The translations under genes were made by a program, and so were the position numbers. Below are positions 1 through 64,000 of a DNA stretch of 64,000 nt, one piece after another (the first letter of the stretch is position 1; the number at the start of each line of letters is the position of its first letter). The stretch spans positions 57,846,001-57,910,000 of the forward strand of contig CM060733.1 of assembly GCA_030704615.1 (NCBI GenBank), written 5' to 3'. This DNA comes from Takakia lepidozioides (lineage: Eukaryota; Plantae; Bryophyta). The notes below the pieces were generated by a model. It saw nothing but the letters and a program-made list of their open reading frames with translations. It was not told the DNA's origin and made no database searches.

Positions 1-24
1 AAATACTTCACACTAGGGACTTAC

Positions 25-3000
25 CATGGTGTAGAGAAACAACAAGGGCAGCCAAGTTGTCCATGCTGCCTGATGTGAGAGCTGCATCAACAATTGCTTT
101 GGCCATTTCACTGGCAGAGATTTGAGTCTTAACAGGCACAATATTAGCCCCCAAGGCAAGATTCCCCAACCTTGATAAAGGAGAGGGCAAGGGGAACGGT
201 TGATTTGGGGCCATTGTGCAGGTCTTAGGCTTGGTGAGTGCATCTGGGCCTGGGGACAATAGCTGAACGGCAAATCCCATTTCCTCTTTGTCGTCTCCAC
301 CACTATCATGAGAAACACCCTGCAGCTCTGTCAGTTGACCGTAATTGGGATGAGACAGTGGATTCTCTGTTCTGCTGTCTTCAACAGCAATCATTGCCCT
401 ACAATTCAACATATAGCCAGTGAGCCCTTTATGTTAAGACTTCACATGAGGTGAAAATCTATGGATAGTTTGAAGATTTTATAATGTAAACCTCCAGATC
501 ACATTTGTTTATATTCAACAGGTATCGAAGCTCAGCAACAGTGCTTGCGGAATGTCAACAATGATACAGTCATTTATGGCAGCACAAAGACTGTATTGGA
601 CCAAAACAAAGTTCCACAGTTTCCAAAACCAGGATAGGTCTGAGGGAGAGAAACAAGACAGGGAGACAGAGAATCTACCGTGAAAGTTCCTGCTCTTGCA
701 CTGGTTTCTGAAGCTGTGGCTCCTGCCTGGGTGGCAATGGAATAGGAGGGTCCCTTACTTGAGATCCCAAGGCAACTGAGACATTGTTCCCCGACTTAAC
801 TGCGGATAGAACTCGGCAAACATCACGTGTAGACATTTTCTCAAAAACACCGTCAGATGCTACGATGAGGTGACAGTCATTGCAGTCCAGCTTTAGCCAA
901 CCAGTCCACTCCGGCTCTGCTGTCACTCCATATCTAGACATCATTAAGAAAACAGACGTTAGCCTTTCTCCAAAGATGCCGGGGTTCCAAGATTGGACCC
1001 CAAGTAAGGTATGTCAAGGTACTAATTGTGTGTTCCCTGTCAATGCTACCCATGACATACCCTTAATGGTTTAGTCCTCATTGGACATTAGTTGTCCCAG
1101 GCCTGCCTACACGAGAATACCCGAAATGAAAGGGTGTAGAAAGAATTGCAGGCATATGACACTGGTAGCTGTCATCATAGGCTGCCATATCCATGGGTTG
1201 TTCACACACTCCCCTACTGCAGCTTACAAGTGACTGCCTTGGTGTGGAGGAGAGGAACTCCCGCCGCAGTGCCGGCTGCATTGCTTGGCAGCACAGCAAT
1301 GGTGGAATGTCAGCTTCCTTCCATTGGACAGTAGAAACCTGCCATATGGCAGACACTTCACGTGTTAACACCCTTTAAGGCAGCGCTCGTGCACAGATGC
1401 CCAAAATCTGGTAATGTGGCTTCGACTGTTCATTTGGGAGCTGAAATTGATCTCATAGAAGAAAGAATGAGGTGGATTCCAGGACTCCTCTAGTCCTACA
1501 TCTTGCAACAGGTGACACATGGCTATGGCTGCTCGCAGAGAGGGAGAATATACTTATGCCGTTCCCTGTGAACGTTGGCGTGCCATAGCCTTACGGCCAT
1601 TGACCTAGCGGGAAACTTACCCTCCCACAACCACCAGGGTTTAGCTTATTCCCTACAGCTCAGCTGCAGGTATAAACTTATTTTCCTGCAACTGCCATTA
1701 AGGCAGGGCAATTCGCAGAGAGACAGAATGTACTCGTAAAACGTTTGCCGTAGCCTTGTAGCCATAGATTGCACAGAGAGAGAGAGAGAGAGATGCTCAT
1801 AAGACTTTGTTTGCCGTAGCCTTGTGGCCGTAGACCCCGTGCCCAGTTTGAGCAGAACAAAAGGTACCAGAAACTACCTATGTGAGGGGCTCAATCTGGT
1901 AGTATGACTTACCTTGATACAAATGATTGATTTGGGTTTTCCAAATATCTCTAGGAAGCCCTTCACACAAGCATCAATCTGCTGTGTGTGAGCAGCCCAA
2001 AAGTTAGACCCCAACAGGGCCAGGGCTTTAGGCTCAGCCTCAAGATTTTGAAAGTTGGTGAACAGAGGTGCCGAGACAATGTTCTTGAAGAAGATCACTC
2101 TCTGGTGAGAATATCCCAGACTGTGTATCAAAAAGTGGATAGTCTTGAGGTTGCCCGCACATCGGGCAATTACAATCTCCTCTTCCTCTCTGCATCTGTT
2201 TAGAGGGAGAGAGAGAGTAACAGAAAAAACTTTATACTGTCCACAGCGGATCATGAGAAAGTGTACTAAGATATGATTTCAACAGTTTCCACCCTCATCC
2301 AAGAGCTTCATCAACTATTTTTTCCTAACCAAATGGCAATCCATCGCAACTCACTTCTTGAATGCCACATCCCCTATTGACCGGGAAACTGCCAACTGTC
2401 CGTTGACACGCGGCACCCCTCCTATATCCTCCACGAATCCACCTGCCTCCTCCACTCTCACCCTTTCTTCTTGTCTGTCAGGATGATGGTCCCAAGTTAG
2501 CTCCTTTGCTAATGGTCCACTCTCACAGACACCAACAGCAGTCTCCTTTCTTTGCGAGCGTTTCTGCCTTTGCTTTGGCATGTCCTTGCCTTCACTGTCA
2601 CTTGTTTCCTCTGCAAAAATAGGCGGTAGACTAGCTGTGAAAATGTGGTTTTTTCAATATAAATATATGCGGACATTACCACTTAGTTTTGTCACCCTTG
2701 ACTCTATGCAAGTAAATGCTGAACAGGCAAAACTCTCATGGATGCTCCACATATACTGAGAATGCACTACATAATAGCCCCATTCTCTGCCTACCCTGCA
2801 GAGAAGATCAAGGAGTTTAACAGAAGACAATATTAAGCCTAATGGGAAATGATCTCGTACTGTCTGCTAATGGACAGTGGAGACTGGAGACGTACACATT
2901 AGACTTTTGCATGACATAGCCCCTGTGGTTGGAGACCCTGCCCCTGGTTTCAACAGATTGTACTCATAAGATGTTGTTTGCCGTAGCCTTGTGGCCATTG

Positions 3001-6000
3001 ACCCCGCGCCCAGTTTGAGCGGGAACAAAAGGGACAGAACCTACCTCTGTCAGGGGCTGACGTTGGTAGTAAGACTTACCTCCATATAAAGAATTAATCC
3101 GGGTTTTCCAGATATCCTCTAGAAATCCCTTCACACAAGCATCAATCTGCTGTGTGTGATTTGCCCAAAAACTAGGCCTCAGGAGGGCCTGGGCTTTTGG
3201 CTCAGCCTCGAGACTTTCAAAGTTGGTAAACAGGGGTACAGGCACAATTCCCTTGATAGAGTTGAAGAGAGCGTCTCTTTGGTGAGAGAACCCCGGACAG
3301 TGTATCAGAAAATGAATACTGTCTTCAGGTTGCCTACACAACGGGCAATTGCACTCTCCCTTTCCTCTCTGCTTCTGTTTGCTGTTCAAAGGTAGGCTTC
3401 CTGCCCTGAGTTTAAATTTCAGTCTAGTGCCGAGAGTGGGTAGACCCTTGAGGTCATCCAAGATGTCCTCCCCCATGTCACAGACTGGAAACAAGTTCAG
3501 GGAAGTTTTCTGCCTAACTTCATTTTCATCAGACAATCTCATGGCAACAGACATGGCTGAGGACACTACAGCCTCTAAGTCAGAACTATCCAGCAGGGTC
3601 AAGACTTGCGGATCCAGGTCCAGGTCCTTGAGGATCTCTTCTACTCTCTTCTGCCAGGACTTAGCCTGTTTGACAGGGCGGTCCTGTTTCCAAGATATAG
3701 AGTCGATTAACTTAGGATATCTGGTGTTGGGCATATGTTGCAGCTGACCCCACCATCTGACCTTGAATTCATCTCGTCGGGAACTTAAGGACGGAATGCC
3801 AAACTCACCCCGAACAGCCACATTGGCTGTTTTGGAGCATGCTGACATACACTCCTTAAGCACCCCCACTTGAATGGATTCTAGAGACTTAGCCTGGTTG
3901 GAGTTATCAACCCATATAGCAGATCCGTACTCCAAGGCAGGTCTAATAACGCGACAAAGCATGGTTTTCTGGTTTCAACAGAGTGGATGAGGGACTACAG
4001 GACTGCCATCGCCCAAGGCTCACTTCAGAGTGGGACATAACTTGATACATCCAGAGGCTCTTTCCATTTGGTAGGCAATTACAACCCAAATTGAAATTGA
4101 GCCAAAAGATGCAGTCATAGTCCAAAAGGGGTGGAGTGACAGACTTCGCTGAACCAGAAATGTACTCATAAGAAGTTGTTTGCCACAGCCTTGTGGCATA
4201 AACTCCGTGCCCAGTTGGGCAGAACTAAAGGGAACAGAGAGGAGAGAGATGGAGGATACCACTTCGAGCTACAAATAGATCTTCTAGAACAAAAGAGTGG
4301 GAACCAGAGATTTTCAGAAGATACTTTTGGAGCCATGCAGTAATGGCAAACAACCATCGAAAGAGCACACGAGAGCTTTTGAATCCCCCAAATTGGCAAC
4401 CAGCAAATGATCATTGGCATACAGCACTACACATGCTGTTGTGCCTCCCTCGAGCCCTCTCCTCCTTGCTTCCTGTCCACCTTTTCCATCCACAGATTGA
4501 ATCAGGAACTATAGATAGATAGATAGAAGAACAGCTTTATGACCCCACAGAGAAAGGGGAAGGGGGCCTATCCTGCAAAACCACCCCAAGAACACAAGAC
4601 ACAGGGCTAATCATTTGCCATAGACAGGAAAAACATTCAGAACTAAGTGTGGTCTTTTAGCAATTTTCTTTTAACGTACGAGTTTGAAAGCTTCTTAGTA
4701 GACGTTTTCACAGGGAAAGGTGATGTAGTAGTCAGGGCAAATAAACAGACAAAATTATTCAGTCATTTCACAATATGCCCACAGATACATACAGAATGTA
4801 CTCATGCCATTCAGATACATACAGAGAGAAACGAACAGGCATCCTAACAACTTACAGTTGAAAAAATTAAATCCATGTCTGAAATAGCCCTCGACAATGC
4901 CTCCTTCAACACTTTTCCGTAGACTGAAGTTTCAAAAGTTCCTGGTACAGCATCTGCTAGGTCACCCTCCATAACCAACAATCTGTCCTGGCCAATAAAT
5001 TCCTTCTTCCCAGAGACAACCTTGCTGTCTTCTAGGCTTGCAAGCTCAACACTGCTGGCGGAGTTTTCATCCACATGTTTCCCAGCAGAAGGTAGGCCTG
5101 ATGATGATGTTGCTGGATGTGAACTGCTGAGGGAAGACCCGACACTCATATACAAATGGTCGAGGAATAGACGATGGAGGAATTTAGATGCCAATTCACT
5201 AGCTTCATCCCCACCATGGCCATCGAAAACCGCAAATAGGCCTACTTTCGTACCTCCCTCGTCTCCCTTACCTGCATTCACCAATTCCACAGGGAGCCAA
5301 CCGCCACTGGATCAACCACCCAACAGAAATGATCACATTCTGCATTTGGCAACAAAAACGCTGTCCAGTACACTCAAAATCATGCAGAGGGTATAGTTTG
5401 ACAAGAGATGGCCACGCTTTTCAAAGGAAAGTTGACCTGTTCTTCAATTTGAAACTGTGCTTACTACTCGCGTATCATCACAGAAATTTGAGTCATTACA
5501 GTCACTGGACGTGGAGAAAGGGACTGACTCAGGATTTGGTATGGCCAACTGGCAGTGCAACCATGCAGGATCCGCCTTAAGGTAGAGGGCTGAAGTACCA
5601 GAGTCGGGAGACATCGCGGTTATGGCACTAGGTGTCGCAGGTGGTGCAACCCATGTTACATCTGTGTTAAGGTAGAGGGCTATTGTACAAGTCAGTGAAA
5701 ATGATTCAATATAAGCCCGAAAATAATCATTAAATCACCTGTGCACATAAAATCCCCTGTGCACAGAGGATAGTTATCAGATTTGTGTGACATGTATGGC
5801 AATACAAGCTAGGATTCATCAAATGGCGATTTAATCCTCACCCTGGCCCAGGAGGGATAATATAATGTACTCGTGAGGTTCCCTGCGAATGTTGGCTTGC
5901 CATTGCCTTTCGGCCATCGACCCTGCGGTACCTAACCCTCCCTGAGCCTCGTGAACAAGGGTTTATCTTATCAACTTATTTTCCCGCAACTGCCATTAAG

Positions 6001-6825
6001 GTGCTCATAGAGGCATTTGTCCGCGTGCAAACTCGACAGCCCGGTTACAGATTTATCGATTTTAGTTTTATTGCCCTGCGTTTCCCACAGAAATGGCATG
6101 CATGGGGAAGGCATCTGCCCGTCACTCTGGGCTGTGTGCAGTTAATATATTATTCAGCTTCTTGAATTCTGCGTACCCCTAAATTTTCAGTAACACTCGC
6201 ATTGGATATGATACAAAAACTTCAATGTTTTTCATGATTTGTGTTGATCACCGTTGGAAAAATGCGCACTCACCGAGAGCTGGCAGAAGGATGTCCGGCA
6301 TACACAGGATACGATCCTCCTGCGAAGCTCGCCACCCCTGCAACAGCATTGCACCACACCTCTCTTCCTCGTCCTCTTCATCGTTGTTCCTGCCAGAAGA
6401 GGACCAGATATTTAAGTTGACATCACCGAATGCAAAATGTAGCTTCACGCAGCTGTGAAATTAAGAGAAAATGAAATCACCCCATCTGCAATCTCACTTC
6501 AACACCACGAAAACACAACCATGGAAAATGCTCACGCAAACCGATAATCCCCAGACGCGTACCGATTGGTGCTTGTCTCATCCGCCATCCTGTTAGCTGC
6601 AGGAGATCCAACTAGGCTCTCCTGTGGCCAGGAATCTGAATCTGGTTGAAAGCTTGGCCCCACTCTGTCATCTAATCTCCCACCACCGAAACCAAATCTC
6701 TGCTCAACCGATTCTTGAAACCCTGATCTAGCTGCCATAGCTGTAAATTGCATGCTTGTGGGCCAATTCCAGAATGAGCCTCCCAGCAACAAGGCTATCA
6801 AAACAAGCACCTTCCGAATTGCCAT
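25..6825 (-). CDS. Protein phosphatase 2C with N-terminal signal peptide (PP2C51/At3g63340-like); multi-exon, 3' part continues beyond the left edge
   Basis: Phase-consistent GT-AG exons at about 6825-6563, 6452-6274, 5271-4856, 4472-4325, 2610-2355, 933-679 and 398-25. They encode the PP2C motifs QGWRASQEDR, FAVFDGHGG, GTTACVVL..LLVANLGDSKA, LTWDHHPDRQEERVRVE, GQLAVSRSIGD, LIVASDGVFE and GSMDNLAALVV. Hydrophobic N-terminus MAIRKVLVLIALLLGG; alternative in-frame ATG at 6852. Confidence 0.9.
1550..2200 (-). mobile_element. Stack of three 5'-truncated LINE 3' ends (about 1550-1712, 1730-1772, 1795-2200) in a PP2C intron
   Basis: Each ends in the family tail (ATGGCC-NNAA-GGCTAYGGC...AGTACA). 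The 1795-2200 copy encodes a diverged version of the LINE ORF C-terminus (HFLIH..PLFTNFQNLEAEPKA..FWAAHTQQIDACVKGFLE). The copies are separated by copies of a GA-rich target. Confidence 0.8.
2958..3968 (-). mobile_element. 5'-truncated non-LTR retrotransposon (RTEX-like LINE), young copy
   Basis: 14-bp TSD CTGGTTTCAACAGA at 2944-2957 and 3969-3982. ORF 2964-3962 encodes the post-RT region (RPALEYGSAIW) and a CCHC knuckle (CPLC..EDSIHFLIHC). Nearly identical to 8296-9300. Confidence 0.93.
4160..4228 (-). mobile_element. Short 3'-tail fragment of the same LINE family
   Basis: TGTACTCATAAGAAGTTGTTTGCCACAGCCTTGTGGCATAAACTCCGTGCCCAGTT matches the tail at 2959-3016. Confidence 0.8.
5866..6001 (-). 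mobile_element. LINE-tail/SINE-like repeat, second copy of the 1550-1712 subtype
   Basis: Shares GTTCCCTG.GAA.GTTGGC.TGCCAT.GCCTT.CGGCCAT.GACC and AACTTATTTTCC.GCAACTGCCATTAAGG with 1550-1703. Confidence 0.75.
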
Positions 6826-7077
6826 GATCTGCACTGGAAATGCACATCTCATTCCAGCGCTCCGATCGCAAGTAGACTGACCTCCACTCTGAAGAAGATG
6901 CCACGAATCCTCTCTGTATGCCTTCAAGGCTCATCGCAAGGTTATTCTTCCCTTGCACATTTTTTATTTGAGCAACAGGGACTCTTGTCGCTTTTCCTCT
7001 TTGTAATGGAAAAGATGCTACTTACAAGAGATTTGGAACTTCCTCAAAGTTTACTATTTTTCTACATCGTGATGGAC

Positions 7078-7150
7078 GGGGATGTAGTTCAGATGGTAGA
7101 GCGCTCGCTTAGCATGCGAGAGGTACGGGTATCGATACCCCTCATCTCCA
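7078..7150 (+). tRNA. tRNA-Ala(AGC), probably a pseudogene or defective copy
   Basis: GGGGATG TA GTTC AGATGGTA GAGC G CTCGC TTAGCAT GCGAG AGGTA CGGGT ATCGATA CCCCT CATCTCC A is a 73-nt cloverleaf matching plant tRNA-Ala(AGC). The T-stem has two mismatches (positions 7130 and 7142) and the D-stem has a wobble (7088). Confidence 0.85.
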
Positions 7151-7590
7151 TAGTGATGCCATAGTGACAATACAATTAGGTATATGTCAACCCAATGATT
7201 TTTACGTTGTACGCTCCGTTGGTCCTAGGCTTGGCACGATGGTCATTTAAAAAGATTACAGTCCGGTGTCCTATTGAAACTTTTGTTGTATGTGCACAAC
7301 AGCTCAGTTCTGGTAGGAGTTATTTAAAAGATCCTTCACAATGTTTGGACATCAATGGGTTAGTCCCGAACAAGCGCAAACATCAGCTCCACTTGATTGA
7401 CTTTCAGATAGAGTATAATTTAATTGGAATGCGCCTCTTCCAGCTCAAGTTTTCACATATCATCTTGGAAGTCCGCTTGCACGCACCTTCATTGCTTGAA
7501 GGGGTTTTAATCTGACAGTACAAAAGACTTTCCTTCATCTAGCACAGGGAATATGCCACACAAACATTTGAGTACTAAGTCTGACCTACT

Positions 7591-10500
7591 CTACGTGGGA
7601 AGTGCTCTCAGCAAGTAAAGGGCAATCTTCCATTCAGGAAGCCCTCTCTTGACAAATTTTTGTAGAGCAGGAACAGCTCCAGCAGCCAAAATTGCAGGAT
7701 GATTCTCCTCGTTCATACCAAGATTGTACAGAACAGCAACGGCAGCCGACCTAGCCTGGGAGCTCCCAGTCTCAAGCAAGTCAACCAGTGGAAATATGCC
7801 TCCAGCATTTGAAATTGCTGCTGAATATGCCGCCACCCCTTGCGCAACCAAGTCTCTTAAATGCAAGATTGCCCTCTCGCGCACTGATGGAGAAGAGTTC
7901 TTTCCAACTTCGTCAACCAGCCTTGGAATAGTGTCGTGTATTGTTATTTCGATGTTGATGGAAACATCCAGAATATCCGCGTCTTTTGTCAGCCTCTGCA
8001 GTCTCAGTAGACAAGGGCAAACCCAATCTTTGACATATAGAGGAGAGGTCGGAGCTTCAAGTACTTTCGAAAGAACTGAAGCAAGTCTTGCACACCCAAG
8101 CGAACTTCCAACTTTCTCATATCTGACCAGCTTTTCAAGCAGTCTTGACACAGCAATGATGACTGCCCACGTGTCCTCCTTGGTTGGGTCATCTGAATCC
8201 ACTTGAAGATATTATAAGATGACAGCTTGGTTTGACAAAGTGACGTACCTGGCCTCTCAAAATCTGGTGAACATTCTATTTTGAAGCTCCATAGATTGTA
8301 CTCATAAGACGTTGTTTGCCGTAGCCTTGTGGCCATTGACCCCGCGCCCAGTTTGAGCGGAAACAAAAGGGACAGAACCTACCTCTGTCAGGGGCTGACC
8401 TTGGTAGTAAGACTTACCTTCATATATAGAATTAAGTTTTCCAGATATCCTCTAGAAATCCCTTCACACAAGCATCAATCTGCTGTGTGTGATTTGCCCA
8501 AAAACTAGGCCTCAGGAGGGCCTGGGCTTTTGGCTCAGCCTCGAGACTTTCAAAGTTGGTAAACAGAGGTACAGGCACAATTCCCTTGATAGATTTGAAG
8601 AGAGCGTCTCTTTGGTGAGAGAACCCCGGACAGTGTATCAGAAAATGAATACTGTCTTCAGGTTGCCCACACAACGGGCAATTGCACTCTCCCTTTCCTC
8701 TCTGCTTCAGTTTGCTGTTCAAAGGTAGGCTTCCTGCCCTGAGTTTAAATTTCAGTCTAGTGCCGAGAGTGGGTAGACCCTTGAGGTCATCCAAGATGTC
8801 CTCCCCCATGTCACTGGAACAAGTTCAGGGAAGTTTTCTGCCGAACTTCATTTTCATCAGACAATCTCATGGCAACAGACATGGCTTTGGACACTACAGC
8901 CTCTAAGTCAGATTTATCCAGCAGGGTCAAGACTTGCGGTTCCAGGTCCAGGTCCTTGAGAATCTCTTCTACTCTCTTCTGCCAGGACTTAGCCTGTTTG
9001 ACAGGGCAGTCCTGTTTCCAAGATATGGAGTCGCTTAACTTAGGATATCTGGTGTTGGACATATGTTGCAGCTGACCCCACCATCTGACCTTGAATTCAT
9101 CTCGTCGGGAGCTTAAGCACGGAATGCCAAACTCACCCGAACAGCCACATTGGCTGTTTTGGAGCATGCTGACATACACTCCTTAAGCACCCCCACTTGA
9201 ATGGATTCTAGAGACTTAGCCTGGTTGGAGATATCAACCCATAATGCAGATCCGTACTCCAAGGCAGGTCTCATAACCTGACAAAGCATGGTTTTCTTAA
9301 CCTCAGAGTTGACCCCTCTGCAGTGGAAAAATTTAGTGAGCCCCAGAGCTTTGCCCTTTGCCAGTTTGAACAACTTTCCAGATATGTGCATCCCAATTAC
9401 AATTGGAGGAAAACTCAAATCCCAGGTAAGTGTAGGAAGGAAGGACCGGGATCTCTTGGCTACCCCACTGCCACTTAAGATCACTTCCTCCCTCTCCTCT
9501 GTCGTTGAATGCTACCACTGCACATTTGCTGACATTAGCCTCTAGCCCCCAAAGATCAAAGTATCTCTTCGCGCAATCAATCAACTCCTGGAGATTGGTT
9601 GGAGTCTCCCCTATGCCTGCGAAGTCATCCGCAAACATAAGGGCTGGTATGGTGGTATCACCCACCCTTAACCCAAATCCCTCACTTTCCACATCCTCGA
9701 GGAGTTGATTGATGAAAACATTGAAGAGCAGAGGGGAGAGAGTACATCCTTGAGCTACACCTTGGTCTATGTCAAAGAAGTTGGACTTCTGTCCGTTAAC
9801 AGTGACACAGCTTTTGGTGTGAGCATACAAGTTGTGGACAACTCTCCACATCTTTCCCTTGATCCCACAAGAACAGAGGCGGAACCATAGGCCATCTCTC
9901 CACACTGTGTCATAAGCCTTTTTGACATCCAGGAAAAAAACATAAGTAGGTTTCCCTTCTTTTTTCCTTCCCTGGATAATCTGGCTTAGAGTGAAGATAT
10001 GATCCACACAGCCCCTGTTTCGCCGAAAGCCAGCTTGGCCTTCGTGGAAACAACCTCTAGACTCCAGATCAACCTCGAGACGAGTATTTATAACTCTGCA
10101 GAATGTCTTTCCAACAGCATTGAGGAGCGTGATGCCATGGTAGTTCCCCGGTTCTTCTCTGTCACCCTTCTTGTATAGATTGACAATGACCCCCTGTCGC
10201 CAGCGAAAGGGGATCATTTCAGTCTTCCAGATAAGGTTAAAGAGGAGAACTAGGGACTCTATCATGGGATCGCCACTGTGCTTGATAAGCTCGTTCACTA
10301 TACCATCAGGTCCACCAGCTTAAATCAATTGCTTCCACAATCTCAGAAGAACTAATGGGAGCGTTATAAGCCATTGAAATATACTCCAGTTCATCAGGGC
10401 TGTTTTGAATCATAGGAACAGTTTTTCCAACTGTGTCCCTCCATTCAGCAGAAGACCCCTCACTGTTAGACCTAGAAGTTCTGCCAAGGATACTGTAGTG

Positions 10501-13500
10501 AGTTTCAAAGGTTTTGACAATGTCAACCAATGAAGCTCCATAGAATCGACATGTTTCTATACTATTGCAATATGATATCATATTTCCTTCAACAATCAGC
10601 AACTGTCTGTAACATGGACTGCAAATACCTTTTTCCAAGTTAACATCGAGTTTAGCGAGAATGGAAGCCTCAACACCCGCAGCCACTACAGCCCGTGCAT
10701 TTGCCTCGATTGTGGAAATATTCTCAAGCACGCAAGCTGCTTTCTCTGCTTGCACCGGGGTCCCAGTGGCCAGCATCTCAATGAGTGGGGGAAGCCCATT
10801 AGCAGCAACTATCTTACCCCTGAAGAGTTTATGGTCCATTTAATCAAACTGAAGGTCAGCAGAAACTTCATATACAAATGGTGAGAACGAAGGCTCTGAG
10901 CAAACCACTCAACAGAGAACATGAAACAAGCAGACTAACAGATGAAACTTGAGATTGTCAAGTTTACTCGAGATTGTCAAGAGACACTCAAGCAGATTGT
11001 CATTAGCTCTGTGCAAGTGTTATGCAGTTCAGGCTGAGTTTTCATAACCCTGTAGCCCCACAACCTGCTCTGTGAGGGTTTGAATCCCACGGGGATTACA
11101 ACATCTTGGGTACATGACAACCAATTTTTAGAGGGAGCGATCCATGACAAGATTGTCAGTTTCTCTCTCCTCCCTCTCCCACCACTAATCTCGTTACATT
11201 TTGTCTGGCAGTCGGTGAAATGCCTGTCTCGAAATAGAGAGCTACAGTAGCAGTTCTAATTGTGTTGGTGTGGTATCAACGGCAGTGTTATGCCACTGTT
11301 GTGGATGCCAATGTCAATCGCTTCTAAAGTTGGTTTTGAACAGATCATTGTGGCTATGAGCTAGCACCATGCCAATTTGAAGCCAGGTTTCATGTGGTGC
11401 TGCGTTACCCACAACTGGCTCACGGACAGAGAGTAGAGTGCAGGTCAGGGTACATCATAGCCAGCATGTGCACATGGAACCTTAAGAAACCCTCAGCTTC
11501 AGCCTTTGTAACGAAGAGACCAAGGGCCAACCTGGGGTCAGGTTTCAGAGCCGATAACTCCTCCAGAATCTCTTCAGCCTCCTCTTTTGTGGCCATGCTT
11601 GCAGTGTTGGAGTCGACGATTGCAACAAGCCCAGGGATGGCCCCTGCTTGCATCTACAATCCAACCAAAGAGCAGCATTCCTATCAGGGCCTGATTTGTG
11701 AAGATCTTCTCACTGAAATCTTGGTGGGACTGAAGCCCCCAAGTTCCCTAATTGCTGTAATTGACCTTAACTATACAAGAATCTAGTTATTATCCAAATT
11801 GCTGGTTTCATGGAAAGACAGCAACACATTAGAAGGTCTCAGGGCCAGACCTGGAATTGAACCCAGACTTACAGTTCACAACCCTGCTTATATCCGCAAC
11901 CAGCTGTTGTCGGTCTATCAGGAACGAACAGGTGAACATCAGGTGGAAAGTCTAACCGGCAGGCTGGTTTGAACATCAGCTGAAATAAGACTTGATGGTT
12001 GCAAAGCTGTTTGATGAGTCACATTATGTTCATGGGCCTACTGTAAGCTAGAATGCCATGTCACTTTGAGAAATATGTGGAGATAGAGGAACACAAAGCT
12101 CACGCAGTGTTTCCAATTCAGAATATGTGACCAAAATATACATCAATGTGAGAGCCTCACAAATTCTGATCACAATTGAGAGGTAACTAAAGACTAAAAG
12201 AAAATATACAACCAAAATAGCCCATGAGAGCAACACCACTACTTTTCGAAACCATAGTATAGAGAGATGTGAGGGGGGCGGGACAGGAAACGGGGACGTG
12301 CTGAAAGTGACCTTGGCTACAGTCTCCTCCTCTTGGTGTGACAACCTGAGCAAAGCGCTCACAACCTGCTCCCAAACCAGGCCCAATTCACCAACTCAAG
12401 TCCAGAAACTCGGAAGTCCGTCAGGAAAATCTCTCACTGCAGTTACTGCACTCCCAAATCACAATTGAAGTTAATATCCACCTTCATGGATGGAATAAAA
12501 GAAAGTACCTTCTCTTTGGTTGTTTGTGGGACATTAGAGGCCCTCAAAATTGCAACCAAAGCAGGAATAGCACCATGTGCATCAATTGAGCGCCGCACTT
12601 TCTGGCTAGACCTCATCCCAAAGTCCAGTGGCACTGGTGTCAATACTCCACTTGCAATTCTACTTCTTTACAATTCCCAAATTTGTCACATTGCATGGGT
12701 GATTGAAATGGTATGAAAAATTAAACATTGCATCCCATAGCAGCACAAGCTTTTACTGTTCAGATAAAAACACAAATTTTGTGCTCCTGTCTACACCTCA
12801 TCACCTCAACAAGTGTAAGAGCAACCAAATTCGTCTTTCAGAAGTGTCTTTCAGAACTGACACGCGACTCCCATAGCTGAACCATAGATCTAGAGAGATT
12901 TGTTGCTTGACTAACTTGTGCAAGATGCACCTCCTCTCCAATAAATTTACATAAGCCCCAATAACATAAACAAAACAGCTAATGCTCACATACACCTGTT
13001 TAAGCCATGCATACATTTCAGACCCATTTTTCCAAAGTATTGAGTACAGTATACAGTGATAAGAAAAAACTCGGGCCGGCATGAAATCTGACTTTCTTCA
13101 GTTTAGAAAATTCATGGACACAATTATCACTGGTTGCACTGAGTAATTTCGGTTAATTTAGAGGTGCTGGAACCAGTGAGCAAGCAGCCAAAAAATGCAA
13201 AATTTCTTACCTCACGCCAAGTTTATCAAGTGCCAAGGCAGCAGCTTCTGTAGTAGCCTCATCTCCACACCCCAGCAGACGCACCAGGTGTGGAACGGCC
13301 CCTGCCTTGTGAATGGCCTGCCGATGGTCTTCATGGATTGCAATTTGTGCCATGGATTCAGCTGCCCGACGAGCAACTGTCAAATCTTCCAAGCTGAGAA
13401 TTAGGACTAGCCGTGGAATGCCATCCCACCAAGGCATGAATGTTATTCTCTCCTCCTCCACGGACGGAAGTGATGCACTCTCCACGTGTTCAGCATTGTA

Positions 13501-16500
13501 TTTTCTAACTTCTTTCTCTATTACACCGATCCGGGCAAGGAACTGCTGTTTCACACGTCCCTCCAATGTAAGCCGAGTTGAGTCGTCAATATCATGGGCG
13601 TCACTTCCCACATTGAGACCAAGCAAAAGTTCCCCAGCACCAAACACAGATTTGACAGGGCTGGGGGCCTCCCCAAGTCTAATGTCGTCTGGCAAAGAAG
13701 GGGCAACTTCCAAGAGAGGTTTGAAAGAGCGGTAGGCACCAGCCCCTATCAGGGGTACTGGCACTAAACCCTCTTCTATGATAGCCAAATTTTGATCAGG
13801 ACTCTTGGCAAGTTCCAGTAGAGCACAGCGGGCCTCCTGTCGAGTTACCTTGGACATTCCTTTGTCCTTCAAAAGTAGCTTGGCCTGCAAGCCAATCAAA
13901 ATGGGTTGCGTTCTCATTGACACACAGCACAACAACCTATTGACCATAGTTCATGATCTGACAGGAAAGGAACAGAAGAACAGAGCCAGGCAAATCAATA
14001 ACAGAGCCACACTCCTTTTTCTCTCTTTGGTCAGGGACACAAGCATATGTCCACAGATGGACAGACTGGAAAATTCAGGGATGACTTAAAAAACCTTTGT
14101 TGCAATCTAATGGCATTCAAGTATCCCTCTTTCCACCAAAATCATAGGAGTACAGAAGACCCACAAGTTTGGGGATGAGCCCAGCTTCAATGAGGACCGG
14201 ATGATTGCTAGGGCTGAGAGACAAGTTGGCTAGCACCCCCGCAGCGGCTTCCCTCTCTCCCTCTCGCTCTGAATCCACCATAGCCATCAGCACTGGCAGC
14301 AGCTCGAGGTCAGCAATTTTTGTTCTTTCCTTTTCATCCACCGAAATGTTCCATAGGACGCACATTGCTTGCTCTCTTACCTACATCAAAATACTGAGAA
14401 TAGAGTTAGAAACATGGGCTATGGAGCTTGACTTAGTCTTCCCAAATTAATCACTATGTCATCATTATGAGTTTCTCATCTAATTTCATCACTTACACAT
14501 TATCTGGACCAGGCCACTCCAGAAGCTCATCATGATCCTGATTCAGAAAGACTGCTTCGGCCACTTATGATTATATTGTCGAACATAGATTAAGCTTTTA
14601 GGCTAATACACTCAAAATAGCCAACAAAAAGTACAGGAAGAAATAGTAAATAGCATGTGAATTCACCCAGATCAGCCTAGAACAAGGAGACTGTACCTAG
14701 GGATTGCCTCCCAAACAACATAGAATGATGGTCATTTGGGCATGGTGGGTAGAGAAAGAGAGAGCTCCATAAGAATCCAAGGTATTGGAGGCTTCAGGTG
14801 ACGCTGCTATAAGTCTTCAGGGAACATGGCAAATATTGCAAAAGCTGTCATGCTTGTTGGTGTAGGCTTTCCGAGCTGTTTGCTGGCGTTCCACCATTTA
14901 GTACAAAGATTCAAAACAGGTCTTCATAACAATGGGTTACTTCAACTGGACCAAACATGTGATAGATGCATTCCAGCTTTCTAGGATTCCTAGTAGTTGT
15001 CAAGAGGAAGTGCCAGCAGCCACTAGGACAAAAGTTCCACGTCATTCCTTGGATTGCTGTGGGTTCGATGTGCTTCACCATACAGGTGGTTTAATTCATT
15101 TGAAACTGTGAGCATTTTGGCATGGAACAGGCCCTTTAAAGCCTTCCAAGTTTTCAAAATCAGACAAGTTGCTTAGAAGGGCTTGCACCAAACAGTGAAC
15201 TGGAATTGTAGTGCTATTGGCTTGGGATGTGCTCAACTTGGCAGGAGAATCTTCAGCACGTCTACCCAGTTGACATCTAGTGACTCAAAACACCTCAAAA
15301 AGGGTTTTTTGGGCCTTCTTGATGCTTTGCCAGGAAATTTATTTTTTTGCCTTGCAAACTCCAATGCAAGAAAGTTAACGTTGAGTGTTCGTACATGAGA
15401 AAAGAAGTACAGGGACACTTATTTTAACTCACCTCGGGAGAAATTGTGCGGCGAGTGAGTAAACCTGCTATCTCTTCCACTGCCCCAGCGTCAACCACCA
15501 AAGACCTGTCAGTCAGAACAGTTTCTCACAGCAATGAAAACCTTAGATTTCCCCAGGAGACAAGACATGTCCATCTGACAGCATAAAAAAAGAAGGGTGA
15601 CGTCAAGTCCTTGCACCAAATCAAAGGCAGTAAACCCTTAAAAGAAGAACAGGGGAGAGAGAATGAGGAGAAAACTTCTAACATTCACAGGAAGCCCGAT
15701 CAGCATATGAAACAATCCAGGAAAGCAGTGAGAGAAACCAAGAGGGGAGACAGATGATGTCCCTCTCAGATGCTAACCCTGTCAGAGCCAATTGTTGAGT
15801 CTCTCATCCAAAACTCAGTTCGAGATTTGCTATGGTGGCTGTGCAAAACTGACAAGTCGGTTAACAGCTTGATCGGGTGGTAATTTAAGAGCCAGCTCAT
15901 GCACAGAGAGGAAAGACACAACTCCTGATCAGATCTATCATGTAAAAACACCGGAAAGAGATGATAGAATGGTATATACCTGTACGTACTGACTGTGGAG
16001 ATGCTGCGTAGAAGACCACAGGCTGCCTCAGCTGTCTCTAACCTATCGGATGGAAGTAGGGACACGACGAGATTCAAGCATCCTGGGAATGCAACAATCT
16101 CATCTATGCTTTCCTTCCCACGCTTTGAGTGCCGCCACAGTGCCAGCACGGCCTCCTCTCTATCCTGGACTGGGTTGTCTAACCCTAGCGATCGTACAAA
16201 TAATCCAACATACCCTTCCTGAACTTGAAGACCAGCTTTGTATGGGGGATTTAGGCCATGGTCTGTCTGGTCACCCCCATATTCCCTAGCAGCTTGCGGT
16301 TCACCTTCAGCATTGAGACCCTGCATTGCAATTTGTAAGTTCCATCCTATGCAGAGCACATAGATTTCTATGTCAGTTGTGCAGCTTGCCAGGCCTCTAG
16401 GGAAATTACCACACTCCACAGTTCAGTGGTACATTACTAAGTCCAGCGCACTGAATGTTGAGAATTCTCTCCTCTACCAAATTCAGGTTGCTTGCTACTA

Positions 16501-17328
16501 ATTCCATACCACTTGATCATGGTTCAAAAGAGTTCTATCACAGGCAGGATGTCAATACCTTCAGGGAAAAAGTGTCCGAGTTTTTATAAAACCTGCTATC
16601 TTATGCTCAGAAGCAATATAGAGCAAAACCAATTAGAGGCTGCTCTTGAATGTAAAATTCGTGGTTATATGACACTAATAAATGCGTGAGTCCCATGGAA
16701 TGCAGCAGTAAAATTAACAAGAAAGGTTCCAATCCAACTACAATATCTCCCTAGCCAGTCATGCACACTGTGAATATCACAATCTTCGTACTAGAAAAGC
16801 ACCTTGTTGAGCACCGGTACAGGTTACTGGTAACTCGAGAAAGATACGTTGCAGTGCCAGTCACGCTGGGAAGCGACAAGGCTCCTCTAAATAATTATCT
16901 ATTCCATGAGGAAAGGAGGTGAGCAAGCTAGGTGCCCGGAGGTTTACCAAATACTGCAGAATTTCCTCTGTTGCAGGGGGCAATGAATGCCACGAAGTAT
17001 CATTCACTTCGTCCTCACCCTCCTTACGGCCATGAAGAGCATTGGCACGTACATTTTGAGTGCTATCAGAACAACCAGCTCCCACCAAGCTGTGGCTCCG
17101 TGTCCGCCTACCGAAATATCTCAATTTCCAGAGTTGCGTTGACGACCGCCGGACATACGACCTCTGTGAATAACGATGTTGATTCAAACAACTTCCAAGT
17201 GCATTTAACGGAGAAATTGGAGAAGATACTGTAAGGTATCGAGAACTCGCCAGACCATGGTGAGGTATGCACAATCCTGGTCTTGACTTAGCAGACCAAT
17301 GCAAGGAACGAACCAATTCCATGCTCAT
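7591..17328 (-). CDS. Armadillo (ARM) repeat protein, At1g23180-like, about 10 exons
   Basis: Exons near 17328-16950, 16330-15980 (YVGLFVRSLGLDNPVQDREEAVLALW..FPGCLNLVVSLL), 15507-15433, 14383-14165, 13887-13211, 12610-12509, 12368-12310, 11653-11541, 10850-10629 and 8201-7591. Recurrent ARM signatures AGAIPxLV and GGIFPLVDLL. The Ser/Arg-rich N-terminus resembles a transit peptide. Confidence 0.88.
8296..10530 (-). mobile_element. 5'-truncated RTEX-like LINE with reverse transcriptase, in the last intron of the ARM gene
   Basis: 14-bp TSD TGAAGCTCCATAGA at 8282-8295 and 10531-10544. RT motifs PGNYHGITLL, QAGFR, FLDVKKAYDTV, QGCTLSPLLF, MFADD and YTYLG, followed by a CCHC knuckle. Several frameshifts. 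Confidence 0.95.
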
Positions 17329-17672
17329 GTCTGTAACTTGAGTAATGCGCTCTATTTCCTCGTGTGTGCAGTTCAATCTGAGCTCAACGGATCAAAGCAC
17401 ACTCGATCCGCCATAGCCAAAAGCACAACCAAGGTTTATCAACGGGCAACCGGTGATGACCGGTCAGACCTTCATTGTAGGGTACTGCCGCGGAGACCGC
17501 GCAGGCCCCCTGCGCGGTGGCAGGATGCCACCGCAAGTGTGCCCCACGTTCCGGGAACAGGTTACTTACGAAGGGAACGGATCAAGCATGGCAAACACAA
17601 ACCCTAAAACTTAACGCCTTCTCTCTCCTCTCCATCAGCAAGGCTGCCTTGTTTTGCAATACCGAGACGGCT
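17329..17672. promoter_or_regulatory. Compact bidirectional promoter (ARM / eIF3d) with a telo-box
   Basis: 344 bp between divergent ATGs (17328 and 17673). AAACCCTAA at 17599-17607 upstream of eIF3d; GC-rich core. Confidence 0.65.
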
Positions 17673-20600
17673 ATGGCGTGGACAAACTTTGCAGTGCCTG
17701 AAGTGGCTGAGAACGCCGATGGATGGGGTCCTGGAGCTGGAAGTGTACCCTCCCAGCTGGAATATGTGCCTTACGCGCCCTTTAACAAGGCTGACCGTGT
17801 AGGCCGAGCCTCCGACTGGACTGCGCAGGCGTTTAAATACGCTTCCGGTCTTTTTCTCTCTCGTTCTCATTGTTTGTCTTTCCATGCATGAACTCTTTGT
17901 TTGGATCTTATGAGGGGATGTATGAAAAGCTAAGCGTTCGAGGTTTTGTTTTTTAAAACAGCCTTAATGAAACCTCGTTGCTAGCAAAAATTTTATGCTG
18001 AAGATTTGTAACCGCTGTGAATTCTGGCTCATCCATACAGAACTGCACTACATTGTAAGGGACTGCCACCAGATTGATTGCTGGCTATTCAGCTCACATC
18101 TGGTAACCGCAAATTCTAGATGCGCACACAGTTAGGGTTAGTTTCGAGTCACTGAGGGCGGAGGTGTAGCAGGGGCTGTCAGTTGTAAGACAAATGTCCA
18201 AAATGACTCAAAACGGACTGCTGGGCACCAAGCCATTTCTAGGGTTGGGTTCAGTCCAGTGGTGTAGGACGGTATCTTAGAATACTGTGTGGGTTATAAT
18301 GGGGGTTCCTGCAGTAAAGTGAGAGATTGCTCCTGGGTGATATGGATTCATTTCCTGGCAAAAGAACTGAAAATTCTGCTTAAGCTCAGTTCATTTAGCC
18401 TAGAGTATGGCTTGTTTTGCATGCTCTAGAGGTAAGATGGAGTGTATGTCGTTTTTCTGCCAGGTGATTCACACTGATGTAAGCAATTACCCTGGACATT
18501 TAAGTCATCCTTGTTTGATGATGCATTCGACTCGCGTGGCACCCCAACCATGTAGAGGAACTAGCTGGAGACTCTAGATGAAGGTGACATGCTGCTTGCA
18601 GAGATGATGACTTCGTATGTAGGCGAGGCTCCAAGCTGGGTGGCTAATGGTTGATTGATATTGGCCCTTGCAGGTAGATATGATCGAAACAACAATGGTG
18701 GAAATGCTGTCTTCAACTTCTTCCATAATGAGGACGAGGTGATAATCTGATGCAGCTGTTGTCCCTTCCCACCCTTTGTGTGAAATGCAGAGGAAGATTT
18801 TATTTCTGAACTTGTTGAATTGTTACAAATTTTTACAAATTTTTAAACTTTGTTTTCACTTTGCTGTATTAGCTGTGGTAAGAATGCTATGTTTCAGTGT
18901 GGTGCAACATTGTGACAGGGTAGTACGCTTTGGCAAATATATTTCCAGTAATTTGTGTGTTTGTTAAATGTGTAAAGGCTCTGTGGATCATCTTCTTTCT
19001 ACCATTCCAACAATTCTCAAGGGAAGTAACTGGTTATGACATGGTTGTTGTGTATGTGGATCAGGATTCCTTTCATCTGGTTGACACGCGGCCCGCTCCC
19101 AGACCCAAGTATGGTCGCAAATTTCAACAGGTACCTCCACTTCTGTTCTGGTCAATCTATTTTACATTAATAACCGCTTGTATTCTATCTGGAAATTTAC
19201 AGATCCCAAGCCAATTTTGCGATGGAAGCTGTCTAAGTCATTTATGGGTTTGAGATGCCAGGCATCTTGGAAAAGATAATTGTTGACGCAGATTACAGTT
19301 ACTCCAGAGTTTCTATCATACCCTGGGGTGTGTGCATGAGATTGAAGGGACACACAGCCTCTTTGTCTAGTTTCACAGTCAGATATGAGCAGCGGTGCTA
19401 TGCACACAACCAAGACTGAAGTTCTCCAACTGAGTGTGTTTTGTGTTTGTGTTTGTAGCGCTTCCAAAGGAGAGAAAGAGATGAAGGCAGGCGGGATGGA
19501 GGCCGTGACAGTGGGGCAGGTGCTGACAGAGAGAGGCAGCGCCGGGAGAGATTGCAGCAACAAAAGAGAGGACAATGGAATGCCTACTGGCAGGACAAAA
19601 ATGCCCCACGCGTCGTCTACAACAGCTCGGTATCGACTGTTGTTCTATCAAGTTTCCAACAAGATTTCATGCTGTTTTATTCTCAAACTCCTCCCTTTTC
19701 TTGTAAAGCATGGCAAATCCTACGCATGACTCTTTCGACATGCCATTGGGTGTTTCCAGGTGGACATTCGCCCTGAATGGACGGTTCTGGAACAAATTCT
19801 TCTCACATCCCTGTCAAAGCTTAGCTACGATGTTGGCGAGCCTCAAGACATGTGAGCCCTCTGGCTATATCTGTACATGTTGCATTTGTTGTTTTCTTCT
19901 GCAGTATTCAAGGTTGAACCAATCAATCTATTTAAACCAAGAATTAGGTTTCTGGTTCAGGCAACGTAGAAGTAGTGTAGGGTTTCAGTAAGATTTCTGA
20001 AGCTGACAGCTGTGTGGGTTCAGACCCACAAACTGGGATTTCCCATGTTCTCAATGTTCACATTTTGACATGGGGGCAAACTAGGCTCTCCCATTCAGGG
20101 CTGATGTGCAGGAAGAAAATTTCTAAAATGCTTCACAAAGAAGAACCACGGCCTGATTTTCCATTTGCTGTATGGAATCTCCTGAAGGTTTTGCAACCTT
20201 GTTAGACACATTTACCTCAATGGATCATTCATGATGTTTGACTCATTCAATCTTTGGGAATCTACCAGACTATGGAATGTGAACAGGCCCATCGAGAGTT
20301 CAGTTATGATATTACTGTAGTGAGACAAGATGTATTAACAGGCATTTTTTATTTGTATTGAAGAAAGGTTGTCTTAAAATTGAAGACATGTTGTTGGTGT
20401 GCAGTACAACATGTGGTGCACTGGAGTATTATGACAAGGCCTTTGACCGTGTGACTCCTAAGGTTGGGCTGCCGTGGCATTTTCTTTTGTTTGTCTTCTG
20501 TTTTCTCTGCCAGCCTGCTTCAAAGATATGGAGTTTGATGTATGCTGTTTCATCTGTGGTTACTTCATTCTTAGCAACTGGGTTTAGCTTAGGTTTATTC

Positions 20601-23600
20601 CAGTGTTAGGCGGTTATTTGAATTTCTCTCTAATACCCAGCGGTTACCTATCCGGTTATATATATATATGACCGGCGGAGGTGAAAAAATGAAGTAACCG
20701 GTCCAGTTAGGAACCGGCGGAGGTCACGCATTCAAATAACCGAGCAAAAAAACTCTTAAAAGAACTGCCCAATACCCGCGGTTATTTGATGAAAACCGCC
20801 GGTTATTAGAGGTTTTGCAAGTAACCGTAACCGCTGAGGTTATATTTAGCCATAAAAAATTTAATAACCGCCCAACACTGGTTTATTCTTCAGAACTCAT
20901 CTTTGTAAGAGGATGTTCAAGTTAAGGAGCCAAGAAGTTTCAAGTTAGATCGTTGAGTACACTGATGTGGTTGTGTATGGGGAGGGCAACAGACAGAGCG
21001 ACCTCTGGAAAGATTTGAGAACCGGCAGTTCTATAAGGTTACCACCACTGACGACCCTGTCATCCGGTATGTATCCAACTCTATCTACCACACTTACAAT
21101 GAGGCTTGCAGCATACCTTTGTTGATTTCCTATCCAAGAAACTGCTAATAACCTGGAGGGAAAGGTCGGCATTGCATCCTTTTGTCGTGCTCTCTAAGAA
21201 AAGAGGAAATACCCCATATCACCCTTTTCTAACGTCTTCCTTTTCTAACGCCACCGGGGTGTCTGCAACCAAAACCCGCCCAGTATTGGAGCCTCAATAT
21301 GAGAAGCTGTGATTGGTGGCTTCTTTTCACCAAAACACTGCCCCCGCCCCCTGCCCCCCCCCCCCCCTTCAGCTGTAATGTGGCTGCTGCGTGCTCTCTC
21401 TCACAGAAATATACACACAAGTTGCCCTCTCAGACAGCACTTGTACTGAGGTCACCCAATGTACATTGTGTTTTAAAAATGCATGTTTGCATTCCCGAAA
21501 TCTGTAAGCCTTGAACCTGTAGAAGTCTTGCACTTGTGACTATTTGACAAAGTTACTTCAAAATTGTTACAGGCGATTGCTGTTGGAGAGCGAAGATGTG
21601 GGCACAGTATTTGCAACAGACGCGATCCTGTCAACCCTTATGTGTGCGCCCCGTTCCATGTATTCCTGGGATATTGTCGTCCAGCGGGTGGGCAATAAGC
21701 TGTTCTTCGATAAACGCGACTCCTCTTTTGATCTTCTCACTGTGAGTAACCTTTTCAGTCAAAGAAAATCGATGAATCTTCAAAAGAGCCATTTTCTGTT
21801 CAATGTGTCTTTACATTGTACGCTTGAGCTACTTTGATGGCCTTGTGCAAATTGTGACAGATGAGATGTGAACTCCATGGTAAGAATGACAGTGGTCAAG
21901 AGCAGTGAAGTACTGGCTGCTGTTAGGAATGAGCTGACCAGGTGGAAGAAGTATGACTTAATGGATGGTGATGTTAGTACCACCGGTTAATGGATGTTAT
22001 TTATGTTATTTTGTATGCATGGATTCCATTCGTGTTAGCTTGGCTGAAGTGTTGTGCCGTCATTTTTGTGTGTGGCTTTTGCTGCCAAGTTGTCAGCTTG
22101 TTGCTTAAAGTCCTTTGTTTCGTGTTAGGTAAATGAGACAGCCCAGGAGCCTATCCCGGAGGAGAAAGAGAGCATCAATTCCATGCACTCTTTGAGCCAG
22201 GAGGCCACCTTCATCAACCAGAATTTCTCACAACAAGTGCTCCAGAAGGTGGGTTGCAGAGAATTCAATAAAGGGTTTTTCAAATATCAAGGGTCCTGAT
22301 TTGTTTGGTATCTACACCCCATTGGTGTGAACCTCAGCTTGTCTTTGACTTTGTAGCAGTTTGTTTCCAGCCAGACTTTCATGGATTGTTGGGGTTTTGT
22401 TAATGAACAGGATGGAAAGAAGTACGAGTTTAAGGAGCCTAATCCATTTTCTTCAGAGAATGAGGAAGTGGCATCTGTTGCATATCGGTACCGCAAATGG
22501 AAGCTAGATGAGGTGAGGCTCTTACCCTGAGTATTTTCACCAGAGGGAAATCAGCTGAACCCGTAGGTGTCTTGAACAGAATATGAAGTTAATGAAGGGC
22601 ACATTCTTTATCTCTCCCATCCATGTCGGGGCACATATTCATCCACAAACTTGGGCAGTAGTTAAGTTCAAATCAATATCCCAATCAATCTGACATGGTT
22701 TATCTAGTCTATTTCTACTATATGTTTCAATCTGAAGCTTGAGCATACCTAATGGTACATGATGGTGTACGATGTGACCGGTGATGGTTATGATGACGCA
22801 AACCTGATAGAGCCACCCTAGTGGCCATGTACACACTGTGCTCTGGAATATTTGTTGTCACCTTCTATTCCAACCAACTGAATCCACAGCACTGCTTTTT
22901 CTTTGCATGGCATCAATGCACGATTGTTTTTGGGACTGAGAATGTTTGTAACTCTGTTGGTGGCACTGAAAAAACTAAACGGGAAACTGAAGACTGCCTT
23001 CACCCGCGACAACCATCTGGACATACATGGTGGGGTGTGCAAATTCTTGAAGCATGAAAAGATTCTTACACTCTTGATTATGGGTTTTGGATGTTTGTCC
23101 AGGAAACAACACTGGTGGCAAGGTGTGAGTTACAGAGTGTGGCTGAAGTCAAGGGCCAGGAGGTTCTGTTGACTGTTAATGCTCTGAATGAGTTTGACTC
23201 CAGGATTACTGGAGTCGACTGGCGGCAGAAGATTGAGAACCAGCGAGGAGCGGTGGGTAGAATATATGCCTGCAACTCATCCTGCTCTGGAACCTTTGGT
23301 CTACGAATTCCTATTGTGTTTTCTCATAGCTGTCATGGCCTGTACATTTCACAATACATATATGAATATGCTTCTGTAAGGAGGGATTTTGAAACTAGGC
23401 CAAGGCAGATATATAGTTTGCCATCTTATGGGCTAAGTGGACTCCATCCACATGGATAAGTTTATAACGATGAAATTTGATTTGCATTTTATGTGATATA
23501 TATTTTTTTCTTTATGTATGCAGGTTCTCGCCACAGAGCTTAAGAACAATGCCAACAAGCTAGCTAAGTGGACTGCCCAAGCTCTTCTTTCTGGGGCAGA

Positions 23601-25078
23601 ACAGGTAACTCCCCTCTTTGTACCTTTTCTTTGTCTTGATAGGTGGAGAGACAGGTATGGATGAAGGTGCTGAGTCGACAGTACACATGATGAGCTAAGA
23701 CAGATACTGTGACTGTTTTCCACAGTAGCACATGACCGGTCGAAAGGGTGCCAGGTCCAAATTGCCCCCAAAATTCTTAAATATTATAACTGTTGCTCAT
23801 TTCAAGATTTCTCTCTTACTTGCAGATGAAGCTTGGATATGTGTCAAGGGTGCATCCCAAGGACAACTACAACCATGTTCTGCTCACAGTTCAGGGCTAC
23901 AAGCCAAAAGAATTCGCTGCTCAGATCAACCTCAATGTCAACAATATGTGGGGCATTCTAAAGGTTTGCAATTGCCTCTCTGAGTGTTTCGACTGTGCCA
24001 GACCTGTGTAGATGGCTGCAGTTGTAGAATTAACAGAATCAGTTGTAGTATCTACTACGTATCTGTATCTAGTTTGTGAGACTGCTACAAGAGAGTTTTC
24101 TGTAGGCTTCATACCCTGAAGAGTACATCACAGCAACCTGCAAAGGGGACAGCCACTCAGTATATCAAATGAAAGTGCAGATCCCATTGTCTCTCTTTTT
24201 CAGTGTTACTGCACTGCTCTCTCCTTAACATGTCTAGTTTGTTTCGGAGGAAAGACACACCATCCTCACACAGTATCTTGTCGTTTAGTGTATTTGCTAC
24301 TTCTGCTCTGTGTTAAATTGTTTCTTGGGGAAGTTTACTCCTTGCACCCCTATGTATCCCCTACAACCCGGAAATAGACTCTTCTTTCGTCATTTACTGG
24401 GTATTGTAAGCTGAAAATTATCAATGGACGTCGTTAGTGGTAAGCACTAAGGGTACAATTATGAGAAGTTGAAAGTGTAATCTACTGACTTAGCTGCTTC
24501 CACTCTGCAGACTGTGGTGGATATCTGTATGAAATTAGATGAAGGCAAGTACTTGCTTGTCAAGGACCCCAACAAACCCCTCATCAGGTACTCGGCAAAT
24601 TTTACAACTTCAGATTATCAAATGTGTCATCAGTCAAACTATGTTTTGTGTTTTGTGTAGTATTAAATGAAGTGGCAGGATGGATATACATTATTAGCAT
24701 CAGAATGCAAGTTAAGATTGATAGATCAGGCTAGCATTTGTGCAGTCCATTTTGTTGGTTCATTCTTAAGTTGCCAGAAGCTAATTCACTCCTAAGTGGT
24801 TATGCAGGTTATATTCAGTGCCAATGGACGCCTTTGAAAATGATTATGCAGAGGAGCCCCTTCCAGAGGTAAAATTGTGCAAAACACGCCCCCGTCCTCC
24901 TGAGTAGGAAAAGGACAGCTCCTTTCAGGCATGTGCTAGACTTCTTTTTGTGGCCCTACCTCTATGTCCTGCTTGACTTAAATGTTTGTTTTAACAGGAC
25001 GAGCAAGCACCCCCACCAACTGAAGCTGAAGAGAAAACTGAGCAGGTCGAAGAAAAGGATGTCGACATTGAAATTTAG
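17673..25078 (+). CDS. eIF3d: Eukaryotic translation initiation factor 3 subunit D, about 16 exons
   Basis: Exons encode [188 protein letters not shown] and [12 protein letters not shown]. Stop TAG at 25076-25078. Confidence 0.96.
20601..20880. mobile_element. hAT-type MITE (280 bp) in an eIF3d intron
   Basis: TIRs CAGTGTT(A/G)GGCGGTTATT...AATAACCGCCCAACACTG; 8-bp TSD GTTTATTC (20593-20600 and 20881-20888); internal AACCG/CGGTT repeats. Confidence 0.92.
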
Positions 25079-27140
25079 CCCTTCACACTCCACCCATTTC
25101 AGGAGCCCTTCCTACTTGAGATTGTTCCCTATGCAAATAGGTACATTATCATTGAGCTCTCTTCTTCCTGCTTGGTACTCATGGCAACCCCACCCTGGTT
25201 GTCCACGGAACGTGCAGGAGCGGCTACTATTTGGCTATGCAGAGGTCCACTCGGATTTTTTTTTATTATACGATGTGAGTTCAATTTTGCTGGCAAATAG
25301 ACTGACTCGAAAGAGACTGACTTGTAAGACGACAACTTTATTCTTGTGTGCAATCATTTCATTGACTACTAGTGGCTGAAATGAGAGGTGGTGGGAGTTG
25401 TTGACGATTATTCAAAACAGTGATAGTAAGAAAGCCTTCAGATTATTGGTACTTATTTACTACACATCACAATTCAGAATACTTGCACTCCAATTTCATG
25501 GTGGCACTTCAGAGGTGTCTGGCACATGGCAGGGTTGATATGTTGATGTGCTTTGGAAGATGTGGTTTGGAATTTCCACTCATGGAGTTCCCTTCCAAGT
25601 TCCCTTCCTTACTGTTGCAGATTTGATCGATGCAGTCGAGAGGGAGACTGACTAGAGGGATAATCAATGAAAATGCACCACAAATTCGTCCATGCACAAA
25701 TTAAGAATGAACATAGAGTGAAAGTTCCAACATGCCAAAGTTTAGGGTCACTACTCATGCAAGAAAGGCCGAGTCTTTGTGCCTTTCCTGCACATAATGA
25801 AGGTGGTCTAGGCTTACAAAGTGCACACTGCACACCTTGGAAGGCAATACTTCTTGGGACAGAACAGAGAAAGAGGGGGATAGTGCTGGCCATTCATAGG
25901 CCACAGGAGACCTAACTAACAGCAATTTCGCCTTGCTACCAATGCCCCCTTCCAAGCACTATAGTGTAGATAAGCCCATGAACATTAAACTTTTTGAGAG
26001 TAAAAACCAGATAACAGATGAAGAGGGTTAAGAGACATGGAGGGAACATTTAATGATGGAGGGCAGACTCTACTTGATTTCACAAAGTTATATTGCTTTA
26101 AAGTTGAACCAATCAGAACCTTATGATCATCACGCCTTTTGAGAGGTTTTATCAAATAATCCTCGGCCAAGTGGCAGACATGAGGAGTCTGGGGATAGCG
26201 CTGGCCATTCATAGGCCCCTGACTGAAGCATTTATGGGGTGCACGGTCCTGTACACACACACAGGCCCTTCGGTACCCTATTTTACACTTCCCCAGGGAG
26301 GAGTCCTTCTCCCAAGTTTCTTCTTCACTAGTCCCAACAATCAATTTAGGGAATTTGAACTTCCAGAATTTAAAAAATATCCTAATTATCCCAAATAAAG
26401 TTTTGCAGGGCCGGCACCGCTCCCATTCCAAACAAAGGAAAAAAATACACACATTAGCAATCTTTGATCTTTAATTTTTTCACAAATCATGTTCCAATTC
26501 ATAATTTTGTACTTGAAAATAATTACCACCAGTCAGTAGCTCAAATTGGATAATGCACTGTGTCACTTAGGATAGAAGCACTCTTCATGGCGCAGGAAAA
26601 TGGGTAAATGTAATAACTTTTTGTGCTTTTAACCTATGAGATCATGTAATACCTTAACAGAAAGCTCTTAAGATAATACAACTTTTCTTAGTTGAAAGTT
26701 AAACGAGATTCTGACTTTATCTGCTATTAAAAGTGGATAGAAGTAGAGGATGTCAATGTCAGCCTATGGCGCACCTTGTTCCTATCATGACTCATTCATG
26801 TCTCATTAATATCTTTCCTACCTGAGATGGTAACCAAAAAACAAAAACAAAATACCATTGGAAAGCACTTAATGTGGCCCATCTTTTTGTAGTTGGAGCA
26901 ATTTTCATTAGAGGACATCTACCTATAGCAATTTAAGGATAAAATAGGTGGGCTCATCATGGCGCACAAGATATATTGCTCGTTTGGTACCTTGAACCAT
27001 TTTAACCATTTTAGGAAATAAAGATACCATTGGAAAGCTCTTGATGAGTTTTGTAGTTGGAACAATTTTCAGTAAAGTTCATCTATCTAGGGTAATTTGA
27101 GTGTAAAGTGATTTCATGAATGGTGTATTGTAGTTCATTC

Positions 27141-28224
27141 GAGTGTTGGGCGGGTATATGAATTACCCTGATATACCCGCCGGGTATATCAGGGTATATT
27201 GATATATATATACCTTGGTGTGGCAAGTTTAGGTACCCGGATGTATACCCTTATATCAGGGTATATTTTTATGATATACCCTTATCCTTATATTTACCCT
27301 GCATCAAGACCCTCAATATACCCTACTTTCCTGAAGGGTATATGTTAAAATGAAGGGTATATCTAATCAGGGTATAAAAGGGCCTTTATGTGCCTTCATA
27401 GCCTTTATGTGCTAGGTCTTTTCTCTTTTTGTTGTGTTGTTAGGGAGCCTTGAGCTATAAGAAAGCTCCAATCACAGTAAAACAAATGTTACATATATAT
27501 CATTCCTTAAATGTCATATAACCCAAACAATACCTCTCTAGATCTCGCATATATATATACATAAAAGGAAACCTGACATCCCACAATTTAGGTCCTTGAG
27601 GGGTTTTTATTTATTTATTTATTTAAGGAAATATGGGAGTGACAGCCCACAATTCAGGCCCTTGAGGAGGGGGAAAGATTAACCCCCTTTCATTTATGGG
27701 CCATGAGACCTACGGGACAATCAACGCCCAGACATACCGTCACACGAACAATCCCACACACAGGGCAGGGCAGTGGGTTCGAACCCCGAACCACCTGAGT
27801 GACACACATTGTGCACTTACCAGCTGAGCTACCAGCCAATGTGCTTTTTTTTAAATCTCAAACCTCCTCCATCTTGCATTGGAAATTAACACCAAAATAT
27901 TATGCAATATCTTATCAATTTTCTCTTTTACCATAGATTGTATTTTTTGTGTTTTGTACATATTGAAGAACATCATATATTCTTTAAAACCATTAAATAT
28001 ATTAATGGAAATAACTATCCATACCCGGAAACTAGGGTATATTTTGGCATATATATCCATACCCGGGGGTTATATAGAAATCTGAAAAGTTAATTTACCC
28101 ATGCCCGGAGGGTAAATAATTTTTTGAGATTTCAATTTATCCATACCCGGAGGGTAAATGATTTGAAAAATAACTTACTTATACCCTAAGGGTATATTGA
28201 AATCAATAGACCCGCACAACACTG
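27141..28224. mobile_element. hAT-type non-autonomous element (1084 bp) containing a SINE
   Basis: Ends (G)AGTGTTGGGCGGGT and ACCCGCACAACACTG; 8-bp TSD GTTCATTC (27133-27140 and 28225-28232); many TACCC/GGGTA subterminal repeats. Confidence 0.9.
27624..27840 (-). mobile_element. tRNA-derived SINE, copy 1
   Basis: Minus strand has an A-box TAGCTCAGCTGG and a B-box GGTTCGAACCC. The body and tail (GGGAGTGAC..CCCTTGA..GGGGAAA..TTAACCCCCTTT) are shared with 32232-32434. Adjacent (TTTA)n tract. Confidence 0.75.
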
Positions 28225-28853
28225 GTTCATTCCTCTTTGGGTAACCACCTGACACATTCCAAAACTGGGCATACTTTCTTGCACCATGGGCGCACTTTGA
28301 GCACCACTATGGGGAACATGCGCCACGAACGGTGCTTCTACCCTACGTGATTTGGATGCAGTATTGTTGGCTCTGGTGACCTTTGGGTTTGGGGTTCAGT
28401 CTTCTGTTTGCCTCCATGACTTATATGGTATGGAGTTTAATCGTCCCCTCCTTTGTAAGAGGTTCCCTCAAAAAATAATGATGATAACTTATCATAGAAA
28501 AAATTCAAAATTTTTATTTTTAAATGGTAATTTGTGGGTTCTCAAGCCTGGGTTGTATTTTCTATGATTTAATTGGTGTACAATTAGTACCCTACAACAG
28601 AAAAAGTTGTGATTTTATTTCAATGGATGAAAATTGGAACCCTATACCATAATACTCTAGCTATCACCATGTATGTATTAACTCGAGTATGGATCTAACT
28701 ACTTGTCAGCTATCAGCCTGATCAATAGCTCCATGCAATGCTCGAGGTTGGCCTGAGTACGAGGAAAGTTGATAGTTGATACCAGCTCTATAAGTGGGTG
28801 ACATCCAACATTCACATGTAGCTTTGAACACTACCAGTTGTAAGGCGGCTTTC

Positions 28854-30763
28854 TATGGAATACCAAATGCTCGACAATTTTACTATCATTTACGACCCTC
28901 GACAAATCATCTACGACCCTCAACAAATCATCTACAACCATCGACAAATCATCTAGGACCCTCGACAAATCAACCACTAGTGGTTGTAGATGATTTGTCC
29001 AGGGTTGATTTTGTGGGCAAATGGTATGCGTTGGAATACCATATGCCCATGTCTTCATCCCACTTGTTCAGCAAATATTCTCTAATAGATTCTTAGATCC
29101 TTCAAATTTATGCTTAGATGCTTTCATCTTTGATTTGTCGAGCATTTGGTACACGAAGGAATACCGTATGACCACGTCCCTCAACAAATCAACTTAGTTG
29201 TTCACACCACTTGTTGACAACATGGGCGTCAACAGCGTAGGTGGCGCCACTAAGGCGCGTCGCCAACAAGGTTTGTGGCGCCAGGTTGTTGGCACAACTT
29301 AGTTCAGATTGGCACAACCTAATTTCTGATAAATACATATATATACGTATACATATACATAGAGGGTTTAGGGTCATTTGCATAATTCAAATATGATGAG
29401 ACCTTGTCTTTAAGAATGTTGGACTATAACGTAATAATTTGATGATATTGAAAGAACAACTAGATCTAATATGTGGACGTATAATCTATAGTGTTCTAGT
29501 TTATTCGTATTACTTAGAATTTTTATATTATGAGATATGCAATAAAATATTGTAAATTAAAAAATCACAAAGGGGTAGAGATTGAATTAAAATATATCCT
29601 ATAACAGCCCTTATTAAATGCATATGAAATATCACAATTCAATGTTCACTCTTACATGTGTTTTCTATTATTATATTGGTCATTTATATGTACAGAGTCT
29701 AATAAGTAGAATATTTTCATTGTCCTGCAATAAGTTATTTTTAATTAAAAATACAAGGATGTGTGAGACCGGATTATAAAAAAATAACAAATTTATTTTA
29801 AAATGCAGATAAGATTTCATAATTTAATATTCACTCGTACACGCACTTGCTATTATTATATAGATCATTTATGTGTATCCCATGAATTCAAGAAGATTAT
29901 GAGTAACCTATGCATAAGATGGATGCATAGGAATTGTGATAAAGAACAATTGGATCTAATAACATGTGTGCACGTATACTCTATAGTTTTCTAGTTTGTT
30001 CGTAATACTTGGAATTTTTGTATTGACAGATATGCAATGAAATATTCTTAACTAAACAAAATTACAAATATGCGACAGATCCAATTAAAATCTATTCTAT
30101 AACAGCCTTCTTAAAAATATCACAATACCCCGTTCATTCTTATTTTTTTTTAAATAAAATTATTTTAAAATACAGATAAAATTTCATAATTTAATATTCA
30201 CTCGTACATGCACTAGCTATTATTATATAGATCATTTATGTGTATCCCATGAATTCAAGAAGATTATGAGTAACCTATGCATACGATGGATGCATAGGAA
30301 TTGTGATAAAGAACATTTGGATCTAATAACATGTGTGGACGTATATTCTATAGTTTTCTAGTTTGTTCATAATACTTGGAATTTTTGTATTGACAGATAT
30401 GCAATGAAATATTTTGTATTAAAAATATGTGACAGATCGAATTAAAATCTATCCTATAACAGCCTTTTTAAATGCATATAAAATATCACAATTCCTTGTT
30501 CATTCTTACATGTACCTTTTATTCTTATATTGATCATTTATGTGTACAAAAAATTTCATTGTCGTACAATAAGTTGTTTTAAATAAAAAAATCACATGGA
30601 TTTGGGAGATCAAATTGAAAAAATGAATAACAAATATCATTTTAATATGCAGATTAGATTTTATAATTCAATATTCAATCTAACATGCACCTCCTATTAT
30701 TATATAGATCATTTATGTGTATCGCATGAACTAAGTGACCTATATAACTGAGTGTTCTGAGTG
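28854..30763 (+). repeat. Left long TIR: short CGACAAATCATCTAC repeats, a GC-rich GGCGCC block, (TA)n with TTTAGGG, and an AT-rich ~350-bp tandem array
   Basis: Direct alignment by eye with the right arm. Repeated units near 29470, 29800, 30170 and 30645. Confidence 0.9.
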
Positions 30764-30828
30764 TTCTGAGTGACCTATACATAGGCTGCACGATTTAGAG
30801 ATGATGTATAGATATATAGTCAATGCAT

Positions 30829-31440
30829 TTATGTACCTAAATACTTATAAATGTTTGAAATATTAACGGGGAGGCCCTGGACTATGAGGATGTCCGGGCA
30901 TAGTTTAGCGGGGCATGTGCAGGACCCGCAAGGTTGACAGATACATGGAAGGAGCCAAATACGTACTGTATGGTCCAGAGACCGACCCTGGTAGGTGCCA
31001 ACGTTGATGAGTGTAAACCATTTGGTTGCACTACATTGTAAGAGAAGTTTGTGGATGTGCCATACGGCGTGATTATGACGAGCGATTCGCAACCCGTGGA
31101 TGACAAGGTGTGGACATTCGCTGAGAATACGAGGCCAGGTATCACGTTTAGCATGAAGGTATGAGCAGAGTGGGCAGTGTGGGGATGGGAATAGGGTTGG
31201 CCAGAAGGTGTGTTTGCATTGATGGCCAATATATTGGGCGTATCTAAATTTGAGTGTTTGCCTTATTTGTGCATCTAAGGCGGCTTTGGAGTTCCAGAAG
31301 TGGTTTGATAATTTATGGTGCAGGACATTTGAAGGGGTCCATTTTTGGGTATGAAGCTTGGTATGGCTGAGAGAGGTTGAGGCTTGTTTTTTGGCTTCTT
31401 TAGTTGTGGTTTTAAGGGATTGGATGAGGTGATAGAGGGT
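30829..31440 (-). mobile_element. Remnant of a restriction-like-endonuclease (RLE) non-LTR retrotransposon, Dualen/R2-type C-terminus
   Basis: One open minus frame reads SNHFWN..LKFRYAQYIG..CPLCSYLHAKRDTWPRILSECPHL..LRIARHNHAV..LCPDILIVQG, i.e. a zinc knuckle, RHN motif and PD motif. Confidence 0.7.
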
Positions 31441-32231
31441 CAGGTACTGGGTAGATCATCCCAAAATGGTGTGCATGACCGACGTGAATGGGGTCGACCA
31501 GTGGTTCAACTGAGGCCCCCAGCTGGGCTAAGAGGGGCACTCGTGTATCAACATGTCATCTATCTCTCTTACCTTTGGGCTTGGGCTCTACCCCTATAAT
31601 GCCTCCAAGGCGAAGAAAGGGGTTTTTTTTTCCCACCTCAAGGGCCAATTGCTTGGGCTGGTGTTTGTTTTGAAACTAAAAAGAAAACCAATAAGAAAAA
31701 AAATGATTGACCTACAAAATCATATTGAAATTGGCACATATGTCAAATTACTAAGTGATAAAAATGTGCCAATATGGCCATGTACCTACATCAAATATGA
31801 TACCACTGTAAGAGTATCAACGTATAAGAGTTTGATATGTTAAACATCTATCAAAACAGACATCCCAACTTCGACATGATACCTTTATAAGAGTATCGAC
31901 AAAATATTATTTTCAATAATTCTCAAGATGGATGGTTGTTATCATTTCATCCAAACCCTTCAAAAACTTCACAGATTTGTGTTCCTAATAATAAATATAT
32001 ATCATGTTCCACATTGAACGACAAAGATTTTTGGGATTTAAAGATTTTTTGTATTGGGCAGCAGTTGTTTTTTTGGGTGGAGGTTAGGTAACAAGATCAT
32101 GTCCAGTTGAAACCATTTTGCATCTGTCTCAGCTTTTGAATCGACTTTTCTGTTAGGGGCCAATGGTTTTTTCAGCTTTGGGCCCATGTCACCCATCTAA
32201 CTTAGGGTAATGTTTTTCTTAGATTATATTT

Positions 32232-32434
32232 AAAGGAAACCTGGGAGTGACTGCTTACATTTCAGACCCTTGAAAAGGGGAAAAATTAACCCCCTTTAAG
32301 ATAAGGCATTGGGCACACTAGGGGGAAACGTCACCCCCAGACCAACCGGTCAGGACCCGCAGGACCAAAGTGGTATGATTTGAACCTTGCAATGGTGACA
32401 CACAGTGCACTTATCCAACCGAGCTACCAACCCT
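32232..32434 (-). mobile_element. tRNA-derived SINE, diverged copy 2
   Basis: Minus strand head GGTAGCTCGGTTGG...GGTTCAAATC; tail homologous to 27624-27690. Confidence 0.7.
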
Positions 32435-32935
32435 AGGTGGGTAACTTATGTGGCTTGTTTTTCTTTTCAAATAAAATACAATGTATGGGATAGACCAAAA
32501 TATGTTGCTGAGGGAAAAATAACCTCACATGACAAGCCATAGAGGCTCAGAAAGGGGACACTGCCTTGGAAAAAATCTAAAAAAAGATCCATCAAAAGAG
32601 AGAGAAATTGTGGCTCGTTTTGATACAACAACTAGAGTGCGCATTATGGCTCATCCGGGGTTTTAATTTTTTTCCCCACAATAACTTATAATAAAGTTCT
32701 CAAGGGCCACTAACCCTAAATAAATAAATAAATAAATATAACTAGATTTGGATTATGAATGTTGTTTACATTATTTCTCTTTTATCTTTGTTTTTCATTG
32801 GTTTAGATTTCAAATTGTTTGGATTTTCATTTGTAATGTTTTCATGAAAAAAATATTGTTGTTTTTTTTAATGCATATTTGTTCCGGCGTTCATAATTAT
32901 TTTTGTCTTTATTTAAAGCATATCTTGCAATTTAA

Positions 32936-35900
32936 CCCTTAAACGCCCAGTACTTATTTTTTACTTTTTCCAAAAACCTGACCCCTGGTGCTAAAAACAG
33001 GTGTAATTTTCGAAAATTTTGGAATTTGAAAATTTTGACCGCACACCAGAAGCGTACCTACCTGCTGCAGGTACATGCCAATTTTGAGGGAAATCAGATG
33101 AAAATCCAGAAAATGCCACCGTTGAGACTGGGGCCCTTTTTTGGGACCCACATACCAAAATTGTAAATTAGAATGAGTAATTTGCAGAAATGGGTGACGG
33201 GATGATTTCCAAATGAGTTGATTCTGCTCCCCATTCATCCTGGTGGGATCTCACATCCATTGCAGAAAACAAAATGCAATTTGGACAAAAAATGGGCTGC
33301 TGACATTTGTTCAAAGCAGAGTGGGTCAAAATTGAGGATTCAGTGTTCTTTGGAAAAATGCCAGTGCTACCTGTACCCTAGAGTGTTTGCTGCAGCAAGC
33401 GCTTTGCAAAGCAAGATATCCCACCACCCCACTCCTACCCTCCTCACACCAAGGAACAATGTGTGAGTAGGGTTTGAACCCACTAAGCTGCCCCAACTAG
33501 CAGCTCACACATGAACACAAGGGGGAGGATCCCCCCCTTGTGTGCACCCCCACTTGGCAAGGGGACTAACCACTAAAGCAATCTACCACCTCTTCGCAGC
33601 CATGAACTCACAATGCCATGAATTCTAGCCATGAATTCCAACTGACATTGTCTCAAACCAGGCTCTGATGTTTCACAAAGCAGGTCCCCAAACAGATGCT
33701 AACATCTCCACACAAGGCACAAAAAAACCTTTGTCGGGCACCACACTCGACACACTTCCTTCTCCTAGCACTTTTTTGGGAGAAGTGAAGTGCTCCCGGG
33801 TTTGGAACAGAAGCCCCTTCCAAGACAGTTCTCATGGGAGCAACCCACCCGACAATCAACCCATTGGCCACTTGAATGTTGAAGAGCATATGAGACCGCG
33901 GCTTCCTGTCCTTCTCTTTCATCCAAGCCAGATACAACAAATAAGAATTCACCAGCGATGTGTCAATGCTATGAAAGAACAAGCGGTGCCACCACTTGTG
34001 ATCACGCGTTTGCACACTGTAGTAGCCCCTCAATTGATCCTGCACAACAACCCCCCTCATGTGTTCTTGATAGTGCTTCACAATGGGGGAAGTAGGGACC
34101 ATGCGGCGAACACCGTTGTGCCACCGCTCAATGAAGCAATCTGCCCCCACAGGGCTACAAGCAGTGCTCAACAATGTGACTGGCTTGTTGTCAAACCAAG
34201 ACAGTGCCACCAATTTGTTAGATCTATGCATGCGGTACTGCATAGTGCCTCTCTCTCCTCTCTTTCCAAAATCAAGACATGAAGGGAATCCCACCCGAGT
34301 TGTCTTCACAATACTAGTAGCATAGATATTCTGGACAGCCAAGTCAAAGAAAAGAATAGGACTAGTAAAGAAATTATCCATGGTCACTATGTGCCCTTTC
34401 CCCTCAAAACCAGCCAGCAGTCTGGTTACAACAAAATATCCCTGCCCGTGTGTCAAATCAATTGCATCATCACGGCCAAGGTACACCTCCATCTTGTGAA
34501 CATATCGGCTTTTGGCACCAGCCAAGCACCACCACTTTATACCCCATTTTCACTGGTTTTTTGCTCATATACTGCTGCAGGTTAGAGTACTTACCTTTGT
34601 ACTTCACCATCATCTCATCCACACACAGGTTTTGATCGGGTTGCCAGTAGCGAGCATACAAGTCATTTTGCTGGTCTAACAACCAACGGGTCTTTGCGAT
34701 TTTATCATAAGCAGGGGCTGATTTATCCACCTCCACTAACCGGTTGTCCACTAGGTGCAAACACCTCAAAATTGCTTCCCATCTATTGCGACTCATGATG
34801 CGCATAACGGAAGGACACTTGAAGAACTCATTGTTACCTTTCCAGTAACATCTTGTGTTGGGCAATCTCTTGATTCCCATGAGAATATGAACTCCCAACC
34901 ACGCCTTCAATTCCACAACACTCACAGGATACCACCACTCTCCCCCCTTCATTTTCCCCCTTCTATATAAGGTATGGGCATACAGGTTTGTCATTCTGCA
35001 GATTTTCCGCATCACAGGTGCCGGCCAGAACAAATTGAAAAAATCTACAGGGAGAGCACTATCATCCAAAGGCACCTTATGACCCGTCTCCCCCCCACTC
35101 CACGTTACCTGAGGCAGCTCTGTGCACTGTGAATTCCACATGTCATCTACGAATTTATCTTTCGGTGGCCATTCACGCCAAGATTCAGCCAAATCATAAA
35201 GCCCAAGCTCATGGGCCGCATTTCCAGTGTCCACACACTAATCCCACAAGTCTGGATCCTGACCAGCATCTGGATTACCTCTCTCTTCCTCTACCGGATC
35301 ATAGTCAGAGTCCGAGTCACATTCTGTCTCAGATTCAGACCCTACCGTGTTCTCAACAACATCATCCAAACCAAGCATGGCACTTACTGTAACTGGCATA
35401 GGCTCGTCAAGGTCCACAGGAAGGCAAACATGAGAGGGCACAGTATGCACCCCAAGCCCAGCAAAGAAGGAGACAACATATGTATCAGACGCACTCACAA
35501 TGTCCCACGACTTGTCCACGACAGTACCATAACCAAATTCTTGGACGTTGGAAGAAGAAGCCATGTTAGGCAGGTACAAATGGTTCATTGCAACCTTTAC
35601 AGTGGATCCCAGCACCCCTAGATCTTCCCAAGATTGGCTATGACCTGCAACTTCTCTAGCAACTTGAGAACTACGCAGAGAATATGCAAGACCCGAATCA
35701 AAACCAGAAATTGAACTCGCAATGTCATCAAGTCTCACATGCCCATAATCGTTCTTACCTCTGGATCTTGCTACTGCCTTCAGCCTCATCGTTGGTGGCA
35801 GATGAGGATCCATCAAAATCAGGCCACACAGATAGCCTCAAACACTCATTTACCTCAGGAGAAAAGCCATGTGGATCACCTTCCTCTTTACGATCAACCC

Positions 35901-36760
35901 ACCCGAGAATCTCCGCAGCCTGACGACGAAATAGGTACCGAAAATTGGCTGGTTTTGGAAATGCGGGCCACTTCACCCGCTTGGGCCTCTTCAAGCACAT
36001 AAGATAATCCTCATTCAAACACCCAATCAATTGGGCGACTTGCTCTGGAGAGGCGCCCAAAGCGCGAGCCCAATTGCCAATAACAAGAGACTCTTCTAGC
36101 AAATGCGCAGGAGCTGCTGGAGGCATGTCTGCAGAACCCATGTTTCCTCTCCTATATAGTCACCAGTAACGGGCCTTCTTTCTCCTTCAATGACAATAGG
36201 GAATCTTGGCAACTTGTCTCCCTAAGTTCCTCTGCCTGCAAGCCTACAGGAATGAAGCAAAACCTTCAATGCAAGAAGAAGCTCGCATCTACAACATACA
36301 TGAAGAAACAAAGCTTGATGACAGGCAATAGAAGAGGGGTGTCATACCAGCCGCAATGAGCCAACAACGCCTTGAATGCTAAGAGCTTCCTAATGCAGCG
36401 ACAGCGGGAGCTTCAGTTATAGAAGGAGACAAGAGCAAGGAAACGCAACGGCAACCTGCAAGGAATCCAAACGGCCACCTACAAGCACCCTCCAACTCGC
36501 GCGAGGAACTCAGAAAGCGCGGGACCCAGAGCACAGTGTTTGGGAGAGAGAAGCAAAATGGCGGGAGCTGACCCCCCGCCACTCTCGCAGCAATTCCGGA
36601 ACCCTAACCTTGATCAGGGAAAATCGCCCAACGGTTCAGATTAGCCCAGGTGGTTGGGCATAACATATCCAAAACTCAAAAAAAATGGCTAAGATCCTGT
36701 GAAGTCATTGCAAATTTCCTGATTTCAAAGGCCCAAAACGGGCTACTGGGCGTTTAAGGG
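32936..36760 (-). mobile_element. piggyBac DNA transposon (3825 bp), full length but inactivated
   Basis: TTAA TSD at 32932-32935 and 36761-36764; perfect 17-bp TIRs CCCTTAAACGCCCAGTA / TACTGGGCGTTTAAGGG; encodes a piggyBac transposase. Confidence 0.96.
33653..35816 (-). pseudogene. piggyBac (DDE_Tnp_1_7) transposase, disrupted
   Basis: Motifs PVDFFNLFW, TNLYA, ELKAWLG, MSRNRWEAILRCLH, CVDEMMV, KPVKMGYK, MDNFFTS, WFDNKPV and KWWHRLFF, plus a C-terminal Cys-rich CVEC..CALC..C..C. Lesions: premature stop near 35238, +1 frameshift near 34530, and third catalytic Asp changed to Val (MRGVVVQDQ). Confidence 0.92.
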
Positions 36761-36929
36761 TTAAAGTGTTGCACATGCCCAGATTTTCGAGGTTTACTGT
36801 GGACATTAACATTTTGATATAATTCAGGATAACGACCATATATCCGAAGATACATTCTTGAAAAAACATTGTGCAGAGATTACTTCCAGCTGATTAAACT
36901 CATACAACATAGTCTTGCAGGGCCTGAAA

Positions 36930-37953
36930 CTGGTATATTCACCATATATGTGGTGGTACATGTCCCAGTAGAGCATTGCCAGGCCAAGTATTTTCCACTC
37001 ATGGATATGAATTATGTCTGGTTGGGTTCTTGTGATCTGTGTGTATAAGAAGAACGATAAAAGTGGGGTGATCTAGATGGGTTAGTGGTCTCAAATGAAC
37101 AAAGTTCCTAAGGTTGAATGTTTGGGCCTCTGGACTGCAACAATATCAAACTAGCCACACTTTTGTCTGAACAATCTTTACACTATCTAGTATCTAGCTT
37201 TGTAGAAAGCATGAATTCTATTTCTGACCTAATTGTAATATGATCGATTTCACAAGGGGCTGATGGAGCATACATGTCAAGTTATCAAATTGTGAAGGGC
37301 AACAGCTCAGACCTGCATCCATTCAAGGCTGGCACGGCTGAAAAACAAATATGCTTGGAGGTCATCATAAGACCCTCCATAGATTTGTGACCCCTTCAAA
37401 AATTGGTTGTTTGGCTCCAAATAGAATGGGTACTCCCAAGACCTTACCACGATAAATGTGAATGGGCACCCAATTCTCCCCTATGATATGATGAATATGA
37501 GACGGCAAGAACAAGGCCCTCGATCTCATCCTTAGGTATCTTCTCATAGAAAGGTAGCATCACCTCCACTTTATGTCCCCTTTCAAGTCATGCCCAAGCA
37601 GGACCAGTTAGTACATCCCCTAAACCCCCCACTTTGGCCAAGGGGGCCATCTCTGATGTCATGTGTATTATGTATGCCAGATCCTTATCCAGACATATGC
37701 CCTTTGATGAGCTCATGCTAACTGCAATTGCCTTTGAATCACCTTGTTTTGGGTTATTTTGTTTCCAAAAAGGAATTTCATCATCAGGAGATGGCCACAC
37801 AATGTTTGCGATTGTGGGAAGAGGCCTGACAGGCCCTGGCTGCAAGAAACTTCTTGTATTGTGATTTGGCTGTGAGCCTCCTCCTCTTGTTGCGATCTCT
37901 TCACAAATCTCAAGCATCACGGGAGAAACATCAAGTTTGCACAAACAGGGCAC
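36930..37953 (-). pseudogene. Captured starch synthase (GT5; SS4/SS6-like) gene fragment with its intron
   Basis: NIVWPSPDDEIPFWK..IIHMTSEMAPLAKVGGLGDVLTG..*LERGHKVEVMLPFYE..EPNNQFLKGSQIYGGSYDDLQAYLFFSRASLEWMQ, then an intron, then ITRTQPDII..HEW..LAMLYWDMYHH. KVGGL is the ADP-glucose-binding motif. Stops and frameshifts present. Confidence 0.85.
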
Positions 37954-38225
37954 ATTCTAGCTAAGAGCACTTGGCAGGTATTCAATAACTGATACTTAAC
38001 TTACCCAGGGCAGATATATGGATACTCATTATTAGACCCAATTTAACAAATCCAAAATGTGCATGTACTCTTGTTGAACGCAGTAGGTATCCTGGTAAGT
38101 TTCATTTGATTATTGCATATGTGTTGGAACACCTTTCCAGTGAGTGAGAGCCTAGGAAACTGTGAACTCACCTTAAGAAAAAATAGAACGAAATAGCCAC
38201 ATCAAATGTAAGGAAAAGCTTTCAA

Positions 38226-38345
38226 ATATATATATATATATATGTGTATTTATCAGAAATTAGGTTGTGCCAATCTGAACTAAGTTGTGCCAACAACCTG
38301 GCGCCGCCTCCCTTAGTGGCGCCACCAACCTTGTTGGTGCCCCGT
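38226..38345 (+). repeat. Internal third copy of a TIR sub-block
   Basis: (TA)n-TGTATTTATCAGAAATTAGGTTGTGCCAATCTGAACTAAGTTGTGCCAACAACCTGGCGCC matches 43990-44071 (direct) and 29240-29340 (inverted). Confidence 0.9.
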
Positions 38346-39979
38346 GCCTAAGATATTATGGTTTATTGTTAAGGTGCTGTGCAGGTTGAAGGGTTGATCT
38401 GGAGCTTCATGATAGGTGAAGAACCTATCTTGAATTCGAGGAAAAAACAACAGCTGTTAGTCCAAGAATCCGGAAGATGGCTAGGTTTGAAGAACCTGTC
38501 CCTATATTTTTACTTCACATCTCGGAGCATACAGGTATAGCCCTCACCAACAGTAGTGTGGTCAAACAGCAGTTTCAAAACTCACTGCTTTTCTGTTGAT
38601 GAATCATGCATTTTGCTCTAAAGCCTGTGTGTACAGAAAGAGACCAAAAATGCACGATTCATCAAAGTGATAGTAGTGTGCGCGGCCACCAGTCTTGCAA
38701 AGTACAACCTTTTTGTACTATCTGATTCACAAAACTCCGCTGGTTGCCTGCCGACAAACTGCTCCCTTCCAGGGAACTTCTACCAGCACCACTCGGGATG
38801 CCCCAATCCGTGAAACTCCCTTCCTCGATGCCTTTGTAGAAGCGCAGTGCACATGGTCGGCTGATATAAGTAGCTTCTCCCCAACGGCTTCAGAAAAGAC
38901 CACCAAATCAAGGACCCAACGCTGATTCATGGCATCTCTGCCACTAATTGAAGACATCTCTGCTGTTCAGGTCCGTGCTTAGAAAATAATGCAGTATAAA
39001 CAACAAATGACACATGATGATGGAGGACCCACCATTGAATGAAGGCATCTTTGCAGTTGGCCATGTCTCTTCTCCAAAAAACATGCAGTATAAAAAAAAG
39101 TGTACATGGCACACGATAATAAAGGTGCTTTGGATGTTTTTTGGCGCATGATGTGCGCAAGATGATGTTTGTGCGGTGGATGATGTCGATGGATGATTGA
39201 TGATGTCGGTCGATGATTCATGATGTCGGTTGATGGATGATGGATGGATGGATGGTTCATGGATGATCTCAGATGATCATCATGATGTCGGTGCGTTGTA
39301 TGATGCACATGCGCTGGATGAAAAACGTTGACAGTTAGGGTTTTTACAATGTACATGTACCCCCCAATATTATGTAGATCATTTATAAGTATATCATATA
39401 ACCAATAAGACCTTATATATAACCTCAGATAGCATAGGTTGTCAGAGTTGTAGACGTTGTATACATGTATCATTAATATACAATAGATAATGGTAGCAAT
39501 CATCGGTACCCTTGTTGCTTTGCCCATTCACATTGGTCGGATCACATACCTGGCATCTTGGAGGTATGCCTGGCATGTTAGTTTTTCTCCTCTGGATGAT
39601 ATATCTCACCTTGCTTGATCCATACATTCTTGTGTTTGAGGCATCTACATATTGAGCTACAAAGAAGTCATGATATTGACCATTCTTTATAATCATTGCC
39701 TTCTTGAGTGTCACTAGTGGCAGAGGAATCATGACAGTCTATTGGTATGTTGAGATTAGTGATGGTGGTTACACTAGTATCACATTTGCAGCTCCCCTCT
39801 CAAGAAATATTACAATTTGAACTACTTTGACGGTCACACTTTCTGCAATTAAATATACCTCTTATGCTCTGGAGCAAGAAGAGTGAATCCCAACCTCACC
39901 AATAGGAGATTGCAGTCACAATTATGGCAGTTTAATAGAAAAAATGTTGCACAATTAGGACGGATTGTATCATGTGGGA

Positions 39980-40620
39980 TCAATGGCCATAAGGCTACTG
40001 CATGTACCGATGTGTGAAGAATTTCATCTACAAATGGACTTCACCAGATAGTAACATGTTAAGCGGTAAACCACTGATGGTACGCAGGAAGGAAGGAAGA
40101 TGACGTGCTGGATGGTATGATAAAGGATGGTCTGCATTAGTTTGGCATGAGAGTCTGTTCTGATTGTTGGATTTTGTAGTAGTTATCCATGGAAATTTTT
40201 CTCCAATCTGTTTCTGGCAAAGCAGACAAATGGAAGGGGAAATTGAGAGCAAATAATGAGGAGATGGGTTTCCGAGAGATGTAACATTGTAGAGTAGGGG
40301 CATCTTTGGAATAGGATGACAATGAGCTCAGGGCAATGCATGCAGGCCGTATGGAAGTTCCTTTAATGGAAGGAAGCTGATTGATTCACGGTATCTTATA
40401 GTTGCTGGAAGCATCTCATTCAATACTGTCTGAGACTGTCTTGCAAAGTTCTACAAACATAGTCATTGTGAAGGTATCTATGGATTTACTTGCAGTTTTT
40501 CCAAGATGCAAGTGCCTTGATGGGTGGTTGGTTGTTTTGTTTAGTGTTGGTACAGACTTGATGGTTGTTTTCATAGACTCTATGAAAACCATGGGGAGAA
40601 AATGAAATCATTTTTTAATG
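39980..40620 (-). mobile_element. Highly decayed LINE C-terminal remnant
   Basis: Minus frame LQCYISRKPISSLFALNFPFHLSALPETDWRK..TLMPN*C loosely resembles LINE C-termini. A GTAGCC-TTAT-GGCCAT hairpin lies at 39984-39999. Confidence 0.4.
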
Positions 40621-42547
40621 TTCGCCCACGAGTGTGTAGGGAATGCTGATTATTCCAAACTAGTAAATGGAACAAGTCTTTACACTGAATGGAAGTGCAT
40701 TGGAGCCTTTTTGGAAAAGTCGGATTGTATTATGTCATATTTTTCTTACAGGTAGAATAAGATATTCATTATGCCCGGTGGAAGCTGGAAGCTGGGTCTG
40801 TGGTCTAGAGAAAGTTTCAAATGAGATTTTGCGTCTAAATAAGACTAAGAGGGACAGATCAGGTTTTCAATTTGTAGACCTTGAATCATATCTGCTATGC
40901 GTCGCCATCTTAGCACCATTCATCCCCTCGTAAGTTGGCACATGTATGTTTTGCGAAATGTCCTCTTTAGTGCACATTACTGTTGCATTTGTAGTTGAAA
41001 AATATTGTTGTCTGCCTGAATGTGGTGCTCTGGTATTAAACGATGTGTAGACAAAAAATGCGAGATATCAACACACAACAATCTCTCAAGTGCCTCCAAC
41101 TTGAACTTGGGGATCCAGTCCTGACTAGTGTATTTGAGTAATTTGGCAGGTAATTTGAAGTGAAACGAGTAGTTTCACTCTATCATGGGCTCGTGAAGTT
41201 TATATAAGGATCGCCAATGCGGTAATCAGACATAGAGAGGGTGTCTGCAGCCCGAGCCACGGCCTTCTTCTTGCTTTCCAACCAAGAAGCTGATGTACTA
41301 TACTTGCATGTGTTCTTTGAAAAACATTCTCTGCTCACCAGGATTCCGGTATTCATCTGTCAGAGCGGATCCCATGAAGTATTGTTTGTCAACAGATATG
41401 GATTTGCCACATGACCTTTGGTTAATGTCACTAAGGCATTCTCAAGCTTCTTGCATTACATGTCAAGGTCTGCAGAACAAACAGACCTGAAGCAGGGTCC
41501 ATGGAGGGTCTAAAAAAGTCCTAGAGAACGATGACCTTGCCAGAATATTAGAAGATGTTGCAGGACCCAAAGGTGGAGGATGCAGCTCAGATATTGAAAG
41601 CATTGGCTGTGCATCGTGGGGACCGGGTGCGTATCATAATGGAGTTGCTAGAGTGTGGGATGAGACCCAAACTGGGGGGGATCGAGTTTATCTACCCTGT
41701 TCAAATCCACTACAAGATGCTATCTCGGAGGTTGGATTCACTCATTTCCTCTTTTTCAGTTTGTTACAGCTTCAGTTAAAGAAAACGAGTGGTGGAATCT
41801 TTGAGTCATAAGAATCTTCTATGTTTCCCACAATATGTCTCTCACTTCCACATCTTAAACCAGGTGTTTGTCTACCACCACAATGCTAATGCAAAGTACA
41901 CTTTTACCACTCTCTGCTGTGTCCCTTGGCCATTCTATAGATGTGATTATGTCGAAGATGTAGTACTTCAAAGGTTTTTGAATCGGGGAATGTCTGGAAA
42001 CTTTTTTTGGGTCGTCTGGGCATGGAGTGGATATGATGAACTTTTTCCCTTGTCTGATGCCTTCTTGACTTGTCTCTTGCAGTTGTACTTTATTTCAATT
42101 TCAGATTTTTCATATGACAAATTCTGAAACACTGCAGTAAATGAAGCTTTGATCACAATCTTGAAAGGGAATTTTACAGCATATGGCCCATTGTCTCATT
42201 TTTCTGCGCCTGAGTATGGTGGGCTTAAATGCCAAACACAGTCACCTGACTTCCAATCTGTCTCTACTGGACCGAGCAGTCTGCAATGGCTGGGTCTGAG
42301 GAACTGGAAATGCGTGGGCCGGGACGTCTGTGCATTGCACCATTCAAAATCCTGCTGCAGAAAGAGCATCCGCCTCATTCTGAGAGAGGTTGCAACCCGG
42401 TGCAACAGGCCACACGCCTGGAGGCTCCGGCATTCCCTGAATCCCGTAATTGGGCTTGCCAAATACATAGGTCATTATGTCGTGCCTACAGAACCAAAAC
42501 GTCTGCGTTGTGGCTTCAGTGGCAGATGTTTGACTCCCATATTTTCT

Positions 42548-43959
42548 CACTCAGAACACTAAGTTGTATAGGTCACTTAGTTCATGCGATATACATACAT
42601 GATCTATATAATAATAGGAGTGCATGTTAGATTGAATATTGAATTATAAAATCTAATCTGCATATTAAAATGATATTTGTTATTCATTTTTTCAATTTGA
42701 TCTCCCAAATCCATGTGATTTTTTATTTAAAACAACTTATTGCACGACAATGAAAAATTTTGTACACATAAATGATCAATATAAGAATAAAAGGTACATG
42801 TAAGAATGAACAGGGAATTGTGATATTTTATATGCATTTTAAAAGGCTGTTATAGGATAGATTTTAATTCGATCTGTCACATATTTTTAATAATTTTTAA
42901 TACAAAATATTTCATTGCATATCTGTCAATACAAAAATTCCAAGTATTACGAACAAACTAGAAAACTATAGAATATACGTCCACACATGTTATTAGATCC
43001 AAATGTTCTTTATCACAATTCCTATGCATCCATCCTAAGCATAGGTTACTCATAATCTTCTTGAATTCATGGGATACACATAAATGATCTATATAATAAT
43101 AGCTAGTGCATGTACGAGTGAATATTAAATTATGAAATCTTATCTGTATTTTAAAATAAATTTTAAATTTTAAAATAAGAATAAACGGGAAATTGTGATA
43201 TTTTTAAGAAGGCTGTTATAGAATAGATTTTAATTGGATCTGTCACATATTTGTAATTTTGGTTAGTTAAGAATATTTCATTGCATATCTGTCAATACAA
43301 AAATTCCAAGTATTACGAACAAACTAGAAAACTATAGAGTATACGTGCACACATGTTATTAGATCCAATTGTTCTTTATCACAATTCCTATGCATCCATC
43401 CTATGCATAGGTTACTCATAATCTTCTTGAATTCATGGGATACACATAAATGATCTATATAATAATAGCAAGTGCGTGTACGAGTGAATATTAAATTATG
43501 AAATCTTATCTGCATTTTAAAATATTTTTTTATTTTTTTATAATCCGGTCTCATACATCCTTGTATTTTTAATTAAAAATAACTTTATTGCAGGACAATG
43601 AAAATATTCTACTTATGAGACTCTGTACATATAAATGACCAATATAATAATAGAAAACACATGTAAGAGTGATCATTGAATTGTGATATTTCATATGCAT
43701 TTAATAAGGCTGTTATAGGATATATTTTAATTCAATCTCTACCCCTTTGTGATTTTTTAATTCACAATATTTTATTGCATATCTCATAATATAAAAATTC
43801 TAAGTAATACGAATAAACTAGAACACTATAGATTATACGTCCACATATTAGATCTAGTTGTTCTTTCAATATCATCAAATTATTACGTTATAGTCCAACA
43901 TTCTTAAAGACAAGGTCTCATCATATTTGAATTATGCAAATGACCCTAAACCCTCTATG

Positions 43960-43992
<33 letters not shown>

Positions 43993-44452
43993 ATTTATCA
44001 GAAATTAGGTTGTGCCAATCTGAACTAAGTTGTGCCAACAACCTGGCGCCGCCTCCATTGGTGGCGCCACCTACGCTTTTGACGCCCATGTTGTCAACAG
44101 GTGGTGTGAACAACTAAGTTGATTTGTCGAGGGACGTGGTCATACGGTATTCCTTCGTGTACCAAATGCTCGACAAATCAAAGATGAAAGCATCTAAGCA
44201 TAAATTTGAAGGATCTAAGAATCTATTAGAGAATATTTGCTGAACAAGTGGGATGAAAACATGGGCATTTGGTATTCCAACGCATACCGTTTGCCCACAA
44301 AATCAACCATGGACAAATCATCTACAACCACTAGTGGTTGATTTGTCGAGGGTCCTAGATGATTTGTCGATGGTTGTAGATGATTTGTTGAGGGTCGTAG
44401 ATGTCGAGGGTTGTAGATGATAGTAAAATTGTCGAACATTTGGTATTCCATA
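42548..44452 (-). repeat. Right long TIR of the giant element
   Basis: Reverse complement of 28854-30763. Confidence 0.9.
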
Positions 44453-47400
44453 GCTTTCTGCCATAACCAATAACCACGTTGGATTATAACAAATGCATGG
44501 AATTCATGCCCTGCCTTGTTGTATTAGTAATTGGTTGTAAAGTGATCCCAAATTCTACACACTAATCTAGGTGGCACCTTTTAATGTATAGGAAGTTTCG
44601 TGCTGGATGAAACCCTAAATTTGTTACTGAAAAACATATCTTGACCACATGCACCAACTTGACCGGATGAACTACATCCTATTTACACATTTCATCTATG
44701 TATGGATGGAATATTTCATCTACCCATGTCTTAATTGATTGTGTGAATTTTAGAATCAGTAACACCCTCCAAAAAACGTTTAGTCGTCCTGGACTCTCTT
44801 CATAGTTCTGCATTTGTACTTTACGAATGGAAACTATTTGTGGTCAGCACGGGAATGTGAATGAAAACCGAGAACTTCATCCACAGACTTCATCTTCATC
44901 TGCAGATTTCATCCACATACTTCATCCAATACCTGTCCATCATTGAATGGCTCCCTGAAAATTTCTTCAACCTGGAGACTCCTGAACTCTTTGCCTAAGG
45001 CAGCGGCAACAAAGCCTCCACAAGCAACCCTTAGAAAAAAAAATCCATAACAAACTTCCCTCTTCAAATCTATTTGGTTTTTGGAATTAGGTCTTTTCAA
45101 TAACAAGTTTGGAGATCTCAGTTGTGCTCAGCTGCACCCAAGCCAACCAAAGTTCCAAGAAAATAATAATAATAATATAAGTAGAGGCCACCCCCCAAAG
45201 GCGCAGTAGCCACAAGGCGAAGTGGCTCTTAGTTACGCTGGCTTCGACCGAAGTCTTCTCTCTCTAATAATATATGACGCCTCCCCAAGGAAGTGTAAAA
45301 TATCGTCACGTGTCTCTTCACCCCCAAAGAACTACTGCTTTCCAGCAGGAAGGTGGACACCTTTGTGACATCAATTGGTGGATTGACCCCGCAACCACTT
45401 CCGATGTGATATGTGCCCCACTCGGCTACAACTTGGTTGTTGACAGGAATCACACATAATGTTATGTGGCTACGGAAAAGGCTTCAAAGGGGGCAGTACC
45501 CGCAACGGGAAGAGGCTCTTATTTACCCTAGCTTCGGTTGGCGTCATATATATGTATATATATATATGGCAACTCCACAGAGGTCTTATCTATATAAGCA
45601 GGGCCTTATCAAATTAGTAGTATCCTGATGAGGTTGTGTCATGTATATGAAGGATCCAGAAGCAGTTTTCATCCACACATCTCTTCACACCCAACGAATA
45701 TCCTTCCATGCAAGATACCAGGCCCCATTTTCATCCATCCATTTCCACCACCTAACCACGTTCATCCGACATACCTGTACACAGTACACACAGCTGTCGC
45801 AGCCCGCCCAATTAGTGACTAGTAAGATCGCATTAGTAAGTCACCAGGGATTCGATCTGCTCACCCCATAACGGACTCGCTTATCTTATCGCCTAATCAT
45901 GCGCTTAACACCATTCGCTACCCATATACCATACGAAATACAGTACGACACTCTACCATTCTTTACCTAGGGTACTTTCCAGCAGTAATCTAGCGCGCCC
46001 GTCTTTCCTTTTTAAGACAATTTCATTCCACTAGTAAGTAAATAGTCAGTGTAAGTAGTAAGTGGTGAGTGTCGAGTGTACGAGACCGTACAGAGCCGTA
46101 TATCCGCGTTACACGTGCTCAGCAAACAAGGTGCATGCTGGATCGGTCGCAGCTCGCCACGTGGCCACCAACCGATATTCTGTGTACCCTAGGACGAGTA
46201 CGGTGTGAAAACGGATTGGGCTTCATTATATCCTCCACTACTCCCCCACCTTGTATTCCTACCTGTATTCTACCTGTATCGGGATTCGAGCCTGGTACCT
46301 CAGCTGCAGAAGTACCACCCCGGTGATCCTGGGCTCAAATCCTGCTACCCACTTGTCTGTGTATGGCACTTACTACATTTCCCCCTTCTCTACCCGCCGT
46401 GGGGCCCTCACCGTTGCTAAGAAAAAAGAAAAAAGAAAAGAACTGGACAGCCTAGTGACTCGGCCTGTGAGTTTTTTTTTTTTTTTTCCCTTAAAACGTA
46501 AAGGAAACCCTAATATAATTTCTCTAAAAAGAATATAATTCAGCATACAGTAGTTACTGCAAAAGTACAGGAGAGGGAGAGTAGAGAGTACAGGCAAAGT
46601 GGGTGCTTTAAAAATGGACAGAAATAGGCGATATGGGACAATGATCATGATTTGTAACCGCCATCGCCAAAATCAGCATCGTTGATATGAATGATGACCA
46701 AAATCCCGGAGCAATGAATGGCCCACCCACACCCCTCTCCACTCATCACTCGCCTTCTCGCTACTCACTACTCACTACTCACCACTCACTACTGAGGTGA
46801 CTAGAGAGAGTAGTGACTAGTAAGTAACGAGCGAGCAGTGGGTAGGGCGGGGGAGGCGCCGCAAAAGCGATGAATGATGTGCATCCACAGACGTGGGCCC
46901 AGTCCTGTCTGCCCGCGCGGACGACATTCATCCGAGGAGAGGCGGGAGTAAAGATGCGGGATTATTAGGGGGAAGGGGTTGTGAGGCGGTTAGACGACGT
47001 GGCAGGCTAATGGAGTGATTAGTCGGTCACTAAATTTCGTTACGGACGCCCGCACGCGCGGGGTTGGCTGCCACGCGTGGGGACGGCCGTTATAACATGG
47101 CTATCGCCGGGGTTTCGCCGGATCGATCCCGGAAGTAGCCGTCGGTCTGGTTGTTGGCTAAACTCAATCCTGTGGGTTGCATTAACGGCGAGCGAGTAAG
47201 TGGGTAACTATCTGAGGGGTTAATTAAAGTGGGTGGGGATGAAAAGTGGATGGGGAGGGGATGAATGGCTGGATGGTGGCCCGGTTGTTTGGCGGGTGGG
47301 CGGGCGGGTACAAGCGGGTGGTGGGGAAGGACGGTCACGCGCTGCAATGAGCTCGGGCGCGGCCTACCGACTTCCGTCTGCTCGCGATCTGTGGCGAGGG

Positions 47401-48253
47401 CTGGATTTCTGACACATGATTTGGCAGTCCTGGTTTGGGGTGGCAAGTACTGAGGGGAAGGGTGTGGACGATATGTGGATCTTGTTGTTGAAGATGGCTG
47501 GCGGGGGAGATGGTCCGCGCTAAGTTATCATCAGTCTGTTTGGTACCAGCCTGACTGATCAAACCTCTGCCTTTATTTGGAGGCCTGTCAAGCGTTGATC
47601 GGTGATTGGGAGGGAGAGAGAAAGAATGATATAAGGCTCGAGGCTTGCTGCTGAGAGCTGTTCTAGTTGTCTACACGAACTAGGATGGTTCTTTCGTTGT
47701 AGGGGAGACCTATGTGTGCGAGAGAGAGAGAGAGGGAGAGATTAGAGTTGGGAGCACATGGCATGCAATCCTCACATTACTGAAGGGGGATCCGGGTCAA
47801 AGATTATCACGACTGTGAAAATGAAGTAGCGGAGATGAGCTCTAGCGGGCGTTGTCAACAAGTCTCGTACAACTAGATCAAGATATCTAGAAGCCGATCG
47901 CTTGATTTGATCCGAGAGTCCTCTTTCTGAGAATAGGGAGCCCGGCTCTTTGCGTGAACTTGTACCGTCACAGTTCTCCACAGTACGCAGGGCGAGAAGT
48001 GCAAGACAGGGTGAAGGCTAGGAGTGCTCTTGAAAGGCTCTATCTTAAGAGTCTAGTTGTGCAGGTAGTTGAAGCCAGAAATTAGGACGACGAGTTCGTG
48101 TATCTGACTTTCGTGTCCAGACACGGCCGAATGCAATCCGAAACGTAGATCTGATAGAACTAAGATCATGTAAGAGTCTTACAAGCGCTTGTCTTGTGAC
48201 AGTCAAGACTGGCCTAAACGCGGGGCAGTAATCACAGACAGAAAGGATCATCC

Positions 48254-50600
48254 ATGGGCGATCATCAGGCTTCAGATCAAGGAGACAAGAGCTCCAGAAA
48301 ATGCACAGTGCGTGGATGCATCAAGTCGACATCAGGACCCTGGATAGTCCGGCGGCCATCTGCCAAGGGCCAGGTTGCCGCCGCTGCGGTGTTAAGAATG
48401 CCATCAGCACGCGAACGAGAGAACAACAAAGGGAGGGAAAGAAGGCGGCGCGCAATCGCAGCCAAAATCTTTTCAGGTCTGCGCGCCCACGGGAATTACT
48501 GCCTTCCTAAGCATGCCGACCACAATGAAGTCCTCAAGGCCCTTTGTGCGGAGGCTGGGTGGCAAGTAGAGGAAGACGGCACCATTTTTCGCAGGGTAAG
48601 TTCCTCTCACGGTGCCTTGCTTTAGCAAACTTTCATCATTCAGTGGTCTAGCTGATCGATTGCGGTTAGTAGTATGTCTTGACCTGATTCAGTCAAGATT
48701 GTGTGAATTAGAATAAGTTGTACAAGCCACAGATACCTTCGTGCATGCAAGTATTGAGGAACATAGCTCTTTGGAATGTTCTAGAAGTATCAATCCTGTA
48801 TTTGTTGGAATAATTTCATCTCTAATCTCAAATCTCCTTACGGTGGAATGAATTTTGTTTGATGGACAATGCGGGAGATCGACATTTGATGCATTCGTAC
48901 TCTGATCAGACGATGTTAAAAGGAGTCTTGTTGTAAAGTCAAGTTAGTATTCAAGAATAAATTAAGAAGGTTTCTAGATCTAGAGTTCATGCGATCGAGC
49001 TCTAGAGATGGAGTACTGCGTTCAGTGAGATCACAAAGTGGATCATTTTGGATGTTCGTGCACGAGTTTTTCAACTGGTCCTGTGTCTTCTTTGGTCTGT
49101 AAGAAATGAACTTACTTTCTTAGCGATATATCCTACTGTGAGAGTTGCATTGCAAAATTAGCTACAGATTAATCTGAGCTTCGGTGTTCGTCACCACGCC
49201 CCCGTTTCTCGTATCCCACCTTCTGCTCAGGACTCTCGTTTCTTTGTCAAATTATTTTTGCAGGTCTCCCAGCAAGTAGTGCCAAGGAAAGCTTGCAGCA
49301 TGGATAAACAATTTTCAGCTCATGAGGGGACACCAGTATATGAGAAATCTTCGAAGTCAGACACCAGCCCATCCACATCATGCAGCCAGGCTGGTCCACC
49401 TGTAAGCAAGGATCTGGCGTGCTCCGCTAGGAGCAGCGGTAATCAGCCTAGCAAGGGTGGATCGTTTCTGGAAGAATCCGACTCCTTAAATCAGCCAGAT
49501 CTGGCAGTGCGGCCTGACCCTAGAGACCAGCATTTCTATGAAGGAGGTTCGAGAAATATGTCGGAGTACCAGTTTCTGGCTTACAAGTTCTTGCCGACTA
49601 ACGCAGGTGGATCCATCAAAATGGGTATGGGTTTGCATCTAGGAAATTCTCTCCAGAAAACCCTGAGCCCTGATGCTGAGGTTCCATCACTGATTCCCAA
49701 AACATTGCTGGGAAGCGGAGTCATGGTGAAGAGTGACTGGGAATTTCTACCTTCTCCTTCATGCGCTGATAGGACAAAGAAGGCTGCGCCAGGCTCTATT
49801 ACCTCTTCGCAATCTTTTGAATCAGAGGCAATCACAGGTAACAGTTTCACAAGCTACCTAGGATTCTAGAAATTTAGATTAGAGTCTCAGACTGGACATC
49901 CACTCAGTCAGATTTGTTTCAGATTGGTTGGATCACGATCTCATTTCCGTACATATCAAACTTGCAGTTCGTCTGCGGAATCTAGTTATTTCTCTGTAGA
50001 GCACAGACACCAATTTATTACGACTCGTACAACTGACGTGCAGTTTAGAGGTTACTCACACCGGTCGGTACTTAATGTGCAGATATAGCTTGCACCGAAC
50101 GAGAAGTACATCAAGGGAACACAAACGTGCTTCAAGATACAAACAGCGCTAGTATTCACGACCTCGGCTATGCCCAAGGCTCCAGTCAGCATGGAGCTCC
50201 CTTCACGTCTAAAAGATTCAGCACTCCAAGAGTGCAGTCAACTCGATTTTGCGCCCCAGACACAGAACTGGAAAGCTATGGTATTTATCACGAGGAAGAT
50301 GGATCAACCATAACAGAGCGGAGATGTTCTGCACAGGTGCTTTTTGAGCAAGATTTTGATAAATTACCCGACGATGTTCTTTTCTTGGGTGCAGGACCAG
50401 CTTCCTGTACAAGAAGCTCAACCAAAAGGAGCACTAGATCACCGGTGCTGACATTGAAATCCCCCCTACATCATGGCGGCATGAGCATGGGCCACCAGCA
50501 TCACATGAAGGAATTCTCCGATGGCTTGACCTTGACCCTCTGCACTTCGACCCTTCAAGCCAAACACAATTACGACCAAAGGCCTCTTTCTATCATGTGA
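48254..50600 (+). CDS. BES1/BZR1-family transcription factor, 3 exons, about 477 aa
   Basis: Exons 48254-48595, 49264-49837 and 50083-50600 are phase-consistent. BES1_N domain [63 protein letters not shown]; C-terminal EAR-like DGLTLTL. Confidence 0.92.
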
Positions 50601-52469
50601 TCAGTGCAACTGGTATCCTTTCCTTTCTTGGTGTCATGGTGGCTTTTGACAACATAACATTCCAGGCGAGTTCCAGCCCTGATCTAGTGGGCGGGTTCGA
50701 AATTCTGTTTGAGAATCTGATCTCAGTTACTCTCGCCCTAGCAAGCACGGATTTTATGCCTGACGTTCAAGCTTTTCAACTTCTCTACTTCTGTGAAGCT
50801 GGTCATGTCTTGAAGTATCTTCCACCTTTCGTATAGCAAACTACAACTTTCTCTGTTTTGACTCTCAGTTCCTTGTAACCCTGAATCAACTTTTGCAAGA
50901 ACTCTCCCTTCCGAACTGACGAAGTTGACGTTGATGCGTGGTGCCTGAATTTCAGAAGACTCTGGACAGTGCACAACATTTTCGATGTAGATAAAGTAGA
51001 TACAAAGGTAAGTGGTAAGTTGAATGTTCATGCAGTGGACAGAAAGCTGTGTGGCCAACCAACAGAAGCTTGCTATCTTAAATCTTCTGATTAAGCCACT
51101 TTGTTTGCTCAAAACCTGCCCAAGTTGACCGTCTTCTCAAGGGAAGACTCGGGAGTTTGCGGATCTTAGTTGAGAGAGGTGGCCCCATATTTTGTGTGCT
51201 TGCTGCCGCTACCTTGAAATAGCACCAACTATTCCGTTGTTGCATTCAATTTATCCAAGGAGCTCAGTTCTCACTTTCAATTATGCGGATGACTAAGTCA
51301 CTATCTTGTACGTAGTGTTGAATACTCTCAAGGAACTTCACACGTATTTGGAACAACTAGATCTGCTACAATACGAGAACCACAATTCCATGTATGTGAT
51401 AAAACGTGACTGAAGGACTCGACAGGATCTTTCAGTACTGAGATATGTGAATCATGAACACAGATGCTGGGCAGAAAGTCAGTGAATGGTGGAAATGTCT
51501 TGTTATTCTTGTTCATTTGCCAGAACATGTATTTCAAAGTAGAGAGATACACTGGGATACCTGTCGAGTTAGACACCCGACTTCAAAATATCCAACTGGC
51601 GCAAAGCTCATGTTCAATCAATCAAGATAAGAAGCTGCCTTCAGCCATTTACCCAGATGCTTGCCCAAGGCAAAACTAATCAGACTTTTTGGTTGGTGAA
51701 TACCTCCCGAAGGTGGCGCCATTATAGTGTCTCTTCCACTCCGTTCCATTGGAAGGTGGACACTTTGAACCCTTGTGCTTGATGCCACATACTTTACTGC
51801 ATCATCGCAAGCAAGAAAACAAGAGATCTAGACTTTTTTGGGTTCACAAAAGATCATAATTTTCAGTCAAAGTGGGAATATACTTGAGTAGCACCAATGG
51901 GTGCTTCACAAATAAGGGCATTTATTGTACATTGATGATTCAGTGCAACACACATCACTATAGGAAGGTTGGGTACTATAGGACTACAGGAAGGTTGGGA
52001 GAACAATGAGGCGAGGTGCAGGAAAATTTCAAAGACAAAGACCAAGAGAGCATCAACCCGAAACAGAAGCTGCTGAAAGATAATCCTGGGAGGGAGGGAG
52101 TGGACTGGGCATGTTGAAGTCAGACCTGAAGTCTAACCAAACTGACAGCTCAAATGTGAATAACAAAATTCCCTCTCCAGCGCACACCTAGAAAGCACTG
52201 ATCAAAGGAACTTGTCAAAGACACAAGCTCATGAATCAAATATCCATAAAGCTAACTTTATGCATACCCTTACACCTTCGGGAAACAAACCTGTTTCCTA
52301 GTTGTGAACTTCATAAAAAAATTTGTTGCTGCTTGTACATGCCATCTCCTACTCTTCTAACCTCTGGCGCAATTCCCATGGAAAATTGATGAGTGGTCAA
52401 CCTAGACATGGAGTAAGATGTGTCATTCATTATGAAGTATAATTAGCATGGTAGAGCATTGAAACAATG

Positions 52470-52650
52470 ATGTGAATGTCTCATAGGGAAAAAACAAGTG
52501 AAACACATGGACACGTACTTGCGACCCCTACTTGATGAACTTAAGGAGCTAGGGGGGGGGGTCCCGGCATTGCTTCACTTGACCCTATGGCCGAACAATC
52601 TTTTCAGATGAGAGGCATCTTGCTTTGGACAATGCATGATTATTCAGGTA
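52470..52650 (+). mobile_element. CACTA/EnSpm Tnp2 transposase remnant
   Basis: GKKQVKHMDTYLRPLLDELKEL..GV...FQMRGILLWTMHDYSG, with frameshifts. Confidence 0.8.
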
Positions 52651-52774
52651 TATTATGTTCCCCATGAAGAATCCGCATACAGTCACTTGTCAACTAGGGA
52701 TAATATCGATCATGAGGATTGGGATTGATTGAAGTAGCGGCGACAGTCACATAGCAACTTTTTGTCTTAGTGCA

Positions 52775-52912
52775 TTAAGTATGCGAAGGGAGTTTTCAAC
52801 ACTATGGCTGAACGGAATGTGGTGTCATGGAACGCGATGCTTGCAGGGTATGCACAACAGGGACATGGTATGGAGGCTTTGGAGACCTATGATCAAATGA
52901 TGGGGGAAGGGG
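52775..52912 (+). pseudogene. Isolated PLS-class PPR motif fragment
   Basis: KYAKGVFNTMAERNVVSWNAMLAGYAQQGHGMEALETYDQMMGEG. Confidence 0.75.
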
Positions 52913-52946
52913 GCACCTTTTTCAATAGCACAGCGACTACAAGTGG

Positions 52947-53887
52947 GTAGATGGTCAACTGGAAACAGCAGCAGCAACAGCACAATTGATAGAACAAGAC
53001 CCACTGTTAATGAAGGTACCGTCTTCAACATATTTATCCCTGTTTTCCCATGCTATCAGAGTCGTCCCTAAATTTTCATGTTGAATTATACAAGTCAGCT
53101 CGTTGGTGGATCTATGGTGGTATTGGAGTGATTTTGACATGTTACTGCCAATGTGATCAATAGGAAAGTATCGAAAAATCGATAGTAAAGATGCGGAGAA
53201 GCTCTGGAATGAATACGTTTCCGACCCCAGTCAATGCTAAAACAATCTAGGCAAAAAGGTGAATGCATGTTGGAAGCAGACGCAAGTCAGCATAAGAACT
53301 AGTATGATAAGTAGGGTTGGGGTGTTTGCTGGAACAATTCTAGGCTATCATTGTCAGCTGCTAGCAGCAAGCCAAGGATGTACTATGCTTGATTTGTGCA
53401 GAGGCATGGACAGCTGAAGGAGCAGGGATAGAGTGAGGGTCCAGATTCATCCAAGAGGGCCAGACTTCATTGAGCTCCAGATTACCTATGATTCCCTATG
53501 GATCAATAGTTACTAGCAACCTGAATCAGTAGATGGTCAACTAGCCATGGAAGCTGCAGCAGCAACAACACAATTGATAAATCAGGCACTGCTAATGAAG
53601 GCACCTACTTCAACACATTTCACCCTGTTTTTCCCTCTTATCAGAATCGGCCCTAAATTTTCATATTGAATTCTGCAAGTTAGCTGGTTGAGTGAACCTT
53701 TGATAGTTTGGAGTGACTGACATGATACTGCAATGACAAGAAAGTATCCAGAAAGAGGTAACAGAGACGAGGAGAAGCTGTGGAATGAATACTTTTCTGA
53801 CCCCAGTTAATGGTGGGACAATCAAGGCAACAACGTGAATGCCTGTTAGATTACAGAGAGTAGCGGATGCAATTGAGCATAAGAACT
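52947..53887 (+). repeat. Diverged direct duplication (about 355 bp: 52947-53300 and 53528-53887)
   Basis: Both copies run GTAGATGGTCAACT..GCAGCAGCAACA.CACAATTGATA..CCCTAAATTTTCAT..GAGAAGCT.TGGAATGAATAC..GCATAAGAACT. Confidence 0.8.
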
Positions 53888-53982
53888 TAAAGGCTCCGCT
53901 TCCCTTATGTGTTCACGCTTAAGAATCTGATCACGCTTAGTGCGCTAAGCGTGAGCGCGCTCACGCGCTAGCTTCTCTTAAG

Positions 53983-55330
53983 GTGGAAACACCAATTCCA
54001 GACCGATGGTGGGATCAAAGGCTTGGCAAACCATTTGGTCTGCATGGTGTAAGTTGCGAGGATTCATTTTCCAGACTCAACCATCTACTTTTGATGAAGT
54101 TATCAAACAGCCTATGTTCGGTAATTATAATCGTGATTCTGAGAGTCTTGTCAACTGCATTAAAAAATGGTCTTTTTGGGAGGCTGTAGGATTATCTCAC
54201 ATTCTGCACTTCTGGGACCATAATTCCGATGCAGCCATTTCTTCTGACTCTGCTGCAGTGGGTTTCTCTAGTTGTAGACGTGTTGCTGCTAGTTGGAACC
54301 AGGTCATTGGTAACCTTCCCTCTTTGTGGACCAATCTTCTTTCCCAGAGGCATATAAGAAAATACCCTTCTTGGCTAGGATACTCTGATGGTTCTGAGCT
54401 CAAGGTCATATTTGCTACCTCCACTATTAGTGGTTGCCCTTCGGGTATTGGTTTCAGTATGAGGGGCGAGGGTATTCTTCATCATCCTATGCCAGTTGTG
54501 CTGCCCACCAGTACCCAATGTTATGACATCAAGGTTTTCTGCTCTATCTCTGGTAAATCCAATCCCAAGCCTCCTCTTGATATCCAACATTAGTAGTAAC
54601 TCATTCTGTTGGTTCCTATTTGCTTCAATGAGCCTTCTTCAGTTTGATCAAGGTGAATGGTACTGGATGAACAAAAACCACAACCGCTTCTTCTCTTATT
54701 ATGTGAAATTGGGTTAATCCTTGCTAATGCCGAAGCAATCATTTGACATGAAATGGTCTAAGAATTGGAATCACCTCTCCGGTCAGCCCATCCCATGGAA
54801 AGTGGTTTGGGTAGATATCTGGAAGAAACAGAGATCTTCTAAACTATCTGTTTTTCTCTGGGAGGTTGCAAATAGGATTGTTCCCGTTGGCAAGTTTATC
54901 TCTAACCCTCCTTCCTCATGTGTAACCTACAATCTGAGCTCCCCTGAGGATCTGGAGTACTGTTTGGTTTCTTGCCTCTTTGCTGTTGTTGTATGGTCCA
55001 GAGCTACTTCCTTGTATGCTCTTTGGGACAACGACCTTACCTTTTCTGTCTCGGCACTACTGATCAACATCAAATTCTTGGGGAAAATTTGGGATCTTCT
55101 GCTGCAGATTTTTCATAAGAACGAATTGAGTGGGTCAAAGCTCTCCCTCCCTGCTGGCCGCAGCTCAGTTAGTGCCAGGAACTCACCTCTGGGAGCCGAG
55201 GATGGGGAAGTCGATTGGAGGCATAAAAGAAGCTAGAGGAAAGACAATTCGAAAACACGGCTCTCTTTCGATAATCCCAAAAATAAAAGAGGTAGTTAAA
55301 TTTTTTCTTAGGAGGCAGTTGCTTTTCTAC
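53983..55330 (+). mobile_element. Decayed L1-type LINE ORF2 3' region (zf-RVT)
   Basis: PWKVVWVDIWK..SKLSVFLWEVANRIVPV..C....PEDLEYCLVSCLFAVVVWS; Trp-rich upstream ORF; stops present. Confidence 0.7.
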
Positions 55331-56584
55331 TTCTGGGTAGTTGTAGGATAGGGTGTCTCACTTTTGGCAGATGGTGACGTCCATGAAATTTATTTATTTT
55401 TATTTATTTTTTAGCATATTTTTTTAGTCGACTCTTATAAAGATAGACAATAATATAGTTAACATCTTCAGTAAAGGGTCTACTAACCCCAAATATTATA
55501 GATATTATTTATTAGAAAATTTAATCTTTAATTAGAAAAAAAAATTAGGAATCAAATCTTAGAATCTATGCCATATACCACCTAGCCATCCTAGATTATA
55601 TGTTTGTAGATTTGTCAGTAAAAGATGATATCCCAAAGACCCAAAAGACAATATGCTATGGACTAATGAAAAACACATGTTTTTGGGTGTACAAAAAAGT
55701 CCATAGTTTGGTCAAAATTTGATAGATTTTCAAACTACTTTCACCTATTGAAATATTGCACAATTTCTACAAATGGTTTTTTGTCCTTATCACTTAGATA
55801 TGTTTTTTTAGAGTCCATAGCACAAAAAACTGTACCGATTACAAAACAATGTTTGAGATTTAAAAGACCATAACATTCTTATATTTGCGAAAAAATTGTT
55901 ACATTATATAGGTCTTGTAAGTGGTATACAAGAACCAATGTCCTTTATAATAAAGATGAACTATTGTGAACAAATAAAAAGATAACATGAAGCACAGTCA
56001 TTGAAAAACTGTCCGATAACGTCCAAACTGAGACACCCTATCGTGCAACTGCCCTTCTTGTTTCTTGTACTTCTTTTGTTGGTGCTGTTGATGTGGTTCT
56101 GCAGGTTCGTTGGGAGTGCTTCTATTCTTCTTCCTATGGCAGCCCGGCTCTGTTGCTGCTTTCTCTCTTGTTAGTTCTTAACTGTAGCTTCCTTAGTGCA
56201 GTGCTCTTAGTTACTCAACTCTCTTCTTAGTTATGAGTTTTAGTTCTCAGCTGCTACTTTTTAGTGCAGTTGATTTGGTAGATTCTTGGTGCAATCTGTC
56301 TCTTGCTCTTCTCCCCCTTCATAACTTGGTCTTCTGGCTCTAAGTGGAACATCTATTCTCTACCTTCATGGCTAATTTGTAAGCTGGTTATTTTTTCCTT
56401 ACTATTAATAAAATTTCCAGGGCTATAATCCCCTTGTTCGTTTCATTTTTATTTTTTTGTTTGAAGATTTCTACCTTCATGTCAGTTTAACTAGGACCTA
56501 CTATCATGTTCAATAAGAAACACTGTTGATACTGTAGGTCAAAGGAGCTGGCTGGAATTGTGTCCTCTCTTCAATAGTATCATA

Positions 56585-56962
56585 CTAGGGTAGTCTGTGT
56601 CGTTGGCCCAAGTGTCCCAAGTGCAATCCCCGTATCCAAGTGGGTCTCCTAGGCCCATGAATGAAGAATCTTTTTTTTTTCCATGAATTTATTCAGTAGT
56701 ACTATATCCAATCATTGCTACAGGAAAAGCCCACTTTGCTAATTTTCACAAATTTCCAGCGACCAAAAGTACTTGAAATTCCATATCTTCCACACCGTAG
56801 ATCCAAAAATCATGAGACTAGCCGGTGCACCCCTCTCTCATCGAGGGTTTTCCAACAATACCAAGCACCAGAGCTGGGGCCTTGCGGTTTGGGAGATCTC
56901 AACATTACAAAACAAACAAACAAACAAACAAAACTAACTAACTAAATTACTTTATATATTGA
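56585..56962 (-). mobile_element. Non-autonomous Helitron (378 bp), canonical orientation of ends
   Basis: Minus strand reads A|TCAATATATAAAG...GGGCCAACGACACAGACTACCCTAG|T: 5' TC, 3' CTAG, inserted between A and T, no TSD. Homologous to 59854-60711. Confidence 0.8.
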
Positions 56963-57132
56963 TGTTAAATAGATGAAAGTTATATACAAATTTTAAAATG
57001 GGGAGCTGGCCTTGCAATTCATATTAGAATTGTGTCTTGCATATATTGATGTTAAATAGATGAAATTTATATACAAATTTTAAAATAGAAAGGGAGAGCT
57101 GGCCTTGTAATTCATATTAGAATTGCGTCTTG
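56954..57132 (+). repeat. Tandem duplication of about 87 bp
   Basis: ATATATTGATGTTAAATAGATGAAA.TTATATACAAATTTTAAAAT..GAGCTGGCCTTG.AATTCATATTAGAATTG.GTCTTG occurs twice. Confidence 0.85.
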
Positions 57133-57785
57133 GAGAAAATTGTGAAAGCACAATCCATCACTCGCTTTCCACACAGATAGGGAATCTGTATTGACACGGG
57201 ACTTTCACACACAAAGTATGAAACTCTATGACCATCAAACATACATATGTGCTACGTATCTCCTAGTGATTGCTCAACCTAAAGCCACCATCATATATGC
57301 ATCTCCCAGTCTTACCAAGTGAGTCTTAGAAAGTGAGGAAGAAGTGTCGCTTTGGGAATATCCCTAACTGTTGTAATGCAGCAGATTATCCCTCCCGTTA
57401 CCTAAATGGCCTACCCACAAGTGTGTTTGTAGTTTAATTTTGGCAACTCATTGTAAGCATCCAATATTGAAAGTGAATTCAAGTGTGGCATGACAATCTC
57501 AGAACCACTTCAGATCTTACTACCCATACACAATGTTAGGCATAATATCACTACACTCTTCAAAGGAGAGTGTGGCAGTAAGCCCATAACATATACAGAG
57601 TTATTTGCAGATCACCCACCTAGTTTATTTCTGGGTCTTTTAATTCCCTCGTCCTAACTTGTCTCCATTTCGTTGCCCTGTTCTTGAAACAACTTGAAAG
57701 TTTTGGTTGTAAGGATAAGTTCATAAGAGTGATTTACCGGTGCTATATTCTCAATGGATAGTGACATGAAGGACATGCAATCTTC

Positions 57786-59438
57786 TCAGTACCTGAGCAG
57801 CATCATGGACCACCAGGCCTTGCAATCAGGCGAAAAGTGTTGCAGTAGTGTTGGCTCGGAGATCTTCATCTCCTCCATATACCGTTTCCCATTAAATCCA
57901 GATGCCTTGAACCTTGCTATATAATCCTCGAAGATGGTTTCCATGTAGGAAGCCCCATCCCGGGCCACTAATTTTGAAGCAGGAGCAATTCTTGCAGTTG
58001 CTGAGGGACCAAAGAAGGTGGCCATAGAGATGCGTGCCTTCTCTGAGTTCACCACAACTCGGTGCTCGTTGCTCTTGTACTTGCCATTGGTTAATATCTG
58101 CATGTTTTATGATCAGGCAGAATCTTGCAATGAGCCATTTGTTGTCCTCTCCTCTACCTCGTGCCCTTTGTTTATTATCGATCTATGTCTTGTTTTCCCC
58201 ACTTATTAGTCTAAGTCCCCGCGGTCAATCTGGGCACGGGGTCTATGACCACATGAATATGAAAAACAACGTCTCATGAATACATTCTCTCAACATCCTT
58301 GTTCTTTTCTTCTCTCTGCTTCCACCATTGCTTGGATATACCCACTGGTAACCTGCCTTCATAAGTGTTCCTTATTTTCCAACACGTGTATGTCGATATC
58401 TCGAAACACTACAGTGAATAATAAAGTCTCTCAAATGTAATGCTGCTCTCAAGGGAAAAACATCTACCTCCATCTGGTCACCCATGTTGATCACCAAAGC
58501 ATTTGACAAAGGTTGAACCTTGACCCATCCACCATTCTTGTCACGCACTTCCAGACCTCATATTTGGTCTTGCAATAGGATAGTGAGAAGCAAAGGGTCT
58601 GAATGGGATGCATTCCCAAGAACAGCTAATGGCTCTGGACATGGTGGATAATAATTTGCTAATGTTACTCGTCGTCCAGTCGCGGCAAGGCTAAGGAATT
58701 CTGAGCTTAGCCCAAGAGACTCTGACATAGCACAGAGGAGCTTATCACTCAAAAGTTTCACTTGCTTGTCGTACTCCAATAGTAGTGCAATAGATTGCCG
58801 AAAAATGGATCAGCCCTTTCACACCCCTGTTGCACATCTCTTGCTTCATATCTCATGGATACAAATGTGCAATGGATCAAATCTAGAGGTACAGAATTTG
58901 CAATCTTCTGGTATAGACACACAGATTACTAGAAATGTAGAAGTTTGAGAGAGAAGAGTACAATTCTATGGGCACACCTCTTCATGGGCTTACATAATTG
59001 AAGACCCCCTCTCATCATTTAAGACACAATAGACAACCCCCATGCAAGCCTGTTGTGTCAAATGCCCAAAAACTCAGGAGGAGGATATTGAAGCTCCAAT
59101 ACATAGACTCGTGAGTTCAAAGGTTGAGGTTTTGGAAAAGGACTGCTTAGGACACCTGTAAGACCCGACTTTCCTTGAATCTACAGCAATGTTGCCAAAA
59201 CACAGGCAAGTAATTAAACAATGATACAAGAAACTGGTGCAGGGAAACATACAATGGCAAGATAATCTTTCCATGGCACAACACTGCCCGCATAAGTAGA
59301 GCCGGAGCCATAGTTAACTTTAGATTCTTCGGCCATAGGCGAGTACTTCAGCTTTTCCTCAAGAGGCAGCTCAAAGAATTGTTTATCTGCCCGCAAAACA
59401 TCATCGAGCAGTGCCAGGGGAACACCATGATTCACCAC
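57786..59438 (-). pseudogene. 2-oxoglutarate/Fe(II) dioxygenase (DOXC class), probable pseudogene
   Basis: Exons VVNHGVP..FFELPLEEKLKY..WKDYL; NYYPPCPEP..HSDP..LTILLQDQI*GLEV..W..V.P..ALVINMGDQME; ILTNGKYKSNEHRVVVNSEKARISMATF. In-frame TGA at 58558-58560, and no first exon found upstream. Confidence 0.85.
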
Positions 59439-59794
59439 CTGATATGTATGGATCCCACCAACAACACAAATTCTGATAGGACAATCAACCTCATGGATCC
59501 AAAAGATTGTGGCGAAAGCGACAAGTATAGTACTCTGAAAATTGCATGTCTCATTCTACGTCGTACTCTGGAGGAAATGTGAAAGGCCATCAATCGTCAA
59601 ACTAAGAGAGCAACCTTTGAGCAAGGGCAGTGACTCATTCGCTCTCTTCTTTCCAGTTGGAAAAGTCCATTCACAACATCCTTTAAGTATCCAGTGAGAA
59701 AGGTAAGTATTTTAAAAAACCATTACATTATATATTGATTTAAATAATTATCCATACCCTTAGGGTATATTTTGGCATATCAAGACTTAGATGA

Positions 59795-60711
59795 CCCTGG
59801 ACACTTGGGCCAACGGCACAGGCTACCCTATAGACGGGAAATATATCAATAATAATGATTGGATATACTACTACTCAATAAATTCATGGAAAAAAATTTA
59901 TCGGGCCTTGACATGGGAGACGTACTTGGATACATAGGAGATTGCACACTAGGCTTAGATGGGCCTCGACATGGGAGACGCACATGGGAGATGCCCTTGG
60001 ATACATAGGATATTGCACTTGGGCTAAGATGAAAGTGGACACTTGGACCTCTACATGGAAGATGCACTTGGATACACATAAGATTGCACTTGAGCATAGA
60101 TGGGCCTCCACATAGGAGACGCACTGGGATACATAGGAAATTACACTTGGTCTTATATTTCAATTCTTCACACATGGGCCAACAGCATAGGCTATACACT
60201 AGAGGTCGCACTAGTGATGCATAGGAAATTGCACTTGTCTTAGATTTCAATTCTTCACACATGGGCCAAAGGTAGAGGCTACCCAAGAGATTACACTAGA
60301 GGTCGCACTAGTGATGCATAGGAAATTGCACTTGTCTTAGATTTCAATTCTTCACACATGGGCCAAAGGTACAGGCTACCCAAGAGGTACATAGGACACT
60401 GGGATAGATGACATTGGACACTTGGGCCAATGGCACAGGCTACCCTAGTCAATATATGAAGAAAGCCAGTTTGTTTGTTTATTTGTTTTGATTGTTTTGT
60501 TGCGTTGAGATGTCCCAAACCGCGGGGGCTGGGCCCCCTGCCCAGCCCCGGTGCTTGGTACCGTTGGAAAGCCCTCGATGAGGAGGGGTGCACCGACTTG
60601 GTCTCATAAATTTTGGACCTGCGGTGTGGGAGATGTGGAATTTCAAGTACTTTTCGTCACGGGAAATTCCCCAAAAAAAGCAAAGTGGGCTTTCCTGGGA
60701 CAATGATTGGA
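59795..60711 (+). mobile_element. Helitron family array: circularly permuted copy with a head-to-tail junction and internal ~97-bp tandem repeats
   Basis: 3' end GGCCAATGGCACAGGCTACCCTAG is joined directly to the 5' end TCAATATATGAAG at 60448/60449. An extra 3'-end fragment lies at 59795-59831. Confidence 0.75.
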
Positions 60712-61479
60712 GCCTCGACAGTTCTGAGTTCCACCCAGCTCATGGGACTTCCAGGTCTGCTGCACTCTATCATTGGTCCTGCTTGAGTGTTTGAATCAAA
60801 ATTTCAACCAAAAACTGAAGATATTCCTCTACCTTCCGCAAATTACAGTTGAACTGAGATTCTAGATAATCACCTGCTTCTCTTGTCAAAATCTGGCACC
60901 AGAGTGTACTGACACACATACCAGCAGAATAAGGTCTCCTGGAGTTCATTGCTGTAGCTGCTCTCTCTTTGAAGTAAATGCATGTGATCCAGTGGAACAA
61001 AAGATCTCCGTGGGAGAAAGTGCATGGGGTTCAAACCCCAGACCCGTTTTATTAGCCAGTCTCGAACACCGCAGAAATTCCTCACCATAGAACCAGCTAA
61101 AGAATCAAATTGTACAAAGTACATGGTGGTTTGTCCGCTCTCTGTGCCCAAAAATTAAGCCCAGGCACTACGAAAATAGTTTACCCTACCCTCTGCTCAG
61201 AAGAAGGCCCCGACCCAATCCATGGTGACCAAGCCACCTAAACTACATAGAATAGACAGGGATAGGAGCCTCCAGTGTAGAACCCGACATTCGAACTTAA
61301 ACAAAAAGCCCCCCAAACCCATCCCCTAAGATTCCCTCTTTACTTAGGACTGTACACTCAGTTCAGTATGGCACATATCTATCTAAGACCCAAGACAGCA
61401 ACTATCTTCAACCTTGGGCAGAAGACCAGTCAATCCACATTTTCCATCACCCCAACCCAGGCAAGTCCCTCCACCAGAT

Positions 61480-62973
61480 TCAAGTAAGCTGAGGAAGAGG
61501 ATGAGCTGAGGTCAAATTCAAACTTTGAACTCTCCTAAGAACTCGATCGACTGTAGTGTCGAAGGCATCCTTGACATTGTCCAGGCGATGGCCCGGGACA
61601 GCATACACTAACCTTGGGATCAAATCCAAGACAGTTTTCTGCATGGCTTGGACTTGCTCGGGTGAGAAACTCCGCAAAACCTCTTCAATCTGGAGCCCAC
61701 TTTTAATATCGTCCTTTGGAATCATGACTGAGTAGGAGGTGCGGTTCTCCGGCAAATGCCATTGGTACTGCCAGTACGCACTCTGGTTCCAGAAGAACAC
61801 TGGAATACAACCGGCGATAAGAGAGTCGAAGATGGATCTGCGAGTGAAGCTGTCGCCCCGGGGCTGAAGACAAAACACCGACTTGAGGAAGAGATTGACC
61901 GCAGCCTGGGACTGGCCGTGAGGCTGCTCGCACCTTCTCTCAGAACAATCCAGAACCCGGCAGCTTCCAGAACGCGCACATTGCTCAAACAGAAGGAGGC
62001 GGAAGTCGTGGGGGAACTTCCTCCGAGGGGCACCCGCGAAGGAAAAAAGCAAATCCCTGTCCGATTTTCTCACAAAGTCCTGCCATTCCACCACCTCGGC
62101 ATCAGTCCGCGGATGGAATCCCGTCGGATACGGTACACCCATCTCCTTGGGATCCCAGGGGTTCCGCTCGATGGCCAACCTGGTCACGTTCTCCATCTCC
62201 GGCATGTGAATAAAGCTCGAGCCCCAGCCCGTCTTCCCCGACCGTCTGAAATCCCACGAAATCCTACCAATCATGATAAAATGGTCGTGACCCAAGTTCC
62301 TCTCCCAGTACTCCTGCCCCCTCAACCACCCCAGCAGCTCCACACCCAACGCATCCCGCTGCTCCGACGAGTTGAACCACAGGTACCGCACAATATCCAG
62401 CCCAGCATAGAACGGGATGTAGAACGTCGAGGCTAGCTCGGGATTCAACGTCCTGCACGGGTGGTGCAGCATCCGAGCATGATGCAGCACCTCCCCACTG
62501 AACTGGTCCGTCCCATACCACGGCCCCTCTTCCTGCCACCCCAGTTGCACCAGCCATGGCGACGAGCTCAGCGGAGGCCCTAGTCCAGAATTCGACAACT
62601 CTGTGCATATATCCGCCCAGGGATTCAAGTGCGCGCAGTCATCTAGCAGCTCCTGATTAAACCTCGGCGGAAGCTGGTACACATACACCCGCCGACCCTC
62701 ACACTGGCTATGGCTTCCCGCAAACTGCACCGACTCCCCTCCATGATGATGCTTCACTATCGTCGGTCTCCACAACCACTTCGCCGAGTATGAACCATCT
62801 AGCTGACTCTCCGATAGCGGTGAAGTCACCTCGATCCTCCGCCATAGCCACGACGAGCATGGAGTTCTCAGCAGCGCCAGAATTAGCACCTGCACCAGCA
62901 ATAGAGAGAGAAGGAGAACACGAGCCGCCATTGGGAACGACAATCCAAGCCTCCCTCCCTCTACTCTCCTCAT
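61480..62973 (-). CDS. XLT2: GT47 (exostosin-family) xyloglucan galactosyltransferase, XLT2/MUR3 clade; intronless type II membrane protein
   Basis: N-terminal TM helix (VLLLSLLLVQVLILALL); VYVYQLPPRFN, FYIPFYAGLD, DHFIMIGRISWDFRR, IERNPWD..GVPYPTGFHP and FCLQPRGDSFTRRSIFDSLIAGCIPVFFW. First in-frame ATG is at 62973 (the ORF track starts at GTG 63096). Confidence 0.85.
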   Translation of the reverse strand: MRRVEGGRLGLSFPMAARVLLLSLLLVQVLILALLRTPCSSWLWRRIEVTSPLSESQLDGSYSAKWLWRPTIVKHHHGGESVQFAGSHSQCEGRRVYVYQLPPRFNQELLDDCAHLNPWADICTELSNSGLGPPLSSSPWLVQLGWQEEGPWYGTDQFSGEVLHHARMLHHPCRTLNPELASTFYIPFYAGLDIVRYLWFNSSEQRDALGVELLGWLRGQEYWERNLGHDHFIMIGRISWDFRRSGKTGWGSSFIHMPEMENVTRLAIERNPWDPKEMGVPYPTGFHPRTDAEVVEWQDFVRKSDRDLLFSFAGAPRRKFPHDFRLLLFEQCARSGSCRVLDCSERRCEQPHGQSQAAVNLFLKSVFCLQPRGDSFTRRSIFDSLIAGCIPVFFWNQSAYWQYQWHLPENRTSYSVMIPKDDIKSGLQIEEVLRSFSPEQVQAMQKTVLDLIPRLVYAVPGHRLDNVKDAFDTTVDRVLRRVQSLNLTSAHPLPQLT

Positions 62974-64000
62974 CACTCTGCGCGGGGGGGCATGGTCCTC
63001 ATGGTCCACTGCGGGGCCCCGCCCGCCCCACTCACCCGGGATAGTCGCCGGCCCGCGATTCTTGCCCGCCGACGAGCCGCCGTCACCGGTTACCACCCGT
63101 GCTCGTACCGCTCACCATTTCCTGCACCTTGGATCCCTCCACCGGCGCCCGCCGGTCCCCGCCCGGCCACTCCCAGTCAGCGGGCCCGGTGGCCCATTAC
63201 TTCTCCCTGTACCCGATGCCGCAAGGACGATGCCTCATTATGACCCCATAATTTCGATACTGCCCGTCCCCGAATCCCCTCCCTCCACGTACCTGTCCCT
63301 CAGAATGTCCCTCCTTTTTTTATTATTTAGTTTCAATTTTAATTCAGGTTCTGTTATGGCTGTCCCAATCGGAAAACAATTATTTTGGCACTCAATTATG
63401 GGTCGGTGCCGGTCACGGGCCGTGTCCCCAATCGGAAAAAGACCTGTTTTACGACTGCTATAATTACGATCTGTGGCAGGTTTAGCCAGTAATAAATATA
63501 ACTATAGATATTGGGGGGGATATTTAGGTAATATGGCGAAACCGGTGACTGGGCCACCCGGCCTGACATGCGACCTGCCGCAGGCGGACCCGGCGGTCGC
63601 CGTCAGGGCACGTTGAATGGGCAGGATCATTAACTACGGCTAATTAGGTCTGATTAGCGCCTAACCGGACGCTAATAAGCGCGGTTAGGGAGCCGTGGAG
63701 GCAAGTTAGCGGTCCGCGATCTCAGTTTCCGGGAGTGCGGGAAATTTTGGTCGGTTTGTTATGACAGTTATGGGGTTCGATAAAGTCATCAGTGGAGGAA
63801 TGAGAATATGGTACCGCAATATAACCCCAGTCAACTAAGTTATGTGGGAAATGTCAAACTCGGTAATATTCCATTCCAATATTACAGGGTTGTGTATATT
63901 TGGATGTAAAGCCACTAACTTTAGCTGTCACTGGAATTTGGAGTGCTCACAACAGTCAACGAATGAATGAAAAAGTTCATGAAAACAACTTAAGTGGGAA

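What the first reader, a model, noticed from the sequence alone, without database searches (positions are those of the whole stretch)
28848..44458. Unclassified 15.6-kb cargo-carrying element with ~1.9-kb TIRs and a 6-bp (or 4-bp) TSD
Seen: near-identical 1.9-kb inverted arms ending TATGGAATAC/GTATTCCATA, flanked by GCTTTC. The alternative reading is termini CTATGG/CCATAG with TSD CTTT. Known: plant TIR superfamilies give TSDs of 2 (Tc1/mariner), 3 (CACTA, PIF), 8 (hAT) or 9-11 bp (Mutator). Kilobase TIRs with a 6-bp TSD characterise Polinton/Maverick, but their AG...CT ends, pPolB and integrase are absent here. The interior is a mosaic of decayed, older-looking pieces (RLE-LINE, SINE, starch synthase exons, unknown gene), while the arms and TSD look young, implying the mosaic moved as one unit. 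Inference: a Pack-type or foldback giant transposon of a possibly undescribed family that shuffles host gene fragments. A composite of two inverted ~1.9-kb units is also possible.
Basis: partly seen in the sequence, partly recalled or inferred. Interest (0 to 1): 0.85.

Follow-up and report, generated by a model that had tools for sequence, protein, structure and literature searches.

The report
Long-armed GingerRoot-type transposon with cargo
This 15.6-kb stretch of plant DNA has mirror-image 1.9-kb arms and a 6-base insertion footprint; it is likely an enzyme-less, long-armed version of the GingerRoot/IS3EU jumping genes already known to carry gene scraps in a clubmoss, and it also contains a broken piggyBac transposon, a kind I found no report of from land plants.

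Summary
Observation confirmed: arms 28854-30763 and 42548-44452 are 97.8% alike over ungapped columns, end TATGG..CCATA and are flanked by GCTTTC. In three runs of one sample, 5, 7 and 8 contigs with unlike flanks join the arm exactly at 28854, which favours the 6-bp reading; the inner arm sits at about 13-15 times single-copy depth. No integrase-type transposase was found inside, and no genome was held, so membership rests on ends and TSD. What differs is arm length (1.9 kb against 100-150 bp). Whether all the cargo moved as one unit is untested. The scan noted long-armed and oversized IS3EU-type elements before in other genomes. Verdict: new variant of a known kind.

The parts
28848..28853 (.). 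Left target-site duplication GCTTTC
28854..30763 (+). Left arm (1910 bp), starts TATGGAATACC
   Evidence: terminus fixed by loose ends at 28854
28854..29260 (+). Outer core of the arm: three GGAATACCnwATG motifs, seven TCGACAAATCA-like motifs in both directions, 21-bp tandem x4.2; likely transposase-binding array (inferred)
   Evidence: 6 and 13 matches in the window, all in the arms; shuffles 0.56 and 1.32; highest summed contig depth
29450..30763 (+). AT-rich extension (23-30% GC) of degenerate ~185/366-bp tandem units
   Evidence: single contigs in its first 650 bp at about 13-15x flank depth
30829..31455 (-). 3' fragment of a LINE ORF (zinc knuckle and PD..-type motifs; RLE class by recalled motif only)
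   Evidence: no Pfam or PDB match
32205..32443 (-). SINE-like piece with a sister copy at about 27603-27850
   Evidence: tRNA origin is recalled from box motifs, ARAGORN and Rfam found nothing
32932..36764 (-). Nested piggyBac: TTAA on both sides, perfect 17-bp TIR CCC..GGG, transposase broken by a stop and frameshifts, third catalytic Asp absent
   Evidence: PF13843 E 2e-36 and 4e-34; piggyBat transposase E 4.8e-10; alignment
36765..37960 (-). Decayed starch synthase gene fragment with a GT..AG intron (37037-37312): DNA-level capture
38226..38342 (.). Internal 117-bp piece of the arm (92% to 43971-44087)
39347..39425 (+). Diverged (71-74%) copy of the arm's AT-rich unit
39500..42547 (.). Unidentified decayed DNA; one sub-threshold Slo-like RCK match at 41190-41291 (+)
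   Evidence: E 4.2e-4, 20.4 bits, cut-off 24; no support
42548..44452 (-). Right arm (1905 bp), ends GGTATTCCATA
44453..44458 (.). Right target-site duplication GCTTTC

Best explanation
The 15,599 bases between TATGG and CCATA, flanked by a 6-base duplication and lacking any detectable integrase-type gene of their own, are likely a non-autonomous IS3EU/GingerRoot DNA transposon that would be moved by a transposase made by another copy. That enzyme likely binds the motif arrays in the outer ~400 bp of each arm, cuts at the TA ends and inserts with a 6-base stagger, giving GCTTTC twice (inferred from the family). The starch synthase fragment was taken up as DNA, since it keeps an intron (shown); gap repair after excision is the likely route (inferred). 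A subfamily of about 13-15 near-identical arms extends the core with 1.3-1.5 kb of AT-rich tandem repeat, likely by copying one end onto the other (inferred). The piggyBac, SINE and LINE piece are nested insertions of unknown order relative to the last jump.
For: Ends and TSD. Boundary at 28854 in 5/7/8 contigs, flank agreement 0.53/0.45/0.43; depth step from 60.8/37.2/40 in the flank to 5400/3001/3614 at the first arm bin. IS3EU: TA..TA ends, usually 6-bp TSD, one lineage with GingerRoot at 99% bootstrap (PMC10045372); TAYGG..CCRTA (PMC12730594); 15 of 15 IS3EU rows seen in its Table S1 begin TAYGGA, as this element does (15 of 27 rows seen). GingerRoot: 72 of 77 TA..TA, 6-bp TSD, 3.9-12.9 kb, 22 of 77 with exon-plus-intron fragments, only 6 of those 22 with a DDE motif, present in mosses (PMC6839031). 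Element minus piggyBac = 11,770 bp.
Against: No transposase links this family to IS3EU: Pfam over six frames and sub-pieces of the interior found no integrase domain and six short DDE-type motifs found none in the element; whether Pfam would detect a decayed GingerRoot DDE was not tested. Arms are over ten times the 100-150 bp described. The first 11 bases differ from the 15 fungal IS3EU ends by 3 or more bases, so Repbase's 11-base rule is not met against those. TSD length was measured at this one copy only. Runs X1-X3 are one sample and may be the assembly's source.
Confidence: 0.8

Rival explanations
1. The ends belong to another or undescribed transposase family that happens to use TA ends and a 6-base stagger (for example a plant hAT6-like lineage, or a new superfamily).
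For: No cognate transposase seen; hAT6 makes 6-bp TSDs; arm length is atypical; 11-base terminal rule not met against fungal IS3EU rows.
Against: Six-base TAYGGA start shared with 15 of 15 IS3EU rows seen; hAT6 sits among animal hATs; Lanisha, CACTA-type groups and Kyakuja have CA..TG ends and 2-5 or 7-bp TSDs; Polinton has AG ends.
Confidence: 0.1
2. The locus was built in place: a smaller long-armed element inserted here and the gene fragments and nested elements accumulated afterwards, or two same-family copies were nested or joined, so that the 15.6-kb mosaic never jumped as such.
For: piggyBac has its own TSD; SINE has a flank sister; arm relics lie inside at 38226-38342 and 39347-39425; contigs show an arm start following another arm's position 29256 (table 5c), which suggests self-nesting in the family. 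Interior copy number was not measured.
Against: One 6-bp duplication brackets the whole; no inner TAYGGA/TCCRTA termini near the inner arm ends and no inner pair with a TSD; host gene fragments cannot insert by themselves. This rival concerns history and is compatible with the IS3EU class.
Confidence: 0.07
3. Assembly artefact (mis-joined inverted repeat).
For: Only the left junction was laid, and the contig there has 28 arm bases, under the tool's 31-base bridging rule.
Against: Arms differ at 42 sites and 11 gaps, so they are not one sequence written twice; a clean TSD brackets them; the junction contig 28269-28881 has no differences in three runs.
Confidence: 0.03

Closest known systems
GingerRoot of Selaginella lepidophylla and mosses (Cerbin et al. 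2019, PMC6839031; parts 1-5 of 7 of the text and part 1 of 2 of the one held supplement read)
   Same: TA..TA ends, 6-bp TSD, multi-kb size (11.8 kb without the piggyBac against 3.9-12.9 kb), gene fragments with introns, loss of the DDE gene in cargo carriers, non-seed-plant host (host class here from earlier scan notes and a BES1 gene, not tested further).
   Different: Arms 1.9 kb against 100-150 bp; 15.6 kb in all; about 4 kb from genes on both sides; no transposase to compare.
IS3EU superfamily (Repbase; PMC10045372 passages, PMC12730594 passages and 15 Table S1 rows)
   Same: TAYGG..CCRTA ends, TAYGGA start, 6-bp TSD; one lineage with GingerRoot.
   Different: No DDE or second ORF found; identity with the fungal ends stops after 6-7 bases.
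Pack-MULEs and Foldback-type long-TIR elements (Pack-MULE from PMC6839031; Foldback/Galileo recalled)
   Same: Gene-fragment cargo; long arms built from tandem repeats.
piggyBac superfamily (for the nested 3.8-kb element; PMC5381638 passages)
   Same: TTAA TSD, CCC..GGG TIR, DDE_Tnp_1_7 transposase with C-terminal cysteine cluster.
   Different: [quoted passage not shown]

Membership tests
IS3EU/GingerRoot | Termini TA..TA (TAYGG..CCRTA) | tested here: met
   TATGG..CCATA; boundary at 28854
IS3EU/GingerRoot | 6-bp TSD | tested here: met
   GCTTTC on both sides; one copy only
IS3EU/GingerRoot | Terminal inverted repeats over 30 bp | tested here: met
   1.9-kb arms; far longer than the 100-150 bp of clubmoss GingerRoot
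IS3EU/GingerRoot | Integrase-like DDE transposase in the family's autonomous copies | not testable with these tools
   No genome held; none in this copy; metagenome and viral scans gave no related copy
IS3EU/GingerRoot | Repbase rule for non-autonomous elements: same TSD length and first 11 bases within 1 mismatch of a known member | tested here: inconclusive
   3 or more mismatches to 15 fungal rows; plant GingerRoot ends were not held as text
Polinton/Maverick | AG ends, pPolB and integrase | tested here: not met
   TA ends; no such Pfam domains
MULE/Pack-MULE/Foldback | 9-11-bp TSD | tested here: not met
   Only 6-bp (or 4-bp) duplications fit the ends; lengths 2-12 tested
CACTA/Lanisha (CMCT clade) | CA..TG ends, 2-5-bp TSD | tested here: not met
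hAT6 | hAT transposase with 6-bp TSD | not testable with these tools
   TSD length fits; no hAT domain in this copy; autonomous partner unknown
piggyBac (nested element) | TTAA TSD and CC..GG TIR | tested here: met
piggyBac (nested element) | DDE_Tnp_1_7 transposase | tested here: met
   broken in this copy

The most novel reading that the evidence does not exclude
A plant IS3EU/GingerRoot subfamily of about seven recent copies uses 1.9-kb foldback arms to carry 12-16-kb mosaics as whole units, and in doing so has spread a native land-plant piggyBac lineage, a superfamily reported absent from plants; the arm-borne AT-rich array would be a functional part of the end (a transposase-loading or chromatin element), not decoration.
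Probability: 0.2. Interest if true: 0.55.

Novelty: new variant of a known kind. Interest (0 to 1): 0.33.

Why it matters
It removes a claimed new family by tying it to a little-known superfamily, and extends that superfamily's anatomy in plants from 100-150-bp to 1.9-kb arms. It is a further case of gene-fragment carriage outside Pack-MULEs. The nested piggyBac may matter more than its host: a native plant piggyBac lineage, if intact copies exist in this genome, would fill a stated gap in the superfamily's range and would be a candidate plant-adapted TTAA vector.

Tried and rejected
No whole genome was held, so ends could not be paired. Homology searches on the right interior found nothing: one minus frame against 1.84 billion representatives, 0 hits; a second minus frame, 0 of 3782 candidates; a plus frame, 0 of 448 candidates; PDB nothing below E 0.6. 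The weak Slo-like RCK match is therefore only a lead. The third plus frame (41552-42562, two stops in about 337 codons) was scanned against Pfam and PDB only. Exact terminal 24-mer in metagenomes: 0. A relaxed gapped pattern gave 3 metagenome loci and 1 viral locus, all chance matches with no BLASTN similarity to the element. An HGAID string in the left flank looked like a GingerRoot motif but had no Pfam support and no companion motifs: rejected as chance. Two other TAYGG/CCRTA pairs with 6-bp repeats in the window (2 besides this one among 2910 pairs, 0.7 expected) have no matching arms: rejected. Rfam: only two sub-threshold matches. No RNA holder was listed, which says nothing on expression. 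Run X5 (another study) holds arm-like contigs but no cover of the left flank; a part without cover is no evidence of an empty site. Literature searches for long-armed IS3EU (3, 1 and 1 papers, listings only) and for plant piggyBac (listings; PMC10619864 and bioRxiv 10.1101/2021.09.26.461848 passages) found no description; Repbase itself could not be searched, and GingerRoot supplementary tables S1-S3 were not held, which may bear on TIR lengths and ends.
Full report
Check of the observation. The element runs from 28854 to 44452 (15,599 bp). The left arm 28854-30763 aligns to the reverse complement of 42548-44452 with 1839 matches, 42 mismatches and 53 gap columns. GCTTTC stands on both sides.

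Which reading is right. Logan contigs of four public runs were laid on 28200-30100 (X1-X3 are one sample that may be the assembly's source, X5 is another study). Flank depth is 60.8, 37.2 and 40; summed depth rises to 5400, 3001 and 3614 in the first arm bin. In X1, X2 and X3, 5, 7 and 8 contigs join the arm exactly at 28854 from unlike flanks (agreement 0.53, 0.45, 0.43), and their consensus ends in G, not C. The terminus is therefore TATGG and the duplication here is 6 bp. Limits: 202 loose-end rows were not shown, ends could not be paired, and TSDs of other copies were not measured. A contig covering 28269-28881 matches the window without a difference, but its 28 arm bases fall short of the tool's 31-base bridging rule. 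The interior and right junction were not examined with reads.

Anatomy of the arms. The outer ~400 bp hold three GGAATACCnwATG motifs and seven TCGACAAATCA-like motifs per left arm; in the whole window these motifs occur 6 and 13 times, all inside the arms, against 0.56 and 1.32 expected. Summed depth is highest here, which suggests tens of related ends (the tool warns that summed depth is no copy number). Inward follow GC-rich GGCGCC repeats, a (TA)n run and about 1.3 kb of AT-rich, degenerate 185/366-bp units. Single contigs across 29277-29835 have depths of 795, 515, 500, 545, 619 and 588, that is 13-15.5 times the flank, with 1-3 differences: the long arm is a trait of a subfamily of roughly 13-15 arms, not a one-off. 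No inner termini were found near the inner arm ends, so the arms are not self-contained solo units.

The interior. From left to right: a LINE 3' ORF (30829-31455; Atlas neighbours are zf-RVT and RT clusters, best score 0.90; the RLE label rests on recalled motifs); a SINE-like piece with a sister copy in the left flank; a complete piggyBac at 32936-36760 between two TTAA, with a perfect 17-bp TIR, PF13843 matches at E 2e-36 and 4e-34, 20 relatives among 313 candidates at up to 55% identity, a match to piggyBat transposase at E 4.8e-10 and a missing third catalytic aspartate where the 6 of 7 aligned relatives shown with GVD, and one with GID, keep it; a decayed starch synthase fragment (PF08323 E 2.3e-10; Arabidopsis SS4 E 9e-4) that keeps a GT..AG intron at 37037-37312; two relics of arm sequence; and 3 kb that stays unidentified. 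Without it and one TTAA the element is 11,770 bp. No integrase-type domain was found in any frame.

How it likely works. Shown: ends, TSD, multi-copy arms, intron-bearing cargo, absence of a detectable cognate transposase. Inferred: a transposase from an autonomous relative binds the outer motif arrays, cuts at the TA ends and inserts with a 6-base stagger; cargo is taken up during repair of an excision gap; the arms lengthened by copying one end to the other. Untested: that everything inside moved together. The piggyBac has its own TSD and the SINE has a flank sister, so they inserted by their own means at an unknown time. Contigs also show a TATGG start directly after arm position 29256 plus 22 bases (depth 226, 69, 81), a hint that the family nests in itself or forms tandems.

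Comparison with what is known. PMC10045372 (passages): complete IS3EU families always have TA..TA ends, TSDs usually 6 bp, and IS3EU and GingerRoot form one lineage (99% bootstrap). PMC12730594 (passages; 15 of 27 IS3EU rows of Table S1): ends TAYGG..CCRTA, 6-bp TSD; all 15 rows begin TAYGGA, like this element, though the first 11 bases differ by 3 or more, so Repbase's rule for non-autonomous elements (PMC4455052 passages) is not met against these fungal rows. PMC6839031 (parts 1-5 of 7; supplement part 1 of 2): 77 intact GingerRoots in Selaginella lepidophylla, 72 with TA..TA ends, 6-bp TSD, TIRs of 100-150 bp, 3,931-12,903 bp; 22 carry gene fragments with exons and introns and only 6 of these keep a DDE motif; related DDE reads occur in 18 moss species. 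This element works like a cargo-bearing GingerRoot and meets the end and TSD criteria; the transposase criterion could not be tested. Polinton, MULE and CACTA/Lanisha fail on ends or TSD (PMC8245031 passages, name Lanisha without structure). The host is likely a moss according to earlier scan notes on this genome (unchecked); the window itself shows plant genes (eIF3d, BES1, exostosin).

Novelty. What remains is arm length. Three searches (listings only) showed no paper on long-armed IS3EU elements, but Repbase could not be searched, and earlier unreviewed notes of this scan report foldback elements with IS3EU-type ends and a 21.7-kb plant IS3EU in other genomes; my IS3EU reading was written down before I saw them. 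The nested piggyBac is the more unexpected item: PMC5381638 (passages) says the superfamily was documented in eukaryotes except plants, and four searches showed no bryophyte report; its family was not characterised here. Verdict: real, new variant of a known kind, interest 0.33.

Noticed in passing
window 32932-36764: Complete TTAA-flanked piggyBac with a broken transposase on a land-plant chromosome; a 2017 survey lists plants as lacking piggyBac. Closest relatives are unnamed proteins on short metagenome contigs (49-55% identity).
   Followed up: partly
window 29256 / 28853 (table 5c): Contigs in three runs read arm sequence to 29256, 22 other bases, then restart at 28853: a hint of self-nesting or tandem copies of the outer 400-bp core.
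   Followed up: no
window 38226-38342 and 39150-39500: Arm relics inside the element; the first is preceded by another GCTTTC and a (TA)n run, the second by GATGATGTCG repeats that resemble the arm motif. Possibly remains of older family copies.
   Followed up: partly
   Followed up: partly
window 28200-28345: A separate multi-copy repeat ends at 28345 (12 contigs with unlike continuations in each of three runs).
   Followed up: no
window 2955-3970 and 8293-9297: 1-kb direct repeat (96%) 5.3 kb apart around armadillo-repeat exons, next to a LINE RT ORF at 9336-10319.
   Followed up: no
window 56584-56962 and 59799-60711: Diverged inverted repeats (about 78%) and 71/97-bp tandem arrays around a 2OG-Fe(II) dioxygenase gene.
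   Followed up: no
window 17481-25080 and 48218-49869: The element lies between an eIF3 subunit D gene and a BES1/BZR1 gene, roughly 4 kb from each.
   Followed up: partly
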